Source: an uncultured bacterium
GTDB lineage: Bacteria > Omnitrophota > Omnitrophia > Omnitrophales > Aquincolibacteriaceae
Length of the DNA: 64,000 nt
Assembly (NCBI GenBank): GCA_964482725.1
Contig: CAYZYT010000003.1
Coordinates: forward strand, 49,252-113,251
Direction: 5' to 3'
Part shown: piece after piece, positions 1-64,000 of the stretch
How positions within the stretch are numbered: the first letter of the stretch is position 1
Layout of the letters: every line of letters begins with the position of its first letter
The notes under the pieces: generated by a model
What the model was told of the DNA's origin: nothing
Databases searched by the model: none
What the model saw: only the letters and a program-made list of their open reading frames with translations
Position numbers and translations under genes: made by a program

Positions 1-195
1 GAGCGATTCAAAGCCGGGGAGGGACATTCTCCGAAAGACTTTGTTATTTACACAAGCGTTGCTGACCCGGGGCAAGCGGATCGGGCCAAAAAATTGGGAT
101 ATAGATTCTTCTCAAAGCCGACAGACCTCGAAACCTTAGTGGAAGTCCTTAAGAAGATTTGTGTTCGGCACAAGCTCCTGCGGAAGAAGGTCTAG
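1..195 (+). CDS. Response regulator receiver domain protein, C-terminal fragment; the gene starts upstream of the window
   Basis: The in-frame translation from base 1 (...FVIYTSVADPGQADRAKKLGYRFFSKPTDLETLVEVLKKI...) ends at a TAG at 193-195. The F/Y-x-x-KP motif and following helix are typical of the alpha4-beta5-alpha5 region of REC domains. Confidence 0.4.
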   Translation, partial: ERFKAGEGHSPKDFVIYTSVADPGQADRAKKLGYRFFSKPTDLETLVEVLKKICVRHKLLRKKV

Positions 196-830
196 AAAAG
201 AGCGGGAGAAGTTACGATGAAGAGTTTCGCCTCAATAGAATCGATGTTCTTGAGCTTGTGCGGAACTCCGGCGTCGAAATAAACTGATTCGTTGGAATGG
301 ATTTCCCTCTTTTGGTCCCCGTACGTCATTTCGAGCGTCCCTGACTCCACAAAGATCGCCACGCTTGAATTATCCCGGAACTGCCACTTCCTGATCTCCT
401 TGAACGGTTTGATCGTCATCCTGCCAAAGAAGAAATCCCGCTGGCTTTTCGATTGAGGGCTTAAGGTCTGGATTGTGAACCCATGTTGGGGATAATCAAT
501 GAATCCGCGCTCTCCATAACCGCACACGAAAAAGTTCCCGGGGTTCTCTGCCATAGCCCGCGTGGCGAGTTCAGCCAGTGATATTCCGAAAGCGTCCGAG
601 ATCATCACAAGTTTGTCTGACGACGGGTCTCGGACCCGTCCGGCGATGATGTTGTGAAGATTTTTCTCATTAATGCCGGTTTTCTTAGCGAGCCAGCTGA
701 CGGGCAGGGGGTGCTCGGAATCGGATTTGTGAATAAGAAGGGACTTAATGGCTTTGCCCCAATGTGGAGCCCGGACTGGGCGCTTGCCCTTATTCTGTTC
801 CTTCAGGTCTTTTCCAATCTCGTCGTACAT
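192..830 (-). CDS. XRE-family helix-turn-helix plus C-terminal cupin domain transcriptional regulator
   Basis: 212 aa. The N-terminal HTH_3-like segment reads SWLAKKTGINEKNLHNIIAGRVRDPSSDKLVMISDAFGISLAEL, and the C-terminal half (VAIFVESGTLEMTYGDQ...VYFDAGVPHK) looks like a small beta-barrel cupin. Confidence 0.7.
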   Translation of the reverse strand: MYDEIGKDLKEQNKGKRPVRAPHWGKAIKSLLIHKSDSEHPLPVSWLAKKTGINEKNLHNIIAGRVRDPSSDKLVMISDAFGISLAELATRAMAENPGNFFVCGYGERGFIDYPQHGFTIQTLSPQSKSQRDFFFGRMTIKPFKEIRKWQFRDNSSVAIFVESGTLEMTYGDQKREIHSNESVYFDAGVPHKLKNIDSIEAKLFIVTSPALF

Positions 831-1006
831 AGCCGCTCCTCCGGAGTGTTTTTTAAACGATCTAATAAGTTCGTTTATCTATATTGAAGCATAACATGCC
901 ACTTAATGTTTTGCAAGGTGACCAAAAGTAGCTTTTAAAGCACTTTTAGTCTAGCTCTTGTCTCTACAGCATGGAAATGTTAAGCATCTGAGTAGAGGAC
1001 AATGAA

Positions 1007-1438
1007 ATGCTGAAGCATCCAGTGGTGGTAGACAACCAGGAGCAGGGAAAAGGCCCCCGGCCTTACGGGCCGCAGGGCCCGGAGGGGACGGCAATCCCGG
1101 ATCTTCAGGAGCGGAATTTTGTTATGGATGAGCGTAAGATCAGCCAGTTGTTCACGGGCTACTTCAATAACAAAATGACGCTCCTGCTTTTCCTTATCCA
1201 GGCCAAGAGAGTAAAACCGAGTCCTGTGCTGGTCGGAACGGTCCATAGCTTTTTGGATGACATGTTCCGACACATGTTTGAGGGAAGCTTGCAAAAGCGG
1301 TACAGGCGTATATTCAAGTGGCTGAAACTGTTTTTCGGGAAACTGCCGGATGTCAGCGTCTATCAGAGGGATCGAGCGAAGGAATTTATCCGGGCGATCT
1401 ATGATGCGTTCGGGCTGCATCTTAAAGACGATGTTTGA
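1007..1438 (+). CDS. Hypothetical protein (143 aa)
   Basis: An AGAGGA RBS sits 7 nt upstream, and third-codon positions are GC-biased like neighbouring genes. It is the first of three closely spaced + strand ORFs. The strand is uncertain: a 146-aa ORF lies on the opposite strand at 980..1420, and an internal start at 1126 is possible. Confidence 0.3.
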   Translation: MLKHPVVVDNQEQGKGPRPYGPQGPEGTAIPDLQERNFVMDERKISQLFTGYFNNKMTLLLFLIQAKRVKPSPVLVGTVHSFLDDMFRHMFEGSLQKRYRRIFKWLKLFFGKLPDVSVYQRDRAKEFIRAIYDAFGLHLKDDV

Positions 1439-1452
1439 CAGGAGGATGACAA

Positions 1453-1577
1453 TGAAGAAGAAATGGGTTCGCAGGATCGCAAGAAAATGTGCTGCGTTTT
1501 ACCGCGGGTTCACTTGTTACCGTAAATATGTTCGGAGGGTCGAACTTGAACTCGGTAGCAAGCTGGAAGCGTGTTAA
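1453..1577 (+). CDS. Small, very basic hypothetical peptide (41 aa; MKKKWVRRIARKCAAFYRGFTCYRKYVRRVELELGSKLEAC)
   Basis: A strong AGGAGG RBS at 1441-1446 with 6-nt spacing precedes the ATG at 1453. The ORF starts right after the 1007..1438 stop and ends just before the ORF at 1590. Confidence 0.25.
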
Positions 1578-1589
1578 TGGGAAAGCTCT

Positions 1590-1913
1590 ATGGAGACCCG
1601 TGAGCTGTCACTGGAAATAAAAAAGATACCGGAAGGCCATTTGCGTTGCCTTATCAAGGCCATCGACCGGACCCATCAACTCTTGGCTCAGGAAGGAGCC
1701 TTGCAGGATTATGACCAGATCCATTCAGCGAAGTCGATCCTGTATGCCGCCATCGAGCAAATGGGCTTGCGAGGGGAGCGGATCTTTACGGCCCAGCGCA
1801 TGCTCCGCGAGCTTCTCTCTATTGTGACCACCCAATATCAATCTCCCGGCTACGACAAACAGGTCGGTCTCCAGATCCTTGCCGAGCTTAAAAATAGAAC
1901 CGAGGCATTATAA
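1590..1913 (+). CDS. Hypothetical protein (107 aa)
   Basis: An ORF with a GGGAAAG RBS-like motif upstream, third in the + strand trio, followed by a weak hairpin plus T-rich tract at about 1933-1975. I recognised no domain. Confidence 0.4.
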   Translation: METRELSLEIKKIPEGHLRCLIKAIDRTHQLLAQEGALQDYDQIHSAKSILYAAIEQMGLRGERIFTAQRMLRELLSIVTTQYQSPGYDKQVGLQILAELKNRTEAL

Positions 1914-2364
1914 GTTGCAGACAAAAGGCTTATGGCCGAGCCACTGCGGCCCTTTCTTCTTTCCATTCGGCTTCGAGATATTTTGCTTAGACTTTGACTA
2001 ATTTCTAGACTAGAGTTAGCCATTCTCTTTCCGGTAGAAATCATGTGTGCTGGGAAAAACAGTGTAGGGGAGGAAATTCCTTAAAGGGGGTTGTTCTGGG
2101 AATGCCGTCTGCTTAGGCCCTATTGGGAAGCGTCAAGAAAAAGGCGAGCACAGCGAGTTCTGCTAAGAACACGGTAACGAGCACGGCCAGTTCAGCCAAG
2201 AATACGGCGTCCAGCGCCGTCAAAAGAGTTAAGGCCGGGGAGATCAGCAAGCCAAAGTCATGGTGGGCCAGTTATCAGAGGTGTTTTCAAAAATCACGGA
2301 GTAGAGGCGTAACGTCTTTGTTAGAAGCATAGCTGCCGGCGCCTTCTCGCGCCAGGGGAACAGG

Positions 2365-3114
2365 ATGTCGCGGATGAAAAAGGCGGGTTTCCAATACATT
2401 GATAAACCGGACATAGCGCTCTCAGGGATCAAAAAAATCGTGCTGCTGGGGGATCCGGGATGCACCCGGTTTTCCGAAGACAGCCGAAAGATCTTCGGGC
2501 AGATCCTGGATCAAGAGGCGGATCTTTTTTTTATTTTGGGCGATCTCGTTTTCTCGGATGCTGAAGATGAGTTTCGCGAGCTGATCGCTTTTTGCGACTC
2601 CCGGGTCAAAGTGCCGGTCTTTGCTCTCCGCGGGAACCATGATCTTTCTCACTACGCCAAGTTTTTCGGCCGCAGGTCTTACGCGCTCGTATTAAATCAG
2701 CTCGTTTGTTTCTTTCTGTGTGATGCTACGGGACATTTTCTTTCGGAGGATCTCGACCTTTTGCGAGAAGAGCTTGAAAAACACAAAGAGAAGAACTTCC
2801 TCTTGCTGATGCACATTCCTCCTCCGACCCATGTGGACCGACGGGGTTTAAGGAAAGAAGATTGGGAAAAACTTAAAACAACCCTGGAGCCTTTTCGAGA
2901 GAGGATCAAACATATTTTTTGTGGCCACATTCATGGATTTCACGAGTATGAGATCGACGGCTATCCGGTCACGATCACGGCCGGCGGTGGGGCTGCTTTG
3001 CTCCATGAATTATTGCCGCCCGGGAAGAAGCTTCATCACTCCATCGCTCTTTCCATCCATCCAGACGGTTCTTTTAGAACGGAGTTTATCCCTGTCGGCG
3101 CGGGAGTTGTTTGA
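2365..3114 (+). CDS. Metallophosphoesterase (calcineurin-like phosphoesterase)
   Basis: It carries the canonical motif series GDPGCT...GDLVFSD...LRGNHD...GHIHGFHEY of the metallophosphoesterase superfamily. Confidence 0.8.
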   Translation: MSRMKKAGFQYIDKPDIALSGIKKIVLLGDPGCTRFSEDSRKIFGQILDQEADLFFILGDLVFSDAEDEFRELIAFCDSRVKVPVFALRGNHDLSHYAKFFGRRSYALVLNQLVCFFLCDATGHFLSEDLDLLREELEKHKEKNFLLLMHIPPPTHVDRRGLRKEDWEKLKTTLEPFRERIKHIFCGHIHGFHEYEIDGYPVTITAGGGAALLHELLPPGKKLHHSIALSIHPDGSFRTEFIPVGAGVV

Positions 3115-3201
3115 GTCTATTTCGGGTCCTATGCCAAGATCAGGCTGGTGGGGGACTCTCCGTATGAATATAATGCCTGCAATATTCGAGGAGGTTTTTC
3201 C

Positions 3202-3897
3202 ATGCCTATCATTCAAGTTGAACAACACCGGGTGCATCGGATTGGCTGGTTGCGTGCCGCAGTTTTAGGCGCCAATGATGGCATCATTTCGACGGCGAGC
3301 CTGCTCGTGGGGATTGCTGCGGCGCATGCGTCTCGGGAAGTAGTATTGACGGCCGGGGTGGCGGGTTTAGTGGCAGGAGCGATGTCCATGGCAGCCGGCG
3401 AGTATGTGTCGGTCAGTTCGCAAGCCGATACCGAGCGGGCCGACCTTGAGCGCGAGCGTAAGGAACTCGAGGAAGACGATGCCGGTGAGCGCAAGGAATT
3501 GGCAGCCATCTACGTAGACCGGGGTCTGGATGCGTTGCTCGCCAAGCAGGTCGCGGATCAGTTGATGGCCCATGATGCCTTGGGGGCACACGCCCGGGAT
3601 GAGCTTGGCATTTCCGTCCACTTGAAGGCGCGCCCCGTTCAGGCGGCGTTGGCATCGGGAGCGACTTTCTCTGTCGGAGCCGCGCTGCCGCTTCTTACGG
3701 TCATTGTAGCGCCGGAAACGGGATTAGTGCCTATCGTTTTTGGAACCTCACTTTTTTTTCTTGCGGGGTTGGGTACTTTGGCAGCGGTGACCGGGGGAGC
3801 GCCCGTCATGAAAGCGGCTGTTCGAGTCACTTTCTGGGGAGTGCTTGCCATGGGGTTGACCGCCGCGGTGGGCGCGTTGTTTGGAACGGTCGTGTGA
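3202..3897 (+). CDS. VIT1/CCC1 family iron/manganese transporter
   Basis: It has the signature LGANDGIISTASLLVGIAAA, the acidic cytoplasmic loop ERADLERERKELEEDDAGERKELAAIY, and C-terminal TM helices. A GAGGAGG RBS precedes the ATG at 3202 (the six-frame ORF starts earlier, at 3148). The gene is clearly more GC-rich than its surroundings. Confidence 0.8.
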   Translation: MPIIQVEQHRVHRIGWLRAAVLGANDGIISTASLLVGIAAAHASREVVLTAGVAGLVAGAMSMAAGEYVSVSSQADTERADLERERKELEEDDAGERKELAAIYVDRGLDALLAKQVADQLMAHDALGAHARDELGISVHLKARPVQAALASGATFSVGAALPLLTVIVAPETGLVPIVFGTSLFFLAGLGTLAAVTGGAPVMKAAVRVTFWGVLAMGLTAAVGALFGTVV

Positions 3898-4113
3898 TTC
3901 TTTTTAGGGGGCATTCCGGCATTCCAAGAGCTCAGGATTTACGTCCTGGGCTTTTTTGTTTCACAAAGAGGCCGGTGGCAGGGTAGTATATGCGCACGCG
4001 AGTCGATCTTTTGCATCGGAGACTTCTATGGTCGAGAAAGAGTTCTGTTTTTTTGAAGATCCGGAGTGTGTCACGCCCTACGTCCTGGACCTTTCTCCCC
4101 GTGGGTTTGTGAG

Positions 4114-4989
4114 ATGAAAAATCCCTTCGAAGAACCCATCCATGATTTGCTCATCCGGGGACGCATTACGGAAGCGACCGCTGAAATTTTGATGCGTCAT
4201 TACGCCAAACAGCCCGATCACTTCAAGGAAGAAATGGCCGCGGCTCCGGAGGATGTGAATCTTGCGCATCTTATGAGGCTCATCGATCTTCTGGAAAAGA
4301 AGAATGAAATGCGGAAAGACGCTGATCCTCCGCAAAATCCAGTTTCTCCTGCTGAGAATTCTCCGGAGATCCCCAAGCCGGTATCTTGTGCGGGAGAGGT
4401 GGAAGCCTCTGGGACGACGGACACCCCGCGAGTGGAGCCTGAGCAGGCGGAGCTGGAGACCCGACTTGCAGAAGTGAAAAGGAAATGCGATGCGCTCGAG
4501 GTCGAACTTGCGGCTGAAAAAGAATTCCGGCGGGAATTTGAAAAGAGAGCTTTTGATTACGCGAAAAAATATGCTGATGCGGAAGAGGAGCGAAGACTCG
4601 CCCGGACCGCTGAGGAAAACAAGAGGAAAACGCTCGAAGAAGAGCATCGTCAGCTTCTTGAAGAGGTCCGCCGGATGCGTGAGGGAGAGAAGCCGGGTCT
4701 GGAGAAAGCTCAGGAGGGGCCTTCTTCGGATCTTGTGGCCCTGGGCCAAGAGAGGGAGCGTCTCGCCAAAGCCCTTGAGGGAAGCCATGAGGAAAAGGAT
4801 AAGGCTCTTGCGCGGATCAAAGAATTAGAAGAGAGCTCGGGGCGCATGGAAATGCTGAAGAATCGCTGTTCTGACCTTGAAGAAGAGTTGAAGAAAGAGA
4901 AGGAAATGCGCGCGAAGATCCAAACTCAGTTCCAAGGTCTTGAAAAAACCTTGCTGGATCTCGAGCGGCAAATAAACGCATTGTCTTAA
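4114..4989 (+). CDS. Coiled-coil protein, E/K/R-rich, function unknown
   Basis: Long heptad-like charged repeats (EVELAAEKEFRREFEKRAF..., LEEELKKEKEMRAKIQ) suggest a coiled coil. The start was chosen at MKNPFEE, although the ORF opens at 4066. Confidence 0.45.
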   Translation: MKNPFEEPIHDLLIRGRITEATAEILMRHYAKQPDHFKEEMAAAPEDVNLAHLMRLIDLLEKKNEMRKDADPPQNPVSPAENSPEIPKPVSCAGEVEASGTTDTPRVEPEQAELETRLAEVKRKCDALEVELAAEKEFRREFEKRAFDYAKKYADAEEERRLARTAEENKRKTLEEEHRQLLEEVRRMREGEKPGLEKAQEGPSSDLVALGQERERLAKALEGSHEEKDKALARIKELEESSGRMEMLKNRCSDLEEELKKEKEMRAKIQTQFQGLEKTLLDLERQINALS

Positions 4990-5052
4990 GTTCTGGTAAG
5001 CCCGACAACCTTTCCGGAGCTTTTTTTATTCTCAGGAGTCTAAAAATACACC

Positions 5053-6615
5053 ATGTTTAAAAGTTTTGCGGCCCGTCTTTCGATCGTTTTTTTTCTCTCG
5101 AGCGCCCTCGTGCTTGTGGGCATTTTTACTTTCTTCTACTTCAAGGCAACGAAACTCCGCGACGATGCCTTCAAACAATATCTCGAGCATTTTACCCAGG
5201 TCAGCGCCAATCTGATCCCGGGCGAAGACATCCAGTCGATCTCGCTTATGCCCGGTTGCGAAAAATCTCCTGACGGTTTGGCCTTGATCAAGAAACTCCA
5301 GAGCATTCGAGCGGTTGATCGGGATATCTTTGACACGTACATTATGGTGGCGGACCCGGATCCGAATTATGTCCGTTTTGTGACGAACGCCGATCGGGAT
5401 CGGACGCCGGTGGGTTGCGGGGAGCGCTATGACATCCGCAAGAATCCGGAGATTCGGATGGGATTCCAAAAGTCCCATGCGAATCTGAAGACCGAGACGG
5501 ACCGGTGGGGCACTTGGGTCTCATCGTTTGCTCCTGTGAAGACCCGGTCGGGAAACACTGTCGGGATCATCGGTATGGATATTGCCGAGCAGACGGTTCT
5601 TGAGATCCGGCAGGAATTTTTTAGCCGCTTTATGATCGCGATCGCAGCTTGTCTTGTTTTTTCGCTCATCGTCGGTCTTTTAAGCTCGCTGTGGCTTACA
5701 AGACCGATCCGGCGGGTGGTCAAGGGGATGGAAACGGTGGGGGGCGGTGATCTCGAACACAAACTGGAGCGTTTTACCGAGACCGAATTCGATCGTATGT
5801 CCTGGATCTTCAACGAAATGACAGGATCTCTCAAACGCATGATGATTGAGCTCGCAAAGACGGTGCGCGAGCATGAAAGCGTGCGGCGTGAGCTCGAGAT
5901 CGCAACCGAGATCCAGCAGTCGATCTTTCCGAAACATCCTCCCGAGATCGAAGGCTTAGAGATCGAGGCCAAAAGCGTTCCGGCTAAAGAGGTGGGCGGG
6001 GATTATTATGATTTTATTCCGGCCTGTTCCGGCGATCAGACAGGCTTTATTATCGCGGATGCTTCCGGAAAAGGACTTCCCGGGACTCTTTACATGACCC
6101 GTTCCCGGAGCGTTTTCAGAGTGGTCTCTTCAGAAGAGATGCACCCCGGAGCGATCTTGAGCCGTTCGAACAATTATATCGCGGCCGATGCTTCTTCGGG
6201 GAAGGGGATGTTCATCACGGTCCTCTATCTGCTTTATGATGAAAAGAACAAACAGATGACCTGTGCTAATGCGGGCCATTATCCTCCCTTGTGGTTTAAA
6301 GCTAAAGAAAAGGTCTTTGCCGAGATCACCGCGAGCGGGGTTCCTGTGGGGATCCTGCCCGAACAAACTTATCAGGAAGAGACGATCCAGCTTGCGTCAG
6401 AAGACCTTCTCGTTCTATACACGGATGGAGTGATCGAGGCCAAAGCGGGTCACGGCGAAATGTTTGGGATTGAGAGGCTCAAGCGAGTGGTTGCAGAGAA
6501 CCGTTCCCTTAGCGCTCATGATCTTTTCATAAAGATCGAGTCCGCGATCAAAGAATTTATCGGTGAGGCCCCGCCCTTTGACGATATGACCCTCATTGTC
6601 ATCCGGGTCAAGTAA
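5053..6615 (+). CDS. Membrane sensor with periplasmic domain, HAMP domain and PP2C-type (SpoIIE/RsbU-like) serine phosphatase domain
   Basis: The layout is TM1, a periplasmic region of about 150 aa, TM2, a HAMP-like segment (RPIRRVVKGMETVGGGDLEHKLE), then a PP2C domain (GGDYYDF...IADASGKG...DDMTLIVIRV). Confidence 0.85.
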   Translation: MFKSFAARLSIVFFLSSALVLVGIFTFFYFKATKLRDDAFKQYLEHFTQVSANLIPGEDIQSISLMPGCEKSPDGLALIKKLQSIRAVDRDIFDTYIMVADPDPNYVRFVTNADRDRTPVGCGERYDIRKNPEIRMGFQKSHANLKTETDRWGTWVSSFAPVKTRSGNTVGIIGMDIAEQTVLEIRQEFFSRFMIAIAACLVFSLIVGLLSSLWLTRPIRRVVKGMETVGGGDLEHKLERFTETEFDRMSWIFNEMTGSLKRMMIELAKTVREHESVRRELEIATEIQQSIFPKHPPEIEGLEIEAKSVPAKEVGGDYYDFIPACSGDQTGFIIADASGKGLPGTLYMTRSRSVFRVVSSEEMHPGAILSRSNNYIAADASSGKGMFITVLYLLYDEKNKQMTCANAGHYPPLWFKAKEKVFAEITASGVPVGILPEQTYQEETIQLASEDLLVLYTDGVIEAKAGHGEMFGIERLKRVVAENRSLSAHDLFIKIESAIKEFIGEAPPFDDMTLIVIRVK

Positions 6616-6761
6616 TCTCCTCGGATTTTCAGGGATGGATACATGCTTTCCCCCTTGTAATTAAAGGACTTATGAATATCCTTGTCTGTAATTTGATTTT
6701 CTAATGGTCGACAAGGACAACCCTGACTTTTGTTTTCTTTTTCTGAAAGGTAGTTAGGGCC

Positions 6762-6845
6762 GCCCCAATCGAAGCTTTACTTCGATTGATAGGTATTGGG
6801 ACTGCCCCAATTTCAACTTTGTTGAAATTGATGAGTATTGGGACT
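6762..6845 (+). repeat. Tandem 2 x 42-nt unit, each holding a 9-bp-stem/5-nt-loop hairpin with conserved flanks (GCCCCAAT ... ATTGAT ... GTATTGGGACT); the stems covary between the two units
   Basis: Unit 1 is caatCGAAGctttaCTTCGattg and unit 2 is caatTTCAActttgTTGAAattg. The stem sequences differ but pairing is kept. The repeat lies 60 nt upstream of the efflux operon. Confidence 0.5.
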
Positions 6846-6850
6846 AGTAT
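6822..6850 (+). promoter_or_regulatory. Sigma70-like promoter candidate for the efflux operon: TTGAAA, 17-nt spacer, TAGTAT
   Basis: The -35 box at 6822-6827 lies inside the second hairpin and the -10 box at 6845-6850, with a 17-nt spacer. The first downstream gene starts at 6905. Confidence 0.35.
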
Positions 6851-6904
6851 GTTCGAAAGCCCTTTGCTATTCATCAACCCGAGGCCGCGTTTTTAAGATA
6901 ACCG

Positions 6905-8386
6905 ATGCTCAAAACGAATAGATCCTGCGGCTCGTGGCTTCTTCTCTCGCTCTTATCGCCTCTTTTAATCTCTTTTGTCGGCTGCCGGACATTGGAAGTT
7001 CCCGCGAAATCGGACGATATGTGGGCGCCCCCACAGTGGTACGCCCAGTCTAAGAAACCTGAGACGGTCCTTACGGCAGTGCAAGGGAGGAAACCGAGCA
7101 TCGAACAACCCATGAGACTTGTGGAACTGGTCGGCCTTGCTTTGGAGAACAATCCCTCGACCAAGCAGGCATGGTACCAAGCTCTTTCAGCCAAAGCCAA
7201 AGTGGGGGAAGCTCAGAGTGCTTGGTATCCCACCGTGACCGTCGCGCAGAATTTTGACACCACGCATACGGTTTCCCATCGTCCCCTTCAAAGTCTGAAT
7301 CAAGGAGACATCGGCGCCAATATGAAACTGGCCTATATGCTGGTTGATTTTGGAGGCCGGAGCGCGAAGGTGGAACAGGCCTTTCAGACATTGCTCTCGA
7401 CCAATTTTCAATTCAATCAAACTTTCCAGAACCTCCTGCTGAACGTGTCTTCCGCTTACTTTAATTTTTTCAGCACGACGGCGTTACTTGAAGCTGCCCA
7501 TATGGACGTCAAGGATGCTAAGGCGGCGCTCGATGCGACTAGTGCGAAATTTTCTGCCGGGATCCAGGCGAAGGTGGACGTGCTTCAGGCTACCGCCAGT
7601 TATCAGAAGATGCTCTATGAATTGGAGTCCGCCAAGGGAAATCTTAAGACCGCGGAAGGAGATCTCGCGAGGGTGTTGGGTTTCCCGGCGGGGACTCCGC
7701 TCAACATCATGCTTCCTGAAAAAGATGTGGAATTTAAGGTGGGGACAAGGGAAGTGGGGCAATTGATCGAGGAAGGTTTGGCCAAGCGCCCCGATATTGC
7801 CGCGGAACGTGCCAGCCTGGCCGCCAAGATCGCCGCGATCAAGGCCGCTCGGTCGGATCTCTGGCCGACCTTGAACGCTCAAACGACGGGAGCAAACGAT
7901 TGGTACAAATATTTTGGCCGCCATGGTTTGGACTATGAAACGCAGCACACGTACGGTTATACGGCCGGCGTGAGCGTTGATTGGCCTATTTTTGAAGGGT
8001 TTGATACGGTTTCCAAGATCAAGGTCGCCCAAGCTGATGCGGATGCCGAGTTCGAGAATTTGCGTCAGAAAGAGCTGAGTGCCACGGCGGATGTTTGGGA
8101 TGCCTATTATAACTTTGTGACGGCGACCCAAAAGCTCGAGGCCAGCAAAGCCTACCTGGATGCTTCGCAAGGTTCGTACGATCTTTCCATGGACGGGTAC
8201 AAGTCAGGTCTGAAAAGCATCCTGGATGTTTTAAACGCGGAATCGGATCTTTCCGACGCCCGCAGCCAGGTGATCAAATCGCGGAAGGAACTTTACACCA
8301 GCTTTGCTCAGGTGGCCTATGCCACCGGTACGATCAACGAGAGAACGGATGCTGCCCGGGCCGAGCAGGGCACGGTCGAGCTCTAA
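6905..8386 (+). CDS. TolC-like outer membrane efflux protein (OMF)
   Basis: 493 aa with a lipoprotein-type signal (LLISFVGC). The two-repeat OEP architecture is typical (YQALSAKAKVGEAQSAWYPT..., second repeat SDLWPTLNA...). It sits first in an operon with an MFP and an RND pump. Confidence 0.75.
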   Translation: MLKTNRSCGSWLLLSLLSPLLISFVGCRTLEVPAKSDDMWAPPQWYAQSKKPETVLTAVQGRKPSIEQPMRLVELVGLALENNPSTKQAWYQALSAKAKVGEAQSAWYPTVTVAQNFDTTHTVSHRPLQSLNQGDIGANMKLAYMLVDFGGRSAKVEQAFQTLLSTNFQFNQTFQNLLLNVSSAYFNFFSTTALLEAAHMDVKDAKAALDATSAKFSAGIQAKVDVLQATASYQKMLYELESAKGNLKTAEGDLARVLGFPAGTPLNIMLPEKDVEFKVGTREVGQLIEEGLAKRPDIAAERASLAAKIAAIKAARSDLWPTLNAQTTGANDWYKYFGRHGLDYETQHTYGYTAGVSVDWPIFEGFDTVSKIKVAQADADAEFENLRQKELSATADVWDAYYNFVTATQKLEASKAYLDASQGSYDLSMDGYKSGLKSILDVLNAESDLSDARSQVIKSRKELYTSFAQVAYATGTINERTDAARAEQGTVEL

Positions 8387-8411
8387 ATGAGAAGATAGGA
8401 GAATTGAGAAG

Positions 8412-9545
8412 ATGCGATTATTCCCTTTAAGGTTGCCGGTGCCGATGGCTTTTGTTTTTGCAGCGTTTTTTTTGATCTTGGGAAATGGCTGTTCCGAGAA
8501 AAAGGAAATGCCTCCGATGCCCCCGCGACCGGTTCAAACTGCCGTGGCCGTCCAAAAGGATGTGCCGTTCTTTGTCGAATCCTTCGGGAATTTAGCGGCG
8601 CTCGCCAATGTGGACATCAAGTCCCAGGTCACAGGCAAGATCCTCCAGGCTCATTTTAAACAAGGGCAGAGGGTCGCGGAGGGGGATCTTCTTTTTACCA
8701 TTGATCCTGCGGAATATCAGGCGGCGCTTGATAAGGCCAAGGCGATGGTGCGGGCCGATGACGTGGATATGAAAATGAAAAAAGATACTCTGGAACGGAA
8801 TCGCGGCCTGGCCAGTAAAGAACTGGTGTCTCAGCAGGACTTTGAAAAGTACGAAACGGATGTGGATGCGGCGGAAGCCAAAACTACGCTTGATAAAGCG
8901 GAGCTGGCTTTGGCGGAGATCAATTTAAATTATTGTTCCATTCAATCTCCCGTGAATGGCGTGACGGGGAAGGTGCTTGTGGATCCGGGGAATATTGTTC
9001 TGGCCAATAACGGTCCGACGCTCGCGAATGTGAAAGCGATCGATACGCTCTATGTGGATTTCACGGTGACGGACCGCCAGCTTCAAGCGATCCGCAGCGC
9101 GATGGCCGCGGGTATTTTGAAAGCGGAGGTCCGGGTCCCGGATGACGGAAAGGCCTATGTCGGGGAGTTGAAACTCATTGAGAACGCGGTCGACAACACG
9201 ACAGGGACTATTTCTCTCCGGGCGATCATTCCTAACGAAGGGAATGCCTTGTGGGCCGGTCAATTCGTTTATGTGAAATTGATCCTGGGCATTCAGAAGA
9301 ATGCCGTGTTGATCCCTTATGCGGCCGCACAGTTGGGACAGAAGGGGTCCTTTGCTTTTGTCGTGACGCCGGAAGGAAAAGCTGACTTGCGCATTCTGAA
9401 GACCGGGAGCCGCCAGGGGGATGATATCGTGGTTGAAGAAGGGATCCAAAAGGATGAGCGGGTCGTGACCCTGGGGCAAATGGGATTGAGTCAGGGGACT
9501 CCTGTGAAAGAGGTCCTGGCACAAACGGCGGAACAAAAGAAATAA
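8412..9545 (+). CDS. RND efflux periplasmic adaptor (membrane fusion protein, HlyD/AcrA family)
   Basis: It has a lipoprotein signal (LILGNGCSE), then biotinyl/lipoyl-like and coiled-coil hairpin regions (GDLLFTIDPAEYQAALDKAKA). Its C-terminal beta-barrel domains are AcrA-like. Confidence 0.85.
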   Translation: MRLFPLRLPVPMAFVFAAFFLILGNGCSEKKEMPPMPPRPVQTAVAVQKDVPFFVESFGNLAALANVDIKSQVTGKILQAHFKQGQRVAEGDLLFTIDPAEYQAALDKAKAMVRADDVDMKMKKDTLERNRGLASKELVSQQDFEKYETDVDAAEAKTTLDKAELALAEINLNYCSIQSPVNGVTGKVLVDPGNIVLANNGPTLANVKAIDTLYVDFTVTDRQLQAIRSAMAAGILKAEVRVPDDGKAYVGELKLIENAVDNTTGTISLRAIIPNEGNALWAGQFVYVKLILGIQKNAVLIPYAAAQLGQKGSFAFVVTPEGKADLRILKTGSRQGDDIVVEEGIQKDERVVTLGQMGLSQGTPVKEVLAQTAEQKK

Positions 9546-9680
9546 AAGAGAGACAAAAACCGTTATTCTGACCGCTGTGCTTTTTGCCGTCTGGCCGGCG
9601 CGGGCAAGCTCAGAAGAAAAGATCCGGGGCGAGATATTTTGTGGCGATCAAGATGACGACGAGTCATTTTAAAAAGGAAA

Positions 9681-12600
9681 ATGATGAGCTTTACAGATAG
9701 TTTCATCAAAAAACCGATCATGACGACACTGCTCATGGTGCTCGTCATGCTTTTCGGCATCGCGGCATTCTTTAGTCTGCCCATCAGTGACCTTCCGGTG
9801 GTGGATTCTCCCGTGATCACGGTGACTGTGGCTTATCCGGGTGCAAGTCCCGATACGATGGCCTCGACCGTGGCGGCGCCCCTCGAGAGTCAGTTCATGC
9901 AGATCCCGGGACTCAAATCGATCATCTCCACGAACACGGACAGCCAAACGGAGATCATGCTGACGTTTGAACTGAACCGGAGCATTGATCTCGCGGCACC
10001 GGACGTCCAGGCCGCCATTTCACGTGCACAGGCGAATCTTCCGACCGATCTTCCGGCTCCGCCCACTTATACCAAAACAAATCCCTCGGATACACCGATC
10101 ATGTATCTCATGGTGACCTCCGACAGCCTGACGCCCGGCCAGCTTTATGATTACGCGAACCGGACGATTGGCCAGAGGATCTCGATGATCGAAGGTGTTT
10201 CTCAGGTCCAGGTCTATGGCTCGCAATCGGCGATCCGTGTTCAGGTGGATCCTGCCAAACTTGCCGCCTATGGGATCGGTTTAAATGATATCGCCGGCGC
10301 AATCCAAACGGGAACCGTCACGGTCCCGGGGGGAAGTCTGAACGGAAATGTGCGCACCTTTTCGATACAACCGCAAGGTCAGATGATCGATGCCAAGGAG
10401 TATGAAGCGCTGATCGTGGCTTACCGGAACGGCGCCCCCATCCGTCTGCGGGATGTTGGGACTTGCGTGAATAGCACGATGAGCGATGTCGTGAATGTCA
10501 TGGCCTCGACGCATCCGGGTGAGAAGATGCATACCGGCGTGGCGGTGCTGCCGGTTTTTCGCCAGGTGGGATCGAACACGGTCGGTCTGGCCGAACGGAT
10601 CAAGCAAACGGTCGAGGCGCTGCAGCGTGAGATCCCGGGCTCGGTTCAGCTTTCGATCTATTATGACAAATCCAAATCGATCATTGAATCCATCGATGAC
10701 GTCAAGACGACGATCTTGATCGCGCTTGCGCTCGTCATTCTCGTCATCTTCCTGTTCCTCGGCCGCCTGTCGGACACGATCATCCCCGCGATGACATTGC
10801 CGGTTTCCATCATTGCCTCGTTCCTGGTTATGAAAGCGCTTAACTTCAGTTTGGATAACCTGTCTCTTATGGGGATCATCCTCGCGGTCGGGTTCGTGGT
10901 GGATGACGGGATCGTGGTGCTTGAGAACACGGTGCGTCTGATCGAACAAGGCATGAAACCGTTCCCCGCATCGATCAAAAGTGCCCAGGAGATCACCTTC
11001 ACCATCATTTCCATGACGCTCTCGCTCGCCGTTATTTTTATTCCGCTGGTATTTATGGGCGGCGTGGTGGGGAAGATCTTCCGAGAGTTCGCCGTGACCG
11101 TGGTCGTGACGATCCTTTGCTCCGGCGTCGTTTCTCTGACGCTCAGTCCCATGATGTGCGCCCGAATGTTGAAGGCTAAACAGGAAGGCAAAGAAAAAGA
11201 GAGCTGGATCCAGCGGATCATGAATCCGTTCATGGATAAGGTGATCGGAGGCTACAGCCGTCTTCTCAAAAAGATCCTCCTGCGTCCTTTTATCACGATC
11301 GTCCTGTGGTTGGCTTGTCTGGGAGGGACAGTTTATTTTTTCTGTGTGTTGCCCCAGACATTCCTTCCGGATGGTGATAGCAGTGCGATCATGGGAGGGA
11401 CCCTGATGCCTCTGGGGACCTCGACCCAACAGGCCCGGGAGTTTCAGGCCCAAGTGAATCAAGTGCTTGAAGGGGATCCCAACATTGAAAGGACTTTAAC
11501 GGCTTCCGGACTTCAGCCTGGCTCCGACCAGAGCACGGGGTTCATCCACATCGTTCTCAAAGAGCCGCATGATCGACTTCCGATGGCGAAGGCTTTGGCC
11601 GAGATCCGTGGCAAGCTGGCAAAGATCGCGGGAGGATTCGTGTTCGTGAAGGCAACGCCCTCGTTGCAGATCAGCACGGGGGGAGAAAGTACGGCGTCGG
11701 GGAGTAAATATTCTTACACCCTTCGGGGCGCGGATCAGGGAAAAGTTTACGAAAGCGCGATGCTGCTTGAAAAAGAATTCCGGGAGCATCCCGGATTTAT
11801 GGATGTGCAAAATAGCGTCAAGCTGAACTTGCCGACCTTGAAGGCGACGATCTTGCGGGATCGCGCCTCGACCCTGGGGATCACGGCCCAGGATATCGAA
11901 TATGCCCTGTCACTCGCTTATGCTCAGGGCAAAGTGACGCTTTACAAGACAAGCATCGATCAATACCAGGTGATCGTGGAGCTTGAAAAAAAATACCAGA
12001 AAGTTCCCGAGGATCTCGCCCGTGTCTATGTCCGGGCCAGCGCCACGGGAAAGATGGTGCCTCTTAGTTCTGTCCTGGAATGGACCGAAATAGTGACCCC
12101 TCAAAATGTGCCGCACGATTCGCAGCTGAACTCGGGGACGATCTCGTTCAATCTTAAAGAAGGGGTTCCGCTCGGAGATGCGACGAAATTTATCAACGAG
12201 ACTGCCGACAAAATCCTGCCCCCCGAAGTTGTCGGGAAATTGCAGGGCGAAGCGCAAGAATTTTCGGATGCAATCGCCAGTCTCACCCTCCTGATCATCA
12301 TCGCGATCTTTATTAAATATGTGATCCTCGGTATTCTCTATGAAAGTTATGTTCATCCGTTCACGATCATCACGACGCTTCCGGTCGGGACGCTCGGCGG
12401 CCTTGCCACGCTTTGGCTCTTCCATTCCGAGATGTCCCTTTATGCTTATGTCGGGATCTTTATGTTGCTCGGGATCGTGGCCAAGAACGGCATCATGATG
12501 GTGGACTTTGCCAATCAGGGCCTCGCCGAAGGGAAAAGCAATTTTGATGCGATCCATGACGCGAGCGTCGTACGCTTCCGGCCGATCCTCATGACGGGAC

Positions 12601-12824
12601 TTGCTGCGATCATGGGAGCGCTTCCCATCGCACTCGGATATGGCGCAGATGGTTCTTCGCGTATCCCGCTGGGGTTGGTGGTGGTCGGCGGTCTTGCCTT
12701 TTCCCAGGTTGTGACACTTTTTGTGACCCCCGGCCTTTTTCTTTACATGCAAGCTTTCCAGGAAAAAGTCCTGGATCGCTTCGAACTGACGCGTGCCGGT
12801 TCGTCGCGCAAACATGAGGTTTGA
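9681..12824 (+). CDS. RND efflux transporter permease (AcrB/HAE1-like)
   Basis: 1047 aa with the typical N-terminus MMSFTDSFIKKPIMTTLLMV. It has 12 TM helices with two large periplasmic loops and the conserved GIVVDDGIVVLEN and GIVAKNGIMMVDFANQ segments. Confidence 0.95.
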   Translation: MMSFTDSFIKKPIMTTLLMVLVMLFGIAAFFSLPISDLPVVDSPVITVTVAYPGASPDTMASTVAAPLESQFMQIPGLKSIISTNTDSQTEIMLTFELNRSIDLAAPDVQAAISRAQANLPTDLPAPPTYTKTNPSDTPIMYLMVTSDSLTPGQLYDYANRTIGQRISMIEGVSQVQVYGSQSAIRVQVDPAKLAAYGIGLNDIAGAIQTGTVTVPGGSLNGNVRTFSIQPQGQMIDAKEYEALIVAYRNGAPIRLRDVGTCVNSTMSDVVNVMASTHPGEKMHTGVAVLPVFRQVGSNTVGLAERIKQTVEALQREIPGSVQLSIYYDKSKSIIESIDDVKTTILIALALVILVIFLFLGRLSDTIIPAMTLPVSIIASFLVMKALNFSLDNLSLMGIILAVGFVVDDGIVVLENTVRLIEQGMKPFPASIKSAQEITFTIISMTLSLAVIFIPLVFMGGVVGKIFREFAVTVVVTILCSGVVSLTLSPMMCARMLKAKQEGKEKESWIQRIMNPFMDKVIGGYSRLLKKILLRPFITIVLWLACLGGTVYFFCVLPQTFLPDGDSSAIMGGTLMPLGTSTQQAREFQAQVNQVLEGDPNIERTLTASGLQPGSDQSTGFIHIVLKEPHDRLPMAKALAEIRGKLAKIAGGFVFVKATPSLQISTGGESTASGSKYSYTLRGADQGKVYESAMLLEKEFREHPGFMDVQNSVKLNLPTLKATILRDRASTLGITAQDIEYALSLAYAQGKVTLYKTSIDQYQVIVELEKKYQKVPEDLARVYVRASATGKMVPLSSVLEWTEIVTPQNVPHDSQLNSGTISFNLKEGVPLGDATKFINETADKILPPEVVGKLQGEAQEFSDAIASLTLLIIIAIFIKYVILGILYESYVHPFTIITTLPVGTLGGLATLWLFHSEMSLYAYVGIFMLLGIVAKNGIMMVDFANQGLAEGKSNFDAIHDASVVRFRPILMTGLAAIMGALPIALGYGADGSSRIPLGLVVVGGLAFSQVVTLFVTPGLFLYMQAFQEKVLDRFELTRAGSSRKHEV

Positions 12825-12888
12825 ACGCCTGAGTGAACGGGCTGCGCTTTGGGGGACGCAGCTCCGCGGACATAGGCGATAGGAGGAG

Positions 12889-13473
12889 TTGATGAAAAGG
12901 ATTCCATGGGGAATAGCGATCGTGATATTCGCGCTCGCGGGATGCGTGAGCACGGAGAAGATCCACACAGATTTTGACTGCAAAGCGGATTTTTCGGGGC
13001 TCAAAAAATTCGCGTGGGTTCCGGATATGAAGCAGGAGTCCCAGGACCCCCGGATCGATAATGCGGTCACGGAGGCCAAGATCCGGAACGCGGTGGAGCA
13101 AGCCCTCGCCGCCAAGGGGTATCAAAAGACTGAGGCCGGTCAGGCCGATTTCTGGGTGGCCTATCAGGCCGCGATCGAGGAAAAATTCGACGCGAGGATG
13201 ACCCAGTATCCCTACGCCACTCCGTCTACGAGGAGTATTGTGAACGGGAGTTACGCGCAAGATCTGACATGGGCTTACGGAGGGTCCAAAACTTTCCTGA
13301 GCCATTATGAAGAAGGAACGTTGATCTTGGACATCGTGAATCCCAAAGAGAAAAAACTGATGTGGCGAGGAACCGCCCAAGCCACCCTTGACGGAGGCCG
13401 GGATTCGGCGAAAAAGGACGCGCGCCTCAATGCGGGGGTCGAAAAGATCTTCGTGACCTTTCCGCCGAAATGA
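12889..13473 (+). CDS. Lipoprotein of unknown function
   Basis: Its signal peptide ends in a lipobox (IFALAGC), followed by a small soluble domain. Confidence 0.5.
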   Translation: MMKRIPWGIAIVIFALAGCVSTEKIHTDFDCKADFSGLKKFAWVPDMKQESQDPRIDNAVTEAKIRNAVEQALAAKGYQKTEAGQADFWVAYQAAIEEKFDARMTQYPYATPSTRSIVNGSYAQDLTWAYGGSKTFLSHYEEGTLILDIVNPKEKKLMWRGTAQATLDGGRDSAKKDARLNAGVEKIFVTFPPK

Positions 13474-13512
13474 TCTAAAACGTAAGCGGATTCTTATCAA
13501 AGAAAGGGTTCT

Positions 13513-14910
13513 ATGAAAGACAGGGCTTTTTTTTACAGTTTTAAGATCCGGGTCACTCTGGTTTTGATCCTCGCGATGGTCTCTGTGATGGGACTGAATA
13601 ATTACTTCGTCTACCGTTTTAATCTCACCGCGCATTTCGGGCAGCTTCGCCATTCTTTGATGATCATCGCTCAAATGGCGGGTTTGGCCGTGGATGCAGA
13701 GGCGCTTCAGAAGATCCCCCAGACCTGGGACGGGGTTCGGAGCCCTGCGTACCAAGAAGTGAACGCCAAGCTCCAGAAAGTTCTGGAGATGAACAAGCCG
13801 CTCCAATATGTCTATATCCTAGCGAAGACAAAAACCCCGGAGACGCTGCGTTTTTTGATGGATGTCGAAGCTCCGGGGACCCCGGGGTCCCGACGAAGAA
13901 GTTCTGCTCGACCCGGGGATCTTTACGACGCCCGTCACTTTCCGGAAATGATGGAAGGTTTTACGGGCCCGTCCGCGGATCAGAAGTTGCAAAAGGATGC
14001 GTGGGGAGTGACGCTTTCCGGTTATGCCCCGATCGCGGATAAGAACGGAAAAGTGATCGCGATCCTGGGTGTGGATATCCTCGCCGACGATATTAGCAAG
14101 ATGCAGCAGGAGATCCGAAGGCGTATGGGGGTGGTGCTGCTCTCGGGCGTTTTATTCTGTTGTGTCCTGGGGATATTGATCGCCGGAAGCGTTTCGGATC
14201 CTGTGAAAAGACTTACGGAGGGCACGCGCCAGCTGGCCGGGGACAATCTGGATTATCGGGTCGCGGTGCGGTCGCGGGATGAGATCGGGGACCTCGCAAA
14301 CTCTTTCAATGAAATGGCCGTAAGCCTCGCCCAGTCCCGGCAGCGCTTGCAAAATTATTTTTTCAAAGTAACCCAATCGCTCGTGAGAGCTCTCGAAGCC
14401 AAGGATTCCTACACGCAGGGACATTCGGAGCGTGTTGCAAACTTGTCGAGGAAGATCGCGTTGGAACTTGGGGTGAGCCCGGAAAAAGCGGAGCTGATCT
14501 GGTGTGTCGCGGAACTTCATGATATCGGAAAGCTTGTGATCTGCGAGACGATCCTGAACAAAAAAGATAAGCTGAGTTCCGAGGAATGGGAGGTTCTCAA
14601 AGAGCATCCTGTGACCGGTGAAAAGATCCTCGCGTCGGTTCTGGATGAGGAACTTTTGCGCGTGATCCGCTCGCACCACGAGCGTGTGGACGGGAAGGGT
14701 TATCCGGACGGCCTCAAGGGCGAAGAGATCGACCTTTCGTCGCAGATCGTTTCCATTGCGGATGCCTATGATGCCATGACCTCGATCCGGTCTTACCGAA
14801 AGCCGTTGACGCCCGAAGATGCCGCCGGAGAGATCGAACGTGCGAGCGGGACCCAATTCCGTCCCGAGGTCGTCAAGGCATTCCTCAAAGTGATCGGCCG
14901 TCCTGCGTAG
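13513..14910 (+). CDS. Membrane sensor with HAMP and HD-GYP domains (c-di-GMP phosphodiesterase family)
   Basis: The layout is TM, periplasmic sensor, TM, HAMP (PVKRLTEGTRQLAGDNLDYRV), then HD-GYP motifs (AELHDIGKL ... HHERVDGKGYPDGL). Confidence 0.85.
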   Translation: MKDRAFFYSFKIRVTLVLILAMVSVMGLNNYFVYRFNLTAHFGQLRHSLMIIAQMAGLAVDAEALQKIPQTWDGVRSPAYQEVNAKLQKVLEMNKPLQYVYILAKTKTPETLRFLMDVEAPGTPGSRRRSSARPGDLYDARHFPEMMEGFTGPSADQKLQKDAWGVTLSGYAPIADKNGKVIAILGVDILADDISKMQQEIRRRMGVVLLSGVLFCCVLGILIAGSVSDPVKRLTEGTRQLAGDNLDYRVAVRSRDEIGDLANSFNEMAVSLAQSRQRLQNYFFKVTQSLVRALEAKDSYTQGHSERVANLSRKIALELGVSPEKAELIWCVAELHDIGKLVICETILNKKDKLSSEEWEVLKEHPVTGEKILASVLDEELLRVIRSHHERVDGKGYPDGLKGEEIDLSSQIVSIADAYDAMTSIRSYRKPLTPEDAAGEIERASGTQFRPEVVKAFLKVIGRPA

Positions 14911-14928
14911 ACGGACGAACCCCTTCCT

Positions 14929-16029
14929 ATGAAAAAAAGAATCTTAATCTTTTTTTTATGCGCACTCGTGACTTTTCAAGTGCCTGGAAAATGTATCGTT
15001 CCGCCTTCCCGTGGTCTTTTTGTCTCCCTCATTCAGAATCCACCGACGCTTTCAAGTCGCGAAGCTATCGGGGAACTTGTCAGATTTTCAAAGAAAGCCA
15101 AGATCAAGATCCTCTTTGTGCAGATCTATCGCGCGAATCAGGCGTGGTTCCCTTCCAAGGTCGGAGATCCCGCGCCGTACGAGGCTGCTTTGAAAACGCT
15201 TGGGGAAGATCCTTTTGCATTTCTGATCCGGGAGGCGCACGACGCGGGGATTGAAGTGCATGCCTGGCTCAATATGCTGAGCCTGAGCGCGAATGAAAAT
15301 GCGCCGCTTCTCAAAAAATACGGGCCTGATATTCTGACGAGAAATCTTGAAGGAAAAAAGACGCTCGCGGATTACAAGATCGACAGTCAGTATTTTCTGG
15401 AGCCCGGGGATACGCGGGTGCGAAAAGAGCTCGTCTCGGTGGTGGAAGAGATCGTTCGAACCTACCCCCAATTGGACGGCATCCAATTTGATTACATCCG
15501 CTATCCTGACAGCCATCCGCGGTACGGTTATACCCTGGTCAATATGAACCGTTTCAAGAGTTCAACGGGTCTGAAGAAGATCAAAGAGGGGAGCCGGGCC
15601 TGGAGTGATTGGAAACGGGCTCAGGTGACGGAGCTTCTAAAACTTCTCGTGAAAAAAGCCAGGGCTGTTCGTCCCAAAATTCAGGTTTCCGCGACCGGGT
15701 GCATGTCCTACGCCCGGGCGCTTCATGAGGCGTTCCAGGATTGGCCCTCCTGGGTCAACACCGGTCTTGTGGATTTTGTGACAGTCATGAATTATTCCGC
15801 GGACCCTTCGGAGTACGCGCGCTGGAACGCGGTGGCGATAAGCAAAGTCTCGGCTCCTGAAAAGTTGTATATCGGGACCCCGGCCTACAAGCTTGTGAAA
15901 ACGCCGGAAGTTTTTAAAACAGAGTGGCGATCCTGTGAAAATTCGGGCGCTGCACTTTGCGCTGTTTTTCATTACGGCAGCCTCCTCGAAAACGTTGCTC
16001 TCGAAAAGCCCTTGGTCCGCGAAGAATAA
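14929..16029 (+). CDS. Glycoside-hydrolase-like family 10 (GHL10 / YngK-like) secreted protein
   Basis: It has a signal peptide and a TIM-barrel-like layout, with the motifs EVHAWLNML and QFDYIRYPD that I associate with the GHL10 (DUF187) family. Confidence 0.6.
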   Translation: MKKRILIFFLCALVTFQVPGKCIVPPSRGLFVSLIQNPPTLSSREAIGELVRFSKKAKIKILFVQIYRANQAWFPSKVGDPAPYEAALKTLGEDPFAFLIREAHDAGIEVHAWLNMLSLSANENAPLLKKYGPDILTRNLEGKKTLADYKIDSQYFLEPGDTRVRKELVSVVEEIVRTYPQLDGIQFDYIRYPDSHPRYGYTLVNMNRFKSSTGLKKIKEGSRAWSDWKRAQVTELLKLLVKKARAVRPKIQVSATGCMSYARALHEAFQDWPSWVNTGLVDFVTVMNYSADPSEYARWNAVAISKVSAPEKLYIGTPAYKLVKTPEVFKTEWRSCENSGAALCAVFHYGSLLENVALEKPLVREE

Positions 16030-16056
16030 TCTTTTAAAAAAAGAAGGAGACATGGT

Positions 16057-16521
16057 ATGGACCGGATGGAAGTAGCAAAGAAGTTTTATACGCAAGCACA
16101 GAGGATGACGATCGGGATGGCGGCCTCAGTGATCGCCTATGGAGCGATCGGATTCTATTTGATCCAGATGGGGAAGGCGGGCCCCGCGATCTTAAATGCC
16201 CAAACGTATCCGCTTGTAAAATACGGAGCGCTCACGGTCTCGGTTCTTGGAGTTTTCGCGATGTGGAAGATAAGCAACCGGATCTTTAGCGCGTCCCAGG
16301 GGGCTATCCCGGCGGCAGACCGTCCCGTGCAAAAGATTTTTTTAAAGACGGTCATCATGAACGCCGGGGCAGAGCTGCCGCTTCTTTTAGGGATGCTCCT
16401 CGTGTTCTTCGGAAGGCAGCCCTACGACTACATCCCGTTCGCGGTCGTTTCTCTTGCGGGCTTCGCGCTTGCGTTCCCCAAGAAAGAGCAATGGGCGACC
16501 TGGCTCGGAGCAGACTTCTGA
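16057..16521 (+). CDS. Hypothetical integral membrane protein (154 aa, about 4 TM helices)
   Basis: An ORF with a GGAG RBS-like element upstream and hydrophobic helices. It ends at the inverted-repeat element at 16541-16650. Confidence 0.45.
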   Translation: MDRMEVAKKFYTQAQRMTIGMAASVIAYGAIGFYLIQMGKAGPAILNAQTYPLVKYGALTVSVLGVFAMWKISNRIFSASQGAIPAADRPVQKIFLKTVIMNAGAELPLLLGMLLVFFGRQPYDYIPFAVVSLAGFALAFPKKEQWATWLGADF

Positions 16522-16540
16522 ATGCTTGAGGAAATCCCCA

Positions 16541-16650
16541 ACCCTAAATCCTAAACAAATCCAAAACAAAAAACTTCAAACTCAAAAGCGTGGTTTTGGA
16601 TTTCGAGTTTTAGACATTTGAGTTTATTTAGGGTTTAGTGTTTTGTGTTT
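16541..16650. repeat. A/T-rich imperfect inverted repeat of the CTAAAYCCTAAA / AAATCCAAAAC family, between convergent genes
   Basis: The left arm is ccctaaatcctaaacaaatccaaaac and the right arm gttttggatttcgag...tttagggtttag. The words are shared with the elements at 29791-29890, 30250-30360 and 39731-39828. It probably also acts as a bidirectional terminator. Confidence 0.5.
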
Positions 16651-16687
16651 AAGGTTTTGCGTGGAAGTTTCTTCGCATTTCAAAAAA

Positions 16688-17764
16688 TCAGGGGTTAATG
16701 AGCCCTTCGAAGAGTTCTTCGGGGGTGAAACGGCGGATGTCGAGGATGGCCTGAAAGACGGGCATGTATTCCTGCAGTTCACGGCCTGTTTCGGCGACTT
16801 TCGTGAGGTCGATCTGACGTTCCTTCTGGTAGCTTTCCAGGAAAATATTCCGGACCTCCTGTCGGACCGCGCCTGAAACCCGCACCGCGATAAAGCAAAG
16901 GAAAAATCCGATGTCCCAGACGCGTTTATCCTGGCGCCCGCAGAACTCCAGGTCCGTGAAGTAGACTTTCTGTTCCACCGCCACCCAGATGCAGTTGACG
17001 GGCTGAGTGTCGATCAGCGAGTAACCTGCGCGGTGGATCTTGGCTAGGCCGATCGCGGATTGCCGGATCACGGCCTCATCTCCGGGCCCCATCGCCTGGC
17101 GCTCGCCGATCCGTTCCAGGATCGAATCGACGGTCTCACCGGTGATATGCTCGGTGACCATGACTTTTTCGACGGCGTCATACGAGATGAGGCGCGGGAC
17201 CGGAACGCCAAGCTCGGTGAGCTGGACGCGGCTGACCATATCCACGGTGAATCGCTCATGGGTCTTGCCGCCGTAAATGGCGGGGAAGGGGCTGACGAAG
17301 GCGAGATGCTTGGCCCAGAAGCTGCCGGCATCGAGGAAGATCTTTACGAAGAAGCGGATCTCTTCTCCCGAGGTCTTGCGACCCGCCTGAAATTCAGGGC
17401 GAGGCTCGCCTGCTTTCGCAAGGCGGCAGTGCCAGATCTGGTTGGAATTGCTGACGCCTCCCGAGACGGACTCCACGGTCAGAGACTCAGGGTCCACACC
17501 CTCGAAGGCAAGCGCGTGGCGCCTCAAAAAGTTCCGGCAGGTGGCGATTTTGCGCCAATGGCCGACTCTGGAGAAACTCATGGCAAGGGAGACCACGAGC
17601 CAGGGGAATAAGAGCACCGTGCCCGCGATGATCTTAAATACGACGCGGGGCCGTGTTCTGAGGACATGCCCCGCAAACCGGGCCCGGAAGGCGGCGAATC
17701 TCTGGCGCAGTTTTTCCCGGCGAGTCGTCATAGCAGCATTCCTTTGGCGGAGCAAACATGACAT
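16688..17764 (-). CDS. Membrane-anchored kinase-like protein (APH/choline-kinase/Kdo-kinase-like phosphotransferase fold)
   Basis: It has an N-terminal TM helix followed by a protein-kinase-like fold, with a glycine-rich SGGVSNSN segment and a catalytic-loop-like region IDTQPVNCIW...DLEF. The assignment is tentative. Confidence 0.5.
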   Translation of the reverse strand: MSCLLRQRNAAMTTRREKLRQRFAAFRARFAGHVLRTRPRVVFKIIAGTVLLFPWLVVSLAMSFSRVGHWRKIATCRNFLRRHALAFEGVDPESLTVESVSGGVSNSNQIWHCRLAKAGEPRPEFQAGRKTSGEEIRFFVKIFLDAGSFWAKHLAFVSPFPAIYGGKTHERFTVDMVSRVQLTELGVPVPRLISYDAVEKVMVTEHITGETVDSILERIGERQAMGPGDEAVIRQSAIGLAKIHRAGYSLIDTQPVNCIWVAVEQKVYFTDLEFCGRQDKRVWDIGFFLCFIAVRVSGAVRQEVRNIFLESYQKERQIDLTKVAETGRELQEYMPVFQAILDIRRFTPEELFEGLINP

Positions 17765-17917
17765 TGTTAGAAGACGCTAGGCATTATAGCCTCATCCCTT
17801 GTCTTTACAACCCGGAAGCTTGGAAGATGGGTTCGGATCCAAAATAAAATTTGACAAATAGCGGTTGGTAGGGCATAGTTCCTTTTGTCGTAAGCAAGAG
17901 GTAGAACATGATGTGTA

Positions 17918-17955
17918 CCGCAAGGTAATGTTTGCCTTGCGGTTTTTTGTTTTTA
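17918..17955 (+). terminator. Rho-independent terminator-like hairpin (CCGCAAGG-9nt-CCTTGCGG plus T run) in the cspA upstream region
   Basis: An 8-bp GC-rich stem followed by TTTTTTGTTTTT. It is oriented for + strand transcription, yet no + strand gene lies closely upstream. It is either an sRNA end or a leader attenuator. Confidence 0.4.
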
Positions 17956-18079
17956 CCCTGTTTTCAACCCCCGGAAGGGGACAACAAAGCGGGCTAGTTC
18001 CAACTGCACCAGGTTGATGTTTTTACCGTAGTGAAGGTTGAACTTGTCATGCGATACAATAAAAGGAGTAACATCAACC

Positions 18080-18280
18080 ATGGTACAAGGTAAAGTGAAG
18101 TGGTTTAACAACTCAAAGGGCTATGGATTCATCTCCCGTGAGGGTGGCGCTGATGTGTTCGTGCATCACACCGCAATTCAGGGTGAGGGATACAAGTCTT
18201 TGGAAGAAGGCCAAGCGGTCGAATTTGAAGTGACCCACGGTCCCAAGGGCGAACAAGCCTCTAACGTTGTGAAGATCTAA
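18080..18280 (+). CDS. cspA: Cold-shock protein (CspA family)
   Basis: The 67-aa product [51 protein letters not shown]... carries the RNP1 and RNP2 motifs. An AAAGGAG RBS sits 8 nt upstream. Confidence 0.9.
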
Positions 18281-18302
18281 GAACCACAACAAGAGAAATA
18301 AA

Positions 18303-18337
18303 AAGCCCGGTGGCGAAAGCTGCCGGGCTTTTTTTGT
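18303..18337 (+). terminator. Rho-independent terminator after cspA
   Basis: The sequence aaaaGCCCGGtggcgaaagctgCCGGGCttttttt forms a hairpin followed by a T7 run. Confidence 0.8.
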
Positions 18338-18372
18338 GTGTGAGGGGTGCCCATTTTTTTCGAGGCCGTGCG

Positions 18373-19728
18373 TTATGTTTTTTGCAGGGAAGTATCTTCA
18401 CTGAGATGTCCCCAGGGAAAAGCGGTAAAGGGGGTCTCTGCGGTAGAAAGCTCGATCACGAGCCGCTTGTTGTCCGTGAAGTAGGGGTCGTTGGTAAGAT
18501 TTTTATTCTTATGGTCAGGTCGGTCGAGCGTGGCATTCTCAACAAAACCATATTTTGAGATTTTTCCAACCTCAAGAAGGTCCGCCAGGAGATAATCCCG
18601 CGAGTCGTCCAGGTTCGGATCGATCTTGTGTGTGGTCATGTACCAGGTTTTAAATGTGAACTTGACGCCGATATCGCGACTGATGGCGCCCATCCAGACA
18701 GGCTTTCCGTTGTAACGCATCGGGGTGTACCAAAGGCGGAAGTGAAGCCGCTGGTTGATGTTGTCCCGGGTCTTCTGGAATGCGATGTCCTGCGGGTGAC
18801 CGTGATAGTAGAGCGAGCTGATCGGGGAGTAGCGGTCATTTTCTCCCGTGAGGAACGCCTTGGCCATCGAAAGGCCAGAACCCATGGTGAGTGCGGCGGT
18901 CTCATCCCAGCCCGACGAAGTGAAGATCGTGATCAGGTCCTCCAGCTCTCCGATCACCACAAGGTTCAGCGGATCTCCCGCCCGGTTCCCTTTTTTGTTC
19001 GAGGTGCAACCGGGAAGTCCTGCAAGGTGCTTTGGGAAATCCTTGTCTGTGTATGCGGCGATGGCATCTTCCTGATAACGGCTCGCGAAATCTTGGGTGG
19101 TGTAATCGGGTTTCATCCCTGGCACCGTCACCGTAAAATCAAAGATCTCGCGTTTTTCATCTCCGATGAGATCCACCTTAACGTGCTTTGTGCCTTGATC
19201 GACGGAGGTATAGAGAAATCCCTCGTGTTTCTTGCCCGGATGGATGACATAACTATGCATGGATACTTTTTCGAAGATCCCGTCCATTTTTTTGTTCGCG
19301 TAACGGATCGTGAAGAAATTGACAGGGATCAGGACGAGGGCCGGGAAGAAAAGGATCGCGAGGAGACCTGATTCAAAGAACTGCCGGGTTTGTCTGTAAT
19401 GGGCCGCATAGGCGGCTTCTTCCGCGGAATAATAATTAGGATCCATATTCCTTGGGATGAGGAAATAGGTGTCCTCGCTCTGGTTGTCGATCTCGAGCCA
19501 GACCGGCTGTATCCCTCTTTTGGCGAGCGCAGTGCCAAAGAATTTTTTAGCTTCCTTGTTGCTCAGGACCGTGAGCGTGACGGCCAGGTTGTTGCGGGTC
19601 TGGGTCTGCGCTCTTTCCATAAAGGATGCGCGGTCCGTTGTGTGAGGTCGGTATCGGACGCAGCCGGAAAAGGCGAGGGCGAGGACAAGGAACGGGATCA
19701 ACAGGGGCCGTGTCTTTTTTAAATACAT
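18373..19728 (-). CDS. Lipoprotein with one TM segment and a large C-terminal domain (possibly LssY-C-like); function unknown
   Basis: It has a lipobox (LALAFSGC), an internal hydrophobic helix, and a C-terminal domain of about 300 aa. The start was chosen at MYLKK, although the ORF opens at a TTG at 19776. The family assignment is from memory only. Confidence 0.45.
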   Translation of the reverse strand: MYLKKTRPLLIPFLVLALAFSGCVRYRPHTTDRASFMERAQTQTRNNLAVTLTVLSNKEAKKFFGTALAKRGIQPVWLEIDNQSEDTYFLIPRNMDPNYYSAEEAAYAAHYRQTRQFFESGLLAILFFPALVLIPVNFFTIRYANKKMDGIFEKVSMHSYVIHPGKKHEGFLYTSVDQGTKHVKVDLIGDEKREIFDFTVTVPGMKPDYTTQDFASRYQEDAIAAYTDKDFPKHLAGLPGCTSNKKGNRAGDPLNLVVIGELEDLITIFTSSGWDETAALTMGSGLSMAKAFLTGENDRYSPISSLYYHGHPQDIAFQKTRDNINQRLHFRLWYTPMRYNGKPVWMGAISRDIGVKFTFKTWYMTTHKIDPNLDDSRDYLLADLLEVGKISKYGFVENATLDRPDHKNKNLTNDPYFTDNKRLVIELSTAETPFTAFPWGHLSEDTSLQKT

Positions 19729-19904
19729 TGTGTCAGCCTTTTGGGTCAACGTACAACGCGCCACGGACAACGTCAAGGCTAGCCGTGCTCCGTTGACCGT
19801 TGACCGGGTTGCATCATGTTCTTTGGTAGAGTTTTGACTCTTGCTTCTCTATAATATACCACAGTTGGAGAACGTCCAATTCTTAACACGCCCGGAGGCG
19901 CCCT

Positions 19905-20696
19905 GTGAAAAGAATAGCCCCTTTTGTCGCAATACTTTTCCTCACCAGCTGTTCCACCGTCCCCATCACAGGCCGCAGACAACTTTCCTTTATCCCCCAA
20001 GGCGAACTCATGAGCTTGAGCGATCAGAGCTACAAGGACGTTCTGAGCAAAGCCACGATCTCGACCGACGCAGTATGGAAACAAAAAGTTACGAACGTCG
20101 GGCAAAAGATCGCAGCCTCGGCGGAGACCTTCATGCGCGAGAACGGGATGGAAAAGGATCTCAAAAATTACAAATGGGAATTCAATCTGATCCAGGATGA
20201 CAAGACCGTGAACGCATTCTGTATGCCGGGCGGAAAGATCGTGGTCTACACAGGGATCCTTCCGGCGGTGCAGGATGAGAACGGCCTAGCAACGGTGATG
20301 AGCCATGAAGTGGCGCACGCGATCGCCAATCATGGAGGGGAGCGGATGAGCCAGGAGCTTTTGGTCCAGGCGGGCGGTATGGGACTTGCGCAGATCACAA
20401 AATCAAAGCCGGCTTTGGCGCAAAAGATCCTGATGCAGGCTTATGGGGCGGGCTCTCAGGTGGGGATCCTTTTGCCCTACAGCCGCAGCCATGAATCCGA
20501 AGCGGACCATATCGGGCTTGTACTCATGGCCCGGGCGGGTTACGACCCAAAGACCGCAGTCGCTTTTTGGGAAAGGATGAGTACTCTCGGCGGAGCCAAA
20601 CCTCCGGAACTGCTTTCCACTCACCCCGCGAATGCGCGCCGGATCGCGGATATTAATAAAGAAATTCCCGAAGCGGAAAAATATTACAAAAGCTAA
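19905..20696 (+). CDS. M48 family zinc metallopeptidase lipoprotein
   Basis: It has a lipobox (LFLTSCS), the HExxH motif in MSHEVAHAIANH, and a downstream Glu. The GTG start is preceded by a TATAAT-containing region. Confidence 0.8.
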   Translation: MKRIAPFVAILFLTSCSTVPITGRRQLSFIPQGELMSLSDQSYKDVLSKATISTDAVWKQKVTNVGQKIAASAETFMRENGMEKDLKNYKWEFNLIQDDKTVNAFCMPGGKIVVYTGILPAVQDENGLATVMSHEVAHAIANHGGERMSQELLVQAGGMGLAQITKSKPALAQKILMQAYGAGSQVGILLPYSRSHESEADHIGLVLMARAGYDPKTAVAFWERMSTLGGAKPPELLSTHPANARRIADINKEIPEAEKYYKS

Positions 20697-20789
20697 AACA
20701 GGACGACAGACCGGAGACTAGAGACTAGAGACTGGAGCTAAATCTCTTGTCTCGGGTCTTTAGTCTTCAGTCTGAAAAATGGAGCAATT

Positions 20790-21119
20790 ATGAAATATAA
20801 AATATTGGCAGTCATATTTGTGATGATGTTTATGGTTGTTGGCATAAGTTATGCTGCGGACGAACAGGCCTCGCTCGGGACTCAAGCGGGTGAAGCGGCA
20901 CGGGAGTTGAAGCGTACGGCAGGAGAGACCTTTTCGACGGGGGCTGTGAAGGTCGCGGATTCTTCCAAGAAAGTGGAAGCCGAGGCCCAGGAGACTTTAA
21001 AAACGCTTCAGCAGCAATGGGATGTGCTTGCGAAGCAGCTTCAGGAGAAAACCAAGCAGATCCAGACGCAGTGGCAACAACAGTGGCAGGATTTCAATAA
21101 GTCCTCAAATAAGCCATAG
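20790..21119 (+). CDS. Small secreted Q-rich protein of unknown function
   Basis: It has a signal peptide (MKYKILAVIFVMMFMVVGISYA) and a glutamine-rich C-terminus (QTQWQQQWQDF). Confidence 0.4.
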   Translation: MKYKILAVIFVMMFMVVGISYAADEQASLGTQAGEAARELKRTAGETFSTGAVKVADSSKKVEAEAQETLKTLQQQWDVLAKQLQEKTKQIQTQWQQQWQDFNKSSNKP

Positions 21120-21219
21120 TGATCGGACTCAACGGATTAAGCTTTATAAAACAGGGTTTTGTCCGATGTATAGGGGGCACCTCCATATAGGAAAGGACCT
21201 TTAAAGAAATGGCCCTCAA

Positions 21220-22731
21220 ATGAATTTTCCAGAAGACCTTCGCAATCAGATCAAGACGCACATTGCCGAGCGTTGCGGCCTTTATTTTCGCGATCACGAC
21301 CTCCGAAACCTTGAAGCGGGTGTGAGCCAGAGGATGAAAGCTTGCGGCTTCGATTCTGTCCATTCCTATTATCTCCATCTGACGACCTCCGCAGAAAAAG
21401 AAGCGGAGTTTCGCGAACTTCTCAATCTCCTTACGATCAATCACACCTATTTTTTCCGCAATGAGCCGCAGTTCCTGGCCTTTAAAGACAAAGTGCTCCC
21501 CGAGCTTATCGAGTTGCGGATGCGGCAGGTGATCCAATATAAAACCGAACAAAAACCGAAGCTCCGGATCTGGAGCGCAGGCTGCTCCACGGGCGAAGAA
21601 CCGTATACGATTGCCATGATCCTGCGTGAAGCGATCCCGCACCCTGAGGATTGGGATATCGAGATCCTGGCGACAGACGCGTCATCGGAAGCTATGGAAA
21701 AAGCCAAGCGGGGGATCTATAACGAGAATTCCATGCGGCTGGTGGAAGAGTCTTACCGGAGCAAATATTTTATCAAGTCTGTTTTTGCGAGGTCCCATGA
21801 GGAATGGAAGATCTCTGACGAGATCAAGAGAATGGTCCGATTTGGTTTTCTGAATCTTGTGGGCGATCCCTATCCTCCGGAGCTTGATGTTATTTTTTGT
21901 CGCAACGTGACCATTTATTTCGAGAATAAAACTACCATCAAAATTATGGAAGATTTTGCCGCGACCCTGACGGATCCCGGCTATCTTTTTCTGGGGTACT
22001 CCGAGAGTTTGCAGTTCCTTACAGATAAATTCCGCATGGCGAGCTGGCAGGATGGTATCTACTACCGAAAGGCGACCGAAAAAGACGAAGAGGCGGCGCC
22101 CGTAGCCTGGGGGCCGGAGGAACAGGAAGTGGAAGCCTATGTCGAGTCGATGCCACTTCCGGCGCTTGTCGCGATCACCGAAAACAAGCAACCCGTGGTT
22201 CTCTCCTCCGAAGAGTTTGAAGCTGTGCGCCAGCAGATCATCCGTTTTATTTATCTCAAGGAATATTCTAAAGCCATGGATTTGATCGAAAAGGTCTCTG
22301 TAGAGGGCGAAAAAATAGCCGATATACATTATCTGGCAGCGGATATCTATGCCAACCGGAACCAGCATCAAGATGCGAAGGCAAGGCTCCGGAAAGCCTT
22401 GGCGGTTGATTCTCTCTTTGCGCCGGCTTATTATCTTTTAGGCTGCATTTATCTGGATGAGAGTAAAAACGATCAGGCCAAAGAGAGCCTCTTGAAAGCG
22501 CTCTATATCGACAAAGATTTTATCATGGCGCGTTTTTATATGGCGCATCTGTTCCGGAGCGAGGGACGGACGAGTGAAGCGATCCGGGAGTACCGGAACA
22601 CGCTGGCCGCCCTTTCCAAAGGGGTGCCCAGTCCGAGAAGTCAAATGATCTTGCAAAGCAGCGGGTTCAGCCCCGCGACCCTAAAAAGTGTTTGTTGCGA
22701 TAATCTCGAACGTCTGAAGATGGAGTCCTGA
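21220..22731 (+). CDS. cheR: Chemotaxis protein methyltransferase CheR with C-terminal TPR repeats
   Basis: It carries the CheR SAM-binding motifs (LRIWSAGCSTGEEPYTIAMIL ... ILATDASSEAMEKAKRGIY ... DVIFCRNVTIYF), followed by TPR-like repeats of about 150 aa (AADIYANRNQHQDAKARLRKALAVD...). Confidence 0.9.
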   Translation: MNFPEDLRNQIKTHIAERCGLYFRDHDLRNLEAGVSQRMKACGFDSVHSYYLHLTTSAEKEAEFRELLNLLTINHTYFFRNEPQFLAFKDKVLPELIELRMRQVIQYKTEQKPKLRIWSAGCSTGEEPYTIAMILREAIPHPEDWDIEILATDASSEAMEKAKRGIYNENSMRLVEESYRSKYFIKSVFARSHEEWKISDEIKRMVRFGFLNLVGDPYPPELDVIFCRNVTIYFENKTTIKIMEDFAATLTDPGYLFLGYSESLQFLTDKFRMASWQDGIYYRKATEKDEEAAPVAWGPEEQEVEAYVESMPLPALVAITENKQPVVLSSEEFEAVRQQIIRFIYLKEYSKAMDLIEKVSVEGEKIADIHYLAADIYANRNQHQDAKARLRKALAVDSLFAPAYYLLGCIYLDESKNDQAKESLLKALYIDKDFIMARFYMAHLFRSEGRTSEAIREYRNTLAALSKGVPSPRSQMILQSSGFSPATLKSVCCDNLERLKMES

Positions 22732-23195
22732 TGAAGACCCTTATTTTTTCGATCGGCGAAAAAGATTACGGGGCGGACATTGCCCAGGTCCGGGAAGTCA
22801 TCCGGATGAGAAAAGTGACACGTGTCCCGGAAGCGCCTTCTTTTGTCGAAGGGGTGATCAGTCTTCGTGGCCGCGTCATTCCGCTCATCAATCTTCGGAA
22901 AAAGCTCGGCATGAAGTCTGAAGCGGTGCCGTCCAATCGCATTGTGGTGACCACGATCCAGAACCACTGGGCGGGAATCTTGGTGGACCTGGTCAAGGAT
23001 GTTGTGACGCTTCAATCAGAAGATATTGTCAAGCCGGACGAAGTACTTCAAAGCGTGACCTATCTTCTCGGGGTTGCCAAGTGGGAGGGCCGGGTGGTTC
23101 TCCTGGTGGACCTCACAGGGTTTCTGCGCGGAGAAGAATCCGCGGGGCTCCAAATGGTCCAGGAACGCGTTGAGATCAAAAAAAAGGAATCCTAA
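22731..23195 (+). CDS. cheW: CheW-like coupling protein
   Basis: 154 aa with a CheW fold (FSIGEKDYGADIAQVREVIRMRKVTRVPEAPSFVEGVISLRGRVIPLINLR). Its start overlaps the cheR stop (TGATG). Confidence 0.85.
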   Translation: MKTLIFSIGEKDYGADIAQVREVIRMRKVTRVPEAPSFVEGVISLRGRVIPLINLRKKLGMKSEAVPSNRIVVTTIQNHWAGILVDLVKDVVTLQSEDIVKPDEVLQSVTYLLGVAKWEGRVVLLVDLTGFLRGEESAGLQMVQERVEIKKKES

Positions 23196-23719
23196 TGACC
23201 GGGGATCAAGACAAAATTTATATCGATTCTGAGGGCGATGAATTTTCTGAGGAGATAAGTCATAAAAAGCTTCTTCGTGTGTTGGTTTTTTCTCTCGGGA
23301 AAGAAAATTATTGCGTGGATGTCCGTCAGGCCAAAGAGGTCATGAAAATGCCGGAAACGACCCGGGTTCCGAACGTTCCTGCCTTTGTGCTTGGCGTGGC
23401 AAACCTCCGCGGCGAGATCATCAGCATTCTTGATATGCATTATTTCTTCGGACTAGAACCGCAGGGAAAGTCCCAGGATGTTCGCGTCATCGTCACCGAT
23501 CTGAGCGGCGAGGCGGTCGGGCTTCGGGTGGACCGGGTGAACGATACGATCGGGATCAATGAAGACGAGATCCAGGTGCCTCTGGCAACGCTCCGAGGGA
23601 ATCTTGCGGCTTATACTAAGGGGCAGATAGCCCAAGGTGGAGAGATACTGATCTTTCTGGATCTCGACAAGGTTTTGCGCTGCGATGAGATGCAACGCTT
23701 GAGAAAAGGGGAAGGATAG
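23195..23719 (+). CDS. cheW: CheW-like coupling protein (second copy)
   Basis: 174 aa (FSLGKENYCVDVRQAKEVMKMPETTRVPNVPAFVLGVANLRGEIISILDM). Confidence 0.85.
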   Translation: MTGDQDKIYIDSEGDEFSEEISHKKLLRVLVFSLGKENYCVDVRQAKEVMKMPETTRVPNVPAFVLGVANLRGEIISILDMHYFFGLEPQGKSQDVRVIVTDLSGEAVGLRVDRVNDTIGINEDEIQVPLATLRGNLAAYTKGQIAQGGEILIFLDLDKVLRCDEMQRLRKGEG

Positions 23720-23731
23720 CGAATCGGTTCT

Positions 23732-23862
23732 GTCATTCCCGCGCCACCGCCTGCAAAGCGGCGGGGTCCCGCCCGACGGCGGGAAAAGCGGGAATCCAGA
23801 TCGGGATAAACTTCAGAGGGGATTCAGAGATTGGATTCCCGATAAAAACATTCGGGAATGAC
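23732..23862. repeat. MITE-like nested palindrome element, copy E1 of the GTCATYC...GRATGAC family
   Basis: Its termini are GTCATTCCCGCG ... CGGGAATGAC, with internal hairpins (ccgcctgcaaagcggcgg, tcccgcccgacggcggga, cccgataaaaacattcggg). It is a longer relative of the copy at 51574-51637. Confidence 0.5.
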
Positions 23863-23929
23863 AAGCAGCACGTCAATTGAATTTTAAATCAACTTGGATG
23901 AGTCTTTAAAATAAAAAGGGAGAAACACA

Positions 23930-25807
23930 ATGGCAAACTTATTGCGGAAGAGTCTTAAAGTCCGGGTGTTCGTGACATTCCTCGCGGTGGCGATCGTCGC
24001 GGTGTCTTTGCTGGGCGTGGTCGCGTATTTTTCAGGCCGGCGAATACTGCAGAAACAAATTCTTGATAGCTATAAGAACATTTCAGACTCAAGGGAAGGA
24101 GAGATCGTCATGTCCCTTGACGAGGCTAAGGCCGAATTTGCGCTTTTGGCCGGGGATTATCATATTCGGGAGCTCACGGAAAAGATTGTTAAAAACGATT
24201 TGGAAGCGGCGCGATCGCTCCAGGAACTTGTCGCCTATGCCAGGGCGCTTCTCGCGACAGGGAAGAACAGCTACGAATATTTCATTGTGGATATGCGGGG
24301 TAAGATCCTCGCCTCGACCGATGAGGCGCATATCGGAATCGACCGGGCGAAAGATGCGTATTTTATCAACGGACAAAAGCAGCTTTATATCAAAGATATC
24401 GGCAAATCCGAAATCACCGGCCAAGTCGGGTATGTGGTGGCGGGTCCGCTTCACTCGGTGGGCTCCGGGGAACTTTTGGGGGTGTTCTGCATTCGCCGAA
24501 ATCTTGAGCAAATGAACGCCATTATTTCAAATCACGAGGGCATGGGAGAAACCGGGGATATCTATATTGTTAATAAGGATGGATATTTGTTCACGAATTC
24601 CGCGTTTGAGGCAGCAGAGGCTCTCAAGAAAAGGATCGAGACTGAGCCCGTCCAGCTCTGGCAGTCGCAGAGAAAAGAATTAACGGGCCTCTACCGGGGA
24701 TTTGCAGGACAAATGGTGCTGGGCTCTTCGCATGGAGCGGATCTCTTAAAGGCCACGAACGACCTGGGATGGCTCTTGATCGCCAAGATCGACGCGCAGG
24801 AGGCTTTCGCACCAGTCCAGAAATTGGGTTTCACGATCCTCATGATCGGCTGCATCATCAGTATTCTGGTGGCACTCATCGCTTATCGTATTGCCAGCGG
24901 CATTGTCAACCCCATTACCGCGATCGCTCAGATCGCCCAAAGGGTGGGAGAAGGCGATCTGACTCATAATGTCGCGGAGACGACCGCTCAGGATGAGATC
25001 GGAAATCTGACAGCCGGTTTCAGGGCCATGATCACCGGACTCCGTAATATTTTGATGAAAGTCCAGGAAGCCACGGGGCAGATCACTGCTTCCGGTACCG
25101 AGATCCTTGCAGCGTCCCAGCAACAGGCCTCGGCGGCGCGGGAGCAATCTTCCGCGGTTGCGGAAACATCGTCAGCGGCGAAGGAGCTCTCCACAACCTC
25201 GGAGTCCGTGGGCGAAAGCATCAAGAAGGTCGCGCAAGTTGCGTCCCACGCCATGGCCGGAATGGCGAAGATCAAGGAATCGATCGATAAAACGAACGGG
25301 ATGCTGAACTCTCTTGGGGAGAAATCCCAAAAGATCGGGAAGATCACCGATCTTATCGATGACGTGGCCGACCAAACGAATCTTTTAGCTGTGAATGCTT
25401 CGATCGAAGCCGCGCGTGCCGGAGAACAGGGCCGAGGGTTTACGGTCGTGGCTGATGAGATCCGAAAACTTGCGGATTCGACCGCAAAATCCACCAAAGA
25501 TATCACGGGGCTGATCGAACTGATCCAGCACGAGATGTCGAACGCGATCATGTCGATGGAGCAAAGCATTCAGAGCGTGGATGAAGAGGCGCGGCTCGCG
25601 CAGCAGACCACGGAAAAGACCAAAGAGATCGCGATGAGCACGCACCAGCAGATTTCGGGCGCCAAACAGATCGCGGAAGCGATGATGAATATCGACGAGA
25701 CCATGAAACAGGTGGCCGCCGGGGCGCAGCAATCCCAGGTCGCCGTCAAACAGCTTACGGCCATGGCCGGGGAATTGAATCACCTGGCGTCGAAGTTCAA
25801 GCTGTAA
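23930..25807 (+). CDS. Methyl-accepting chemotaxis protein with a large periplasmic (double-Cache-like) sensor, HAMP and MCP signalling domain
   Basis: The layout is TM1, a periplasmic region of about 280 aa, TM2, HAMP ([23 protein letters not shown]), then an MCP signalling domain ([31 protein letters not shown]). Confidence 0.9.
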
Positions 25808-25867
25808 AGAAGCAAGAGGTAAAGAAATAAGAAGCAAAGAAACAAAGAAGCTGGCGCCATGTTGTTT

Positions 25868-25893
25868 TCTCTTGGGGACAAGAGGGTTTTTTT
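25868..25893 (+). terminator. Rho-independent terminator between the two MCP genes
   Basis: A CTCTTG-GGGA-CAAGAG hairpin followed by a T7 run. Confidence 0.55.
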
Positions 25894-25968
25894 GCGTCTT
25901 GGCTTCTTGCCTCTTGAATTTATTTGCGATTTTTATCAAATTGAAGCCAAAAGCGTTGGGGAAAAACC

Positions 25969-27477
25969 GTGAAGAAGAGTTTGGGGATCAGGGGAAAATT
26001 CATGATAGCGTTGCTGGGGATCTTGTTCCTCGGCGGCGCCTTGATGATGGCTTGGCTTTATTATTCTTCGCACGAGAATGTGAAGCGCCAAGCGATCCAG
26101 GGGGCGACGGTCCTGTCGGAGTCGATCCATGAAGCCGTCTATGGATTTATGCGGACCGGTCAGCAGAGCGATCTTGAGGCTTATCTTGAAAAAGGGAGCA
26201 AGATTCAATCGGTCGATGAGATCCGGGTGATACGAACCGATGTTCTGGAAAAAGAGCTGAGTGCAAAAAAAGATGGTTACGTGAAAGATGCTCTTGACCA
26301 GCAGGCGCTGAGTTCTGGTCAGATCCAACGGAAAATAGTGATCGCCGGGCGCGGGGAAGCCACCCGGATCGTTTCGCCGGTGATCGCGGAAAAATCATGC
26401 GTTGCCTGTCATGCGAGTGCCCGGGAAGGCGGGGTGATGGCCCTTTTGAGGACGACGGTCGTGTTCCAGTCGAGCCTGGATGCGATGAGGAGGGATCTGC
26501 TTAGGGCCGGTTTTATGCAGACCCTGATCCTGGTGATCGTGATCGGGGCAATTTTTATGCTGATTAGCAGGCTGATGGTGAATCCCTTGAATTCTCTGGC
26601 GGCGGTCGTCGATCTTGTTTCCAATGCCGACCTGACGCAGGAAGTGAAGGTCGGATCCCAGGATGAGATTGGCAGGCTCGCCGTAAGATTCAACAATATG
26701 ACGGCAGGGTTAAAGAATATTATAAAAAAAGTTCAGGAAGCTACGGGCCACATCACGACGGCGAGCCGTGAGATCCTTCTGGCGTCGCAGAAGCAGGCTT
26801 CAACCGCCCGAGAGCAGTCGTCCGCTGTGGCGGAAACGACGACCGCGGCCCAGCAACTGACCTCGACCTCCGTGCAGGTCGGGGAGAACAGCCGGAAGGT
26901 CGCCCAGGTGGCGGGTCATGCCCTGGAAGGGATGGCCAAGATCAAAAAAGCTATTTCCAAGACCCATGCAATGCTGGCGGAACTGGGCGAAAAATCTCAA
27001 AGGATCGGGACGATCACGGAACTGATCGATGATGTGGCGGATAAGACCAACCTGTTGGCGATAAATGCCTCGATTGAAGCGGCGCGTGCAGGAGAGCAAG
27101 GGCGCGGGTTTACGGTGGTCGCCTGTGAGATCCGCAAACTCGCGGATTCGACCGCCGCCTCAACCCAGGATATTACGGCGCTGATCGAGCTCATCCAACA
27201 TGAGATGTCCGATGCCATTGTCTCGATGGAAGAAAGCGTTCAGGGCGTGGACGAAGAGATGCGTCTTGCCCATCAGACCACGGAGAAGACCAAAGAGATT
27301 GAGACGAGCACGCACCAGCAGATCGCGGGCGTTCGGCAGATATCAGAGGCGATGATGAGCATCGATGGTGCGATGAAGCAGATCGCGACCGGTTCTCAGC
27401 AGTCGCAGGTCTCGGTCAAGCGGCTCGACGAGCTGGCCGGAGAATTGAAACAACTGGCCTCGAAGTTCAAGTTGTAA
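25969..27477 (+). CDS. Methyl-accepting chemotaxis protein with a small periplasmic sensor carrying a CXXCH c-type heme-binding motif
   Basis: The layout is TM1, a periplasmic domain of about 140 aa containing EKSCVACHAS (nt 26398-26412), TM2, HAMP, then an MCP signalling domain. The signalling domain is near-identical to that of the upstream MCP. Confidence 0.85.
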   Translation: MKKSLGIRGKFMIALLGILFLGGALMMAWLYYSSHENVKRQAIQGATVLSESIHEAVYGFMRTGQQSDLEAYLEKGSKIQSVDEIRVIRTDVLEKELSAKKDGYVKDALDQQALSSGQIQRKIVIAGRGEATRIVSPVIAEKSCVACHASAREGGVMALLRTTVVFQSSLDAMRRDLLRAGFMQTLILVIVIGAIFMLISRLMVNPLNSLAAVVDLVSNADLTQEVKVGSQDEIGRLAVRFNNMTAGLKNIIKKVQEATGHITTASREILLASQKQASTAREQSSAVAETTTAAQQLTSTSVQVGENSRKVAQVAGHALEGMAKIKKAISKTHAMLAELGEKSQRIGTITELIDDVADKTNLLAINASIEAARAGEQGRGFTVVACEIRKLADSTAASTQDITALIELIQHEMSDAIVSMEESVQGVDEEMRLAHQTTEKTKEIETSTHQQIAGVRQISEAMMSIDGAMKQIATGSQQSQVSVKRLDELAGELKQLASKFKL

Positions 27478-27650
27478 GCAGTTCGCGGACCTTGTGAGTG
27501 GACTCAAGGGATTGATGGGGATGTTGATCCCATAGGTAGCGGCAACGGTCATGAAGCCCGTATCGGTAACGGCAAAGGTGACGAGACCGTAACTGGAAGA
27601 CGAAACGGGCATCGTTACCGTAACCGAACAATGTAATTCGGGGGTTAAAA

Positions 27651-29789
27651 GTGGCTTTCGATAAATCAAAATTCATCGACCAGTTCAAAACCGAGACGCG
27701 GGAGCGCATCCAGACGCTCAGTCTTGGCTTGCTGAAGCTTGAGAAAAATCCCTCGGACCGTGAACTTTTAAATTCCATGATGCGGGAGGCCCACAGCATT
27801 AAGGGCGGGGCCGGCATGATGGGGTACAAACGGATCGCGGACATCACCCATAAAATGGAAGACGGTCTTCAGCGAGCTTTGAACGGTCAAATCACCCTTA
27901 CAAAAACTTGTTTCGAAATGCTTTTTAAGTGCCTGGATGCCGTCGAGCCGCTTCTTCAGGATAAAGTGACCTGGAACGATCGCGGGATCAACCGAGACTT
28001 CACGGAAGATCTCTGCGTTTTGGCTGAAAAGATTTTTTCAGGAAATTTCAAGGGAGAAATCCCTCCGACGGTGGAAGCCGCGGTGGCATGTGCGGTGCCT
28101 GAAGCTCCGTTGGCGTCTGAACCCGAGGCGCCCCTGCCGCCGGCTTCGGAACCTGCGGCACCCGTGGAGGACAGTGTTCGGGTGGATATCGAAAAACTGA
28201 ACCGTCTGATTAATCTTTCCGGGGAGCTGCTCATTTCCAAAATTCGTCTCGAAGAACTTTCCAAAAACCTTTTGGAGAAAGCGGAAGCTCAGGGAGAAGC
28301 GTACGGGGTTTTCAGCGGAGTGGTGAAGGATCTGACCGCGGTGACGGACCGAATTGATCTCCTGACTGAGAACATGCAGGATGAAATGATGAAGGTGCGG
28401 ATGTTGCCGGTGGCTTATCTCTTCAATACGTTCCCCAGGGCGATGAGGGATCTTGCCCAGTCAAAAGGCAAGGGAATCGATCTTGTGATCGAGGGACAGG
28501 AGACCCATCTGGATAAAGCGATCCTAGATGAGATGAAAGTTCCTCTCATGCATCTTTTAAGGAATTCGGTGGATCATGGGATCGAATCTCCTGAGGAGAG
28601 GATAAGACAGAACAAGCCGGCTGTTGGGAAGATCTGTCTTTCTGCCACCCAAGAGGGTTCTCAGGTGGTCATTGCGGTAACGGATGATGGCCGCGGGATC
28701 GATGTGGCCAAGGTCAAGGAGATCGCGGTCGCGAAGGGGCTTGTTTCGCGAGAAAATATTCAGTCCATGGTGGATGAACAGGTCTTCCAGTTGCTTTTTG
28801 CCCCCGGGTTCAGCACGAGTGAAGAAGTGACCGAGATCTCGGGGCGCGGGGTCGGGCTTGATGTGGTCCGGGAAACGGTGATCCGGCTGAAGGGCATGGT
28901 GGAGGTCAGCTCCGATCCTTCTTTAGGGACGAGCTTTATCATCCGTTTGCCGCTGACACTTGCGATCACCAAAAGTCTTCTCGTGATGGCAGGAAGCGAT
29001 ACGTACGCCATCCCGGTCGATTCGGTGATCGAAACGGTCCGCATCGATCTGGACAATCTGAAGACTGTCGAGACCAAAGATGTGATCACCGTCCGCGGGC
29101 ACATTTTGCCGGTCGTGAAGTTGCATGATATTTTCGGGCTTCCCGCGAAAGGGATCCTGGAAAAGAAGTTTTTCCCCGTCCTGATCGTTCAGTCCGTTGA
29201 AAAAAGGGTCGGCCTCCTGGTGGATGAGCTTATCGGGCGCCAGGAGATCATCTCCAAAAGCATGGGGGATCCCTTGAAGCATGTGAAGCACATTTCGGGT
29301 GCGACGATCCTGGGAAGCGGGAAAGTGGTGATGATCCTGGATATCCCGTCGATCATCCATTCGGCGGAGGGCGGGGTGGTGCGGCCGTCGGAGGCAAAGC
29401 CCAAGGGGGCCCCCGGCAAAAAGAAAAAAACGATCTTGCTTGCCGAAGATACGCTCACGACTGCCATGCTCGAGAAAAACATCCTGGAGTCGGTGGGCTA
29501 TTCGGTCGTTATTGCGCGCGACGGCCAGGAAGCGCTCGACAAGGCTTCCCAGGAGAAATTCGATCTTGTGATCTCCGACGTTTTGATGCCGCGCATGGAC
29601 GGGTTTGAGCTGGTGACGCGCCTTCGAAGAGAAAAAAATTATAAAGAAATTCCGATCATCATCGTGACCACGCGTGAAAGCGATGAAGATAAGCGCAAAG
29701 GTATGGAAGCCGGAGCGAATGCCTATCTTCTGAAAAGCGATTTTACTTCCGAAGGTCTTCTGGAGACGATCGAGCGACTGCTCGGGTAA
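27651..29789 (+). CDS. cheA: CheA histidine kinase fused to a C-terminal CheY-like receiver (CheA-REC hybrid)
   Basis: The domain series is Hpt (REAHSIKGGAGMMGY), dimerisation, HATPase (GRGVGLDVV), CheW-like, then REC (ILLAEDTL...DLVISDVLMPRMDGFEL...LLKSDF). A GTG start has a GGGGG RBS-like motif upstream. Confidence 0.95.
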   Translation: MAFDKSKFIDQFKTETRERIQTLSLGLLKLEKNPSDRELLNSMMREAHSIKGGAGMMGYKRIADITHKMEDGLQRALNGQITLTKTCFEMLFKCLDAVEPLLQDKVTWNDRGINRDFTEDLCVLAEKIFSGNFKGEIPPTVEAAVACAVPEAPLASEPEAPLPPASEPAAPVEDSVRVDIEKLNRLINLSGELLISKIRLEELSKNLLEKAEAQGEAYGVFSGVVKDLTAVTDRIDLLTENMQDEMMKVRMLPVAYLFNTFPRAMRDLAQSKGKGIDLVIEGQETHLDKAILDEMKVPLMHLLRNSVDHGIESPEERIRQNKPAVGKICLSATQEGSQVVIAVTDDGRGIDVAKVKEIAVAKGLVSRENIQSMVDEQVFQLLFAPGFSTSEEVTEISGRGVGLDVVRETVIRLKGMVEVSSDPSLGTSFIIRLPLTLAITKSLLVMAGSDTYAIPVDSVIETVRIDLDNLKTVETKDVITVRGHILPVVKLHDIFGLPAKGILEKKFFPVLIVQSVEKRVGLLVDELIGRQEIISKSMGDPLKHVKHISGATILGSGKVVMILDIPSIIHSAEGGVVRPSEAKPKGAPGKKKKTILLAEDTLTTAMLEKNILESVGYSVVIARDGQEALDKASQEKFDLVISDVLMPRMDGFELVTRLRREKNYKEIPIIIVTTRESDEDKRKGMEAGANAYLLKSDFTSEGLLETIERLLG

Positions 29790-29790
29790 A

Positions 29791-29890
29791 ACAAATCCTA
29801 AATCTGAAATCCAAGCTCTATGCATAAAATCCGAAATACGAATATCGAAATTCGAAATAATTCATTAATTTCAAAAATCCAAACAAGATA
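29791..29890. repeat. Left arm of the inverted repeat flanking the four-helix-bundle ORF (AAATCCTAAAT / AAATCCGAAATACGAATATCGAAATTCGAAA words)
   Basis: It matches the reverse complement of 30250-30360 (for example AATCCGAATATCGAAACTCGAAA) and shares words with the repeats at 16541-16650 and 39731-39828. Confidence 0.5.
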
Positions 29891-29895
29891 AACCG

Positions 29896-30243
29896 ATGGC
29901 TGGAAAATACGATTTAGAAGAAAGCACGGAGAAATTCGCTCGGGATGTGATCCGGTTTTGTAAGGTCTTGCCTAAGAATGCCATCAATTTTGAACTTATG
30001 AGCCAAGTGGTGCGGTCGGCGGGATCCGTAGGTGCTAACTACATAGAGGCAAATGAAGCGCTTAGAAAAAAAGATTTTCTTCACCGCATTAAAATCTGTA
30101 GGAAAGAAGCGAAAGAGACCAGATATTGGTTGCGGCTTATCGGATCAGATGATGTCGCTATCGAAAAAGAGGCAAGCTGTTTGGGTAAGGAAGCTACTGA
30201 GCTGATGAACATCTTCGGAGCAATCCTCAGAAAAGCTTCATAG
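29896..30243 (+). CDS. Four-helix-bundle protein (23S rRNA intervening-sequence protein family)
   Basis: The 115-aa product MAGKYDLEESTEKFARDVIRFCKVLPKNAINFELMSQVVRSAGSVGANYIEANEALRKKDFLHRIKICRKEAKETRYWLRLI matches the conserved pattern of this family as I remember it. The ORF lies in the loop of a long inverted repeat. Confidence 0.8.
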   Translation: MAGKYDLEESTEKFARDVIRFCKVLPKNAINFELMSQVVRSAGSVGANYIEANEALRKKDFLHRIKICRKEAKETRYWLRLIGSDDVAIEKEASCLGKEATELMNIFGAILRKAS

Positions 30244-30249
30244 CTGGGC

Positions 30250-30360
30250 GTTTAAGCATTGGAAAATTCGAATTTGTTTCGAGTTTCGATATTCGGATTT
30301 AGGGTTTAGCGTTTAGAATTTAGGGTTTATTTTTGTTTCGATGTTCGGATTTTGATATTT
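30250..30360. repeat. Right arm of the inverted repeat flanking the four-helix-bundle ORF (TTTCGATATTCGGATTTAGGGTTTAG words)
   Basis: It is the reverse-complement partner of 29791-29890 and contains three TTTAGGGTTTA-like words. Confidence 0.5.
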
Positions 30361-30378
30361 GCATTTAAAGGGGGATCC

Positions 30379-31392
30379 ATGCCAAAAACCATCCGGGTTC
30401 TGATCGTGGACGATTCGACGCTGGCCCGTCAGGCTCTGAGCGCCCTTCTTAGTACGGATCCCGAGATCGAAGTGATCGGAGAGGCTCGTAACGGGAGAGA
30501 GGGTTATGAGAAGACCCTGGCTTTAAGGCCCGACGTGATCACTATGGATATTACGATGCCGGTCATGGATGGGGTTCAGGCCACGGAACTTATCATGGAG
30601 GAAGTCCCCACGCCGATCGTGCTCGTTAGCACCCGGGATGTCCAGGTGATCGTCAAGGCGCTCGCGTTCGGGGCGATGGATTTTGTGGCGAGCACCGGGG
30701 ATCTTGAAGAGATGAGGGCAGAGCTGATCGACAAGGTGAGGATCGCTTCACGAGTGAGGGCGATCCGGCGTATGCATACCCGTCCAGTCCTTCAAAGAAC
30801 GATTACTCGCCGGCCGGCCGCATCCACGGTCGTGGCTCTCGGGATATCAACGGGAGGCCCCCAGGCGCTTCAAATCCTGCTCTCCATGTTGCCGGCTAAA
30901 TTCCCTGGGAGCATTCTTGTGGTCCAGCATATTTCTTCCGGTTTTATTCAAGGGCTCGTGGAATGGTTGAGTGTCACCTCTCCACTCGATATCCGTGTCG
31001 CGAAGGCCGGGGATGCATTGAAGATCGGAACGGTCTTTTTCGCGCCGGATGGTGTTCATATGACTGTAGATAAAGAGGAAAAGATCGCTCTCAAGGAAGA
31101 TGTCTCCAAAAAGATGCTCCACGTCCCTTCGATCGATGTGATGATGCGATCCGTGGCGGAAGTTTATCAAGAAAGAGCCCTGGGGGTCATCATGACCGGG
31201 ATGGGCCACGATGGTGTGGAGGGGATCTCTTCGATCAAGTCTGCGGGAGGTTATACGATCGCGCAGGATGAAAAAACGTCCGCGATCTATGGGATGAACA
31301 AGCTTGCGGTAGATCAAGGTACGATCGAGCGTGTGTTGGCGCTTGAGCAGATCGCCGCCGAATTGATTCGCGTCGCCGGCGGCACGTACTAA
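30379..31392 (+). CDS. cheB: Chemotaxis response regulator protein-glutamate methylesterase CheB
   Basis: It has an N-terminal REC domain (RVLIVDDS...VITMDITMP) and a C-terminal methylesterase with the catalytic triad context GISTGGPQAL, VVQHISSGF and TGMGHDG. An AAAGGGGG RBS precedes the ATG at 30379. Confidence 0.9.
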   Translation: MPKTIRVLIVDDSTLARQALSALLSTDPEIEVIGEARNGREGYEKTLALRPDVITMDITMPVMDGVQATELIMEEVPTPIVLVSTRDVQVIVKALAFGAMDFVASTGDLEEMRAELIDKVRIASRVRAIRRMHTRPVLQRTITRRPAASTVVALGISTGGPQALQILLSMLPAKFPGSILVVQHISSGFIQGLVEWLSVTSPLDIRVAKAGDALKIGTVFFAPDGVHMTVDKEEKIALKEDVSKKMLHVPSIDVMMRSVAEVYQERALGVIMTGMGHDGVEGISSIKSAGGYTIAQDEKTSAIYGMNKLAVDQGTIERVLALEQIAAELIRVAGGTY

Positions 31393-31420
31393 CTCCCCGA
31401 GAAAAAGTTTTTTAAAGCTT

Positions 31421-31509
31421 CGTCATCCTGAGCACCGCGAAGGATCCCGCTTTGAGATTCTTCGGCCTGCTGCTTCTTGCTTCCGCAAGAAGCAGGTCTC
31501 AGAATGACG
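31421..31509. repeat. MITE-like nested palindrome element, copy E2 of the GTCATYC...GRATGAC family
   Basis: It reads cgtcatcctgagc ... gaaggatcccgctttgagattcttc ... ctgcttcttgcttccgcaagaagcag ... ctcagaatgacg, and is homologous along its length to 39829-39936. Confidence 0.55.
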
Positions 31510-31556
31510 TTTTTTGGGGTGCAGGATAAAACCATTTTTTTCATATAGGAAAATCC

Positions 31557-32750
31557 ATGAAAAAGAGAATTCTTGTGGTGGATGATAGCTCGCTGGTGCG
31601 CGAGATGTACAAGGCTCAGTTGGAAGAAGCCGGCTATGAGGTCTGGACCTCAGCGGATGGGATCGAAGCAATTAATGCGGCGTTCACTCAATCTCCCGAC
31701 CTCGTTTTGTTGGATGTCCATATGCCCAAGATCAATGGGTATCAAGTCTGCCGGCTTCTCAAGGATCGTTCTGAAACCAAAGATATCCCGATCGTCATTA
31801 TGACGGCTCGGGATGCCGGCGGGGTGGTCGAAGATCCCCAGAAATGGAGTTTTCAGACCGGCGCAGACGGATTTTATGGCAAAGACGAAGGCGCGGCCCT
31901 GCTGCCCTCCGTAGCCTTGTACCTTCAAAAAAATAGGCCCCTTGCGAAATCTCCCTTGGCCGGTCAGGCCAAAGCCATGAGTGAGACCGAGATCATGCTC
32001 GCGCTTTCCGAGCTTTTGGACCGCCAGCTTTATCTGGATATCACGCGGCTCAAGGAATTGAATGAAATGAAGAATGTGTTTGTTTCGAACGTGGCCCACG
32101 AGTTCCGAACACCGATCGCGGCCATGCAAGGTTATCTCGAGAACCTCCGGGATGGCATTTATGGTCCGGTGACGTCGGAACAGAAAGAAACCATGGCGGC
32201 GATGCTCAAGACGATCAGGCGCGTCTTGCGTTTAACACGGGACATGCTGGATATTTCAAAGATCGAAGCGGGAAGGCTCGAGCTGGATCACCAGGATGTT
32301 GACCTCGCGAAGGTCGTCAGGGAAGCGGCCAAGACTTTTGAAATCGAGGCTTCCAAAAAACGGATCAAGCTTGTTCTTCAGATCCCGGGCAATCCCGTTC
32401 ATTTCTGGGGGGACGAAGACCGGATACCTCAAGTGTTCGTGAATCTCATCAGCAATGCCATTAAATACACCCCCGAAGGCCAGACCGTAACGGTTCGGGT
32501 TCATGAAGAGCCGCAGGACGGTGCGATCCGTGTTGAGGTGGAAGATACCGGCAAGGGAATTCCTGTAGATCAGAGAGAAAATATCTTTGATAAATTCACC
32601 CGGATCAAGACTGAGAAAGAGGAAGGCACAGGCCTCGGGCTCTCCATCGCGAAGGACCTCGTCATGCTGCACGGAGGGAATATCTGGGTCGAGTCCGTTT
32701 CCCCCACAGGTTCCCGCTTCGTGGTCATTTTGCCCCAGAAGAAACCCTAG
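31557..32750 (+). CDS. Hybrid response regulator/histidine kinase (N-terminal REC, then HisKA and HATPase)
   Basis: The REC domain reads RILVVDDSSLVREM...LVLLDVHMPKINGYQVC, HisKA reads NVAHEFRTPIAAMQGY, and HATPase reads DEDRIPQVFVNLISNAIKYT ... DTGKGIP ... GTGLGLSIAK. Confidence 0.85.
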   Translation: MKKRILVVDDSSLVREMYKAQLEEAGYEVWTSADGIEAINAAFTQSPDLVLLDVHMPKINGYQVCRLLKDRSETKDIPIVIMTARDAGGVVEDPQKWSFQTGADGFYGKDEGAALLPSVALYLQKNRPLAKSPLAGQAKAMSETEIMLALSELLDRQLYLDITRLKELNEMKNVFVSNVAHEFRTPIAAMQGYLENLRDGIYGPVTSEQKETMAAMLKTIRRVLRLTRDMLDISKIEAGRLELDHQDVDLAKVVREAAKTFEIEASKKRIKLVLQIPGNPVHFWGDEDRIPQVFVNLISNAIKYTPEGQTVTVRVHEEPQDGAIRVEVEDTGKGIPVDQRENIFDKFTRIKTEKEEGTGLGLSIAKDLVMLHGGNIWVESVSPTGSRFVVILPQKKP

Positions 32751-32895
32751 TTCCCGCTTCGCGTCGCTTCCGAAAAATTCAGCCGACCAGCTTTCAAGGC
32801 AGGGACAAGGGGTTTAGTCCGTGGGGGGGTATGTCGATAATGAGTTATCGACATAATTCAGGTTTATGAACTATCATTAGGGAGAATCATGCTAA

Positions 32896-33285
32896 GTGGC
32901 GGGGTGTTCCGTGGCTAAAAAAATTCTGCTGGTCGATGACAGCGCGTTGGTGTGCGCCATGATCAAGACGCAGTTGGAAGAGGCCGGTTATGAGGTCTTG
33001 ATCGCGAAAGATGGGCAGGAGGGTTTGGACCTCGCACGTAAGGAAGTGCCCGATTTTATCTTGCTGGATCTGATGCTTCCAAAACTCGATGGCTATAAAG
33101 TCTGCCGGATGCTCAAATTCGACAAAGTTTTCGAGCATATTCCCGTTATTATTTTTTCGGCTCGGGAGAGTGATGCGGATAAGAAACTCGCGGAGCAGTC
33201 CGGGGCCAACGCGTATATGGTCAAACCGTTCGATCCGGAGTTGTTCCATAAGACGATCCAGAAGTTGACCCGGAACTCAGCCTAG
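32896..33285 (+). CDS. Single-domain CheY-like response regulator (paralog 1 of 4)
   Basis: It has the acidic pocket LLVDDS, phosphoacceptor Asp in FILLDLMLP, and Lys in MVKPFD. It is closest to paralog 4. Confidence 0.85.
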   Translation: MAGCSVAKKILLVDDSALVCAMIKTQLEEAGYEVLIAKDGQEGLDLARKEVPDFILLDLMLPKLDGYKVCRMLKFDKVFEHIPVIIFSARESDADKKLAEQSGANAYMVKPFDPELFHKTIQKLTRNSA

Positions 33286-33313
33286 ATCATTCAGGGATGC
33301 GAGAGTTGCTTCT

Positions 33314-33724
33314 ATGAAAAAAAAGATTCTTTTGGTGGAAGATGAATCCCAGATACGGACGATCATTAGCGCGCGGTTGGCGGCCATGGGTTTTGAGGTG
33401 CTGATCGCGAAAGATGGTCTCGAGGGGCTGCATCTCGTTCGCAAGGAATCTCCGGACGTCGTTTTGTTGGATCTGATGCTCCCCGGAATGGACGGCTACA
33501 AACTATGCCGGATGATCAAATTCGATGTGGCTCTTGAACATATCCCGGTCGTCATTTGTTCGGCCAGGGCGAGTGATGAGGACAAGAAACGTGCAGAACA
33601 GTCCGGCGCTGACGCTTATCTGGTGAAGCCGTTCGAGATCAAATTGTTTGTGGAGACCATCCAGAAGCTGCTAGGGGTCTCACCTTCCAACCAACCTGAC
33701 GGGTTAGAAAAACCAGACTCGTGA
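33314..33724 (+). CDS. Single-domain CheY-like response regulator (paralog 2 of 4)
   Basis: It has the REC motifs LLVEDES, VVLLDLMLPGMDGYKLC and LVKPFE, plus a short C-terminal tail. Confidence 0.85.
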   Translation: MKKKILLVEDESQIRTIISARLAAMGFEVLIAKDGLEGLHLVRKESPDVVLLDLMLPGMDGYKLCRMIKFDVALEHIPVVICSARASDEDKKRAEQSGADAYLVKPFEIKLFVETIQKLLGVSPSNQPDGLEKPDS

Positions 33725-33764
33725 AAAGTTATTGGATAGAGTCAAGGGCGCGTGAGGGGCTTTT

Positions 33765-34133
33765 ATGAAAAAAAAGGTCCTTTTTGTGGAGGATGAATCC
33801 CAGATACGGGAGATCATTCTCGCGCGGTTGACCGCCATGGATTTTGAGGTGGTGGTCGCCAAAGACGGTCTCGAGGGTTTGCGGCTTGTTCGCACGAAAC
33901 GCCCCGACATGGTTTTACTGGACCTGATCCTTCCAAAACTGGACGGCTACAAGCTTTGCCGGATGATCAAGTTCGATACCACGCTTGAGCATATTCCGGT
34001 GATCATCTGCTCGGCCCTGGGAAGCGACGAGGACAAAAAACTCGCCGAACAAGCCGGCGCAGATGCGTACATGATCAAACCGTTCGATATGGATTTGTTT
34101 GTTTCCCTGGTCCAAAAGCTGACGGGTGTTTGA
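33765..34133 (+). CDS. Single-domain CheY-like response regulator (paralog 3 of 4)
   Basis: It has the REC motifs LFVEDES, MVLLDLILPKLDGYKLC and MIKPFD. It is closest to paralog 2. Confidence 0.85.
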   Translation: MKKKVLFVEDESQIREIILARLTAMDFEVVVAKDGLEGLRLVRTKRPDMVLLDLILPKLDGYKLCRMIKFDTTLEHIPVIICSALGSDEDKKLAEQAGADAYMIKPFDMDLFVSLVQKLTGV

Positions 34134-34213
34134 TCTTCAGGTTTGGATTTTGAGAACAGGCGTTTTTAGGGATTTTTATTTTGATAAAATGAAAGGTGAA
34201 TAGGGCGAATTTC

Positions 34214-34582
34214 ATGAAAAAAAGGATCCTTTTGGTGGATGATGAGCCCAATATTCTGACGATCGTGAGCGCGCGCCTGGTGGCCCTGGGTTTCGAAGTG
34301 CTGATCGCTCGAGACGGTCAGGAGGGCTTGGACCTTGCGCGCAAGGAATCTCCGGATGCGATCTTGTTGGATCTGATGCTTCCGAAGCTCGATGGTTATA
34401 AAGTCTGCCGGATGCTCAAATTCGACAAGGTTTATGGGCATATCCCGGTGATCATCTTTTCAGCCAAGGGGAGTGAGGAGTCTAAGAAGATGGCGGATCA
34501 GGCCGGTGCCGACGCGTATATGGTCAAGCCGTTCGATAACAAGTTGTTCGCGGAGACAATGAAGAGGCTGACAGGGGTTTGA
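34214..34582 (+). CDS. Single-domain CheY-like response regulator (paralog 4 of 4)
   Basis: It has the REC motifs LLVDDEP, AILLDLMLPKLDGYKVC and MVKPFD. An alternative GTG start lies at 34196. Confidence 0.85.
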   Translation: MKKRILLVDDEPNILTIVSARLVALGFEVLIARDGQEGLDLARKESPDAILLDLMLPKLDGYKVCRMLKFDKVYGHIPVIIFSAKGSEESKKMADQAGADAYMVKPFDNKLFAETMKRLTGV

Positions 34583-34599
34583 CCCTGATCGGAGAGACG

Positions 34600-36270
34600 A
34601 TGGTCCCAGACGTTAAATTATTAGAATTGTTGGTGAAGCAAGGGATGCTTCAGCAGGAGCAGGCGGATCAGGCCAAAAAAGAGGCGGGTCGCGTCGGCCA
34701 GTCTCTTGAATCCGTTCTTGTGAAGAGCGGTTTTATCACCGATGAAGAACTCGCCAGCACAAAAGCTACGATCCTCGGAGTGCCCTACATCGACATCAAT
34801 AATTATCGTCTCGACCGTGAACTGGTCAAGTTGATCCCCGAGAAGATCGCAAAGAAATACAGTCTTATCCCTCTTTTTTCGACCGGCGAAGCGCTTTCCA
34901 TCGGGATGATCGATCCTCAGAATATCGTGGCCATCGACCAGATCCGTAAACTCACCAACTTTGACGTGGTCGATCCCATCCTGGTCTCCTCAGGAGGTTT
35001 TCAGGCCGCGCTCAACACCTATTATCGTTCCTACGGTTCCATGGCGGATATCGTCAAGACCCTTGAAAAAGAGAAAACGCCCAGCATGGGCGAATCGCTT
35101 TTGGGCGAGATCACTGAGAAGACCCCTGTCAGCAAGCTCGTGGATTCTTTGCTGATGCAGGCCGTTCAATCTCGAGCCTCGGACATCCATATTGAACCTG
35201 AAGAAACGATCGTTTCGGTACGGCTTCGCGTGGACGGGCTTTTGCATCACATCACGACTTTTCCGCTTGTGATCCAAAACGCGGTCGTCTCGCGCGTGAA
35301 GATCCTGGGCGGCATGGATATCACCGAGAACCGGAAGCCCCAGGACGGCAAGATCCGCATGGAGCTCGAGGGGAAGGATCTGGATATCCGCGTTTCAACC
35401 TTCCCGACCCTTTTCGGCGAGAACGTGGTGCTGCGACTTTTGGACAAGCGTGCGATGCTTCCGAACCTTGTGGAATTAGGTTTTTCCAAAGAGAACCTCG
35501 ATAATTTTTCAAAACTGATCACGCGCTCGCATGGCATCATTCTGGTAACCGGCCCCACGGGAAGCGGGAAAACGACTACGCTTTACGCGGCGCTTTCCAA
35601 GATCAACAGCGAAGAGAAAAATATTGTGACGATCGAAGATCCCGTGGAATATGTGCTGCCCCGGGTTCGTCAGACCCAGGTCAATGTCAAAGCCGGCATC
35701 ACCTTTGCCAACGGGCTGCGAGGATTTTTGCGTCAAGATCCAGACATTATGATGGTCGGTGAGATCCGCGATAAGGAGACTGTGGAAATGGCGATCCAGT
35801 CGGCGCTGACCGGACATCTTGTGTTCTCAACCTTGCACACCAACGACGCCCCTTCCGCCTTGGCGCGCCTCATCGACATGGGGGCGGAACCGTTTCTGAT
35901 CTCTAGCTCGGTGATCGGGATCCTGGCGCAGAGGCTTGTTCGTGTGAATTGTCCCAAGTGTCGTGAGCCTTACACTCCCTCAGCTGCGGTGCTCCAAAGC
36001 GTCGGACTTCCGGAGGGAACCCAGGTGATGCGCGGGAAAGGCTGCACCAAATGCAACCAGAGCGGATTCACAGGTCGTATTGGGATCTTTGAGTTGATGT
36101 ACATTACCGATGAGATCAAATCCCTTGTGGATGCTCGTCGTTCGGCCGCGGATATCAAGAAGAAAGCCGTGGAGCAGGGGATGAAGACCTTGCGGCAGGA
36201 TGGTTTAGAAAAAGTCCTGAAAGGGATGACGCCTCTCGAAGAAGTCCTGAGAGTGACCGAGATCGAATAA
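34600..36270 (+). CDS. pilB: Type IV pilus assembly ATPase PilB/GspE family (MshE-like)
   Basis: It has an N-terminal T2SSE_N-like domain, Walker A GPTGSGKTTTLYA, Asp and His boxes, and a tetracysteine motif (CPKCREPY...CTKCNQSGF). The start was chosen at the ATG with a GGAGAG RBS, although the ORF opens at a TTG at 34579. Confidence 0.9.
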   Translation: MVPDVKLLELLVKQGMLQQEQADQAKKEAGRVGQSLESVLVKSGFITDEELASTKATILGVPYIDINNYRLDRELVKLIPEKIAKKYSLIPLFSTGEALSIGMIDPQNIVAIDQIRKLTNFDVVDPILVSSGGFQAALNTYYRSYGSMADIVKTLEKEKTPSMGESLLGEITEKTPVSKLVDSLLMQAVQSRASDIHIEPEETIVSVRLRVDGLLHHITTFPLVIQNAVVSRVKILGGMDITENRKPQDGKIRMELEGKDLDIRVSTFPTLFGENVVLRLLDKRAMLPNLVELGFSKENLDNFSKLITRSHGIILVTGPTGSGKTTTLYAALSKINSEEKNIVTIEDPVEYVLPRVRQTQVNVKAGITFANGLRGFLRQDPDIMMVGEIRDKETVEMAIQSALTGHLVFSTLHTNDAPSALARLIDMGAEPFLISSSVIGILAQRLVRVNCPKCREPYTPSAAVLQSVGLPEGTQVMRGKGCTKCNQSGFTGRIGIFELMYITDEIKSLVDARRSAADIKKKAVEQGMKTLRQDGLEKVLKGMTPLEEVLRVTEIE

Positions 36271-37487
36271 TGGAAGTCTCCTACCGCTATCAAGCCCGTG
36301 ATAAATTTGGACGGTCGGTGGCCGGACAGATGAGCGCCGTCTCCGATACGGAGGTCGCGACCAACCTTAAAACGAAGGGGCTGACTCCCTTTTCCATTGA
36401 GCCTATCGGGGAAAAGGCGTCCCGTGATTTTTTGGCGCCCTTTCGCCGCTTTAAACAAAGTGACGTCAATGCCTTTACGCGTGAGCTTTATACACTGACC
36501 CGGGCCGGATTGACCATCCTGGCATCTCTGGAGGTGATCGGGGAGCAAGACCGAAATCCCGTGCTCAAGAAGATCGTGGAAGGGCTCATCCAAAGTATCC
36601 GGGGCGGTGCGAGCATCTCCGATAGCTTGCAGCGTTATCCGAAGATCTTTAGCGTCCTTTACGTCAACATGATCCGGGCCGGTGAGGTTTCGGGTCGGCT
36701 GGAACAGATCCTGGAGCGCTTGATCTTCATTGGCGAGGCGGAAGAAAAACTTCAGATGCGCGTCAAGGCGGCGCTTCGTTATCCCGCCATTGTCTTTGGA
36801 GCTCTTGTGCTGGCGTTCCTATTTCTCACCAATTTTATCATCCCGCGTTTTGCCGTTCTTTTCACCCAAAGCGGTGTCGAGCTGCCGCTCCCGACCCGTC
36901 TCCTTTTAGGGATCCATGATGCTTTTACGAAGTATGGGTGGGTGACGGCGATCCTCGTGACCGCCCTGGTGATCTTTCTTATCCGATTTCTGAAGACTCC
37001 CACGGGGAAGCTTTGGCGTGATCGTCTCATGCTCAAGGTACCTGTTTTCGGGTCGTTAATTCTCAAATCTGAAATGTCGCGCTTTGCCCGCATCATGGCG
37101 CTTTTGATCCAGAGCGGGATCCCGGCACTTCGGGCTCTTGAGATCGCATCCGGAAGTTCTGATAATAAAGTGATCGTCGGAGCGATCGATAAGATTCGTG
37201 TGAGTGTTACGGAAGGGACCAGTATGACCGAGCCTATGAAGGCGAGCGGCATTTTTCCGCCTTCGGTGGTACGGATGGTCCATGTGGGGGAAGAGACCGG
37301 GAAAATTGATGAGTTGCTTTTAAAGGTCTCGGAATACTATGATATGCAGGTGGAATACACAGTTACCAATCTGATGGTTCTGATCGAACCGATGTTGATC
37401 GTGGTGCTCGGAGGGATGGTGTTTGTGCTGGCGCTCGGGATGTTCCTCCCGATGTGGAATATGATCAAGGTGTTTCAGCACGCATAG
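36270..37487 (+). CDS. pilC: Type IV pilus platform protein PilC/GspF family
   Basis: 405 aa with two GspF-type repeats and 3 TM helices. Its start overlaps the pilB stop (TAATG). Confidence 0.9.
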   Translation: MEVSYRYQARDKFGRSVAGQMSAVSDTEVATNLKTKGLTPFSIEPIGEKASRDFLAPFRRFKQSDVNAFTRELYTLTRAGLTILASLEVIGEQDRNPVLKKIVEGLIQSIRGGASISDSLQRYPKIFSVLYVNMIRAGEVSGRLEQILERLIFIGEAEEKLQMRVKAALRYPAIVFGALVLAFLFLTNFIIPRFAVLFTQSGVELPLPTRLLLGIHDAFTKYGWVTAILVTALVIFLIRFLKTPTGKLWRDRLMLKVPVFGSLILKSEMSRFARIMALLIQSGIPALRALEIASGSSDNKVIVGAIDKIRVSVTEGTSMTEPMKASGIFPPSVVRMVHVGEETGKIDELLLKVSEYYDMQVEYTVTNLMVLIEPMLIVVLGGMVFVLALGMFLPMWNMIKVFQHA

Positions 37488-37506
37488 GGTTCATGCCCTA
37501 TAGTGT

Positions 37507-37590
37507 TGGCACTGCTCAGGATTGGCTTATACGGGACCTAATGCAGGTGTTTACACCTATAATGCTACGAGCGGGACTTTCCAGTAATAA
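37507..37590 (+). pseudogene. Pilin gene 3' remnant (last ~25 codons plus the double stop TAATAA) with no start codon
   Basis: It translates in frame as ...LAYTGPNAGVYTYNATSGTFQ**, matching the C-termini of the two intact pilins at 37660-38034 and 38141-38515. An in-frame stop lies at 37501 and no start codon is present. Confidence 0.5.
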
Positions 37591-37659
37591 TTTTTCGATC
37601 GACTTAAGTAAAGTGTCCGGGAATGAATGATGTATAAAAATAACAAAAGGAGAAGTCCA

Positions 37660-38034
37660 ATGTTCAAACGCGAAAAAGGTTTTACGCTCATTGAATTGAT
37701 CATGGTGATCGTGCTGTTAGGTCTTTTGGCGGTTGTGGCGATCCCGCAATACACCAATCTCCAGACCCAGGCCAAGACGGCTGCCGAACAAGGGGTGGTC
37801 GGAGGTGTTCGTTCGGGCATCTACACCAAATATGCCGCCAATCTGGCGCAAAATGTCACTCCGGCCTACCCGGCAACACTAGGCGGAACTGGAAGTTGCA
37901 CAACGGGCAGTCCCTGTTTTGGCAATGTTCTTTCACAGGGGATCACGCAGGATTGGTCAGCCAGTGGTGCGACTTTCACGGGTCCCAATGGTGGTACTTA
38001 CACCTACAACGCTACGACCGGGACTTTCCAATAA
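37660..38034 (+). CDS. pilA: Type IVa major pilin (prepilin with N-terminal methylation motif)
   Basis: It has a 7-aa leader MFKREKG followed by FTLIELIMVIVLLGLLAVVAIPQY. An AAAAGGAGAA RBS precedes the ATG at 37660. Confidence 0.85.
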   Translation: MFKREKGFTLIELIMVIVLLGLLAVVAIPQYTNLQTQAKTAAEQGVVGGVRSGIYTKYAANLAQNVTPAYPATLGGTGSCTTGSPCFGNVLSQGITQDWSASGATFTGPNGGTYTYNATTGTFQ

Positions 38035-38140
38035 TAATCTTTGTGGCGGAGTGATGTGGGGTGTTTCTGCATTAATTGAGGCATAGGGCTGCAAAACGAA
38101 GCAGACCTGTTCCCGACAAATCAACAAAAGGAGAATGTAA

Positions 38141-38515
38141 ATGTTTAAACGTGCAAAAGGTTTTACGCTCATTGAATTGATCATGGTGATCGTGCTGTTA
38201 GGTCTTTTGGCGATCGTGGCGATCCCGCAATACACCAATCTCCAGACTCAGGCCAAGACGGCCGCAGAACAAGGGGTGGTCGGAGGCGTTCGTTCGGGGA
38301 TCTACACCAAGTATGCCGCCAACTTAGCGCAAAATGTCACGCCTGCTTTTCCGGCCACGTTGGATGCCAATGCGAACGGTGCTTGTGTGACCTGCTTTAC
38401 CAACGTTCTCTCTCAACCGATCAACGACACGACCTGGACTAAGTCCGGATCGGCTTATACAGGGCCTAATTCCGGCGTTTACTCCTACAACGCTACGACC
38501 GGGACTTTCCAGTAA
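38141..38515 (+). CDS. pilA: Type IVa major pilin, tandem paralog
   Basis: The leader MFKRAKG is followed by FTLIEL. Its N-terminal 75 aa are near-identical to the first pilin, the C-terminal variable region diverges, and the last ~20 aa are conserved. Confidence 0.85.
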   Translation: MFKRAKGFTLIELIMVIVLLGLLAIVAIPQYTNLQTQAKTAAEQGVVGGVRSGIYTKYAANLAQNVTPAFPATLDANANGACVTCFTNVLSQPINDTTWTKSGSAYTGPNSGVYSYNATTGTFQ

Positions 38516-38544
38516 TAAGATTTGTGCCCGATCACAGTTGTGGA

Positions 38545-38580
38545 AAAGCGGGCGTCCTCAAAGGACGCCCGCTTTTCGTT
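38545..38580 (+). terminator. Rho-independent terminator after the second pilin gene
   Basis: The sequence aaaaGCGGGCGTCCtcaaaGGACGCCCGCttttcg forms a 10-bp GC-rich stem followed by Ts. Confidence 0.8.
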
Positions 38581-38596
38581 ATCGAAAGGGTGATTC

Positions 38597-39730
38597 GTGA
38601 ATAAGAAGGGTTCGGCCCTGATGACGGTGCTTATCGTCGTCATCCTTATTCCCATTATTGTTTTTGCCACCACCAGTTTCATTACGTCTTCCTTGCTCCG
38701 CTACACCACGCAAAACAGGAACATCAAGGCCCTCTACCTTGCCCAGGCGGGGATCCATCGGGCCATTTACAAGATCAGGAACGGTGCGCCCGGCGCGCCT
38801 CTGACGGATTTTACCGACCATATCCCCCCAGGCTCGGACGACACAGCCCTTGTGCAACAGACGGGAATAAGTGGTAATGTCTATCAGGTCAAATCGACAG
38901 GAACCTCGGTTGCGGTAAATTATCCGACGCTGATCTCCCGAATGGTTTCTGTGCAATACAATGACAACACGAACAAAATCAGCCTTTGTGCTGAGGGGGA
39001 TGGCACCGGCTTTCCGCCTCTGTGTAGTGCGATTTGGTGGCCGTTTAGCGAGGGATCGGGATATACGACAGGGACCTCGCCCTATGGGGGCACTCTGACG
39101 CCTTCGACTGCAAACGGGCCGGCATGGACTACCGATCGTTATGGGGCCGCGGGGAAAGCGCTCAATTTTAATCAAGCCGCCACCACCAATTATGTGGTCG
39201 TTCCTGATTCTGCGGGGCTTGATCTCACCACCTCTGGAACACTCATGGCATGGATCCGTCCCTCTGCGATACCCAACCAAGCCCAACAGACCATTGTGCA
39301 TAAAGGGGGAGCTACGACAGCCACGAATGCTTATGCCCTTTTTCTTCGTCGACAGAGCACTAATCTAGCCAGAGTCCGATTTTGGATTTACAGTGGCACT
39401 GGGAATGGCACCCAATATTTGGCAAGTGGTGGTACGAATATGGGCCTTAACACTTGGTACCATATCGCCGGAGTTTGGGACTCAACCGGTTTGCGTGTCT
39501 ACCGCAATGGAGTGCCCGACGGTACTCTCGTGAGCGCCAATCGGGTGGCGAGGACTAATGCCAATTCCTTGTACATAGGTGCGAGTGGGACTTTGGCAGC
39601 AGCCCAAGAGTTTGCCGGGAAAATCGATGAAGTGTACATCTATGGTTGCCGAAAAACCGATGCGGAAATTAAGACTTATTACAATGCCACCTGCGCCGGA
39701 AGCGGCGCGACTCCTTGTCCGCAGCCTTGA
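38597..39730 (+). CDS. Minor pilin (PilX/GspK-like N-terminus lacking Glu5) with a C-terminal LamG/concanavalin-A-like jelly-roll domain
   Basis: A GTG start has a GAAAGGG RBS upstream. The N-terminus KKGSALMTVLIVVILIPIIVF is pseudopilin-like without E5. The C-terminal region (TLMAWIRP...WYHIAGVWDSTGLRVYRNGVPDG...SLYIGA...GKIDEVYIY) has a LamG-like pattern. Confidence 0.55.
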   Translation: MNKKGSALMTVLIVVILIPIIVFATTSFITSSLLRYTTQNRNIKALYLAQAGIHRAIYKIRNGAPGAPLTDFTDHIPPGSDDTALVQQTGISGNVYQVKSTGTSVAVNYPTLISRMVSVQYNDNTNKISLCAEGDGTGFPPLCSAIWWPFSEGSGYTTGTSPYGGTLTPSTANGPAWTTDRYGAAGKALNFNQAATTNYVVVPDSAGLDLTTSGTLMAWIRPSAIPNQAQQTIVHKGGATTATNAYALFLRRQSTNLARVRFWIYSGTGNGTQYLASGGTNMGLNTWYHIAGVWDSTGLRVYRNGVPDGTLVSANRVARTNANSLYIGASGTLAAAQEFAGKIDEVYIYGCRKTDAEIKTYYNATCAGSGATPCPQP

Positions 39731-39828
39731 TCCGGGGAATGAATGATAAACTCTAAACTCGAAATCCGAGACTCTAAACAAATTCAAATTTATGAAAACT
39801 CTAAACACTAGAGCGTCTCTCAATAGCG
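39731..39828. repeat. A/T-rich CTCTAAAC / CGAAATCCGAG repeat copy, same family as 16541-16650 and 29791-30360
   Basis: It contains ctctaaactcgaaatccgagactctaaacaaa...aaactctaaacacta. Confidence 0.4.
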
Positions 39829-40304
39829 TCGTCATCCTGAGCTTGCCCCGTTTTACGGGGCGGGCGAAGGATCTCACTTTGAGATTCTTCGGACTGCTGC
39901 CTTCTGCGAAGGCAAGAAGCAGGTCTCAGAATGACGCCTTTCTGCGAAAAGGTGTCACGCTGATAGAACTGATCATGGCCATGGTCATATTGGTCGCGAT
40001 CTCCATCCCGACGGCTTCTATGATCGGAGCGCAGATCCAGGGTATGGCCGAGTCTTCAGACCTTACGGCGGCCGGGAATGCGGCGCGAGCGCAGATGGAA
40101 AAACTCGAGAATACCGCCTATGGAAATGTCACGGCAAACAGCACCACCGTTTCTCCTTACGAGCTGAGCTGGGGCGTCGCGGAGACCGTGAATGGCACCG
40201 AAGCGATGAAAAATATTACGATGAGCATTCAGAGGACCGGGACGTCATCGGTTCTGTTGACGCTTTACAACACGTTCTGTAAGGGTGTGAGCGACGGCGA
40301 ATGA
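39792..40304 (+). CDS. Pseudopilin (type IV prepilin-like) whose 5' end is uncertain or disrupted by inserted repeats
   Basis: The mature-pilin-like segment G-VTLIELIMAMVILVAISIP starts at about 39951. The only in-frame ATG upstream is at 39792, and the 53 aa before the Gly are a read-through of the two repeat elements. No canonical start exists within 20 codons of the Gly. Confidence 0.45.
   Translation: MKTLNTRASLNSVVILSLPRFTGRAKDLTLRFFGLLPSAKARSRSQNDAFLRKGVTLIELIMAMVILVAISIPTASMIGAQIQGMAESSDLTAAGNAARAQMEKLENTAYGNVTANSTTVSPYELSWGVAETVNGTEAMKNITMSIQRTGTSSVLLTLYNTFCKGVSDGE
39829..39936. repeat. MITE-like nested palindrome element, copy E3 of the GTCATYC...GRATGAC family
   Basis: It reads cgtcatcctgagc ... 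ccccgttttacgggg ... gaaggatctcactttgagattcttc ... ctgccttctgcgaaggcaagaagcag ... ctcagaatgacg. Confidence 0.55.
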
Positions 40305-40383
40305 AAAATATCCGCGGGTTTACCCCGTTAGAGACTGGTCAAAGATCACTTCAGCTACGTTTTCCTGGTGAGGGGCAATAAGC

Positions 40384-40998
40384 ATGAACGCCTGGGTAGG
40401 GCAGGACTCGCGGAAGCGCTCAAAGAAGCGCTTCCTGTCTCTAACGGGGTTTACCCTTATTGAGCTTGTGATGGTAATTCTTATCGCGAGCGCTCTTTCC
40501 ATGGGCGGGTACTACATCATGCAGTTTATGGTCCAGAATACCTTCTACTTGCCGAACCAGGTCCAGACAGATCTCGCGGCCGCGCAGGCCTTGGAGACTT
40601 TGGTCGAAGGGGATACGGCGACCGTTCACGGATTACGTTTCTCAAGGACCGTAACGGCTCTTGCGCCCAACGACGTGACGGTGAAGGACCAGGATTGCGG
40701 AGATTTGAGGTTCTGGCTGGATACGGCGAATCACCAGCTCAAACGGCAGATTGGAGGGGGGGCCGAGACTGTGGTGCCGTATTTTATGCCTCCGAGTGTG
40801 TCTTTTACCGGATCCGGTGTCGGAGATGCTTTTTTCACTTATTACGATGGGTTGGAGGTAGAGACGAATGACCCTACCAAGGTGCGCCGCATCCAGATCA
40901 ATTTAATTGCTCAACAAGGAGCGGGTTCGGTCGATAGTTTTCAAGGGATCAGTCGTCAGAACACGTCCGTTAAAGTGAGTAAATATACATGCGTGTAA
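40384..40998 (+). CDS. Pseudopilin (prepilin-type N-terminal cleavage/methylation domain protein)
   Basis: The leader ...RFLSLTG is followed by FTLIELVMVILIASALSMGGYYIM. The mature part is about 180 aa. Confidence 0.6.
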   Translation: MNAWVGQDSRKRSKKRFLSLTGFTLIELVMVILIASALSMGGYYIMQFMVQNTFYLPNQVQTDLAAAQALETLVEGDTATVHGLRFSRTVTALAPNDVTVKDQDCGDLRFWLDTANHQLKRQIGGGAETVVPYFMPPSVSFTGSGVGDAFFTYYDGLEVETNDPTKVRRIQINLIAQQGAGSVDSFQGISRQNTSVKVSKYTCV

Positions 40999-41094
40999 AC
41001 CCGGAAGCTACCGTGTTTAGTTTATTCTTCCGGGTTAACGGTACGGTTCGGATCCATTAATTAAACACAACGGGTCATCATCGCCAGGAGTCTC

Positions 41095-42672
41095 ATGTCT
41101 TTTCTTTCTATAGAATTAGGGAAGCATCAGTTCAAGGTGCTTTTACTTGAAAGAGAGAAGGATGTTTTGGTGATCCGGCAAGATCTCGCTCTCATCATTC
41201 CTCCCGAGTTCATCAAATCCAAGATCCCCGAAGCGCTTAAGGATTTTATGCGGCGCTACGATGTTACGGATCACAAGATTTTTTTGACCCTTTCGGACCC
41301 GAGCGTGATCACCCTTAAGAATGCTGTGTTCCCCCTGATGGCGACAGGCGAACTTGTGGCGGCGATCGCATGGCACGCCAAAGAAGAGGGGGTCTTGACG
41401 GAGGATGTGATCTTTTTTAGTTATGAGATCGTCAAGGAGTTCGAGGACTCCGAAGGCGCGAAGAAGGTCGCGGTGACGTATTCAACCGTGAACCGGAAGC
41501 TTCTCGAAGAGTCGATCCGGATGCTGAAGCGGATGGGCCTCGAGGTCCTCCATGTGAGTGCTGCGCCGCTCAACACCCCGAAGGTTTTGCCGGCTGCGGC
41601 AGACAAGTCTCAATCTCAGATGGTGCTGCATCTGGGGTATTCCTCTTCGACTTGTGTGATCTATAAAAATGGAAAACTGGTTTTTATGAGAACCTTGTCG
41701 TTCTCTTACGAGAAAACCCGGTTGAGTCTGAACGACCCGCTCTTTTTGGGGGCGAAGTTCAGAACCCCGGCAGCCGAGGCGGAGATCGAGAAGGCGATCC
41801 AGACGATCGGGATCCCTCACGAAGAATTCTCGGTCGGGAGCGGGGAGAACCAGGCCACGCAGTTTTTTGGTCTCATGCGACCGGTCTTGGAAGGTCTTGT
41901 CCGTGAGATCCGTTATTCCCTGACTTATTTTATGCAAAACTTAAGTGAAGAAAAGCCTTCGGCTTTGTTCCTGACGGGACATGGCACGAGATTCAAGGGC
42001 CTGGATCTTTATCTTAACAGAGAGTTGGAAATGCCCGTTTCAAACCTGAGGCTGCCTTCGTCAGCCCGGTGCGACCAGGCCGCTGTCCTTGAAGACCCGA
42101 TTCGGCTCAGTCAGTGTGTGAGTGCGGTGGCAGGACTTCTTCCGGGTGAGAAGAGCGCGGATTTCATGCCTTTTGAGATTAAAAGCCAGAAGTTCGAAAC
42201 TTTCCAGAGAAGTGTCTTGAAAATGGTTACGCTTGTTGCGGCGGGGCTCTGTGTGAGCTCATTCATTTTAGCGAATCTTCACGGGGTTTTTTTAAAGGAG
42301 CGTTTCGGGCTTGGAGAAAAAGAGCTTGCGAACTTCGGGAAATTCGCTCAGGCTTCAGCCCAGGCGTTCCCGAAGTATTATTTGACGCGCGAGTTGGAAA
42401 AAGCGACGATCCCTGCCGACAAAGTTTTGCGTCTCTTGGGGCATTTGATGCCCGGGGGGTTGGCGATGCGCCATTTTGAAGTCGATTCTTCAAGCCGTTC
42501 CATGGTGGCAGATCTTGAGACGTCCGGGTTGGATGAGGGGGGGAATCCGATGGTCGAGGACCTCCTCAGGAGGCTCCGGGAAACGGGATTTTTTAAAAGG
42601 GTCGATGCGAAGCCCGTGAACGGATATTCGGTGTCCGTTTACAGGCTCGAAGGAGTTTTCCGAAATGATTAA
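41095..42672 (+). CDS. pilM: PilM-like actin-fold ATPase with a fused C-terminal PilN-like bitopic domain
   Basis: The N-terminal ~350 aa are PilM/FtsA-like (a CAGGAG RBS precedes the start). A TM helix (VTLVAAGLCVSSFILANL) and a periplasmic domain of about 130 aa follow. Confidence 0.65.
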   Translation: MSFLSIELGKHQFKVLLLEREKDVLVIRQDLALIIPPEFIKSKIPEALKDFMRRYDVTDHKIFLTLSDPSVITLKNAVFPLMATGELVAAIAWHAKEEGVLTEDVIFFSYEIVKEFEDSEGAKKVAVTYSTVNRKLLEESIRMLKRMGLEVLHVSAAPLNTPKVLPAAADKSQSQMVLHLGYSSSTCVIYKNGKLVFMRTLSFSYEKTRLSLNDPLFLGAKFRTPAAEAEIEKAIQTIGIPHEEFSVGSGENQATQFFGLMRPVLEGLVREIRYSLTYFMQNLSEEKPSALFLTGHGTRFKGLDLYLNRELEMPVSNLRLPSSARCDQAAVLEDPIRLSQCVSAVAGLLPGEKSADFMPFEIKSQKFETFQRSVLKMVTLVAAGLCVSSFILANLHGVFLKERFGLGEKELANFGKFAQASAQAFPKYYLTRELEKATIPADKVLRLLGHLMPGGLAMRHFEVDSSSRSMVADLETSGLDEGGNPMVEDLLRRLRETGFFKRVDAKPVNGYSVSVYRLEGVFRND

Positions 42673-43252
42673 TGTCCAAAAGGACCGGATCACTTATTCC
42701 CAGATCGCGATCTTTGTATGGGCGCTTTCGATCGTGCTGGGGGTTGTTCTTTTTTTTCAGTTCGTGGATGGTCCGGCAGATTTACGAGTGCTGGGGATCC
42801 GTGAGCGTCTGGATGTTATTGAAACCCGGCTGAAGTGGATGACCCAGACCATTGACACGATCCAGGATCCCGTAAAGGTCCTGGAATATTTCAAGGAGAA
42901 GGATCGGGATCTTGACCGAAGGTTTCCTGATGCGGCGGAGAAGTCTTTGCTGATGCTGACGGAGTATGCCAACAAATTTGGGCTTCGGGTCGAACGGATC
43001 CAGGCGGAAAGACCGCGGAAGGTTGTGAGCGCTCGCGGGGGGCCGCTTGACGCGGAAGGAAAGATTTGTTATGGAGTGCAGGTTTCCCTTAGGTTTAAAG
43101 GGGAGTACTACAACCTCGTTAAGTATCTCGATGCCTTGCGCAAGGTGGTCCCGGCTTTTCTGGTCGTGAGGGATATCTCGATCGATAATAAGTTTTCGTC
43201 TGGGCCGAAGCTCGAAGGTACTCTGGATCTGAGTCTCTACCTCCTGGAGTGA
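42665..43252 (+). CDS. pilO: PilO-like inner-membrane pilus assembly protein
   Basis: It has an N-terminal TM, a coiled coil, and a C-terminal ferredoxin-like region (VSLRFKGEYYNLVKYLDALRKVVPAFLVVRDISI). It overlaps the upstream gene. Confidence 0.5.
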   Translation: MINVQKDRITYSQIAIFVWALSIVLGVVLFFQFVDGPADLRVLGIRERLDVIETRLKWMTQTIDTIQDPVKVLEYFKEKDRDLDRRFPDAAEKSLLMLTEYANKFGLRVERIQAERPRKVVSARGGPLDAEGKICYGVQVSLRFKGEYYNLVKYLDALRKVVPAFLVVRDISIDNKFSSGPKLEGTLDLSLYLLE

Positions 43253-43734
43253 TGATGCAAAAAAAAGTGGCTTTCCAACTGGGTGTGATCGGGGTCATGG
43301 CGCTTGCCTTGGTGCTTATGAGTATTCCTCTTTTTAAGAAGGGGACGGGGGGCTCCAAGAAGCTTTCGACGTCCCCTGCCGCGTCCGGGCTTGCGTCCAA
43401 TGCGGGTCTCGGGCGGACGGATTCCTCCGGGCCAACGATCAAGTTGCGGCATATAAAGGACGATAAATTCTATGAGAGGCTTAGCCGTGTTGCGGAGGCT
43501 TTGCCCCTGGCTCGCGATCCTTTTTCTTTTACTTTTACAGGTCCCAAGAGTCTGCGCGATGGTATGGAGCTTGCAGGGATCCTCTGGGAAGGTGAAAAGC
43601 CCATCGCGATCATTAATCAGTCATTTTTTAATGTCGGAGATTCCAACGAGCAATTCAGCGTGATCAAGATCTTGCAGGACCGGGTGGTGTTAAAAGATAG
43701 AACCGGAGAGTTCGAACTTCGCCTGAAACAGTAG
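43249..43734 (+). CDS. pilP: PilP-like lipoprotein or bitopic pilus assembly protein
   Basis: It has an N-terminal hydrophobic segment, the conserved RDPF motif (LARDPFSF), and a C-terminal beta domain. Confidence 0.45.
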   Translation: MMMQKKVAFQLGVIGVMALALVLMSIPLFKKGTGGSKKLSTSPAASGLASNAGLGRTDSSGPTIKLRHIKDDKFYERLSRVAEALPLARDPFSFTFTGPKSLRDGMELAGILWEGEKPIAIINQSFFNVGDSNEQFSVIKILQDRVVLKDRTGEFELRLKQ

Positions 43735-43818
43735 TACGTCATGGGATCAATTCGTCCTGGATTTGTAGGACAGGTTTCAATCTGCCCTACCTCAGTAGGT
43801 GAATTCACGGGAGGCATC

Positions 43819-45363
43819 ATGAAGGCTCGACTTTGGATTTTTTTAGCTTTTTTTATGGGGGTGTCGGCATTTCTAGCCGGTGCCGCGGAGCCCGGTTTGA
43901 GCAGCCTTAAATTCAAGGATACTGAGATCTCGACGGTGCTGAAGGCCATTGAGAAGAAAGCGGGTCTCGAAGGGAAAAAGATCACGATCGTGACAACGCC
44001 CGAGGTGTTTGGACTCGTGACGGTGGATCTCGAGAATGTCGATTGGAAGACCGCGTTCAAGGTTATTCTCAAGATGTACGATCTCGGTTATACCCAGGAC
44101 GGGAATATTCTTACGGTCTCCACCCTCACCAAGATCGGGGATGACCAGAAAAAAGAGGATGATGCTCTTTTTGCCTCCGGCGGGATGAAGATCGAAGCCT
44201 TCAAGCTCAAGCATGTTGAAGCCGCCGATGTCGCAAAAATGATCACGCCCTTTCTTTCTGAAAAAGGGAAAGTCTCCGTCATGGATGTTGTGAATAAGCA
44301 GGGATGGGGTTTTTCCGCGAGTACGAGCGGGCAAACCAGTGTGGGGGATGGAGCCTCTTCCGGAAATAGTGGTTCCTCCAATCAGACCCAAGCGCCGCAA
44401 AATACGACCAAAATGACACGGACCAAGATCTTGGCGGTTTCTGATACGCCGATCGTGGTGCGTCAGGTCGCAAAGCTCATTGAAGAAGTGGATGTGGCGC
44501 CCAAGCAGGTCCTGATCCGTGCGATCCTTCTGGAAGTGGTGCAGAACAAACTTTTTGATCTCGGTCTTGATTTTGGGACCCTCGACACGAAGGGAACTGC
44601 GGGAGATATTTTTAACAAGGATTATAAGCTGGGGGCTGCCAGCCGGTTTTCCGAAACACCGAGTGCTTTCAAACCCTTTGAAACAGGGATGACCTCGGCT
44701 AATTCGGGGCTTAAATTTGGATTTTCAAAAATGCAAGGCACGCAATTTGAAGTAACTTTGCATGCGCTTCAAGAAGATAAAAACACCAACACCCTGTCCA
44801 CGCCTACGATCCTCACTCTCGATGGCCGCGAGGCCACGATCTTGGTTGGGCAGCAATATCCGATCGTCGACACTACGTCGAGCACCAATGTCAATAACAC
44901 GGTGGGGGGGTCGCTCAATTATTATCAGAATATCGGGATCCAGCTTCGCGTGGTGCCGCAGATCGTCGGCGATAACGAAGACCGGGTGAATCTCATCGTC
45001 CACCCCACAGTTTCCAATAAAAACGAGACGGTTAAAGTCAAAGGAGGCGCTGACGGTCTCGCCACCATAGCCGAATATCCTATTATCGATACCCGCGAAG
45101 CTGAGACTCAGATGGTGATCGATGATGGAGATACCGTGGTGATGGGCGGACTCTTGAGTGATGCGAAAACAAAAGAGTTGGCCGGAGTGCCTTTCTTGAG
45201 CGATATCCCGCTTTTGGGGAAAATCTTTGACAGACTGACGAAAAATGGCGAGAAGAAAGACCTTGTGATCTTTCTGACCGTGAAGATCGTTCGTCCCTCC
45301 ATGGTGCTTCCCGCGGATGTTTTGGACCGGACGAAGATCGACCAAATGACCAAAGGCTTATGA
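43819..45363 (+). CDS. pilQ: Type IV pilus secretin PilQ/MshL family
   Basis: A GGGAGG RBS precedes the start. It has a signal peptide, N domains, and the secretin C-domain with the signature GGLLSDAKTKELAGVPFLSDIPLLGKIFD. Confidence 0.85.
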   Translation: MKARLWIFLAFFMGVSAFLAGAAEPGLSSLKFKDTEISTVLKAIEKKAGLEGKKITIVTTPEVFGLVTVDLENVDWKTAFKVILKMYDLGYTQDGNILTVSTLTKIGDDQKKEDDALFASGGMKIEAFKLKHVEAADVAKMITPFLSEKGKVSVMDVVNKQGWGFSASTSGQTSVGDGASSGNSGSSNQTQAPQNTTKMTRTKILAVSDTPIVVRQVAKLIEEVDVAPKQVLIRAILLEVVQNKLFDLGLDFGTLDTKGTAGDIFNKDYKLGAASRFSETPSAFKPFETGMTSANSGLKFGFSKMQGTQFEVTLHALQEDKNTNTLSTPTILTLDGREATILVGQQYPIVDTTSSTNVNNTVGGSLNYYQNIGIQLRVVPQIVGDNEDRVNLIVHPTVSNKNETVKVKGGADGLATIAEYPIIDTREAETQMVIDDGDTVVMGGLLSDAKTKELAGVPFLSDIPLLGKIFDRLTKNGEKKDLVIFLTVKIVRPSMVLPADVLDRTKIDQMTKGL

Positions 45364-46163
45364 CGGCACTTCAGGAATTCTACGGATACAGGACCCAGCC
45401 TTTCAATATCACCACGAACGCGGAACTCTTCTTTCAAGGTTCATCCCATCAGGAGGCGCTTGCCTCGTTGATGTATGGTATTGAAGAACGCAAGGGGCTG
45501 ATCCTGATCACCGGGGAAGTGGGGACGGGGAAGACCACGCTTTGTAAAGCGCTGCTGGAACGGTTGCCGCAGTCGGTGAGGACTTCCTTCATCATGAGCC
45601 CGTATTTTAGCGATATTCAGCTTCTGCAGGCGATCGTGGAAGATTTTGGCCTTGAGCCAGAGAAAAAGACGCGCTTGGACATTATTAAGAAACTGGACGC
45701 TTTTTTGATCGATCTCAGTCTGAATCAGGGGAATGCGGTATTGATCATCGATGAAGCTCAAAACCTCAAGGCCCGGCAGCTCGAGCAGGTCCGGCTTCTT
45801 TCGAATCTTGAGACGAAGCACGGGAAGCTCCTCCAGATCGTGCTTGTGGGGCAGCCGGAGCTTAAGGAGCATCTCGAACGCTATGATCTGAGGCAGCTTT
45901 ATCAGAGGATCGTGATCAAATATGAGCTGCGTCCTCTGGAGTTTGCGGATGTGAAAGCCTATGTGGATTTCCGGATTGAGCATTCGGGAATGACCGGTCT
46001 CTTTATCCCCCCCGAAGGATATCGTATGATCCATGAGTTCTCAAAGGGGATCCCGCGGCTTGTGAATCTTCTGTGCGATCGGGCGCTCTTACTCGGATTT
46101 GTTCGGAAAGAAAAAGTTTTGGGGACGGATGTTTTTGTCGCTGCGATGGAAGAGATCCGATGA
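45360..46163 (+). CDS. ExeA/GspA-like AAA ATPase (MshM-like)
   Basis: It has Walker A GEVGTGKTTLCKAL and Walker B VLIIDEAQNL. It is co-oriented with the secretin and overlaps it by 4 nt. Confidence 0.8.
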   Translation: MTALQEFYGYRTQPFNITTNAELFFQGSSHQEALASLMYGIEERKGLILITGEVGTGKTTLCKALLERLPQSVRTSFIMSPYFSDIQLLQAIVEDFGLEPEKKTRLDIIKKLDAFLIDLSLNQGNAVLIIDEAQNLKARQLEQVRLLSNLETKHGKLLQIVLVGQPELKEHLERYDLRQLYQRIVIKYELRPLEFADVKAYVDFRIEHSGMTGLFIPPEGYRMIHEFSKGIPRLVNLLCDRALLLGFVRKEKVLGTDVFVAAMEEIR

Positions 46164-46600
46164 GCATTGTTTACGATTATCTGAAGCAGATCCAGGCGAA
46201 AAAGCCTTTGGAAAAGGTGACTCCGGAGGTTCTTTCGTCGGTTCCTTCTCCGGTCAAGAAAAAGGCCGGATCTCCACTCGGGATGAAAATTGGAGTTGGG
46301 GTTTTGGGGTGTCTTTTGCTGGCTTCTGGCCTGTATTTTTTTCTTCCGAAGGGCGAAAAGACCACGATCAAGGTTTACCAGGCTCCGGAAAAGCCCAAGG
46401 TGGCTCAGTCCGAGAATCCTGGCGAGGGTTGTATCCTCGAAGGGATCATTTACAATCCTTCCCGGCCCTTTGCGATCATTAATGGCAAAATGCTTGAGGT
46501 GGGTGGGCGGATCGGTGATTTTGAAGCCACGCAGATAACGGCTGATTCCGTGTCGCTCAAGAACTTAAAAGACGGTTCTTCCCGCACCATCCGATTGTAA
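46160..46600 (+). CDS. Bitopic membrane protein, GspB/PilP-like partner of the ExeA-like ATPase
   Basis: It overlaps the upstream gene (ATGA). It has a TM helix (IGVGVLGCLLLASGLYFFL) and a C-terminal beta domain (FAIINGKMLEVGGRIGDFEATQI). Confidence 0.4.
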   Translation: MSIVYDYLKQIQAKKPLEKVTPEVLSSVPSPVKKKAGSPLGMKIGVGVLGCLLLASGLYFFLPKGEKTTIKVYQAPEKPKVAQSENPGEGCILEGIIYNPSRPFAIINGKMLEVGGRIGDFEATQITADSVSLKNLKDGSSRTIRL

Positions 46601-46770
46601 CTTCTCGTTTGCTCTGTCGTGCTTTTGTCTTCACCCGGGCCAGCTTCTAGGAAGTGTCCAGACAGGCAGCTTTCTTTGTAGCGTCGAGCGTCATGATATG
46701 CTTCGCTTGCCATTTTCAATTCATCCATTTTCCTTAATGCTTCTGGGTGATAAAATAACGGAGGTGGAGG

Positions 46771-47658
46771 ATGCCCGCATCGTCCGGGATTCAAACTGCA
46801 GCGCAAAACTTTCTTAGGGGGGAATTTATGGAAAAAGAGATCACAGCGGTACAGAAGGCCATCGATAAGCTTATTGAATTCGGGACAGAATACGGTCTGC
46901 AAGTCATTGGCGCTATTCTTGTTCTTATTATCGGAAACCTCGTCGGGAATTGGGTCAAGGGGATCATCCTCCAGCTTTGTGAGAAGAAGAAGATCGACAT
47001 CACCTTGTCCCGGTTTATCGCATCTTGCGTGAAGATCGCGATCCTTGCCTTTGCCGTTATTATCGCGCTCGGGAAATTCGGCATTACGATCGCCCCTTTT
47101 ATTGCTGTGATCGGTGCTGGAGCCTTTGGCGCAAGTATGGCGTTGCAGGGACCTCTCTCCAATTATGGCGCGGGAATCTCGATCATCCTGGGCCATCCGT
47201 TCGTGGTGGGAGACACCATCGTGGTGACCGGCCAGAGTGGAGTAGTCCATGAAGTGACGCTCTCTTCGACGATCCTTACGGATGAGGATGGCGTGAAGAT
47301 CACGATCCCGAACAAGAGTATCGTGGGGGAGATCATCCACAATTCCTTCAAGTATAAGATCGTGGAAAACAAGGTAGGCATCAGCTGCTCGGATGATCCT
47401 GAAAAGGCCATTCATGTGATCCAAAAGACGATCGCAGGGTTTAAAGAGGTGGCCGAGACGCCTAAGCCCCAGGTAGGTCTCCAGGAGTTTGGAGATTCTT
47501 CACTTAACATCGGTTGCCGTTACTGGATCCCGACCACGAAATATTTCCAGACCCTTTGTGCGATCAATCTTGCCATCCATAAAGCGCTTAACGCGGCTCA
47601 AATGACGATGCCTTACCCGCGACAGGATGTTCACATTATTTCAGGGAAGATTTCCTGA
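46771..47658 (+). CDS. mscS: Small-conductance mechanosensitive channel (MscS family)
   Basis: A GGAGGTGGAGG RBS precedes the start. It has 3 TM helices and a conserved pore-helix region (IAPFIAVIGAGAFGASMALQGPLSNYGAGISIILGHPFVVGDTIVV). Confidence 0.8.
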   Translation: MPASSGIQTAAQNFLRGEFMEKEITAVQKAIDKLIEFGTEYGLQVIGAILVLIIGNLVGNWVKGIILQLCEKKKIDITLSRFIASCVKIAILAFAVIIALGKFGITIAPFIAVIGAGAFGASMALQGPLSNYGAGISIILGHPFVVGDTIVVTGQSGVVHEVTLSSTILTDEDGVKITIPNKSIVGEIIHNSFKYKIVENKVGISCSDDPEKAIHVIQKTIAGFKEVAETPKPQVGLQEFGDSSLNIGCRYWIPTTKYFQTLCAINLAIHKALNAAQMTMPYPRQDVHIISGKIS

Positions 47659-47686
47659 AGAACCGGACGAAAGGCTTTTGACCTTC

Positions 47687-47765
47687 CGTCATTTTGATCC
47701 TGAGCGTGGTGGGAGAGCCTCTCCGCTGGGATCCTTCGCGGGGCTCAGGATGACGAGGGTTTCGT
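47687..47765. repeat. MITE-like nested palindrome element, copy E4 of the GTCATYC...GRATGAC family
   Basis: It reads cgtcattttgatcctgagcg ... ggatccttcgcggggctcaggatgacg. Confidence 0.5.
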
Positions 47766-47828
47766 TAGAAGTTCTTCGCGTTCTTGCTTAACGCATCGAT
47801 GATGAAATGATCCAGGCGGCAGGAGCAC

Positions 47829-50093
47829 ATGAAAAAAATCCTAGGGCTTTCTTTTGGCATTCTGGGTTTCTCGTCGCTTATTTCCCAGGTGGTGGTAATC
47901 CGGGAACTGGCGATGAGTTTTTATGCCAATGAGTTTTTTATCGGCTGGGTTCTCTTTTGCTGGCTTCTTGGCACTGCGTTGGGGAGCGTGCTTGGCTCAA
48001 GGCTTTCTCGCGATGCAAAAAGTGCGTTTCGTATGCTGGGGATCTGTCATGTTCTCGTGGCCGTTCTTTTTCCCATAACGATCACCCTTATACGCTCCGG
48101 CAAGCTTATCCTTGGGACTCCCCCCGGAGCGCTGCCGGGATTTCTCCCTTCGCTCTTTTTTTCGCTTGCGGTCCTTGTGCCCCTCTGTGGGGTACTCGGC
48201 ATGCAATTCGCTATTGCGGCAAGAGCCCAGCGGGCACAACCTTGGGAGGGGGAACAGGGGCCGGAGGTGGGGTGGGCCTATCTTTGGGAATGTCTTGGAT
48301 TCATCGCGGGCGGGGCGGTTTTTAGTCTCGTCCTTGTTTTTGCCAATGAATTTCGCGTTGCGGCGATCCTTGCGATTCTAAATCTTGCGGTGGCTTGTGG
48401 AATTTCCAGGTTGGTTTTTGAAAAGACAAAAAAGGGTGGGTGGCTCCTGGCCCTTGTCGCAATCCTCTTTTCGGCATGGTTTTTTATAAGCAGTTCTTTT
48501 TTACAGCAAGAAACGTCCCAGAGACGGTTTCCGAATGAAACGCTCCTCCGAACCGAAAATACTGTTCATGGCAATGTGTCTGTCACGCGACTAGGGTCGC
48601 AGTATAATTTTTATCAGAGCGGGCTGCTTTTAGGGGCCGCTCGGGAGGATCTTGCCAGTGAATATCTTATCCATTTCCCGATGCTTTCGCATCCGGCCCC
48701 TCAAAAAGTCCTGCTCCTCGGGACCGGGTTCAATGGCCCCTTACAGCAGATCTTAAGGCATGGCCCCCAAGAAGTTCGTGCAGTCGAACTGGATCCCGAA
48801 TTTTTAAAGATCGCGCGAGAATTTCTTCCGGAGGATCTCCAGGCGACTCTACGCGATCCCCGGGTACGGCTTGAGGCCGCGGATCCGAGGGGGTTCCTCA
48901 GGGAAGAAGGAGAGAAGTTCGATGTGATCATCGCCAATTTTCCGGATCCGGCTTCGGTCCTTATTAATCGCAATTATACAGAACAGTTCTTTCGTTCGAT
49001 TCGTGACCGTCTCTCTGCCGGCGGCGTGTTTGCGACCCACATTACGTTTGCGGCGAATACTCTAACGCCGGAGCTGGAGCGTCTCGGCAGTTCGGTTTAT
49101 GCAACGCTCAATCAGGTTTTTCCTTCCGTTCAGGTCCTCCCGGAGGACACACTTTTTTTTCTGGCTTCGGCGGGCGGAGCCTCGAGTTTTGGGCCTCAGG
49201 AAATGATCGACCGGCTTTCCAAGCGGAAAATCAATCCGGATTATGTGACGCCGGATCAGATCCGAGACCGTCTTACGAACGACCGTGTGGAGCGGGTTAC
49301 GACGGCTTTTCGTAATTCGATATGGAAAACGAAGAACACGGACCTTCGGCCGAGGACCTGCTATTTTATGTTCTTGCGGTGGCTCAGTCAGTTCGATCCC
49401 AGGATCACAAAAGCATTCTTTTTTTGGGCCACCGTCCCTTTCCCGGTTATTCTGGCGGTGGGTTTATGCGGGGTTCTTTTGTTCGGTATTTTTTCTAAGG
49501 AACCCGAAGCGCGGATGCAGAAGCTTGCGCATGTCAGTATGGGGACCGTCGGATTTTCACTGATGGCTTTTGAGATCGTGGTGATTTATCTTTTTCAGGC
49601 GGTTTTTGGGAATCTTTATTACTGGCTTGCCGGGGTGATCACGACGTTTATGGCGGGACTGGGCGTGGGAGCCTTGGCGGCGCTAGGCTTGAAAAAGATC
49701 CCTGAGCGATTTGCGCTTGCAGGCCTTCATGGGGTCAATGCGGTGTTTTTCTTTTTACTGATCAAGGTTTTCGAACGGATCTTTTCGAAGGGGATTTTCC
49801 CTGGAGAGGAATATCAGGCCGTTTTCTTAGCCATGGCGCTTTTAGGCGGACTTACCGCCGGGGCGGCTTTTCCATTTGCGAATCGGCTTTATCTCAACCG
49901 GGGAAGAGGGGATCGTCTTGGGAGTGTTTATGCGGCAGATCTTTGGGGGGCGGCGCTGGGGGCTCTTTTGACCGCCGGATTTCTTATCCCGATATGGGGA
50001 ATTCCGCAAACGCTGATACTTCTGGGCGCGTTGAACGTCCTTCTAGTGGCGCTTCTCCTTTTCCGAAAAGACATCGGCCGTAAACACCTGTAG
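47829..50093 (+). CDS. Polytopic membrane protein with an embedded spermidine-synthase-like (aminopropyltransferase fold) domain
   Basis: 754 aa. It has about 7 N-terminal TM helices, then a PABS-like domain (VLLLGTGFNGP...VRAVELDPEFLKIAREFLP...FDVIIANFPDP), then about 5 C-terminal TM helices. Confidence 0.65.
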   Translation: MKKILGLSFGILGFSSLISQVVVIRELAMSFYANEFFIGWVLFCWLLGTALGSVLGSRLSRDAKSAFRMLGICHVLVAVLFPITITLIRSGKLILGTPPGALPGFLPSLFFSLAVLVPLCGVLGMQFAIAARAQRAQPWEGEQGPEVGWAYLWECLGFIAGGAVFSLVLVFANEFRVAAILAILNLAVACGISRLVFEKTKKGGWLLALVAILFSAWFFISSSFLQQETSQRRFPNETLLRTENTVHGNVSVTRLGSQYNFYQSGLLLGAAREDLASEYLIHFPMLSHPAPQKVLLLGTGFNGPLQQILRHGPQEVRAVELDPEFLKIAREFLPEDLQATLRDPRVRLEAADPRGFLREEGEKFDVIIANFPDPASVLINRNYTEQFFRSIRDRLSAGGVFATHITFAANTLTPELERLGSSVYATLNQVFPSVQVLPEDTLFFLASAGGASSFGPQEMIDRLSKRKINPDYVTPDQIRDRLTNDRVERVTTAFRNSIWKTKNTDLRPRTCYFMFLRWLSQFDPRITKAFFFWATVPFPVILAVGLCGVLLFGIFSKEPEARMQKLAHVSMGTVGFSLMAFEIVVIYLFQAVFGNLYYWLAGVITTFMAGLGVGALAALGLKKIPERFALAGLHGVNAVFFFLLIKVFERIFSKGIFPGEEYQAVFLAMALLGGLTAGAAFPFANRLYLNRGRGDRLGSVYAADLWGAALGALLTAGFLIPIWGIPQTLILLGALNVLLVALLLFRKDIGRKHL

Positions 50094-51578
50094 GTTCACT
50101 TTCGGATCTTTCCAACAGTCTCGGGGCAATCCGGCTTTCTGGGAACAAAGCTCGCTCAAGAACTCCTCCTTGCTCCATCCCGTTTCAGTGGCGACTTGTG
50201 GCAGAAAAACCCCGTGATGAAAATCTTTAGAAATTTGAACGCCGTGTTTCCCTAGCTCGATCTCTTGGGCCGTCTCCACTCTTCTGAGCGGGCTCAGGAC
50301 CGAGATCTCGTATTCCAGTTTCCCTAGTTCGTCCGCCGTGACAGGCCTGAAGCGCGGATCCTGAGAAGCGGCGGAAATGGCCATTTGCTGGATGATCTTG
50401 AAAAGAGGCTCCGAGGGCTCGAAGCGGCCGATACACCCGCGAAGCTGGCCATTTTCTTTCAGGGTTACAAATGCACCGAGCCGTGCTGTCAGCGCCGGGG
50501 ATGATGGAGAAAATTCCTGGGTTTTTCCAGTTTGGACGTAACTTTCCACGGTGGCGCGCGCGATCTTCAGAAGTTCTGCCTGGTCCTGCGCGGTCATCCC
50601 TTTTTCATCTGCCCTGGGTGAAAGCGGCTTTGTGCCGGGTTTTGAGGGAAAAGCGACCGCGCCGTAACCGACGACGCGGTTTTTGTCTCCTGCCGGAGAG
50701 TCCCCCGAGTTAGCATATTTTAAAAGAACCGGAGCGGGATCCCCGGCGGCTTTTGCCAGCAGCAGAGCCGTCCGGACTCCGCTGGGGCTACAAAGAAAAG
50801 TTTCGGCTTGCGGGATGCGTTCGGAAGCCAGGGTGTTCAGGATCGCGTTCAGATTCTCCGTTTTTCCGGTCAGGATGGCCTCTAGGACTTTCTTGTCCCC
50901 TTCAGAGGCTTCAGTGTAGGCCGGATAGTGCGACATGTCCGTGCTTGCGACGAGTACTGTTTTTTCATCCATAAGCGACGGGAGGATCGCCGCGAGTTTT
51001 TCTGCGAGTTCCGGGGAATCGCCGCTAAAAAGGATAGGCACGATCTTGAAATCTTTCAGGACGCGTTGGAGGAACGGAAGTTGTACCTCGAGCACGTGAT
51101 CGCCTTCGTAGATGTCCGGACGGTCGACGATGGCGGGGTCTGCGGCAAGGAGTTTTGAAGTGATCGCTTCATCCACGGGGACAAGACCGAGAGGCGTTTC
51201 AAAGGCGCCTCGGGCGTAGATCGCGATGCCGTCGAAAGAATGACGGTGGCTGTTCCCGATCAGGATGACCGTACGGATGTCCCGGTCTTGGAGCACTTTA
51301 TAGGCGTATGCGGCGACCGGTCCCGAATAAACATAACCAGCATGCGGGACCATGATCGCGCGGATCGGTTCCTTGATCTTGGGTGGATCGGCCTGGCGAA
51401 GGAGGGCATCCACGTATGGCTCAAGGGTTGCTTTGTCTCCCGGATAAAATCCTCCGGCCACAGCGGCTTTCCGGATGTTGTTTCCTGGGGCCTCTTTTTT
51501 TTCTCCGGACAAGCTGAACGTAAAGGCTAGGGAAAGAATAGCGAATAGGAGAACATGGACGCTTTTCTTTTTTGTCAT
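50043..51578 (-). CDS. AmmeMemoRadiSam system fused protein: Memo-like (protein B) N-terminal domain plus AMMECR1 (protein A) C-terminal domain, with an N-terminal hydrophobic leader
   Basis: The Memo motifs are AGGFYPGD and MVPHAGYVYSG, and the AMMECR1 motif is LRGCIGRFEP. The start was chosen at MTKKKSVHVLLFAILSLAFTF; the ORF extends further upstream only by reading through repeat E5. It is adjacent to the partner radical SAM gene. Confidence 0.75.
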   Translation of the reverse strand: MTKKKSVHVLLFAILSLAFTFSLSGEKKEAPGNNIRKAAVAGGFYPGDKATLEPYVDALLRQADPPKIKEPIRAIMVPHAGYVYSGPVAAYAYKVLQDRDIRTVILIGNSHRHSFDGIAIYARGAFETPLGLVPVDEAITSKLLAADPAIVDRPDIYEGDHVLEVQLPFLQRVLKDFKIVPILFSGDSPELAEKLAAILPSLMDEKTVLVASTDMSHYPAYTEASEGDKKVLEAILTGKTENLNAILNTLASERIPQAETFLCSPSGVRTALLLAKAAGDPAPVLLKYANSGDSPAGDKNRVVGYGAVAFPSKPGTKPLSPRADEKGMTAQDQAELLKIARATVESYVQTGKTQEFSPSSPALTARLGAFVTLKENGQLRGCIGRFEPSEPLFKIIQQMAISAASQDPRFRPVTADELGKLEYEISVLSPLRRVETAQEIELGKHGVQISKDFHHGVFLPQVATETGWSKEEFLSELCSQKAGLPRDCWKDPKVNLQVFTADVFSEKEKRH

Positions 51579-51637
51579 TCCCGCGAAAGCGGGAATCCAG
51601 GCGTATGGATCCCCGATAGAAGCCTTCGGGGATGACA
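51574..51637. repeat. MITE-like palindrome element, copy E5 of the GTCATYC...GRATGAC family
   Basis: It reads gtcattcccgcgaaagcgggaatccagg ... gatccccgatagaagccttcggggatgacag. The Memo-fusion ATG (minus strand, 51576-51578) lies inside its first arm. Confidence 0.5.
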
Positions 51638-51669
51638 GCAAGGATTTATTAAGATTTGAAATTTTAGAT

Positions 51670-52824
51670 CTATTTCCAAACGCCGGGGATTTTTTCTCCA
51701 TCGGGGCAGGCTCCCTCTTTAAGGTTGTTAGCGATAATAAAATAGCCTTGGCGGACGATCGCTTTTTCTTTTGAGCTTGGGCACCAGGTCGTCTCACCCT
51801 CAGGGTAAGCAATGTTTCCGATATAAACGTATTTTAGGCCTTCTTCCATCGCGATCTGCCGGGCGCGAACCAGCGTTTCAGGCGGCGTGGGCGGCATGTT
51901 CTTTAATTTGTATTGCGGAAAGAAACGGCTGAAGTGGAGCGGCACGTTGTCGCCCAGATTCTCATGGATCCAACGGGCCAAGGCGCGGAGTTCGTCCTCA
52001 CTGTCATTTTCACCCGGAATAAGAAGCGTCACGATCTCAAGCCAGACGCCGCTTTCTTGGATGATCTTCAGGCTTTTTAAAATAGATCCCAGACGACCCC
52101 CGGTGAATTCGCGGTAAAACTTTTCGTTAAATGCCTTCAGGTCAACCTTGTAGGCATCGATCGTTTTCAGGAGTTCCTTCAGAGGTTCTTCTTCGATATA
52201 ACCATTCGAAATGACCACGGTCCTGAGACCTCTGGCTTTGGCGAGTTTTGCGGTCTCAAGCATGAACTCATAGTTGATCACAGGCTCGTTGTAGGTGAAA
52301 GCGATGGATCTTGAGCCGGTTTCCAGGGCCTTGGCCACCACTTGCTCCGGGGTTGCGAGCTCCACCGGGGCGTCTTTGGGAAAACATTGTGAGATCTCCC
52401 AGTTTTGGCAAAAAAGGCAGCTCATATTGCATCCTGTGGAAGCGATCGAAAAGGCCTTGCTCCCCGGCAGGACATGAAAGAAAGGTTTTTTCTCGATCGG
52501 GTCGACATGCACGCTGGCGATCTTGCCGTAAACCATGGAATAGAGTTTCCCCTGGATATTTCTTCGAGCCTTGCAAAGGCCCCACTCCCCGGCGGAAAGC
52601 ACGCATCGACTTGGACAGAGGGAGCACTTGACCATGCGATTGGCGAGTGGCTCGTAGTAGCGGGCCTCATGGGCATTCGCCATGTCTTCCATTTCTGAGC
52701 GAACGGCCTTTTCGCGTTGGTAGACAAAAAAAAGCGCGGTTCCCACCACCAGGACAAGAAAAAAAAGTCCCAAGGATCTTCGGAACAGGGCTGTTGGGCT
52801 CATCGGAAATGTAACCAGAAACAA
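51670..52824 (-). CDS. AmmeMemoRadiSam system radical SAM enzyme
   Basis: It has the N-terminal CxLCPxxC motif (VKCSLCPSRCVLSAGEWGLCKARRN) and the radical SAM CxxxCxxC motif (CNMSCLFCQNW). It may start at the internal Met 45 (MEDMANAHE...), which would drop the predicted N-terminal TM helix. Confidence 0.8.
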   Translation of the reverse strand: MFLVTFPMSPTALFRRSLGLFFLVLVVGTALFFVYQREKAVRSEMEDMANAHEARYYEPLANRMVKCSLCPSRCVLSAGEWGLCKARRNIQGKLYSMVYGKIASVHVDPIEKKPFFHVLPGSKAFSIASTGCNMSCLFCQNWEISQCFPKDAPVELATPEQVVAKALETGSRSIAFTYNEPVINYEFMLETAKLAKARGLRTVVISNGYIEEEPLKELLKTIDAYKVDLKAFNEKFYREFTGGRLGSILKSLKIIQESGVWLEIVTLLIPGENDSEDELRALARWIHENLGDNVPLHFSRFFPQYKLKNMPPTPPETLVRARQIAMEEGLKYVYIGNIAYPEGETTWCPSSKEKAIVRQGYFIIANNLKEGACPDGEKIPGVWK

Positions 52825-53105
52825 AGCGCCAGAAGGATCGCTCCGATCGTGTAAGCGTAAGCTGCGGATAGCTGCTCGCTTTTAGAAAGCTTCCACTGCA
52901 GGAACCTGGCACGGAGAGGGATCACGACATGGACCAAGAACAGGATGTACAGCAACAGGGGAAGGATGTTTTGATGGAGTTGCTTGGCCAGCTGCGGCTC
53001 CATGATGTTTTTGGTGATCCCCAGGCCCGTGAGGATAAAAAGTAACATGAGCACGGCCAGGACCCACCGGCCGGAACGGTCGATCGCGGTAAGAAAATTC
53101 AGCAT
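52800..53105 (-). CDS. Small hypothetical membrane protein (101 aa, 3 TM)
   Basis: The ORF has hydrophobic helices, lies in the same orientation as its neighbours, and overlaps the long form of the radical SAM ORF by 25 nt. Confidence 0.35.
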   Translation of the reverse strand: MLNFLTAIDRSGRWVLAVLMLLFILTGLGITKNIMEPQLAKQLHQNILPLLLYILFLVHVVIPLRARFLQWKLSKSEQLSAAYAYTIGAILLALCFWLHFR

Positions 53106-53124
53106 AAGTTTCGATCCTTTATTT

Positions 53125-53739
53125 TTACTTATTATGGAGAAGCGAATAAAATCCGTAAATAAGAAAAATGCCGCTGACCACGAAGCCGCTCACGCGGGCC
53201 ATGGCCCGGAATTCTTTTGCTTTGGAAGCGAGCCCTAAGAATACAAGCGGCAGGAAATACACAGAACTTGCGAGAAAGAAAAGCGCGAAGTAGATCGCGC
53301 CGTAAAGAGCGCTGTGCTGGGAGAACACATAAGTGACCGACAGAAGGAACGGCGGGCAAAGATTGATCCCCATAAAAAATCCCATGAGTACCGGACTGCG
53401 GCCCCTCAGGAATTTCGGGGGGGAACAGAAGTTTTTCTCGCGAGCAAGGCCCAAAAGATAAAAAAGAAGTATGAGCGAGAGTGCGATGAAGGAAATGTCC
53501 GTCGCGCGACGGAGCCACTCGGCCGCGAACTTTTCTCCGAGGTAGCCCGCCAGCCATCCAAAACAAAGATAGCCCGCAAGCCGTCCTGTCAGGAATTCAA
53601 GGAGGACAAGGAAGTTCTTTTTGGAGCTGCGCTCTTCTGCGCCAAAAATAACCCCCATGAATGGGAAACAATACATGAGGCAGAATGCCCCCACCGAGAG
53701 TCCGGCTAAAAGCGGTTGCAGGAACAGGGTGGTATTCAT
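53125..53739 (-). CDS. Polytopic membrane protein (TauE/SafE- or DsbD_2-like transporter family, tentative)
   Basis: It has about 6 TM helices. The start was chosen at MNTTLF, and the family assignment is weak. Confidence 0.4.
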   Translation of the reverse strand: MNTTLFLQPLLAGLSVGAFCLMYCFPFMGVIFGAEERSSKKNFLVLLEFLTGRLAGYLCFGWLAGYLGEKFAAEWLRRATDISFIALSLILLFYLLGLAREKNFCSPPKFLRGRSPVLMGFFMGINLCPPFLLSVTYVFSQHSALYGAIYFALFFLASSVYFLPLVFLGLASKAKEFRAMARVSGFVVSGIFLIYGFYSLLHNK

Positions 53740-53808
53740 CTTTTGGACTTTATCCTCCAGGACGTTATAATACCAAAATTCCAAGCGAGCTGTTCCTGAA
53801 TTTCAAGT

Positions 53809-55305
53809 TTGTTTTGCCCGCGCGAAAGGATATCAGACGTGAAGGTCTTTTTTTTAAATATTCCTTACCATGAGCGGTTTACCCGCGAAAGTCGTTCTCC
53901 GGGTGTCGCGCCTTCAGGAACCCTCTATTATCCCATCTACCTTGCGCTTGCGGCGGGTCTTGTGCGAAAGCACGGGTGCACGATCGACTTTCTGGATGCC
54001 CCGGCCGAAAGCTATGATCTCGGGAGGACCGAGGAGCGCGTGGCGCAATTCCGACCCGACCTTATTGTTGCGACGACGGTAACCGCTTCTGTTTTCCATG
54101 ACGTCAAAATCATGGACCAGCTTGCAAAGAAGACCGGGGCCCTGACGATGCTTGTCGGTACGCACCCGACCGCTCGGCCGCTTGAAACTCTTAAAATGTC
54201 TGAAAGCCTGGACTTTGTCGCCGTGGGAGAATACGACCTTACGGTTCTTGAGGTGGCGCAGCACTTCGCCGAAGGGAAAAAACGCGAAGAACTTTCTTGC
54301 GTCAAGGGGTTGGCTTTTCGCTTGGGGGATCAACGGATCCTGAACGAACGACGGCCGTGGCATGAAAACCTCGACGAGATTCCCTGGGCGAGTTTGATCT
54401 ACCGGGACTTTTTAAAGATCGAGCATTACAGCTACGGCGCTCAACTCCATCCTGAAGTCACGATCGTGAGCGGTCGTGGTTGTCCCTATCAATGCACCTT
54501 TTGTGTATTTCCGCAGACCATCACGGGACAGCGTTACCGGCCGCGTTCGGTCAAAGACGTGGTCGACGAAATGGAGTTCATTCAGAAAACGTGGCCCCAT
54601 AACAAGGAGATCATGTTCGAGGATGATACGTTGACCGTGGACAAAGATCGCATGCGCGCTCTCTCGGAGGAGATCTTGCGCCGTAAGCTCAAGGTGACTT
54701 GGTCCGGAAATGCTCGAGCTGATTTTGACGACGTTCTGCTTTTGAAACTCATGAAGAAAGCCGGGTGCCGTCTGTTTTGTGTCGGGTTTGAGTCCGCCGA
54801 CCAGGCGATCTTAGACGAGATGCGAAAAGGCGGGGCCACGATCAAGGTCCGGGAACGTTTTGTGAACGCTTGTACCGAGGCCGGGATCATGATCCACGGA
54901 TGTTTTCTTTTCGGCGGGGCGAACGAGACCCGCGAAAGCATGCGTCAAACGCTTGAAATGGCGAAACACATGAAGCTTGATACCGCCCAGTTCTTTCCGA
55001 TCATGGTCTATCCCGGGACGCGCGCCTACGAAGAGGCCAAGGCGAGCGGGGAGCTGGATTCCGAGAATTATGACGAGTGGCTTCGGGGCAGCGGCTACTA
55101 TGCCTCTCAGATCCACCGGGGAGCATTGACCGGCGAGGCGATCGCGAAATTCACAGATCTCGCTTACCATGAATTCTATCTGAGGTCTTCTTTTATTCTT
55201 CGAAAGGCATGGCAGTTCTTGTTTTCTCCCGCGGAACGATCGCGGATCCTTTTCGGATTTCAGTTCTTCATGAAAAAGATATTCACCCGGGAAAAGACCC
55301 CATGA
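53809..55305 (+). CDS. B12-binding domain radical SAM protein
   Basis: The N-terminal cobalamin-binding Rossmann-like region is followed by a radical SAM core with CPYQCTFC and a C-terminal domain. Confidence 0.8.
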   Translation: MFCPRERISDVKVFFLNIPYHERFTRESRSPGVAPSGTLYYPIYLALAAGLVRKHGCTIDFLDAPAESYDLGRTEERVAQFRPDLIVATTVTASVFHDVKIMDQLAKKTGALTMLVGTHPTARPLETLKMSESLDFVAVGEYDLTVLEVAQHFAEGKKREELSCVKGLAFRLGDQRILNERRPWHENLDEIPWASLIYRDFLKIEHYSYGAQLHPEVTIVSGRGCPYQCTFCVFPQTITGQRYRPRSVKDVVDEMEFIQKTWPHNKEIMFEDDTLTVDKDRMRALSEEILRRKLKVTWSGNARADFDDVLLLKLMKKAGCRLFCVGFESADQAILDEMRKGGATIKVRERFVNACTEAGIMIHGCFLFGGANETRESMRQTLEMAKHMKLDTAQFFPIMVYPGTRAYEEAKASGELDSENYDEWLRGSGYYASQIHRGALTGEAIAKFTDLAYHEFYLRSSFILRKAWQFLFSPAERSRILFGFQFFMKKIFTREKTP

Positions 55306-56276
55306 GAGTGGCTGTTGTTTCCGCAGTCTATAATGAAGAAAAGCACATAGGCCGAATGATCGAAGGCCTGATGGCTCAGACCCGCATGCCGGAGGAAATT
55401 GTTCTCGTGGATGACGGGTCGCAGGACGGCACGGCCAGGGTGATCGAGCCGTATGCACAACGCTATCCAGTGATCCGGCTCATTCGGAATTCCAACCAGG
55501 GACCTGCGGCGTCGCGTAATATCGGTTGGCGTGCGGCCCAAGCGGAGGTTGTCATTTTTACAGATGGAGATTGCGTGCCGGATCGTGACTGGATCGAAAA
55601 ATTGCTTAAGCTTTTCGTAGCCGACGATATCGCGGCGGTTGCGGGGACTTATCGGACGCTCAATGGGAATTCCGTGCTCGCCCGCTTTGTTGGGCATGAG
55701 ATCGCGTGGCGTTATCGCAATGTCTCGGGCGCGGTCGATGCTCATGGATCCTACAATCTTGCGGTAAGGAAACGTGTGCTCGAGGAGATCGGAGGGTTCG
55801 ACGAATCTTACAAGGTGCCAAGTGGGGAAGATTGGGACCTGACCTACAGGATCTCGCGTCGCTACAAGATCCTTTTTGCGCCGGACGCGATCGTGGCGCA
55901 TGCCCATCCGGAAGCGTTCTGGTCGTACATGAACAATCAGGTGCGTCGCGGGTTTGACAGGATCAAGCTTTATAACGATCATCCAGAAAAAAGAAGCGGG
56001 GATGTTTATACCGGCGGGATCGTGAAGTACCAGGTCTTGGCGGCCGGGCTTTTGCCCCCAGCGTTGTTCCTCCTGCCTTTCCAATGTTTTCGTGTTATTC
56101 CGATCCTCCTTTTCCTTTTCCTCTTTGGCTCTTGCTGGAATTCTTTCGGGTTTATTTTCCGGCGCGATCCTGCGGCGGCCTTCTATGGCCTAGGAGTTCA
56201 GTGGGCTCGATCGTTTGCCTGGGCTTGGGGCGCGATCAAAGGTGTCCTGCGCTTCGGCTTCAAATTCAGGAAATAA
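55302..56276 (+). CDS. Family 2 glycosyltransferase
   Basis: It has VAVVSAVYNEEKHIGRMIEG, VLVDDGSQDGT and the FTDGDCV (DxD) motif, plus C-terminal TM helices. It overlaps the upstream stop (ATGA). Confidence 0.85.
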   Translation: MRVAVVSAVYNEEKHIGRMIEGLMAQTRMPEEIVLVDDGSQDGTARVIEPYAQRYPVIRLIRNSNQGPAASRNIGWRAAQAEVVIFTDGDCVPDRDWIEKLLKLFVADDIAAVAGTYRTLNGNSVLARFVGHEIAWRYRNVSGAVDAHGSYNLAVRKRVLEEIGGFDESYKVPSGEDWDLTYRISRRYKILFAPDAIVAHAHPEAFWSYMNNQVRRGFDRIKLYNDHPEKRSGDVYTGGIVKYQVLAAGLLPPALFLLPFQCFRVIPILLFLFLFGSCWNSFGFIFRRDPAAAFYGLGVQWARSFAWAWGAIKGVLRFGFKFRK

Positions 56277-56277
56277 T

Positions 56278-56928
56278 ATGGATCTATCCGTCAAAAAAGA
56301 GAATTGGGACCGGTTCTGGAGCGCGGAGGGATCCGTGCGTTTTACGAAAAAAAGCTGGAGCAAGGTCCGCATCATGGAAGTTCTGGACGGTGTTGTTCGC
56401 GAAGGGATGCAAGTCCTTGATGCCGGCTGTGGTTCTGGTTTTTTTTCTGCGTATTTTTTGGAGAAAGGCTGTCGGGTGTGGGCCCTGGACCATTCGGAGG
56501 CCTCTCTTGAAATCGCGAGGAAAAGCACGCAAGGCCGCTGCCAAGCCTATTTGAAGGAAGACCTTTTTCAGGACGATTGGAAGGGGCCTTTTCGGAATCA
56601 ATTCGACTTGATCTTCTCAGACGGGCTTTTCGAGCATTTTCCTGAAGCGGATCAGAGGCGATTGATGAGCCATTTCAACGAACTCAAAAAAGAAAATGGG
56701 ACCGTTGCGACATTTGTCCCGAACCGTTATTCCTGGTGGGAAGTTGTGAGGCCTTTTGTGATGCCCGGGATCCAGGAAGTGCCTTTTACTCCGTCAAAGC
56801 TGATGGAGCTCCACAGCGGTATGCGTCTCCTCAAAACGGGCGGATTGAACGTGTTGCCGTTCCGTAACTCTCCCGAACGATTCCTCGGATCCAGATTGGG
56901 AATGATCCTTTATTGTCTCGCGGCTTGA
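56278..56928 (+). CDS. Class I SAM-dependent methyltransferase
   Basis: It has motif I VLDAGCGSGFFSAYFLEKGCRVWALD and post-I LDHSEASL. It starts 2 nt after the GT2 stop. Confidence 0.8.
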   Translation: MDLSVKKENWDRFWSAEGSVRFTKKSWSKVRIMEVLDGVVREGMQVLDAGCGSGFFSAYFLEKGCRVWALDHSEASLEIARKSTQGRCQAYLKEDLFQDDWKGPFRNQFDLIFSDGLFEHFPEADQRRLMSHFNELKKENGTVATFVPNRYSWWEVVRPFVMPGIQEVPFTPSKLMELHSGMRLLKTGGLNVLPFRNSPERFLGSRLGMILYCLAA

Positions 56929-56953
56929 TCGGCGGTCGGGTTTGTCGCAGGAT

Positions 56954-59900
56954 TCAGGCGGATTTCTTTGGAATATAGTGGGATAATTTCGCCTTGAGAG
57001 CGGCGAAGATCATGGCGAAGGATCCCTTTTGTTCCAGTTTGTCGCAGACCAGGTAAAAAGCCGGCACGACAAAAAGCGTCAACACGGTCGAGACCAATAC
57101 GCCGCCGATGATCGCGACGCCCATCGGGATGCGGGTCTCTGCTCCGGGGCCGAGTGCCAGCGCGGGCGGGATGGCGGCGGCGATGGTGGAAACGGAAGTC
57201 ATGATGATCGGACGCAAGCGGATCGGGCAGGCGGTGAGGATCGCGTCGTAAGTGTTCATGCCGCGTGATCTCATTTGATTGGTGAAATCCACGAGCAGGA
57301 TGGAGTTTTTCTTGACGATCCCCATTAAAAGTAAGAGACCGATGAAACTAAAGATGCTGAGGGATTGATTGGCGATCAAAAGGGCCCAAAAAGCGCCGAC
57401 GAGACTGAACGGAAGGGCTAGGAGCACTGTGATGGGGTGGACGATGTGGTTGAATTGGGAAGCCAGGATCATGTAGGCCACCACGATGCCCATGATGAGT
57501 GCGAAAATAAGACTCGTCATCGATTCCTTGAAAGTTTGGCTCGTGCCGCTGAAGACCACGCGGTAGCGGTCGGGGAGTATTTCTTCGGCGATCTTTTGGG
57601 CTTCTTGGATGGCTTTTGCAAGTGATTGACCGTTGGCGGCGCTCGCATAAAGACTGATAGCGCGTTCGCGTCCCTGGCGGGTGATGCTCAGGAGACTGGG
57701 GCGTTCCGTGATCTTCACGACGTCCGAGAGTTGCACCATTTCGCCGCGGTTATTCCATATCCAAAGATCCCCGATGTTTTCAGTGGTTCTGCGATCCTGA
57801 TCATTGGCTTTTACCCTCACATCATAACGCTTTCCGTTCTGCGTGTATTTCGCGACGCGCTCGCCCCCGATCATGGCGTTCACTGTGCGGGCAATGGTTT
57901 CGATGCTTGCGGCATGGTCAAAGGCCAAATCGCGGTCCGGAGTGATCCTTACCTCGGTGAGGCCGGAGCGGTAGTCGCTGTCGACATCCTGGAAGTAGGG
58001 GCTCTTTTTCATCTGGCTCTGGATCTTTTCAGCGCATTCGATCAGTTTGTCCCAGTCGGGTCCCCGGATCGAAAATTCGATCGGGTACCCGCGGGTCGCG
58101 GAGAACCCTCGCGTGGAAAGGTCCTGCATGATCGCTTTTACATTCTGGATCTTATTGATACCGGTTCGGAGTTGGTCCATGACATCTTGCTGCGTCGGAC
58201 GCCGCTTGAGCACCGGATCGTACGGACGATCGTTCGGGTCTTTGAGGGTCACGAAGAGCATGCCAGCGTTCACCTCGCCTTCGATGCCTCCCATACGCAC
58301 GCCGATGACACAAAAATAACGCTTGAGGCTTGGATTTTGCGTGGCAAGGGCTTCGACCTCCTTGAATTTTTCACTCGTGAAGTAAACCGAGGATCCGATG
58401 GGTGTTTCCAGGGCGACCAGGAAGATGCTCTGGTCTTGCGCCGGCACGAACTCTTTCCGGAGGAGCGGAGCCGTGATCATGTAAGAGGCGATACAAAAAA
58501 TGAAAGAGGCGATGAGGACTTTCCACTTATGCTTGAGAGTGAAGACAAGGCTTTTGGCGTAAAGTTCATTCAGCTTGATCATCCCGTGTTCGAAAGCTTT
58601 GCCGAACCGGGTTTTCCTTTCTCCGATCTCAAGGAGCTGGGAACAGCGCATCGGAGCAAGGGTCAAGGCTTCGAGAAGCGAGAGAAAAACGGCGGCGGTG
58701 ATCGTGATGCCGAATTGGAGGAAGAATTTTCCGATAATGCCCTTCATGTAGACCACGGGAAGAAAGATCGCCGCGATCGCCAGCGTGGCGGCTAAGGCCG
58801 CGAAGGTGATCTCCTTGGAGCCTTTTAAAGCGGCATCCATCTTGCCCTGGCCCATTTCGCGGTGGCGGACGATATTTTCAAGCACCATGATGGCGTCGTC
58901 CACGACGATGCCGATGGCCAGCGAAAGCCCGAGTAACGTGAAAATATTCATGGTGAATCCTGCAAACTTCATCACGATGAAGGTGCCGAGGATCGAGGTG
59001 GGGATCGCGAGCAGGATGTTCATGTTCGAGCTCCACGAACCCAAAAAGAGCCAGCAGACCAGGGACGTGAGCACGGCGGAAAGAATGAGTGTTAGGAAGA
59101 GTTCATGGACGCTATCGCTGATAAATTTACTCGAATCAAAATTGATCCCGATCGAAAAGTCGGGGGGAAGCTCGCGCTGGACTTCCAGGAGCCTTTTTTT
59201 GACGCCCTCGGCCACAGCGACCGTATTGGCTCCGCGCTGCTTGCGGATGCCGAGGCCGACGGCCGGTTGTCCCATGACACGCGACATCCTCCGGAGGTCC
59301 GCGAGACCGTCCTCGATCCTGGCTACTTCGCTCAATCGGATCGGCCGGTAAATAGGTTTTCCGTCCCGCTTATTGATCACGATCTTTTCGAATTCGCTGA
59401 CCGACCGCGCTTCGCCCATCGCACGGACCGAGGATTCTGTTTCCTGGGTCTCCAGTTTTCCGGCCGGGATCTCAACGTGTTCGGTTTGAATCGCGGTGAT
59501 CACGTCTTGCACCGTGAGCTGGTAGGAGAGGAGTTTTTTTGTATCGATCCACACGCGCAGGTTGCGCTCGAGAAATCCGCCGAGGAAGATCTCTCCGACC
59601 CCCGGCACGGTCTTGAAACGGTCCTTAATGTCCCGGTCGACATAATCCATCAGGTCTTTTAACGGCAGGCGGGAGGTGACCGCCAGGAACATGATCGGCT
59701 GGTCTTCGGGATTGAACTTCTGAATGATCGGAGGATCCATGTCGACCGGCAGGCGGCGGCGAGCCTCCGAGATCTTACTCTGGACTTCCTGGAGCGCGAC
59801 ATCGATGTCGCGGTCGAGATCGAACTCGAGCTTGATATTGGCTTTGCCTTCCGAGGAAGAAGAGGAAATATCGCGGAGTCCTTCGATCCCCATGACGGAG

Positions 59901-60106
59901 TCTTCAATGATATCGACCACGTCCGATTCCATGACCTCAGGCGCGGCGCCTTCCCATAGCACGCTAACGTTCAGAACAGGGAAGTCCACGTCCGGCATCT
60001 GCCCGACGCCCATTCCGTGGCAGCCGAGTACGCCGAAGACCATCAGCCCAATCATGAGCATCCAGGCGAACACCGGATTTTTGATCGAGATCTCGGATAA
60101 ATTCAT
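56954..60106 (-). CDS. RND efflux transporter permease (second copy, AcrB/HAE1-like)
   Basis: 1050 aa with the N-terminus MNLSEISIKNPVFAWMLMIGLMVFG and 12 TM helices with two large periplasmic loops. Confidence 0.95.
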   Translation of the reverse strand: MNLSEISIKNPVFAWMLMIGLMVFGVLGCHGMGVGQMPDVDFPVLNVSVLWEGAAPEVMESDVVDIIEDSVMGIEGLRDISSSSSEGKANIKLEFDLDRDIDVALQEVQSKISEARRRLPVDMDPPIIQKFNPEDQPIMFLAVTSRLPLKDLMDYVDRDIKDRFKTVPGVGEIFLGGFLERNLRVWIDTKKLLSYQLTVQDVITAIQTEHVEIPAGKLETQETESSVRAMGEARSVSEFEKIVINKRDGKPIYRPIRLSEVARIEDGLADLRRMSRVMGQPAVGLGIRKQRGANTVAVAEGVKKRLLEVQRELPPDFSIGINFDSSKFISDSVHELFLTLILSAVLTSLVCWLFLGSWSSNMNILLAIPTSILGTFIVMKFAGFTMNIFTLLGLSLAIGIVVDDAIMVLENIVRHREMGQGKMDAALKGSKEITFAALAATLAIAAIFLPVVYMKGIIGKFFLQFGITITAAVFLSLLEALTLAPMRCSQLLEIGERKTRFGKAFEHGMIKLNELYAKSLVFTLKHKWKVLIASFIFCIASYMITAPLLRKEFVPAQDQSIFLVALETPIGSSVYFTSEKFKEVEALATQNPSLKRYFCVIGVRMGGIEGEVNAGMLFVTLKDPNDRPYDPVLKRRPTQQDVMDQLRTGINKIQNVKAIMQDLSTRGFSATRGYPIEFSIRGPDWDKLIECAEKIQSQMKKSPYFQDVDSDYRSGLTEVRITPDRDLAFDHAASIETIARTVNAMIGGERVAKYTQNGKRYDVRVKANDQDRRTTENIGDLWIWNNRGEMVQLSDVVKITERPSLLSITRQGRERAISLYASAANGQSLAKAIQEAQKIAEEILPDRYRVVFSGTSQTFKESMTSLIFALIMGIVVAYMILASQFNHIVHPITVLLALPFSLVGAFWALLIANQSLSIFSFIGLLLLMGIVKKNSILLVDFTNQMRSRGMNTYDAILTACPIRLRPIIMTSVSTIAAAIPPALALGPGAETRIPMGVAIIGGVLVSTVLTLFVVPAFYLVCDKLEQKGSFAMIFAALKAKLSHYIPKKSA

Positions 60107-61416
60107 GACACTTCTCCGATTGCAACCCGGAAGGCCGCCTCATCCTGTTTCATAATATAATAGGTCAGGTTCTGGCGTTGCCGTGTATTGTGAAGAGATT
60201 CCAGCGCGGCGAGGACATCCAGGTTGCTGACGAGACTCCGGGTGTATTCTTCTGACTGGATGGCGTAATTGTTCTCAGCGTCGCGGACCGCCTCTTTCAA
60301 GAGGGCATTCGTCTCTTTGGCGGAAACCCAGATCTCATAGCTCTGCTTGATGTCGAGTTCGGCCTGACGTTTGGCAAGAGTGAAATAAAGTTTTTTCTGT
60401 TTCAGGATACCGATCGAATCCTTGACCTGTCCGACCGTTTCGCCTCCTGAGAAAAGAGGGATATCGAACCTGAAAAGTGTGTCGAAATCCAGATTTGCCA
60501 AGGCACCTTCGCGGCGCGTGTACTGATTGTGGTCGAGCGTGATCGTGGGCCAGAAACCGCTTTGGGCGACGAGGATCCCGCGCCAGGCCGTTTTTACGGC
60601 TTGTTCTGCGGCCTTGACGTCTGAACGCACCGCCGCCATTTTGAGATGCTCGGTCAGTGTTTGCGACGAAACCTCCTCGGCGACCTCTTCTTCGAGCGGA
60701 CGCCCTCCCAGTTCGGTTCCGGTCAAGAATTCCAGAAGATAACGCATCGTTGCAAGGGCTCCCCGGGCGGCCGCCAGGTCCGCCTCGAGTATTTTAAGAT
60801 TCGTCCGAGCTGTGATCACTTCGCTCTTGCGCGAACGGCCGATTTTTTCGCGCTCTTCCAGCTCCTGGATCCTCTTCCCGAGCAGTGCACGGACTCCCTG
60901 GTTGATCTCGATCTCCTTTTCATAGCGAAGGACGTTGTAAAAAGCGCGGGCCACGTCGGTATAGAGAAGCTCTTTGGCGCGGATCCAGGCTTCCGTTTGC
61001 TCTCGTCTGTAACTTCCGGCGCCCGTCAAAGCCCCGATCGCCTTGAATCCCTGGAAAAGCGGCTGGCTGATCTTGAATTTGCTTTCCTGTATGTTCGGAT
61101 CACCCAAGTTCGCAGTCCCGCCGCCTCCGCTCAGATTGCTTTGTTGGTTGTCCTGGAATGTGCGCTCAATGATGAAATCGACGTTGCCGAGTCCCTGGCT
61201 TGCCGCATTGAATACTTGCGCTGTGGCGCGGGAGATGGCTTCTTTTTGGATGGCCACGGTTTCGCTTTGGATCAGCGCGAGGCGGTAACATTCTTCGAGA
61301 GACAGCGTCGGTGTCACTACGGGTTGGGGAGTGGAAATGTTTTCTTTCGCCTGGGCAAGAGGGCAGGCCACCGTCACCAGGGCGAGGCAGAAAATCAGGA
61401 AGTTTTTAACGCTCAT
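60103..61416 (-). CDS. TolC-like outer membrane efflux protein (second copy)
   Basis: It has a signal peptide (MSVKNFLIFCLALVTVACPLAQA) and OEP repeats. It overlaps the RND start by 4 nt. The start was chosen at the second Met to limit overlap with the MarR gene. Confidence 0.7.
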   Translation of the reverse strand: MSVKNFLIFCLALVTVACPLAQAKENISTPQPVVTPTLSLEECYRLALIQSETVAIQKEAISRATAQVFNAASQGLGNVDFIIERTFQDNQQSNLSGGGGTANLGDPNIQESKFKISQPLFQGFKAIGALTGAGSYRREQTEAWIRAKELLYTDVARAFYNVLRYEKEIEINQGVRALLGKRIQELEEREKIGRSRKSEVITARTNLKILEADLAAARGALATMRYLLEFLTGTELGGRPLEEEVAEEVSSQTLTEHLKMAAVRSDVKAAEQAVKTAWRGILVAQSGFWPTITLDHNQYTRREGALANLDFDTLFRFDIPLFSGGETVGQVKDSIGILKQKKLYFTLAKRQAELDIKQSYEIWVSAKETNALLKEAVRDAENNYAIQSEEYTRSLVSNLDVLAALESLHNTRQRQNLTYYIMKQDEAAFRVAIGEVS

Positions 61417-61855
61417 TTTTGGACCTCGACGAGAAATCGTCCATGACTTTTGAAAGTTCCGCATAAAAGCGTCCGATCGTTTCGTGCGCCGAGGCGTTGA
61501 ACTGATCGTAGGCTTTGAGAAGCACCCCGAGGCCCTGTTCCTGGATCTCTCCGATGATTTTTTTGCCTTTCGGAAGGATCTCCAACTGGATCACGCGGCG
61601 GTCCCGGGTGTCGGGGACGCGTTTCAGGAACTTCTTTTTTTCAAGGCGGTCGACGAGATTGGTGACCGCAGGTTTGGTGATCTCGAGACGGCTGCTTATT
61701 TCGGTCATGGAAACTGTCCCGAGAAGCATGAGTTGGCAGAGGAGTGAATACTGAGGTAACGTCAGATTGACCCGGCCCAGCATCTGGGTGTGCATGCGCG
61801 AGAATTTGGGATGCAGCTCTCTGAAGCTTGCGGCAAAAGTTTCTCGTCGGTTCAC
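61406..61855 (-). CDS. MarR family transcriptional regulator
   Basis: 149 aa with a winged HTH (LTLPQYSLLCQLMLLGTVSMTEISSRLEITKPAVTNLVDRLEKKKFLKRVPDTRDRRV). Confidence 0.85.
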   Translation of the reverse strand: MNRRETFAASFRELHPKFSRMHTQMLGRVNLTLPQYSLLCQLMLLGTVSMTEISSRLEITKPAVTNLVDRLEKKKFLKRVPDTRDRRVIQLEILPKGKKIIGEIQEQGLGVLLKAYDQFNASAHETIGRFYAELSKVMDDFSSRSKNER

Positions 61856-62009
61856 AGGACTCCTGGAAAACGGGGAAATGGTTAAATGGTTAAACTATCA
61901 ACGCGTTGAAGTATATGGGTGAGGCACGGGAAAAGCAAGAGGTAAAGAGGAGTTCTTATGCAGGGGTCAGTCTACCCAAATATCGGGGAAGCTTGGAGGG
62001 GGGCGCGGA

Positions 62010-63485
62010 TTGTGGCATAATGGGGTCATGATCATTTTCCGGAAGATCCTTTTTTATCTTTTTTTTGCGCTTTATCTTGTCCTGTGCCCGATCATCATCC
62101 TCTACGCATTTGGCTATATCTTTACGCCCAAGGTCGAGGAAGGGTTCGCCAAGACAGGGCTGATCCATATCGAAACGCTTCCTGGGAATGCGTCTATTTC
62201 GATCGCGAATAGACGCTACTCCGAAAGGACGCCTGCCACAGTTCGGAACCTTCTCCCCGGACAGTACGCTATGAAGATCCTTTTGCGCGGGTTCAGGCCC
62301 TGGGTGCGGACGGTGGCCGTGGAACCTGGGAAGGCTGTCAATTTTGAAAAAGTTTTGCTGGTCCCTCTGAGCGTCAAGACCCGAACGTTGATCTCTGAAC
62401 CCTTTGCGGACCTTTGGCCTGTGCCGGCGACGCGTTATCTCCTTCTTAAAAAAACAGAGCGGGCTGGGGATCTCAAGGTGTTTGACTGGAAAAATGAAGT
62501 TTCCCGTCCGGTTCTCCCCGAGGGATCTTCTTTTTTGGAGGCGGAGCTCGTCAGGGTTTTTAGAGGCAAGGAGAGCCCCTTCATCATCCTTCAAGTGAAG
62601 ACTTCCGCGGGTATGAAATTCCTGGGGTGTCAGTTGGATAAGGAAAAATCGGAAGTGAAAGATCTCTCGCCCCTTTTTGAGAAGGGAGAGCCGGACGAGA
62701 TCTCTTGGGAAGGGGGCCATCCCGACTGTCTTTTCGCGTTGCGAGGTGAGGATCTTTCGAGGTTGGATCTTGAAAAAATGACCGTGTTCCCGGATTTTCT
62801 TTCAAAGATCCGGGGTTTTGGGATTTTTAAGGGCAAAGTTTATGCTCTCCGCGGTTCCTCGATCGTTCGTTTAGGGGTTAACGCCAAAAAAGGGGAGGAG
62901 ACCTTGGTGGAAAAAGGCATTTTCCTGGATAACCTTTTTAGAGGCGATGAAAAGTATAAGATCGATTTTCTTTCGAATGACACGATCTGTTTCCGGGGAG
63001 AACGAGGGGAGCTTTTTTCGAACGCTCTGCCGTATCGTTTTGTCGACGAAGGGGTGCGTGGGTACCAGACCCATGCGGGCGGTCGGAAGGTCGCGTTATG
63101 GCAGGGGACGCGGGTCGGGGTGCTTGATTTTGAAAAAACGGAACGGAAAAAAGAATTTTTTGAGCGAGGGCCCGAGATCGAGTGGCTTTTTGAAAAGGGG
63201 AAGAGTATCCGTCAGGCTTATTTTGTTCTCGATGCCGCTTATGTTCTGTTTTGCGATGAAGACAAAATATTCCTCGCACGTATTGGGGAACGGCAGGGCC
63301 CTTTGGAGAAGCTCGTGGCGGTGAGGGCGGGAAGCGGATTCTTTTATGCGGAGAAAACCGGAAAACTTTATTATCTGGAACCCTCCCGGGGTGAGTTTGT
63401 GGCTGCGGATATTCTTCCGGAAGGGATCACTCTTTCTGATGTGATCAATGAGCTGGAAAAAGAAACCCAGGGGACGCTTAAATGA
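62010..63485 (+). CDS. Membrane-anchored PEGA domain protein
   Basis: It has an N-terminal TM helix, then a PEGA-like segment (IETLPGNASISIANRRYSERTPATVRNLLPGQYAMKILLRGFRPW) and a long beta-rich C-terminus. The start is either the TTG at 62010, which has a GGAGG RBS, or the ATG at 62028. Confidence 0.5.
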   Translation: MWHNGVMIIFRKILFYLFFALYLVLCPIIILYAFGYIFTPKVEEGFAKTGLIHIETLPGNASISIANRRYSERTPATVRNLLPGQYAMKILLRGFRPWVRTVAVEPGKAVNFEKVLLVPLSVKTRTLISEPFADLWPVPATRYLLLKKTERAGDLKVFDWKNEVSRPVLPEGSSFLEAELVRVFRGKESPFIILQVKTSAGMKFLGCQLDKEKSEVKDLSPLFEKGEPDEISWEGGHPDCLFALRGEDLSRLDLEKMTVFPDFLSKIRGFGIFKGKVYALRGSSIVRLGVNAKKGEETLVEKGIFLDNLFRGDEKYKIDFLSNDTICFRGERGELFSNALPYRFVDEGVRGYQTHAGGRKVALWQGTRVGVLDFEKTERKKEFFERGPEIEWLFEKGKSIRQAYFVLDAAYVLFCDEDKIFLARIGERQGPLEKLVAVRAGSGFFYAEKTGKLYYLEPSRGEFVAADILPEGITLSDVINELEKETQGTLK

Positions 63486-64000
63486 AATTTCGTTATTCGC
63501 GCCAAGGATTGAATAAAAAAGAAATTTTGCTGCAGCGTAGCTTCGAAGTGCTTCCGGGCTTGACTAGCTGGATCTTGATTCTGGGGCTGGTGGCGCTTTC
63601 GATCTGGATGCCCCTCGTTGCTGCGATCGCGGTGATCGCTTTTATGCTGGCTTGGGTCCTGAGGCTTTTTTATCTGACGATCTTTCTCCTCCTCTCTTAC
63701 GTCAGGCTTTCGATCGAGAAAGATACGGATTGGCTGGGGCGTATTCGTGGCATAGACCGGTTCGAGGCTTATTTGACAGAAACTCGCAAGGGGTGTCACG
63801 AGAAGGACTGGTATAAGCGGATTTCTCATTGGGCGCACCGGAACGATATGGAGCGTCTGAAAAAATCGGGGGATATCCCGCCGCGTTCGTCAGAGATCTT
63901 TCATTTAGTCGTGATCCCCGTGATAAAAGAATCTCCTCAGGTGGTGGCGGCGAATGTTTTAAGTGTGGCTCATAATAAAGCTTTTGCCCGGCAGGCGATC
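63482..64000 (+). CDS. Membrane protein, possibly a glycosyltransferase (N-terminal part; continues beyond the window)
   Basis: Its ATG overlaps the upstream stop (ATGA). It has two TM helices, then a region starting LVVIPVIKESPQ that resembles the start of a GT-A catalytic domain. There is no stop within the window. Confidence 0.3.
   Translation, partial: MKFRYSRQGLNKKEILLQRSFEVLPGLTSWILILGLVALSIWMPLVAAIAVIAFMLAWVLRLFYLTIFLLLSYVRLSIEKDTDWLGRIRGIDRFEAYLTETRKGCHEKDWYKRISHWAHRNDMERLKKSGDIPPRSSEIFHLVVIPVIKESPQVVAANVLSVAHNKAFARQAI

Follow-up and report, generated by a model that had tools for sequence, protein, structure and literature searches.

What is a gene for a small helical protein of the type known from rRNA intervening sequences (IVSs) doing between two chemotaxis genes? 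This four-helix-bundle 'IVS protein' family was reportedly found in Leptospira rRNA in 1993, and to our knowledge it has lacked a function ever since. Tandem heptamer arrays between bacterial genes are a long-standing puzzle, as old as that of the 'IVS protein'. In the window analyzed here, a stretch of 64,000 nucleotides, a preliminary description had placed such a gene between cheA-REC and cheB, and the Pfam domains of both neighbours agree with this position. The features of the locus are as follows.

27651-29789, plus strand: hybrid CheA with a C-terminal REC domain, the upstream host gene (Pfam Hpt, H-kinase_dim, HATPase_c, CheW and Response_reg)
29793-29812, plus strand: outer left arm (AAATCCTAAATCTGAAATCC) of an older, ORF-less hairpin of CTAAA-type heptamers, assigned from its pairing with 30313-30333 and from orthologous spacers
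29813-30308, plus strand: putative mobile cassette of about 495 bp, composed of the two arrays with the ORF between them, delimited by the block shared with locus L188 and by low G+C
29823-29863, plus strand: left terminal array, about 4.7 tandem heptamers AAATnCG (nhmmer against the family arm profile, E 2e-7; TRF period 7)
29896-30243, plus strand: four-helix-bundle gene, 115 amino acids, without upstream Shine-Dalgarno (SD) sequence
30264-30308, minus strand: right terminal array, reverse-complementary to the left array (CGnATTT; nhmmer E 1.5e-8)
30298-30333, plus strand: right outer arm belonging to the older hairpin (TRF: TTTAGGG x4.6), pairing with 29788-29807
30332-30369, minus strand: second, degenerate right-type arm (weak nhmmer match, E 0.3), a direct repeat (D1/D8) of the inner right arm
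30379-31392, plus strand: cheB, the downstream host gene (Pfam Response_reg and CheB_methylest; ATG at 30379)

The first heptamer unit begins 3 nt past the stop codon of cheA-REC, and the SD sequence of cheB (AAAGGGGG, 30366-30373) is kept outside the cassette. The G+C content of the cassette is 40%, compared with 53-56% in cheA and cheB. Scans for a sigma-70-type consensus and for intrinsic terminators revealed neither a promoter nor a terminator in 29600-30500, and inspection of the sequence gave no SD sequence before the ORF. The window had no Rfam match that reached the gathering threshold, and for the element region none turned up even at E <= 1. An rRNA gene was found neither in the window (Rfam) nor in 20 related loci checked for RNA genes, where the only RNA neighbours were tRNA and tRNA-Sec; here the cassette is flanked by cheA and cheB.

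The product of 29896-30243 contains GANYIEANEA...RIKICRKEAKETRYWL. Its proposed assignment to the four-helix-bundle (23S-rRNA-IVS-type) family was confirmed by an HMM search, in which both TIGR02436 (E 1.2e-22) and PF05635 (E 2.6e-17) exceeded their cutoffs, with scores of 80.2 bits (cutoff 24) and 63.4 bits (cutoff 33.8), respectively. An AlphaFold2 model (pLDDT 92.6) comprises helices at residues 8-23, 29-54, 58-81 and 87-114 and, together with a Foldseek search, shows the up-down four-helix bundle of about 110-120 residues that is typical of the family. The nearest solved folds are 2RLD (TM 0.80), 2GSC and Avd (TM 0.72), a protein of diversity-generating retroelements (DGRs). The structures 2RLD and 2GSC contain five chains each; by analogy with these two relatives only, the 115-residue protein may form a homopentameric ring. 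We know of no catalytic activity for this helical bundle, a point that counts against the explanation preferred below. PF05635-type proteins are numerous, with 7,384 matches at E <= 1e-3 among 50%-identity cluster representatives. The ORF had no PADLOC match, and a defence protein was rejected on this ground. A phage vector was likewise rejected, as there were no relatives in IMG/VR contigs and no PHROGs match.

Avd is an accessory, pentameric four-helix bundle that works with nucleic acid (PMC10053308). It shares its fold with the 115-residue protein (4DWL, 8UB7), and the pentameric ring recurs in 2RLD and 2GSC, so that the gene might be read as an orphan Avd gene left behind by a DGR. The sequence identity to Avd is only 11-14%, however, against a strong match to TIGR02436. 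The neighbouring genes encode an MCP, CheA, CheB and a histidine kinase but no reverse transcriptase, and there is no template/variable repeat pair, the repeats of the region being the heptamer arms and short chance matches. We consider a DGR remnant hardly credible.

The flanks of the ORF had been described as an imperfect inverted repeat of about 100 bp with the ORF in its loop. Inverted flanks are indeed present, but they are not one repeat: they are a composite of the 45-nt pair of the cassette and the older, outer pair of a resident hairpin. The strings quoted for the two sides sit at 29826-29857 and, reverse-complemented, at 30266-30301. TRF detected period-7 arrays of AAATACG (x4.7, 29827-29859) and TTTAGGG (x4.6, 30298-30329), and the left array matches the family consensus TAAATyCGAAATyCGAAtatCGAAATtCGAAACAAAT. 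The outer left arm (29793-29812) falls outside the block shared with L188. Judging from the array sequences and the orthologous spacers, the cheA-cheB spacer already contained a heptamer hairpin without an ORF, and the cassette lies nested within it. The degenerate arm at 30332-30369, which overlaps the start of the cheB ribosome-binding region, probably remains from an earlier element, or else from the resident hairpin.

Folding of 29780-30380 gave a long stem whose loop contains the ORF, as had been proposed. The minimum-free-energy structure has 70 flank-flank base pairs with a mean pair probability of 0.84, among them a main helix of 34 bp (29827-29863 with 30270-30307) and an outer helix of 19 bp (29788-29807 with 30313-30333). 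Terminal inverted repeats that form a long stem around the insert, a trait of IVSs, are thus present in the predicted fold. Compared with composition-preserving shuffles, the z-score was -5.1 for the arms alone and -2.6 for the whole region. A chance or low-complexity repeat is ruled out by the z-score of the arms and by the recurrence of the arm consensus in about 75 independent loci.

The preliminary description had overlooked the 7-nt periodicity of the arms, the older enclosing hairpin and three further heptamer-array sites in the window:

16528-16664, no strand assigned: hairpin of heptamers of the same family, lacking an ORF and flanked by convergent genes (paired nhmmer matches, fold and TRF)
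20706-20775, no strand assigned: ORF-less hairpin of a different heptamer (GAGACTA / TAGTCTC; TRF period 7 x3.4)
39740-39793, plus strand: solo left-type heptamer arm (TAAACTC x4.7; nhmmer E 7e-5 and TRF)

The first of these has nhmmer matches at 16531-16566 (+) and 16613-16656 (-) and a fold of -31 kcal/mol. The second occupies the 93-nt spacer of two co-directional ORFs, and the solo arm is followed downstream by a pilin-like ORF.

A search of representative genomes returned 593 relatives of the ORF. The best 80 of these are 57-76% identical to it and come from more than 10 phyla, including Omnitrophota, Desulfobacterota, Planctomycetota, Chloroflexota, Patescibacteria, Gammaproteobacteria, Bacteroidota and Nitrospirota. 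The inverted heptamer-array layout of the window cassette is repeated in about 80 relatives of this identity range. TRF found a period-7 array on the left side of 60 of 75 elements and on the right side of 60 of 75, with a median copy number of 4.0-4.4, compared with 4 of 102 control segments. The arm profile, a 45-nt consensus, gave 183 nhmmer matches in 77 sequences. The class of the heptamer is the same in both arms of 64 of the 75 elements; it also follows the nearest neighbour of the protein in 64 of 75, where 44.5 were expected (maximum 59 in 2000 permutations). Plasmid relatives at only 32-40% identity have period-7 arrays on both sides in 10 of 10 cases, with lineage-specific units, and a few distant relatives carry direct rather than inverted arrays. 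The heptamer-array architecture is family-wide, and the ORF and its arrays are inherited as a unit.

Both parts of this unit are under purifying selection. The dN/dS ratio of the ORF is 0.11 relative to the L188 copy and 0.03-0.18 across family pairs, and the arm consensus persists even though dS is saturated at about 80% amino acid identity between relatives.

The copies lie at junctions between genes of very different function, such as histidine kinase/response regulator (locus L005), GH123/deacetylase and CNNM/CNNM; further contexts are an RND pump, a fatty-acid synthase and tRNA-Sec. With neighbouring genes called by a crude ORF heuristic, both neighbours were co-directional with the ORF at 59 of 69 loci, against an expectation of 58% (p = 1e-6). 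Between co-directional genes 59 cassettes were in sense and one in antisense orientation. They are wedged in closely, with medians of 6 nt past the upstream stop codon and 15 nt ahead of the downstream start codon. Cassette copies thus sit almost only in sense, tight inside operon junctions.

This range of contexts also bears on the idea that the protein serves signalling or defence operons as a functional partner, working with two-component or chemotaxis proteins here and with Cas or restriction-modification proteins elsewhere. CheA-REC and CheB in the window and the kinase/regulator pair of L005 are in line with it, as are the listing of PF05635 genes as cas-associated (PMC3936711, PMC10910872) and the location of 6 of the 10 plasmid copies inside restriction-modification, DISARM or CRISPR operons. 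The glycosidase/deacetylase, transporter, pump, fatty-acid synthase and tRNA-Sec contexts, however, are unrelated to either function, close che orthologues lack the ORF, and PADLOC did not recognize it. Such a partnership is very improbable.

Evidence for mobility of the cassette comes from the che junction itself. L188 carries the cassette at the same position with 95-96% nucleotide identity to the window, whereas cheA is 84% and cheB 69% identical; dS is 0.17 for the ORF and 1.64 for cheB. L188 is only a 1.1-kb metagenome contig, and a chimeric assembly across the repeat is for this reason possible. Its CheB is 64-68% identical to all others compared (about 65% to that of the window). By this comparison, the split between the hosts sharing the cassette is much older than the window copy, which points to horizontal transfer of the cassette into the same cheA-cheB junction. 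In L101 (98% CheB identity over residues 1-129) the ORF is missing; the left array of the window is retained exactly and is joined to the right end at ATTCG|GATTT. This junction indicates that ORF-less hairpins derive from the cassette by internal deletion.

The orthologous spacers of L101 and L102 hold CTAAA-type hairpins without an ORF, and an A-rich/T-rich hairpin is found in all of L101, L102, L103 and L185 (81-98% CheB identity). A scan of metagenomes with CheB for additional orthologous spacers returned matches of <=45% identity throughout. The persistence of these hairpins would also suit a host-beneficial intercistronic RNA module, that is, a hairpin with or without ORF that is kept as a processing or stability site uncoupling cheA from cheB. 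The predicted duplex has a length sufficient for RNase III, and the wedged insertion disrupts neither the stop codon nor the SD sequence. On the other hand, L187 (78% CheB identity) manages with a 61-nt spacer devoid of arrays, the cassette occurs at hundreds of unrelated junctions in many phyla, and its low G+C content and its history are discordant with the host.

The pairing comparisons also count against such a module. Native and cross-element arm pairs had similar energies (-65.3 vs -64.5 kcal/mol, p = 0.64), G:U mismatches were no more favoured than A:C mismatches (144 vs 134), and the arrays of some distant relatives are direct. None of these three comparisons gave a sign of selection on pairing itself, and selection for an RNA stem, considered as a candidate, is unsupported by energies or mismatch counts. 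Nor do the comparisons favour the earlier idea that the element exists for its stem, as an RNase III cutting site between the cheA and cheB messages. We regard a host-maintained module as improbable. Cutting of the che message by RNase III at the predicted stem is nevertheless plausible.

A further alternative is a MITE-like, non-autonomous DNA transposon whose terminal inverted repeats are acted on in trans by a transposase, the four-helix-bundle gene being a passenger. The conservation of 45-nt terminal inverted repeats among copies, about half of which have TAAAT...ATTTA ends, would fit such an element. So would the ORF-less derivatives, nested copies and local arrays, all of which are known from MITEs, and the presence of several copies within single MAGs (L049, L070). 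However, a comparison of the 12 nt that border each end in 59 copies gave no consistent direct repeat, so that there is no consistent target-site duplication, and TA is present at both ends in only about half of them. In 479 kb comprising the loci and the window, arm pairs enclosed the ORF in 62 cases, no ORF in 8 and other cargo in none, and no transposase gene lay beside matching arms; no recombinase linked to the element was found either. A sense-to-antisense ratio of 59:1 and dN/dS values of 0.03-0.18 are unexpected of a passenger, nor should a passenger vary together with the arms in sequence, as this gene does across subfamilies as distant as 30% identity. A MITE with a passenger gene is therefore unlikely in our view.

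Several known systems resemble the cassette in part. ORF-bearing rRNA IVSs are about 0.4-0.75 kb long, have a G+C content below that of the host and a poor or absent SD sequence, show signs of horizontal transfer and exist in short versions without ORF (PMC4990558). The RNase III-excised 23S rRNA IVSs of Leptospira, Coxiella burnetii, Xanthomonas and Brucella encode the same S23p/PF05635 family and share with the cassette an ORF in the loop of a terminal-inverted-repeat stem, low G+C, a poor or absent SD sequence, the size range, signs of horizontal transfer and the occurrence of short ORF-less forms. They differ in their location, which is helix 9, 25 or 45 of the rRNA and not an mRNA operon junction; the arms of the cassette are tandem heptamer arrays. 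Excision by RNase III is established for these IVSs, whereas the stem of the cassette is a predicted fold whose pairing bears no mark of selection.

Short elements bounded by terminal inverted repeats are also found within transcription units, such as the Correia/NEMIS elements of Neisseria, enterobacterial ERIC and REP/BIME. They form mRNA hairpins that RNase III or RNase E can cut, and they occur in many copies per genome; they carry no ORF, their arms are not tandem heptamers, and Correia elements duplicate TA. The cassette is distinguished from them by its ORF, its heptamer arms and the lack of a visible target-site duplication. Reports of intergenic heptamer arrays describe about five heptamers paired on opposite strands, which lie between operon genes (such as moaA-mosC and proB-proA) or immediately precede a start codon. 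Similar to these are the hairpins without ORF at 16528-16664, at 20706-20775 and in L101-L103. The reports make no link to a PF05635 gene, whereas here arrays flank this gene in 10 of 10 plasmid loci and in most of the 75 close relatives. In the literature on the TIGR02436/PF05635/S23p family and on STRR we found no description of such operon cassettes; within the literature searched, this type of element has so far been described only inside rRNA genes. Here the 'IVS protein' family and the intergenic heptamer arrays are joined in a single unit that is co-inherited and under purifying selection.

From the recurrence in relatives, the sense wedge placement, the co-inheritance of ORF and arms and the comparisons with L188 and L101, we therefore propose that 29813-30308 is a mobile, promoter-less, IVS-shaped cassette. 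In this interpretation, to which we assign a probability of roughly 0.7, it is a copy of a PF05635/TIGR02436 element that is widespread and moves horizontally, with inverted arrays of about 4-5 heptamers each, and it is nested in an older hairpin. The comparative data, namely the unrelated junctions, the orientation and L188, strongly support the earlier suggestion of a mobile IVS-like cassette that has inserted into a protein-coding operon. The negative results for a target-site duplication and a linked recombinase weigh against the interpretation, as do the pairing comparisons.

Based on these results we propose the following course of events. The gene for the 115-residue protein would lack a promoter of its own and be expressed by read-through from the che operon. 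A need for read-through expression would explain why only sense copies persist, although the bias could instead reflect selection against antisense transcription. In the che transcript the arms are predicted to pair over about 70 bp, with imperfections, and so to enclose the ORF. The resulting duplex would have the layout of ORF-bearing 23S rRNA IVSs and, by analogy, would be a plausible substrate of RNase III, cleavage of which would separate the cheA message from that of cheB; cheB would retain its own SD sequence. The conserved feature would be the heptamer arrays rather than the stem. A pentameric ring of the protein might bind DNA or RNA, with each subunit contacting about one heptamer, and such binding would maintain or spread the cassette. 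Spread most likely involves recombination into resident heptamer hairpins at operon junctions.

The hypothesis we offer is thus that the PF05635 protein binds its own heptamer arrays. TRAP, which reads triplet repeats, provides an analogy for one repeat per subunit. In its general form the hypothesis is tentative and, we think, possible but doubtful: PF05635 rings would read about five tandem heptamers, one per subunit, and gene and arrays would make up a transposase-less mobile cassette that homes to heptamer hairpins, whether these lie in rRNA helices or between the genes of operons. If true, it would account for the ORF-bearing rRNA IVSs, for the intergenic heptamer arrays of cyanobacteria (STRR), Geobacter and Beggiatoaceae, for the 'CRISPR-associated' and restriction-modification-embedded IVP genes, and for the origin of the Avd protein of DGRs.

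PF05635 genes in cas, restriction-modification or signalling operons may accordingly be insertions and not components of these systems. For the present organism the preferred reading would mean that a 0.5-kb parasite resides in the che operon and, through the structure of its transcript, may shift the balance of CheA and CheB. For the family it suggests that the element is much broader and that rRNA IVSs are perhaps just the landing site most easily noticed.

The sequence at 29791–30360 agrees with the preliminary description. The open reading frame at 29896–30243 (+) encodes 115 amino acids, including GANYIEANEA...RIKICRKEAKETRYWL, and its assignment to the four-helix-bundle family was confirmed by an HMM search: the protein matches TIGR02436 (E = 1.2e-22, 80.2 bits, cutoff 24) and Pfam PF05635, '23S rRNA-intervening sequence protein' (E = 2.6e-17). 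AlphaFold2 predicts a confident four-helix bundle (pLDDT 92.6), for which the closest solved structures are the pentameric 2RLD (TM 0.80) and 2GSC, followed by the DGR protein Avd (TM 0.72). The position between chemotaxis genes likewise holds, with CheA and its C-terminal receiver domain encoded at 27651–29789 and CheB downstream (ATG at 30379). The G+C content of the insert is 40%, compared to 53–56% in cheA and cheB. No Shine-Dalgarno (SD) sequence precedes the ORF; cheB retains its own, AAAGGGGG. On the 3' side of cheB, a REC-HisKA-HATPase hybrid kinase and several stand-alone receiver-domain genes form a run (31557–34582), as they also do in the orthologous locus L101.

The flanks of the ORF are complementary. 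In the MFE fold of 29780–30380 they pair via 70 bp with a mean pair probability of 0.84, comprising a main helix of 34 bp (29827–29863 with 30270–30307) and an outer one of 19 bp (29788–29807 with 30313–30333). Joined by a tetraloop, the arms reach -65.1 kcal/mol, versus -43.8 +/- 4.2 after shuffling (z = -5.1). Each arm is built of tandem repeats with a period of 7 nt and shows a lag-7 self-similarity peak. The following elements were distinguished:

29793–29812, left flank: outer CTAAA-type stretch preceding the CGAAA-type array
29827–29859, left flank: array AAATACG x4.7 (TRF)
30264–30308, right flank: strong right-type arm
30298–30329, right flank: array TTTAGGG x4.6 (TRF)
30332–30369, right flank: degenerate second right-type arm

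The flanks had been described as one inverted repeat of ~100 bp. They are indeed inverted and complementary, but the two right-type arms and the outer CTAAA stretch ahead of the CGAAA array resolve this repeat into two nested pairs.

Orthologous cheA-cheB spacers were located via CheB homologues, with identities taken over CheB residues 1–129. The spacer of L187 (78%) measures 61 nt and contains no arrays, L103 (81%) and L185 (87%) hold a 135-nt eroded A-arm/T-arm hairpin, and L102 (81%) a CTAAA-type hairpin of 169 nt. The 154-nt spacer of L101 (98%) follows the window up to ...ATCGAAATTCG and then jumps to GATTT...; it equals the window minus ~441 bp between ATTCG at 29850–29854 and ATTCG at 30291–30295. 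This deletion leaves a mini-palindrome within the outer CTAAA hairpin. The alignment shows decay of the cassette by internal deletion into an ORF-less hairpin. In L188, whose host has a CheB N-terminus only 64–68% identical to all other orthologues, a cassette occupies the same junction. The block matching 29813–30305 is 95–96% identical to the window (ORF dS 0.17; one heptamer gained in the right arm), whereas cheA is 84% and cheB 69% identical (dS 1.64). The cassette thus postdates the host split by a wide margin, and the comparison shows horizontal transfer into the same spacer, a caveat being that the L188 sequence comes from a metagenome contig of 1.1 kb. No relatives were found in viral contigs.

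Homologous proteins at 62–96% identity are very many, and a search of 50%-identity representatives returned 7,384 clusters at E <= 1e-3. In the first three relatives the gene lies co-directionally between histidine kinase and response regulator, GH123 and polysaccharide deacetylase, or CNNM and CNNM; in these unrelated contexts the flanking sequence is that found in the window. When one genome per species was scanned, 593 relatives emerged; the best 80 (57–69% identity) belong to Omnitrophota, Desulfobacterota, Planctomycetota, Chloroflexota, Patescibacteria, Gammaproteobacteria, Bacteroidota, Nitrospirota, WOR-3, KSB1 and anammox bacteria. Anchored alignment yielded a consensus of 45 nt for the arms, TAAATyCGAAATyCGAAtatCGAAATtCGAAACAAAT, which recurs as its reverse complement on the right-hand side. 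TRF detected a left period-7 array in 60/75 elements and a right one in 60/75, with 51/75 having both, compared with 4/102 control segments taken from these loci; the copy number has a median of 4.0–4.4 and a mode of 4. Three unit variants occur (CGAAA, CTAAA, CCAAA). Both arms share the dominant variant in 64 of 75 elements, and this variant tracks the protein's nearest neighbour in 64/75 cases (44.5 expected; maximum 59 in 2000 permutations). ORF and arms are thus inherited as a unit, and the comparison shows this architecture to be family-wide. Within 479 kb (loci plus window), 62 arm pairs enclose the ORF (median loop 391 nt), eight are ORF-less (loops 43–126 nt), and none carries other cargo.

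In two related loci, L038 (2260–3696) and L092 (2229–3549; arms stacked L L R R R R), several ORF-less arm pairs are clustered locally, with the ORF between hairpins and not within one. The pattern suggests that pre-existing hairpins took up insertions in a nested or repeated fashion. Other cassettes lie next to tRNA genes (L093 3143–3236, L100 1081–1174, L075 2942–3013): two related loci have CCAAA-type cassettes directly 5' of tRNA-Sec, and in a third case a cassette adjoins a tRNA gene. RNA-gene neighbourhoods thus serve as landing sites too.

Neighbouring genes were called with a basic longest-ORF heuristic; by these calls the upstream neighbour shares the strand of the ORF in 66/72 loci, the downstream neighbour in 69/77 and both in 59/69. 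The expectation for both is 58% (p = 1e-6), derived from the remaining pairs of adjacent genes in these loci (76% co-directional). Between mutually co-directional genes, 59 ORFs are sense and one antisense, a count that shows persistence at operon junctions in sense orientation. The cassette ends lie at medians of 6 nt past the upstream stop and 15 nt ahead of the downstream start. A scan of 29600–30500 found no sigma-70-type promoter or intrinsic terminator. Together with the missing SD, orientation bias and wedge position suggest that the ORF would be expressed by read-through from the host operon. In one locus, L013, an SD-like AAGGAG lies just left of the cassette (~2480–2500) and the downstream start 6 nt to its right (~2915–2925); arm folding would juxtapose the two, an arrangement not general in other loci.

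More distant relatives carry other heptamers. Second copies in the examined loci (30–48% identity) are flanked by, e.g., AAAGGCA, AATTAGC, AAAGTAA or GAAATTG. A plasmid tblastn search gave 21 records (32–40%), chiefly cyanobacterial, and all ten relatives examined have period-7 arrays on both sides, with a unit particular to each (e.g. AATTCAA, AAGTAAA, AAGTCGG, GTAATTC plus AATTTGG, AATCCCC plus AATCGTA, ATGAAGG, AATTAGG, CAGTGAA). As a rule the downstream array repeats the upstream one in reverse complement; the exceptions are L191, where it is direct, and L190 and L195, where it is partly direct. Nine of ten copies are wedged between operon genes, the junctions being helicase/methylase (twice), HsdS/HsdR, drmD/MmeI, csx2/cas1, cas2/cas1, RND adaptor/permease, KAS III/M20 hydrolase and two hypothetical genes (L189). 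This fits the earlier listing of PF05635 as 'cas-associated' (PMC3936711, PMC10910872). In Planktothrix agardhii plasmid p1 (L192, 1190–2020) the gene stands between DISARM drmD and an MmeI-type enzyme, with very long arrays (AATCCCC x6.6, AATCGTA x4, ACGATTT x5.9, AAATCCC x14) resembling classical cyanobacterial STRR repeats. Anabaena cylindrica pANACY.01 (L190, 1305–2066) departs from the sense orientation as well as from the simple inverted-arm layout: the gene is antisense between cas2 and cas1, with direct AAGTAAA arrays on both sides and an inverted TTTTACT-type array further downstream.

For ORF pairs, dN/dS is 0.03–0.18, and synonymous sites are saturated by ~80% amino acid identity. 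The arm consensus persists throughout this span of divergence, which means that the arm sequence itself is constrained, and these comparisons show purifying selection on both ORF and arms. Selection on pairing was not detected: native arm pairs give -65.3 kcal/mol versus -64.5 with same-class right arms of other elements (p = 0.64), and arm mismatches show no excess of sense-RNA G:U over A:C (144 vs 134, p = 0.59). These two results, and the fact that some distant relatives carry direct arrays, point to a role of the arrays as sequence-specific sites, with the stem probably a by-product of their inverted arrangement.

Elsewhere in the window, period-7 arrays are confined to three sites:

16528–16664: ORF-less heptamer hairpin of the family seen at the cassette, with its own arms reading CCTAAATCCTAAACAAATCC... 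and ...GAGTTTATTTAGGGTTTAG, between convergent genes 16057–16521 (+) and 16688–17764 (-)
20706–20775: ORF-less inverted array of a second class, GAGACTA x3.4 opposite TAGTCTC-type units (TAGTCTT/CAGTCTG), in the spacer 20697–20789 between two co-directional ORFs
39740–39793: solo left-type arm TAAACTC x4.7 ending ...CTAAACAAATTCAAATTTATG, 5' of a pilin-like ORF

The GAGACTA class means that the genome harbours more than one heptamer family. No right arm was found for the solo arm; a G+C-rich hairpin comes next. The spacer between the two MCP genes contains a tandem repeat that is A-rich and has a period of 8/15 (AAAGAAGC, 25804–25851); this repeat is no heptamer array.

The cassette resembles an ORF-bearing rRNA intervening sequence (IVS) but lacks the defining rRNA location; no rRNA gene was found in the window or among 20 related loci checked. 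It also resembles MITE-type operon hairpins but lacks their target-site duplication, no fixed duplication being visible at 59 copies. Paired heptamer arrays without an ORF were annotated as putative regulator sites in Geobacter metallireducens (PMC2700814), and TAACTGA arrays were reported in Beggiatoaceae and cyanobacteria (PMC4679880). A link of heptamer arrays to PF05635 genes is absent from both papers and from the searched literature, which also holds no description of PF05635 operon cassettes (subscription journals and database family notes lay outside its scope).

The proposal of a mobile IVS-like cassette in a protein-coding operon gains support from the transfer seen in L188, the family architecture and the deletion derivatives. 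We consider the window element a mobile selfish cassette of a PF05635/heptamer-array family, with a probability of roughly 85%. In the che transcript, a 70-bp imperfect duplex would form and might be cleaved by RNase III, by analogy to the IVSs of Coxiella and Leptospira (PMC4990558); that such processing splits the che message we rate at somewhat below even odds. A similarly tentative idea is that the protein, as a presumed pentameric ring, binds arrays of about five heptamers. Recombination into heptamer hairpins already in place may be how the cassette itself spreads.

Follow-up and report, generated by a model that had tools for sequence, protein, structure and literature searches.

What role could four stand-alone receiver genes play when they lie in tandem directly ahead of the gene for a pilus extension motor, and how did one locus come to hold so many? 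The question is raised by a 64 kb stretch of DNA (hereafter the window, meaning the whole stretch analysed) from a member of the Omnitrophota, which are uncultured and mostly ultra-small bacteria. Type IVa pili are near-universal in the Omnitrophota and are thought to serve host-cell attachment and movement on hosts (PMC10066038). No specific description of a four-receiver pilus locus or of Omnitrophota pilus regulation was found in the literature searched, and the main text of two Omnitrophota genome papers mentions neither response regulators nor chemotaxis. A first-pass annotation, made from the letters of the window, knew of no described pilus system with four tandem CheY genes, and indeed no such paper was found; as a one-off, however, the array does not stand. 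It is the enlarged form of an arrangement that comprises one to four receiver copies in the Omnitrophota loci recovered, and it adds a variant to the single-domain type IV pilus regulators already described, namely PilG/PilH, PixG/PixH and EmvR.

Organization of the locus

All coordinates given here are those of the window, and all features lie on the + strand. The four receiver-only open reading frames (REC1 to REC4) follow one another head to tail, with a REC-histidine kinase gene before them and pilB after them, and constitute the single array of such kind in the window. The chemosensory cluster upstream of them is complete as judged by Pfam. It starts with a CheR methyltransferase carrying C-terminal TPR repeats (21220..22731; CheR 1.3e-57, plus TPR families) and continues with two genes for CheW coupling proteins (22731-23195 and 23195-23719; 3.8e-35 and 1.2e-34), two methyl-accepting chemoreceptors, one with dCache_1, HAMP and MCPsignal domains (23930-25807) and one with HAMP and MCPsignal domains (25969-27477), a hybrid CheA in which Pfam identifies Hpt, dimerisation, HATPase, CheW and C-terminal REC domains (27651..29789), and a CheB methylesterase with REC and CheB_methylest domains (30352..31392; 6.7e-57). 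One Hpt domain was detected in CheA by Pfam, and the NCBIfam CheA models that it matched were all under their cut-offs. Next comes a REC-HisKA-HATPase histidine kinase of 397 aa (31557..32750; Pfam), hereafter REC-HK, whose N-terminal receiver is the sole input domain detected by Pfam.

Downstream of the array, Pfam places PilB, PilC and pilins. The start of pilB lies 18 nt from the REC4 stop, and its product is a PilB-type extension ATPase with an MshEN N-terminal domain and a T2SSE domain (34600..36270; T2SSE 1.6e-137), which at 556 aa has the length of its orthologues and scores 607 bits against the 676-bit cut-off of NCBIfam type_IV_pilB. It is followed by the PilC platform protein (36270..37487; T2SSF 4.4e-51) and by the rest of the pilus cluster (37627..45363), in which Pfam recognizes pilin-like genes (N_methyl; starts at 37627, 38141 and 39792), a LamG-domain protein (Laminin_G_3; 38597-39730), a PilM-like protein (PilM_2; 41095-42672) and a secretin (Secretin; 43741-45363). 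The genes adjoining the array are thus type IV pilus genes, and no flagellar genes occur among the approximately 30 genes that were domain-scanned between 18.4 and 50.1 kb of the window. The context proposed in the first-pass annotation, namely chemosensory genes, a CheA-REC hybrid, a REC-HK and pilB, is confirmed by these Pfam assignments.

No convincing + strand terminator was found within the array. A promoter-like site lies 5' of REC1 (32848-32877), with its -35 hexamer overlapped by a perfect 11-bp inverted repeat, TATGTCGATAA-N4-TTATCGACATA (32830-32855). This repeat was considered as a shared operator and rejected, as it has no second copy in the window and, among the fetched loci, is present only in L001, which is from the same organism.

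Misassembly is known for tandem paralogues, and an array such as this one might be a collapsed or chimeric repeat created during assembly or binning. The chance of this is practically negligible. In Logan assemblies from three separate sequencing runs, window positions 31013-33123 and 33096-34426 were matched at 100% identity; these stretches cover all array junctions, and the array is not an artefact because independent short-read assemblies reproduce them. The gene order is also identical in four other loci (L089, L090, L085 and L087). Pairwise identities among REC1-4 are only 60-74% in protein and 65-76% in DNA (43-60% at third-codon positions), and the four genes therefore appear to be old paralogues, not products of assembly collapse or duplication. 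Paralogue divergence and the three fully matching assemblies together rule out an assembly artefact.

Properties of the four receivers

REC1 (32911..33285; PF00072 9.5e-27) encodes 124 aa from the GTG at 32911, a start shared by its orthologues, or 129 aa if the GTG at 32896 is the start. REC2 (33314..33724; 1.1e-26) encodes 136 aa, including a 14-residue C-terminal tail that it has in common with L082_a and L090_2. REC3 (33765..34133; 3.7e-24) encodes 122 aa, and REC4 (34214..34582; 5e-24) encodes 122 aa from its ATG, within a frame that is open from the GTG at 34196 and would then give 128 aa. The lengths originally reported were 129, 136, 122 and 123 aa, the last of these against 122 aa here, and the reported spacers of 30-60 nt were roughly right, the computed values being 28, 40 and 80 nt (62 nt for the last if REC4 starts at 34196).

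Each receiver matches Pfam PF00072 (E-values from 1e-24 to 1e-27; 85-94 bits against a cut-off of 30.2 bits) over profile positions ranging from 1-106 in REC4 to 1-110, of 111, and no second Pfam domain scores above the gathering threshold. An alignment to E. coli CheY shows that each of them retains D/E12, D13, D57, A88, Y106, K109, P110 and F111, with S at T87. The locus thus has four intact single-domain receivers, and the phospho-acceptor Asp (D57) and the conserved Lys (K109) are present in all of them, as the first-pass annotation had claimed; neither degenerate receiver residues nor multiple identical arrays were found. The residues at D+2/T+2 are M/R, M/R, I/L and M/K in REC1 to REC4, respectively, with REC3 being the most divergent copy.

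In sequence the four resemble PhoB/RpaB/PleD-type receivers, their best PDB and NCBIfam matches, more than they resemble CheY. No NCBIfam model reached its cut-off for any of them, and the PDB sequence matches are generic receivers. For the CheY model (NF007901 / PRK10610), REC2 scores 68.5 bits against a cut-off of 189 bits, while for REC1, REC3 and REC4 this model is outside the best 25 families listed. The acidic pair reads DD, ED, ED and DD from REC1 to REC4. The ED of REC2 and REC3 had been pointed out earlier; the residues were correctly read, but an E-D pair is the usual state of PhoB-type receivers and is therefore unremarkable in proteins for which this is the best-scoring type.

Distribution and conservation in Omnitrophota

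In 41 of the 50 untruncated Omnitrophota loci recovered, pilB is immediately preceded by a run of one to four small REC genes; since the loci were fetched by similarity to REC genes, this tally does not sample the phylum at random. These loci span PilB identities from 51% to 98%, and ahead of the REC run lies a histidine kinase gene in 21 of them and CheB in four. Four copies are the top of the range across the loci recovered, and at least three other Omnitrophota populations have a four-REC array (L089, L090, L085/L086 and L087/L088). The first-pass annotation had proposed looking for the array in related genomes, and it does recur there. In L089 (94% nucleotide identity) and L090 (PilB 92% identical in amino acids) the four genes follow a REC-HK, while in L085/L086 and L087/L088 they lie directly after CheB, with the REC-HK absent from the L085 and L087 loci. 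Linkage of stand-alone receivers and a che cluster (MCP, CheW, CheR, CheB and CheA-REC) to type IV pilus genes is found throughout L085-L090, in a conserved order.

Other relatives have fewer copies. The L082-L084 lineage (PilB 95% identical in amino acids) has two, REC2 and REC4, with neither REC1 nor a che cluster at the locus, and its two receivers (L082) have no adjacent kinase. The closest GTDB representatives (L003-L006) have a single REC. An expansion private to this genome, an idea that arose from a first genome scan in which L003-L006 had a single copy, is ruled out by L085-L090, where arrays of four copies occur whose members are orthologous by position.

The REC3 protein is 93-98% identical in L089 and L090, and REC4 is 88% identical to L082_b and 74% identical to the single copy of L003. 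Between L085 and L087, dN/dS at positions 1 to 4 is 0.087, 0.034, 0.085 and 0.020, so that every position of the array is under strong purifying selection.

Recombination history of the array

Orthology groups were recovered for REC1 (100% bootstrap support), REC4 (96%) and REC2, the last including the REC3 of the window (96%). Both by position and in the tree, REC4 is orthologous to the lone receiver next to pilB in relatives, and it is the ancestral pilB-linked copy. The first-pass annotation had paired REC1 with REC4 and REC2 with REC3, and had derived the array from two rounds of duplication. The first pairing fails: REC1 and REC4 are 69% identical, compared with 68% for REC2 and REC4, and a clade of REC1 and REC4 as sister paralogues was rejected at 11% bootstrap support. 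The KFDK and IIFSA motifs that these two share also occur in single-copy orthologues and are ancestral. Two rounds of duplication are too simple an account of an array in which REC1 is chimeric and in which the similarity of REC2 and REC3 is due in part to gene conversion at the 5' end. Orthology of the window REC3 to L085_3 and L087_3 was also considered and is unsupported (1% bootstrap).

The N-terminal 32 residues of REC1 are 62-66% identical to the receiver of the histidine kinase and 44% identical to REC4, whereas beyond this segment the identities are 70-74% to REC4 and 38-41% to the kinase receiver. In the DNA, the initial 96 nt of the gene match the kinase receiver at 74% identity (84% in L091) and REC4 at 50-53%. 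These values indicate that REC1 is a mosaic, with a beta1-alpha1-beta2 segment of approximately 32 residues resembling the kinase receiver on a body resembling REC4. The alpha1 region of REC1 also bears the 'DDS' signature (S after the acidic pair) of Che-linked receivers, whereas REC2, REC3 and REC4 are of the 'DDE/EDE' type seen in kinase-linked receivers elsewhere in the loci. It should be noted that this marker is one position in a small sample retrieved by similarity to REC genes, in which S follows the acidic pair in all 7 of the small RECs whose immediate predecessor is CheB or CheA, and in 8 of the 137 that a kinase or a further REC precedes. The likeness of alpha1 between REC1 and the kinase receiver could also reflect recombination between neighbouring genes without functional meaning.

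Along REC2, identity to REC3 is graded in the manner of a conversion gradient. REC3 has thus converted REC2 at its 5' end, the similarity between these two copies is partly a 5' gene-conversion tract, and their relationships are blurred for this reason. Taken together, the copies have been reshuffled by recombination, a history that is relevant outside Omnitrophota: the transplant of alpha1 between a kinase receiver and a stand-alone receiver, combined with tandem gene conversion, offers a natural system for the rewiring of phosphotransfer specificity after duplication.

Possible roles in pilus control

A role for REC1-4 in pilus control is inferred by analogy, and phosphodonors and targets are proposed here on the basis of gene order, helix similarity and likeness to other systems. 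That REC1-4 represent an expansion of the single-domain regulator usually found directly 5' of pilB in the recovered loci, and that they tune the pilus motor, is a proposal on which we consider the evidence evenly balanced. The recurring order of histidine kinase, one to four receivers and pilB points to a possible direct action of two-component signalling on the extension motor, which in some lineages would operate under a chemosensory array. This gives a concrete hypothesis on host-seeking behaviour.

Under this proposal, a signal would pass from the chemoreceptors to CheA, from there to the receiver-gated kinase, and on to the receivers and the pilus motor. Because a phosphodonor docks mainly on helix alpha1, the Hpt domain of CheA would probably phosphorylate both REC1 and the REC-HK receiver. 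REC1 would then be the stand-alone 'CheY' otherwise missing from the che cluster, and the REC-HK, the proposed link between that cluster and REC2-4, would probably donate phosphate from its HisKA domain to REC2, REC3 and REC4. In their phosphorylated state, the receivers may contact PilB, or else PilC or PilM as its partners, and thereby adjust how the pilus is extended; single copies might serve as activators, as antagonists or as drains for phosphate. The roles suggested in the first-pass annotation, namely a phosphate sink, a relay or several outputs to the pilus motor, are all plausible. The REC-HK is not a universal donor, since L085 and L087 keep genes of the REC2-4 type without one at the locus. 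The L082-L084 lineage, without a che cluster at the locus, is also without REC1, a co-occurrence that favours the model; the retention of REC2 and REC4 in the L082 lineage, where che genes and a kinase are both missing from the surroundings, counts against it. A more elaborate version is a two-tier relay, in which CheA serves REC1 and the kinase receiver while the kinase serves three receivers that differ in phosphoryl lifetime and in their action on PilB, with wiring created, and in related lineages created anew, by recombination that moved the alpha1 helix between neighbouring receiver genes. We regard this version as speculative and unlikely. If true, it would be a relay described for no pilus system, and the alpha1 transfer would be a natural case of specificity rewired by module swap and not by point mutation.

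Other readings give the extra copies less to do. At least one of them may be a phosphate sink that drains CheA or the REC-HK and has no downstream target, with one copy, probably REC4, addressing the pilus motor; this is possible, although we lean against it. A sink would allow rapid signal shut-off where a dedicated phosphatase is lacking, and Pfam detected no CheZ, CheC or CheX family among the cluster genes; relatives, moreover, cope with one or two copies. The D+2/T+2 residues point the other way, since work from the Bourret laboratory reportedly places M/R, I/L and M/K nearer to slow-dephosphorylating PhoB-type receivers than to fast sinks. Three sinks per output would also be unusual, and the dN/dS values of 0.02-0.09, with a conserved sequence proper to each orthologue group, seem to reflect more constraint than a simple sink needs. 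Sinks beside a true output regulator are nevertheless documented, in PixH (PMC11181946) and possibly in PilH (PMC11656802). The same dN/dS values, found at all positions, also weigh against the extra copies being redundant, near-neutral duplicates that share out no tasks among themselves and reflect a dosage effect or passing variation in copy number. Positional orthologues have been kept despite synonymous saturation (window against L085, pS 0.75-0.82), and there are systematic differences between the copies, both in alpha1 and at D+2/T+2. Copy number does change quickly, with two copies in the L082 lineage and one in several relatives, and gene conversion homogenises parts of REC2 and REC3; even so, we consider redundancy highly improbable.

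The receivers might instead address something other than the pilus motor, such as exopolysaccharide synthesis, c-di-GMP enzymes or the kinase itself, with linkage to pilB reflecting co-expression only. EpsW is the precedent, being a single-domain receiver with input from a CheA-type kinase and output to polysaccharide synthesis (PMC4671073, PMC12802240), and the NCBIfam EpsW model is the best-scoring one for a stand-alone receiver protein. Its scores of 68-85 bits are nonetheless far under the 200-bit cut-off, a receiver lies directly 5' of pilB in 41 of the 50 untruncated loci over the range of PilB identities given above, and no polysaccharide or c-di-GMP genes were found among the Pfam-scanned neighbours adjoining the array. 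A target outside the pilus motor is therefore quite unlikely in our judgement.

Comparison with known systems

The nearest parallels to the proposed tuning of the motor by REC1-4 are the regulators of other type IV pili. In the Pil-Chp system of Pseudomonas aeruginosa, the stand-alone receivers PilG and PilH are likewise encoded alongside chemosensory genes, among them a CheA that, as here, has a C-terminal REC; ChpA has several Hpt domains, compared with the one detected by Pfam in the CheA described here. PilG and PilH are two genes and the present array has four, which, unlike PilG and PilH, abut pilB and are separated from the che genes by a receiver-gated HisKA kinase. In sequence the best PDB and NCBIfam matches of REC1-4 are receivers of the PhoB/RpaB/PleD type. 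Both systems have more than one receiver, and PilG and PilH, whose roles are antagonistic, control type IV pilus extension and the localisation and polarisation of PilB (PMC10519157, PMC11656802); no direct PilG-PilB or PilH-PilB interaction is reported (PMC11656802).

Binding to the motor is on record elsewhere. In the Tax1 system of Synechocystis sp. PCC 6803, a chemotaxis-like kinase bearing its own REC phosphorylates two receivers, of which phosphorylated PixG binds the extension motor PilB1 and PixH is an antagonist, probably a phosphate sink (PMC11181946). PixG carries a PATAN domain, whereas REC1-4 are bare receivers, and the two Tax1 regulators are encoded at a locus not fused to pilB, whereas four lie ahead of pilB here. 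EmvR of Xanthomonas oryzae is an output-less receiver that takes its input from a HisKA-type kinase, binds PilB and alters its ATPase activity (PMC11973254), and DrdR of X. campestris, also output-less, binds both PilB and PilT and alters PilB ATPase activity (PMC13507683). REC1-4 share the output-less architecture of these two proteins and have a putative connection to PilB through gene linkage, whereas for EmvR and DrdR binding has been demonstrated. EmvR and DrdR are orphan single genes away from pilB with no chemosensory input described, whereas the present array adjoins pilB and lies downstream of a che cluster; DrdR further differs in that its single chain comprises a pair of REC domains, of which one is degenerate.

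Several receiver paralogues also occur in the multi-CheY systems of Sinorhizobium (CheY1/CheY2), Rhodobacter sphaeroides (CheY1-6) and Vibrio cholerae (CheY1-4), in which paralogues share one or a few kinases and some act as sinks and others as outputs (PMC2924250, PMC3774744, and work cited in PMC11181946). Those systems control flagellar motors through paralogues that are mostly spread over several operons, whereas in the Omnitrophota array four receivers stand in tandem before the gene for the motor ATPase.

Receiver genes and their genomic setting

The ORF listing places four genes on the + strand at 32896-34582, and the PF00072 receiver domain is the sole, full-length match of each product (E 1e-24 to 1e-27), confirming the four tandem receiver genes that the first-pass annotation had placed between the chemosensory genes and pilB. 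With likely starts chosen by comparison with orthologues, REC1 begins at GTG 32911 (124 aa; open frame from GTG 32896, 129 aa), REC2 at ATG 33314 (136 aa), REC3 at ATG 33765 (122 aa) and REC4 at ATG 34214 (122 aa), with intergenic spacers of 28, 40 and 80 nt. Alignment to E. coli CheY finds D57, S at T87, A88, Y106, K109, P110 and F111 in all four proteins, so the phospho-acceptor Asp and conserved Lys are kept as claimed; the acidic pair, likewise as previously read, is DD in REC1 and REC4 and ED in REC2 and REC3. The residues two past the phospho-acceptor Asp and two past the Thr/Ser (D+2/T+2) are M/R in REC1 and REC2, I/L in REC3 and M/K in REC4. No further receiver-only gene was found elsewhere in the 64-kb window.

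An assembly artefact is ruled out by the divergence of the paralogues, whose pairwise identity is 60-74% in protein, 65-76% in DNA and 43-60% at third-codon positions, and by 100% matches to window 31013-33123 and 33096-34426 in the Logan assemblies of three sequencing runs, stretches that jointly cover every array junction. The array is real.

Upstream lie genes for CheR-TPR, two CheW proteins, two MCPs, a CheA with CheW and REC domains, CheB and a 397-aa REC-HisKA-HATPase kinase (REC-HK); PilB (556 aa) starts at ATG 34600, 18 nt past the REC4 stop, with PilC, pilins, a PilM-like protein and a secretin also encoded downstream. Between CheA and CheB, the gene at 29896-30243 encodes a 115-aa member of PF05635 (23S rRNA-intervening sequence protein). 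It behaves as an indel (region 29855-30279): it is missing in the homologous loci L089 (a strain with 94% nt identity), L090 and L087/L088 but occupies this position in L085/L086, which are more distant. The REC-HK/REC1 spacer contains a perfect 11-bp inverted repeat, TATGTCGATAA-TGAG-TTATCGACATA (32830-32855), which overlaps a promoter-like site at its -35 hexamer and might be an operator; no second copy was found in the window or in loci of other organisms. The PilB N-terminus (34600-34800) has an MshEN domain and matches the MshE-type c-di-GMP-binding motif at 28.4 bits, below the 38-bit cut-off, and by eye the first motif has K and L at MshE's R and G; c-di-GMP binding by PilB is uncertain. 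Past PilC, tandem pilin genes vary in copy number (two in the window, 37627-38515; three of near-identical length in L084, 5196-6469). Amid the pilin genes lies one for a 377-aa LamG/concanavalin-like domain protein (38597-39730), conserved in position in L003-L005, L082, L085, L087 and others, which could be a pilus-associated adhesin. An AAA_22 ATPase gene (45360-46163) directly follows the secretin gene, and a search of the 64 kb window for PilB-like ATPases found no second such ORF.

Distribution of the array

A search with the REC3 protein retrieved, besides its own cluster, many relatives with 60-69% identity. Among close-relative loci found through contig look-ups and a metagenome scan, the four-gene array is present in L089 (same species, 94% nt identity) and L090 (PilB 92% aa identity), both with CheA, CheB, REC-HK, PilB and PilC, and in L085/L086 (PilB 83-86%) and L087/L088 (78-86%; pilB of L088 split into two ORFs), which have CheR through CheA, CheB and PilB without REC-HK. 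Only two copies, REC2-type and REC4-type, occur in L082-L084 (PilB 95%); L096 (85%) has REC1-type and REC4-type copies, and L003-L006, L092, L093, L095, L098 and L099 (73-88%) have one REC4-type copy. DNA alignment shows synteny between the L082 lineage and the window on either side of a ~12.6 kb block (window 21105-33740) that L082-L084 lack and that comprises the che cluster, REC-HK, REC1 and one REC2/3-type copy. This block is present or absent as a single unit between conserved flanks: genes for LssY_C and an M48 peptidase and a small gene (20721-21104) precede it, and the REC pair and pilB follow it.

A degenerate-pattern scan, limited to one genome per species, retrieved almost exclusively Candidatus Omnitrophota MAGs. 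With ORFs classified against window proteins, the recurrent order is histidine kinase, one to several small RECs, PilB, PilC and pilin. Among runs free of truncation at a contig end, in a sample whose retrieval by similarity to window genes biases frequencies, zero, one, two, three and four REC copies directly precede pilB in 9, 18, 12, 5 and 6 loci, respectively, and the run is preceded by a kinase gene in 21 loci and by CheB in 4. In other Omnitrophota (L013, L026, L041 and L040), three or four small RECs follow one another at kinase/pilB loci, in L013 immediately ahead of pilB, and the members of these runs fall in different, anciently diverged receiver clades; this indicates that multi-receiver arrays at pilB arose more than once in the phylum.

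Evolutionary history of the copies

The earlier reading paired REC1 with REC4 and REC2 with REC3, implying two rounds of duplication. Bootstrapped neighbour-joining trees (window copies labelled W_1 to W_4) recover a REC1 group (W_1, L085_1, L087_1; 100%), a REC4 group (W_4, L082_b, L085_4, L087_4; 96%) and a REC2 group including W_3 (96%), with W_2 and W_3 together at 81%. REC1 and REC4 are sisters in 11% of replicates, and the motifs used to pair them, KFDK and IIFSA, also occur in single-copy orthologues and are therefore ancestral, so this pairing is not upheld. The REC2-REC3 pair survives in the trees, but its 5' likeness stems from conversion of the 5' end of REC2 by REC3: over its first 90 nt W_2 shares 87% identity with W_3 and 74% with the orthologue L090_2, whereas over nt 270-366 it shares 89% with L090_2 and 67% with W_3, and REC2 and REC3 of L090 show a uniform 66-71%. 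The REC1 group, in turn, is a chimera, with its first 32 residues 62-66% identical to the window's REC-HK receiver and 44% to REC4; beyond them, identity is 70-74% with REC4 and 38-41% with the REC-HK receiver. In DNA, the first 96 nt of REC1 are 74% (84% in L091) identical to the REC-HK receiver versus 50-53% to REC4. These two recombination events explain the rest of the copy history. In the comparison of L085 with L087, positions 1-4 have dN/dS values of 0.087, 0.034, 0.085 and 0.020 (dS 0.45-1.2); purifying selection maintains all four genes. The initial observation stands, and its interpretation is partly supported.

Potential function and known systems

Receivers without an output domain must act through protein-protein contact or phosphate flux. 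The REC-pilB adjacency, tight and widespread among retrieved loci, the 18-nt spacer and the lack of any convincing + strand terminator found inside the array point to the pilus motor as target, a reading supported by DrdR, which binds PilB and PilT (PMC13507683), by phospho-PixG, which binds PilB1 and is antagonized by PixH (PMC11181946), and by PilG and PilH, which set PilB polarity (PMC10519157, PMC11656802).

REC1 and the REC-HK receiver have 'DDS-LV--M-K-QLEEAGYEV' in common, and S follows the acidic pair in 7/7 small RECs directly after CheB or CheA versus 8/137 after a kinase or another REC. Helix alpha1 is where receivers chiefly dock with their kinase or Hpt partner. REC1-type genes have an adjacent che cluster wherever upstream sequence is readable (window, L085-L090; L091 and L096 carry them on loci too short to show upstream genes), and the che-less L082 lineage lacks them. 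Together these observations suggest two tiers, in which CheA would phosphorylate REC1 and the REC-HK receiver, and REC-HK would phosphorylate REC2-4. However, L085 and L087 lack REC-HK at the locus and the L082 lineage lacks both an adjacent kinase and an adjacent che cluster, so other phosphodonors must exist. Some copies may serve as phosphate sinks, given that the cluster yielded no phosphatase gene, but the D+2/T+2 residues, which resemble those of PhoB-type receivers, argue weakly against fast sinks. The mechanism is inferred. The array itself is a true expansion, under selection and variable among lineages, of a receiver linked to pilB that recurs across recovered Omnitrophota loci.

The literature search found no description of a four-receiver pilB arrangement, and the main text of two Omnitrophota genome papers discusses pili with no mention of response regulators or chemotaxis. 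The array bears on Omnitrophota biology and on the evolution of phosphotransfer wiring. By sequence, the nearest proteins are PhoB/RpaB/PleD/RR468-type receivers, and no NCBIfam model matches at cut-off (CheY, 68.5 bits versus 189). Functionally, PilG/PilH, PixG/PixH and EmvR/DrdR are closest, from which the present system differs in its four copies, in an array fused directly to pilB, in the receiver-gated kinase that is interposed and in the recombinational origin of its copies.

Follow-up and report, generated by a model that had tools for sequence, protein, structure and literature searches.

Introduction

Textbook prepilin leaders comprise about 5-7 residues in type IVa pilins and about 15-30 in type IVb pilins, and the GspI-like tip pilin is normally required together with its GspJ- and GspK-like partners. 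Class III signal peptides follow the motif [KRHEQSTAG]-G-[FYLMIV]-[ST]-[LT]-[LIVP]-E-[LIVMFWSTAG] (PMC8578077). Among repeated DNA elements, the Rickettsia palindromic elements (RPEs) are the classic example of repeats that often insert in frame into protein genes, and MITEs such as Correia/NEMIS, ERIC and BOX give regulatory signals to neighbouring genes (PMC10969869).

Here, we analysed a minor pilin gene located in a type IV pilus/type II secretion-like operon of an Omnitrophota bacterium; the whole stretch of DNA under analysis (64,000 nt) is referred to as the window. The predicted product of this gene resembles GspI/XcpV/EpsI in mature size (116 residues), N-terminal hydrophobic helix, Glu at +5 and small beta-sheet head, and its gene adjoins weakly GspJ-like and GspK-like genes; it differs in having Val instead of Phe at +1, family-wide, in the LamG domain of the GspK-like neighbour, and in a leader of 53 residues rather than about 6-10. 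As in type IVb pilins, the leader is well over the type IVa length and the +1 residue is not Phe, but the long leader of those proteins is native sequence, whereas the native leader of this family has 8-10 residues and the extra portion is inserted repeat DNA.

By analogy, the closest precedent is the in-frame RPE. Like RPEs, the element named here MITE1 is short and palindromic, has its own open frame, is found in genes without breaking them, and adds a conserved peptide. In contrast to RPEs, the phylum and the element families are others, and the insertions cluster in a tiny target, the leader stretch of two minor pilins, so the added peptide should be cleaved off, unlike the retained RPE peptide. 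Moreover, some of the inserts break the old frame and donate a new start codon, and no target-site duplication was seen for MITE1. The locus also recalls Correia/NEMIS, ERIC and BOX, as an inserted repeat would alter downstream expression, and a second element, MITE3, gives a Shine-Dalgarno-like sequence and an ATG; it departs from them in that a start codon and leader residues are contributed, and in that the promoter scan reported below found no promoter-like site.

Results

The minor pilin and its operon

The operon runs in the order PilB, PilC, two major pilins, LamG pilin, the pilin of ORF 39792-40304, GspJ-like pilin, PilM/N, PilO and secretin. A profile search showed no prepilin peptidase gene among the window proteins scanned, and this gene may lie elsewhere in the genome. 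The LamG protein had a weak GspK N-terminal match (E = 0.0044, NCBIfam profile search). The end of its gene overlaps or abuts the minor pilin start in most orthologs, and synteny around the minor pilin was kept in all the loci compared. The coordinates of the features are listed in Table 1.

Table 1. Features of the minor pilin locus, in window coordinates.
Feature	Position	Strand	Basis or remark
Upstream LamG gene, pilin-like protein with Laminin_G_3 domain	38597..39730	+	stop TGA 39728-39730; PF13385 E = 3.5e-29
Ancestral ribosome-binding region and start codon	39734..39745	+	GGGGA 39734-39738, then ATG 39739, ATG 39743
uORF, 22 codons, from ancestral ATG across A/T-rich repeat	39743..39811	+	read from sequence
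A/T-rich 'CTAAAC' repeat insertion, ~55 nt	39752..39806	+	alignment; within-window similarity
Sole in-frame ATG 5' of the Gly, presumed present start	39792..39794	+	conserved with frame in L006
MITE-like palindromic element MITE1, 108 nt = 36 codons	39829..39936	+	terminal inverted repeats CGTCATCCTGAG and CTCAGAATGACG
Extra nested hairpin TTGCCCCGTTTTACGGGGCGGG, mark of MITE1 long form	39843..39864	+	missing in L006 orthologous copy, 18-nt in-frame difference
Alternative start within MITE1	39866..39881	+	GAAGGA 39866-39871, 7 nt, in-frame TTG 39879
Out-of-frame 10-codon mini-ORF	39931..39963	+	ATG 39931, TGA 39961-39963; same arrangement in L006
Prepilin peptidase recognition site K-G↓V-T-L-I-E-L	39948..39971	+	predicted cut between G54 and V55
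Mature minor pilin, 116 residues, GspI/XcpV/EpsI-like, plus stop codon	39954..40304	+	AlphaFold model, Foldseek, homologs
Truncated remnant of next gene's original start (MKNIRGFTPLETG...*)	40301..40381	+	ATG overlaps pilin stop as ATGA
MITE3, second MITE kind, 123 nt	40325..40447	+	terminal repeats CCGTTAGAGACTGG and CCTGTCTCTAACGG
Next minor pilin, weakly GspJ-like	40384..40998	+	starts inside MITE3; 22-residue leader MNAWVGQDSRKRSKKRFLSLTG↓FTLIEL

The ORF (+ strand) encodes 170 aa, and public gene calls use the same ATG 39792 (P0001, 170 aa); the frame is open only from 39750, with an in-frame TAA at 39747. The first-pass annotation had located the beginning of a mature-pilin-like sequence at a Gly near 39951, and this was confirmed as the codon GGT, followed by VTLIELIMAMVILVAIS. 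The cleavage site satisfies the class III motif, with Gly at -1 and Glu at +5, and its G↓V is conserved throughout the pilin family. The precursor matched TIGR02532 (N-terminal cleavage/methylation domain) at residues 52-70 with 20.5 bits, against a cut-off of 16.3, and PF07963 with 21.0 bits, slightly below the gathering score of 21.2. We found 28 homologs, which belonged to Omnitrophota/Omnitrophica wherever named.

In the AlphaFold model, residues 1-44 of the precursor came out disordered, and pLDDT was 75-94 (10-residue block means) from residue 51 onward. A GspI-like fold has a long N-terminal helix packed against a small antiparallel sheet, in about 120 residues. The best Foldseek matches in the PDB were to the XcpGHIJK pseudopilus model (one 116-residue chain) and to chains from the EpsI:EpsJ and XcpV:XcpW crystal entries; for the top matches, the target-normalised TM was 0.54-0.62 and the probability 0.99-1.0, but E values were weak, 5.5e-3 to 0.05. 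The NCBIfam profile search gave no GspI equivalog match for the pilin. On the predicted structure, the product is probably a GspI/XcpV-like minor pilin. The leader counted from ATG 39792 has 53 residues and is basic (11 K/R vs 2 D/E), and at this length it is outside the "short leader" by which prepilins are recognised.

Repeat elements in the leader-coding region

The first-pass annotation had described the 53 codons before the Gly as read-through of an A/T-rich repeat and a MITE-like copy, with ATG 39792, inside that repeat, as the only in-frame ATG upstream. Both statements agreed with our data, and other copies of the elements were found in the window. For the CTAAAC repeat, positions 39742-39806 matched the reverse strand of 30250-30313 (65 nt, 74% identity, within-window E = 2e-7); a second match, with 70% identity, joined 39763-39816 to 16540-16591. 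The repeat measures 34 nt in L006, and AAAC occurs on either side of it, which leaves its boundaries uncertain by about 4 nt. The repeat moves the frame by one step, disconnecting the ancestral ATG 39743, and itself carries the new ATG 39792; when 39752-39806 was deleted in silico, ATG 39743 came back into frame (MINTRASLNS...).

The core of MITE1 (39831-39935) reads GTCATCCTGAGC...CTCAGAATGAC; the element is read through in its single fully open + frame, which would give VILSLPRFTGRAKDLTLRFFGLLPSAKARSRSQND. A copy at 31437-31514 showed 85% identity over 78 nt (repeat family D8), and a third, degenerate one was found at 47688-47754 on the minus strand. Besides these 3 copies in the 64-kb window, more were present in 4 further Omnitrophota loci, in both intergenic and genic positions. 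The cores have 67-105 nt and carry no transposase, and cores of 69, 87 and 105 nt all have a length divisible by three. Reading of the flanks showed no consistent direct repeat beside MITE1 copies that could be a target-site duplication. The fold of MITE1 was far more stable than that of shuffled sequences (z = -4.9), and its hairpin set reached -70 kcal/mol for 181 nt, inside the coding region; such predicted hairpins could hinder translation.

L020 carries MITE1 in the leader of this gene, and L002 and L023 carry it in that of the next one, each time in the same orientation and frame. The single open phase was used by 4/4 independent genic copies, and the genic hosts seen belong to two gene families only, both minor pilins. 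An exhaustive HMMER search of the encoded peptide against 1.84 billion representative proteins retrieved only the close relative P0002, and a peptide search with a 47-residue query gave no candidate. The repeat elements are not a described RNA family, because the Rfam search of 37000-42000 (E <= 1) returned only a chance sRNA match elsewhere.

Start codons and upstream ORFs

The cleavage site K53-G54↓V55 sits 53 codons past ATG 39792. This ATG is located in A/U-rich RNA, weakly structured upon folding, and has no Shine-Dalgarno sequence; most of the operon genes checked have one. In the 20 codons before the Gly there was no in-frame ATG, GTG or TTG, as previously annotated, and the nearest in-frame alternatives were TTG 39879 (24 codons before the Gly) and TTG 39843, along with CTG 39894, 39897 and 39942. 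The first-pass proposal that an element now provides both promoter and start was only half sustained. As the sole usable in-frame ATG lies in the inserted CTAAAC repeat, provision of the start fits; a promoter does not, as the operon is tightly packed and a consensus scan of the + strand of 39700-39950 found neither a sigma-70-like promoter nor a terminator, with overall counts equal to the shuffle expectation.

The ancestral start aligns to L003, L015, L013 and L021, whose homologous ...GGGAATGAcaATG begins an 8-residue leader; in the window, ATG 39743 no longer shares the reading frame of the pilin. The uORF that it opens stops at TAG 39809-39811, 20 nt beyond the A of ATG 39792, and is kept in L006 with 15 codons and the same TAG. 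This overlap geometry resembles that of some orthologs, where the pilin ATG is 17 nt inside the LamG gene. A programmed frameshift from the ancestral ATG was also considered and rejected, as inspection of the uORF showed no slippery site for the needed +1 shift. The short out-of-frame uORF previously annotated at the right end of the element, from 39931 to the TGA at 39961, does exist, and its ATG belongs to the right terminal repeat of MITE1, AATGACG. The uORF at 39743-39811, the SD-like-preceded TTG 39879 and the element of the next gene were absent from that annotation, as was the recurrence of such insertions across the lineage, in the next gene as well.

Leaders of orthologous genes

Relatives free of the insertion have leaders of 8-10 residues that start beside the LamG stop. 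In L003, L015 and L013, which share the LamG tail of the window, these are MRKKTKRG↓I, MTKKTTRG↓I and MLTKIERG↓V, about 14 nt past the LamG stop, and other orthologs show MRRNxxxKKG↓V overlapping the LamG end. This comparison supports that both the CTAAAC repeat and MITE1 are insertions, and it bears out the first-pass reading of the 5' end as built from inserted elements; a long leader was not found in orthologs lacking them.

Leader insertions in this pilin gene were detected in 7/23 Omnitrophota loci. Examination of all 28 protein matches revealed six independent insertions (window/L006, L020, L021, L022, L023 and L024). In 6/6 an ATG-initiated ORF continues into the pilin, and in five it begins at the ancestral ATG. 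Proteins starting with 'MAMVIL' (P0021, P0023, P0028) were considered as further disrupted leaders and discarded, since at the DNA level two had intact short leaders and the third (L026) was at a contig edge.

The next minor pilin gene contained leader insertions in 13/23 loci, including the window. Nine of these are open from the ancestral ATG, although L022 and L028 only to the contig limit; in the window and L018 the gene is rescued by an ATG inside the insert; in L020 the insert has an in-frame ATG and the contig stops before the cleavage site; and L016 has a different start arrangement. Wherever a locus could be read past the cleavage site, an ATG-initiated ORF had been retained. Taking both genes and excluding L016, 14/18 insertions keep the frame of the ancestral ATG, where one third at most would be expected (P = 1.4e-4). 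Of the major pilins, 0/19 had a leader insertion, vs 20/46 when both minor pilin genes were counted together (Fisher P = 2.5e-4). The insert-bearing leaders have 30-67 residues, with 52-67 in L020, L021 and L022.

MITE3 in the next minor pilin gene

The next pilin had a weak match to TIGR01711 gspJ (E = 0.0014). Its orthologs begin with MKNxRG↓FTLIEL from the same ATGA. In the window, MITE3 is flanked by an 8-9-nt direct repeat, G(G)GTTTACC, at 40316-40324 and 40447-40455, which corresponds to the G-F-T codons of the cleavage site of this pilin, i.e., MITE3 inserted exactly there, and it supplies the Shine-Dalgarno-like GGTGAGGGG plus ATG 40384. A MITE3-type element occupies the same site in L018. 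The terminus of MITE3 was noted as CCGTTAGAGAC, and a candidate target in prepilin genes as GGGTTTACC. An invertible segment at 40325-40447 was rejected by inspection, as the ancestral frame in the inverted sequence misses the pilin; the direct repeat fits transposition instead of inversion.

Integrity and constraint

The sequence of L001 (Logan contig) is identical to the window here, and L006 (JGI contig) has the same architecture, with about 3% of sites different and the pilin ORF, ATG and cleavage motif intact. In the mature region, window and L006 differ by 6 synonymous and 5 non-synonymous changes, giving a dN/dS of 0.255 estimated from 11 substitutions only; at least 6 synonymous of 11 has P = 0.029 under neutrality. 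For the LamG gene, the dN/dS was 0.32, and dS was 0.075 in this pilin gene and 0.23 in LamG. The leader showed 4 non-synonymous changes, 1 synonymous change and the in-frame 18-nt indel, a pattern that fits a requirement only to stay open. Together with the intact ORF and cleavage motif and the basic leader predicted to be disordered, these values suggest that the minor pilin gene is probably still functional.

Discussion

The leader-coding stretch received two insertions, and we consider it probable that the gene still works from ATG 39792 and that the leader is removed by prepilin peptidase. In the ancestor, a short leader, of about 8-17 residues, began right after the LamG stop. The CTAAAC repeat pushed the ancestral ATG out of frame and brought the in-frame replacement, and MITE1 landed in its sole stop-free phase. 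Translation from ATG 39792 would then give a precursor with a strongly basic, disordered leader of 53 residues that stays cytoplasmic until prepilin peptidase cuts at K53-G54↓V55. Since the leader would be cut off, the insertions would leave the mature pilin as it was and should cost little. Initiation at an ATG with no Shine-Dalgarno sequence could be helped by ribosomes that end the 22-codon uORF just past it.

What speaks against this account is the missing Shine-Dalgarno sequence itself, a leader that exceeds the textbook ranges, and the loss of the ancestral starts in both adjacent minor pilin genes here, which could reflect a decaying tip-pilin set. The small number of substitutions, the strong hairpins of MITE1 and the absence of a prepilin peptidase gene among the window proteins scanned count against it as well. 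A rival reading is that the gene is a recent pseudogene, in which the CTAAAC insertion severed the ribosome-binding site and the start with too little time for decay. In its favour, ATG 39792 has no Shine-Dalgarno sequence, the ancestral ATG now opens only the 22-codon uORF, the start of the next gene is likewise broken in this genome, and just 11 substitutions are available to assess constraint. We regard this as unlikely, and with it the inactivation contemplated by the first-pass annotation, because two lineages with the same insertions, separated long enough to differ (dS 0.075; LamG 0.23), both retain the ORF, the ATG and the motif, the dN/dS of 0.26 is no worse than that of the neighbouring functional LamG gene, all six independent leader insertions keep an ATG-initiated ORF, and putative GspJ- and GspK-like partners are present.

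A functional gene could instead start in or after MITE1, which would then supply the start itself, either at TTG 39879, yielding a 25-residue leader, or, more remotely, at CTG 39942 (MRKG). The TTG follows an SD-like GAAGGA with 7-nt spacing, this GAAGGA-N7-TTG arrangement occurs in 4/5 other full-length MITE1 copies collected, the resulting leader would be within known type IVb lengths, and MITE3 does supply a comparable signal and an ATG to the next gene. However, a stable hairpin is predicted here, with GAAGGA and TTG in its stem and loop, the L020 codon is TTA, which is not a start, and five orthologs have the insert open in the frame of the ancestral ATG over its whole length, something needless with internal starts; CTG is a very poor bacterial start, and CTG 39942 has no Shine-Dalgarno sequence. 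Internal initiation is therefore improbable in our judgement. MITE copies are a known source of metagenome misassembly, and one added base would give ATG 39931 an 8-residue leader, MTPFCEKG, so that the 5' end might be a repeat-induced chimera or hide a frameshift. Yet the window and both related contigs, three independent assemblies, share the junctions and the frame, which indicates that this is not a sequencing error; an artefact is effectively refuted, and the nearby frameshift that the first-pass annotation had allowed for was not found.

A tentative wider reading concerns the phylum: in Omnitrophota, several unrelated MITE families may repeatedly have found a safe harbour in the leaders of the two tip-complex minor pilins. 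The class III signal peptides translated and processed in this way would have 33-67 residues, a length well beyond any described, and elements would sometimes be co-opted for the start codon and ribosome-binding site. Literature searches on long prepilin leaders and on MITEs in signal peptides found no direct precedent. The frequency of insertions in minor (20/46) and major (0/19) pilins hints at an expression-level link, and the element hairpins might keep minor-pilin translation low compared with that of the major pilin, which carries no insertions.

This neat, not revolutionary, case leaves the basic picture of type IV pili and MITEs as it was. For annotation, it shows that leaders of 30-67 residues built from repeats can occur in prepilin genes of uncultured phyla, and that gene callers or pilin predictors expecting short leaders will mis-start or miss them. 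For mobile elements, it is a natural experiment on where selfish palindromic DNA persists in a compact genome, the site being a discarded peptide in which the frame is kept. Should translation and cleavage of the long leaders prove true, prepilin peptidases would tolerate far longer cytoplasmic leaders than assumed.

Reading Frame, Signal and Operon Context of the Minor Pilin

ORF calling returned the minor pilin gene as described in the first-pass annotation (39792–40304, + strand, 170 aa), and the codon-by-codon reading placed an in-frame TAA stop upstream at 39747. This reading agreed that the only in-frame ATG is at 39792 and that no ATG, GTG or TTG lies in frame within the 20 codons preceding the cleavage-site Gly, whose codon at 39951 is, as proposed, followed by VTLIELIMAMVILVAIS. 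The closest other in-frame candidates were TTG 39879 and TTG 39843, along with CTG at 39894, 39897 and 39942. The out-of-frame mini-ORF exists as well (39931–39963), and its ATG is part of the terminal sequence AATGACG of the repeat. Inspection of the sequence upstream of ATG 39792 found no Shine-Dalgarno sequence, and folding prediction placed this codon in A/U-rich, weakly paired RNA.

The product passed the cut-off of NCBIfam TIGR02532 for the prepilin N-terminal domain (20.5 bits, cut-off 16.3, residues 52–70) and fell slightly under the gathering score of Pfam N_methyl (21.0, with 21.2 required). Its KG/VTLIEL (the slash marks cleavage) agrees with the published motif for prepilin peptidase, as quoted in PMC8578077. 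The AlphaFold model was confident from residue 51 (10-residue block means of 75–94), and residues 1–44 had pLDDT <50. The leader contains 11 Lys/Arg and 2 Asp/Glu, a basic composition that, by the established positive-inside rule, is compatible with a cytoplasmic N-terminus. The best PDB matches of the model were a chain of 116 residues from the XcpGHIJK pseudopilus model (9a1f_R) and chains from the EpsI:EpsJ (2ret) and XcpV:XcpW (5bw0) crystal entries, with target-normalised TM of 0.54–0.62, probability of 0.99–1.0 and E of 5.5 × 10−3 to 0.05; judged by size, we read the matched chains as the GspI-class partner. The next gene, a second minor pilin, gave a weak GspJ-like match, and the LamG protein encoded upstream has a GspK-like N-terminus. 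From fold, size and synteny, the three proteins are compatible with a GspK/I/J-type tip complex.

By protein profile annotation, the window holds a complete pilus operon with almost no intergenic DNA, and its gene order recurs in relatives. The 28 protein homologs of the mature minor pilin and the related DNA loci were Candidatus Omnitrophota/Omnitrophica wherever named. Within the operon, the adjacent major pilin genes are 89% identical over 241 nt (37637–37877 and 38118–38358), with further repetition of their 3′ ends and downstream flanks (37516, 37963, 38444), a pattern suggesting recent tandem duplication or gene conversion. Just upstream of PilB, 32888–34548 contains four copies (65–78% identical) of a repeat unit of approximately 400–450 nt, which is roughly as long as a response-regulator gene; the family has a further match in the receiver domain of the gene at 31557.

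Features of the window and leader inserts in related DNA loci (L numbers)
Feature	Position	Strand	Details
Chemosensory genes, four tandem response regulators			first in listed order
PilB	34579
PilC	36270		after PilB
Major pilins	37660, 38141		two, near-duplicate
LamG-domain pilin-like protein	38597
Minor pilin under study	39792–40304	+	between LamG gene and second minor pilin
Second minor pilin (next gene)	40384
PilM/N fusion	41095		then PilO-like gene
Secretin	43741		last in listed order
MITE1	39829–39936	+	terminal inverted repeats CGTCATCCTGAG and CTCAGAATGACG
MITE3	40325–40447		123 nt; terminal repeats CCGTTAGAGACTGG and CCTGTCTCTAACGG
Minor pilin leader, L020			MITE1
Minor pilin leader, L021			GTCATTCCCG...CGGGGATGAC element
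Minor pilin leader, L022			CCCCCTCTCC-type element
Minor pilin leader, L023, L024			small GC-rich hairpins
Next gene, L002			MITE1; ancestral-ATG frame open
Next gene, L023			MITE1 long form, same extra hairpin as window copy; ancestral-ATG frame open
Next gene, L015			GTCATTCCCG-type element; ancestral-ATG frame open
Next gene, L022			GTCATTCCCG-type element and MITE3 left-end remnant; open up to contig end
Next gene, L021			small palindrome; ancestral-ATG frame open
Next gene, L026			GTCATTGCGAGC-type element; ancestral-ATG frame open
Next gene, L004, L007			unclassified; ancestral-ATG frame open
Next gene, L028			unclassified; open up to contig end
Next gene, window, L018			MITE3; ancestral frame broken, new in-frame ATG within insert
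Next gene, L020			MITE3-like left end and GTCATTCCCG-type element; ancestral frame broken; in-frame ATG in insert, contig stops short of cleavage site
Next gene, L016			22-residue leader; different start arrangement, without ATGA overlap

Two Repeats in the Leader and the Fate of the Ancestral Start

Both leader inserts proved to be genuine repeats, with copies elsewhere in the window. The leader copy of the palindromic element MITE1 shares 85% identity across 78 nt with an intergenic copy (31437–31514), and a degenerate third copy lies at 47688–47754 on the minus strand. As RNA or DNA, MITE1 folds into three internal hairpins, and its terminal repeats pair to close the structure; the surrounding 181 nt fold at −70.3 kcal/mol (z = −4.9 relative to shuffles), and an Rfam search gave no family matching the element. 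Only one reading frame per orientation is fully open, and the minor pilin, to whose leader MITE1 contributes 36 further codons, reads the open + frame. Each of the core lengths (69, 87 and 105 nt) is divisible by three, suggesting that the family was shaped by an in-frame lifestyle. The string GAAGGA-N7-TTG (39866–39881), a latent ribosome-binding site and start, is conserved in four of five other full-length copies, the exception being L020 with TTA. The intergenic copy at 31422–31508, located between a CheB-like gene and the response-regulator/kinase gene that comes next, is directly followed by TTTTTT and might serve as an intrinsic terminator at that site. A second MITE family, GTCATTCCCG...CGGGGATGAC, has intergenic window copies at 51574–51636 (63 nt) and 23732–23862 (a 131-nt composite), and in relatives lies in frame in minor-pilin leaders (L021, 3061–3141; next-gene leaders of L015, L020 and L022).

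The A/T-rich stretch at 39742–39806 matched the opposite strand of 30250–30313 (74% over 65 nt, E = 2 × 10−7 within the window), and 39763–39816 matched 16540–16591 (70% identity), so it belongs to a dispersed TTTAGGG/CTAAAC repeat. Repeats of these telomere-like units occupy 16540–16660, 29787–29916 and 30251–30376; convergent genes flank one of these, which is a palindromic pair, and the 590-nt gap preceding the CheB-like gene is filled by others.

Orthologs lacking insertions carry short leaders, e.g., MRRNLSEKKG/V, MRRKTHSKDG/V and MRPNLNSQKG/I, with the ATG 17 nt inside the LamG gene end. The LamG tail of the window, ...CAGSGATPCPQP*, is common to L003, L015 and L013, whose DNA reads ...CCTTGATCCtGGGAATGAcaATG and whose products are MRKKTKRG/I, MTKKTTRG/I and MLTKIERG/V. 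The corresponding window DNA, ...CCTTGATCCGGGGAATGAATGATAAACTC, aligns with this, so 39734–39745 still contains the ancestral ATG and its ribosome-binding site (GGGGA). ATG 39743 is one frame step off the pilin frame and opens a 22-codon uORF ending at TAG 39809–39811. Removal of 39752–39806 (55 nt, AAAC on both flanks) gives ATG-ATA-AAC-ACT-AGA-GCG..., i.e., MINTRASLNS... in frame, and the DNA for NTRASLNS is similar to that for NCRADFLN in the L021 leader. On this basis the A/T-rich piece is an insertion or local expansion that broke the old frame. That its own ATG 39792 is in frame reflects chance or selection.

Recurrent Leader Insertions in Relatives

When all 28 protein hits were examined, leaders of 33–67 residues were found in seven, representing six independent events (window/L006, L020, L021, L022, L023 and L024), some judged independent by element type and flanks rather than phylogeny. 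DNA reading revealed at least four kinds of palindromic insert. All six events retain an ORF that starts with ATG and runs into the pilin; for five, this ATG is the ancestral one overlapping the LamG gene. Three hits with a called protein starting at MAMVIL yielded no case of disruption, since the short leader is intact in two of them and L026, the third, begins at the edge of its contig.

The pattern is stronger in the next gene, where 13 of 23 distinct loci carry leader insertions. Its canonical form has an ATGA overlap and five leader residues before Gly (MKNxRG/FTLIEL). In the window, MITE3, flanked by an 8–9-nt duplication, G(G)GTTTACC, lies precisely on the Gly-Phe-Thr cleavage-site codons. 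The old start now leads to a 26-residue dead end (40301–40381), and MITE3 provides a Shine-Dalgarno-like GGTGAGGGG and ATG 40384, giving a basic 22-residue leader ending ...KRFLSLTG/FT. A MITE3-type element occupies the same site in the distant relative L018 (~600–760), with left-end remnants in L022 and L020, a distribution suggesting that the element either targets prepilin codons site-specifically or inserted very long ago.

Pooling the six minor pilin events with twelve next-gene insertions (L016 left out), the frame was open from the ancestral ATG in 14 of 18, with at most 1/3 expected (binomial P = 1.4 × 10−4; P = 2 × 10−7 with stop codons allowed for). At the same loci, inserts occurred in 0/19 major pilin genes vs 20/46 of the two minor pilins (Fisher P = 2.5 × 10−4). 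The Omnitrophota sequence sampled was ~185 kb.

Function, Translation Start and Relation to Known Elements

An artefact of sequencing or assembly hiding a short leader was rejected, as three assemblies agree and no shared single-base correction restores one. The Logan assembly of SRR12261225 contains an identical gene, and L006, a JGI contig, has the same architecture with ~3% substitutions, an A/T-rich piece of 34 nt vs 55 nt and MITE1 in its short form (87-nt core); frame relations were alike in all three.

The first-pass annotation had proposed that the element either inactivated the gene or now provides its promoter and start. Provision of the start is the better of these options; a promoter role was unsupported, and inactivation is less likely. 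Between the window and L006, the mature pilin has six synonymous and five non-synonymous differences (dN/dS 0.255, with low statistical power; P = 0.029 for at least six synonymous of 11 changes under neutrality), and the LamG gene, which is surely functional, has a dN/dS of 0.32. The leader has four non-synonymous changes, one synonymous change and an 18-nt in-frame indel, as expected for a sequence needing only an open frame. The dS of the LamG gene (38597–39730 vs L006 1–1090) is 0.23, reaching 0.52 in its last 120 codons, and that of the minor pilin just downstream is 0.075, a difference that may point to recombination or a mosaic structure inside the operon. As for the codon used, TTG 39879 inside MITE1 is an alternative start, with GAAGGA 7 nt upstream in the open frame, but folding prediction buries the two in a hairpin. 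Termination-reinitiation from the uORF onto ATG 39792 is plausible, if speculative, because the uORF ends 20 nt past the A of this ATG, mimicking the 17-nt overlap that couples ortholog minor pilins to the LamG gene.

Alongside the demonstrated insertions, frames, intact motif and recurrent ORF preservation, we propose that translation of the precursor begins at ATG 39792 and that the 53-residue leader would be cut off by prepilin peptidase. Inserted peptides would be nearly neutral because the leader is removed, and for this reason elements would accumulate in these leaders and not elsewhere in the operon.

In-frame fusions with host ORFs are known from Rickettsia palindromic elements and other MITEs (reviewed in PMC10969869), and the leader inserts described here match this pattern. 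They differ from the Rickettsia palindromic elements in phylum and element families, in their concentration on a leader predicted to be cleaved and in sometimes donating a new start. Within the incomplete coverage of our literature search, no description was found of MITEs in prepilin leaders or of prepilin leaders this long. The minor pilin leader is one more instance of an event type already described, set modestly apart by the way minor-pilin leaders have been colonised repeatedly with the frame preserved.
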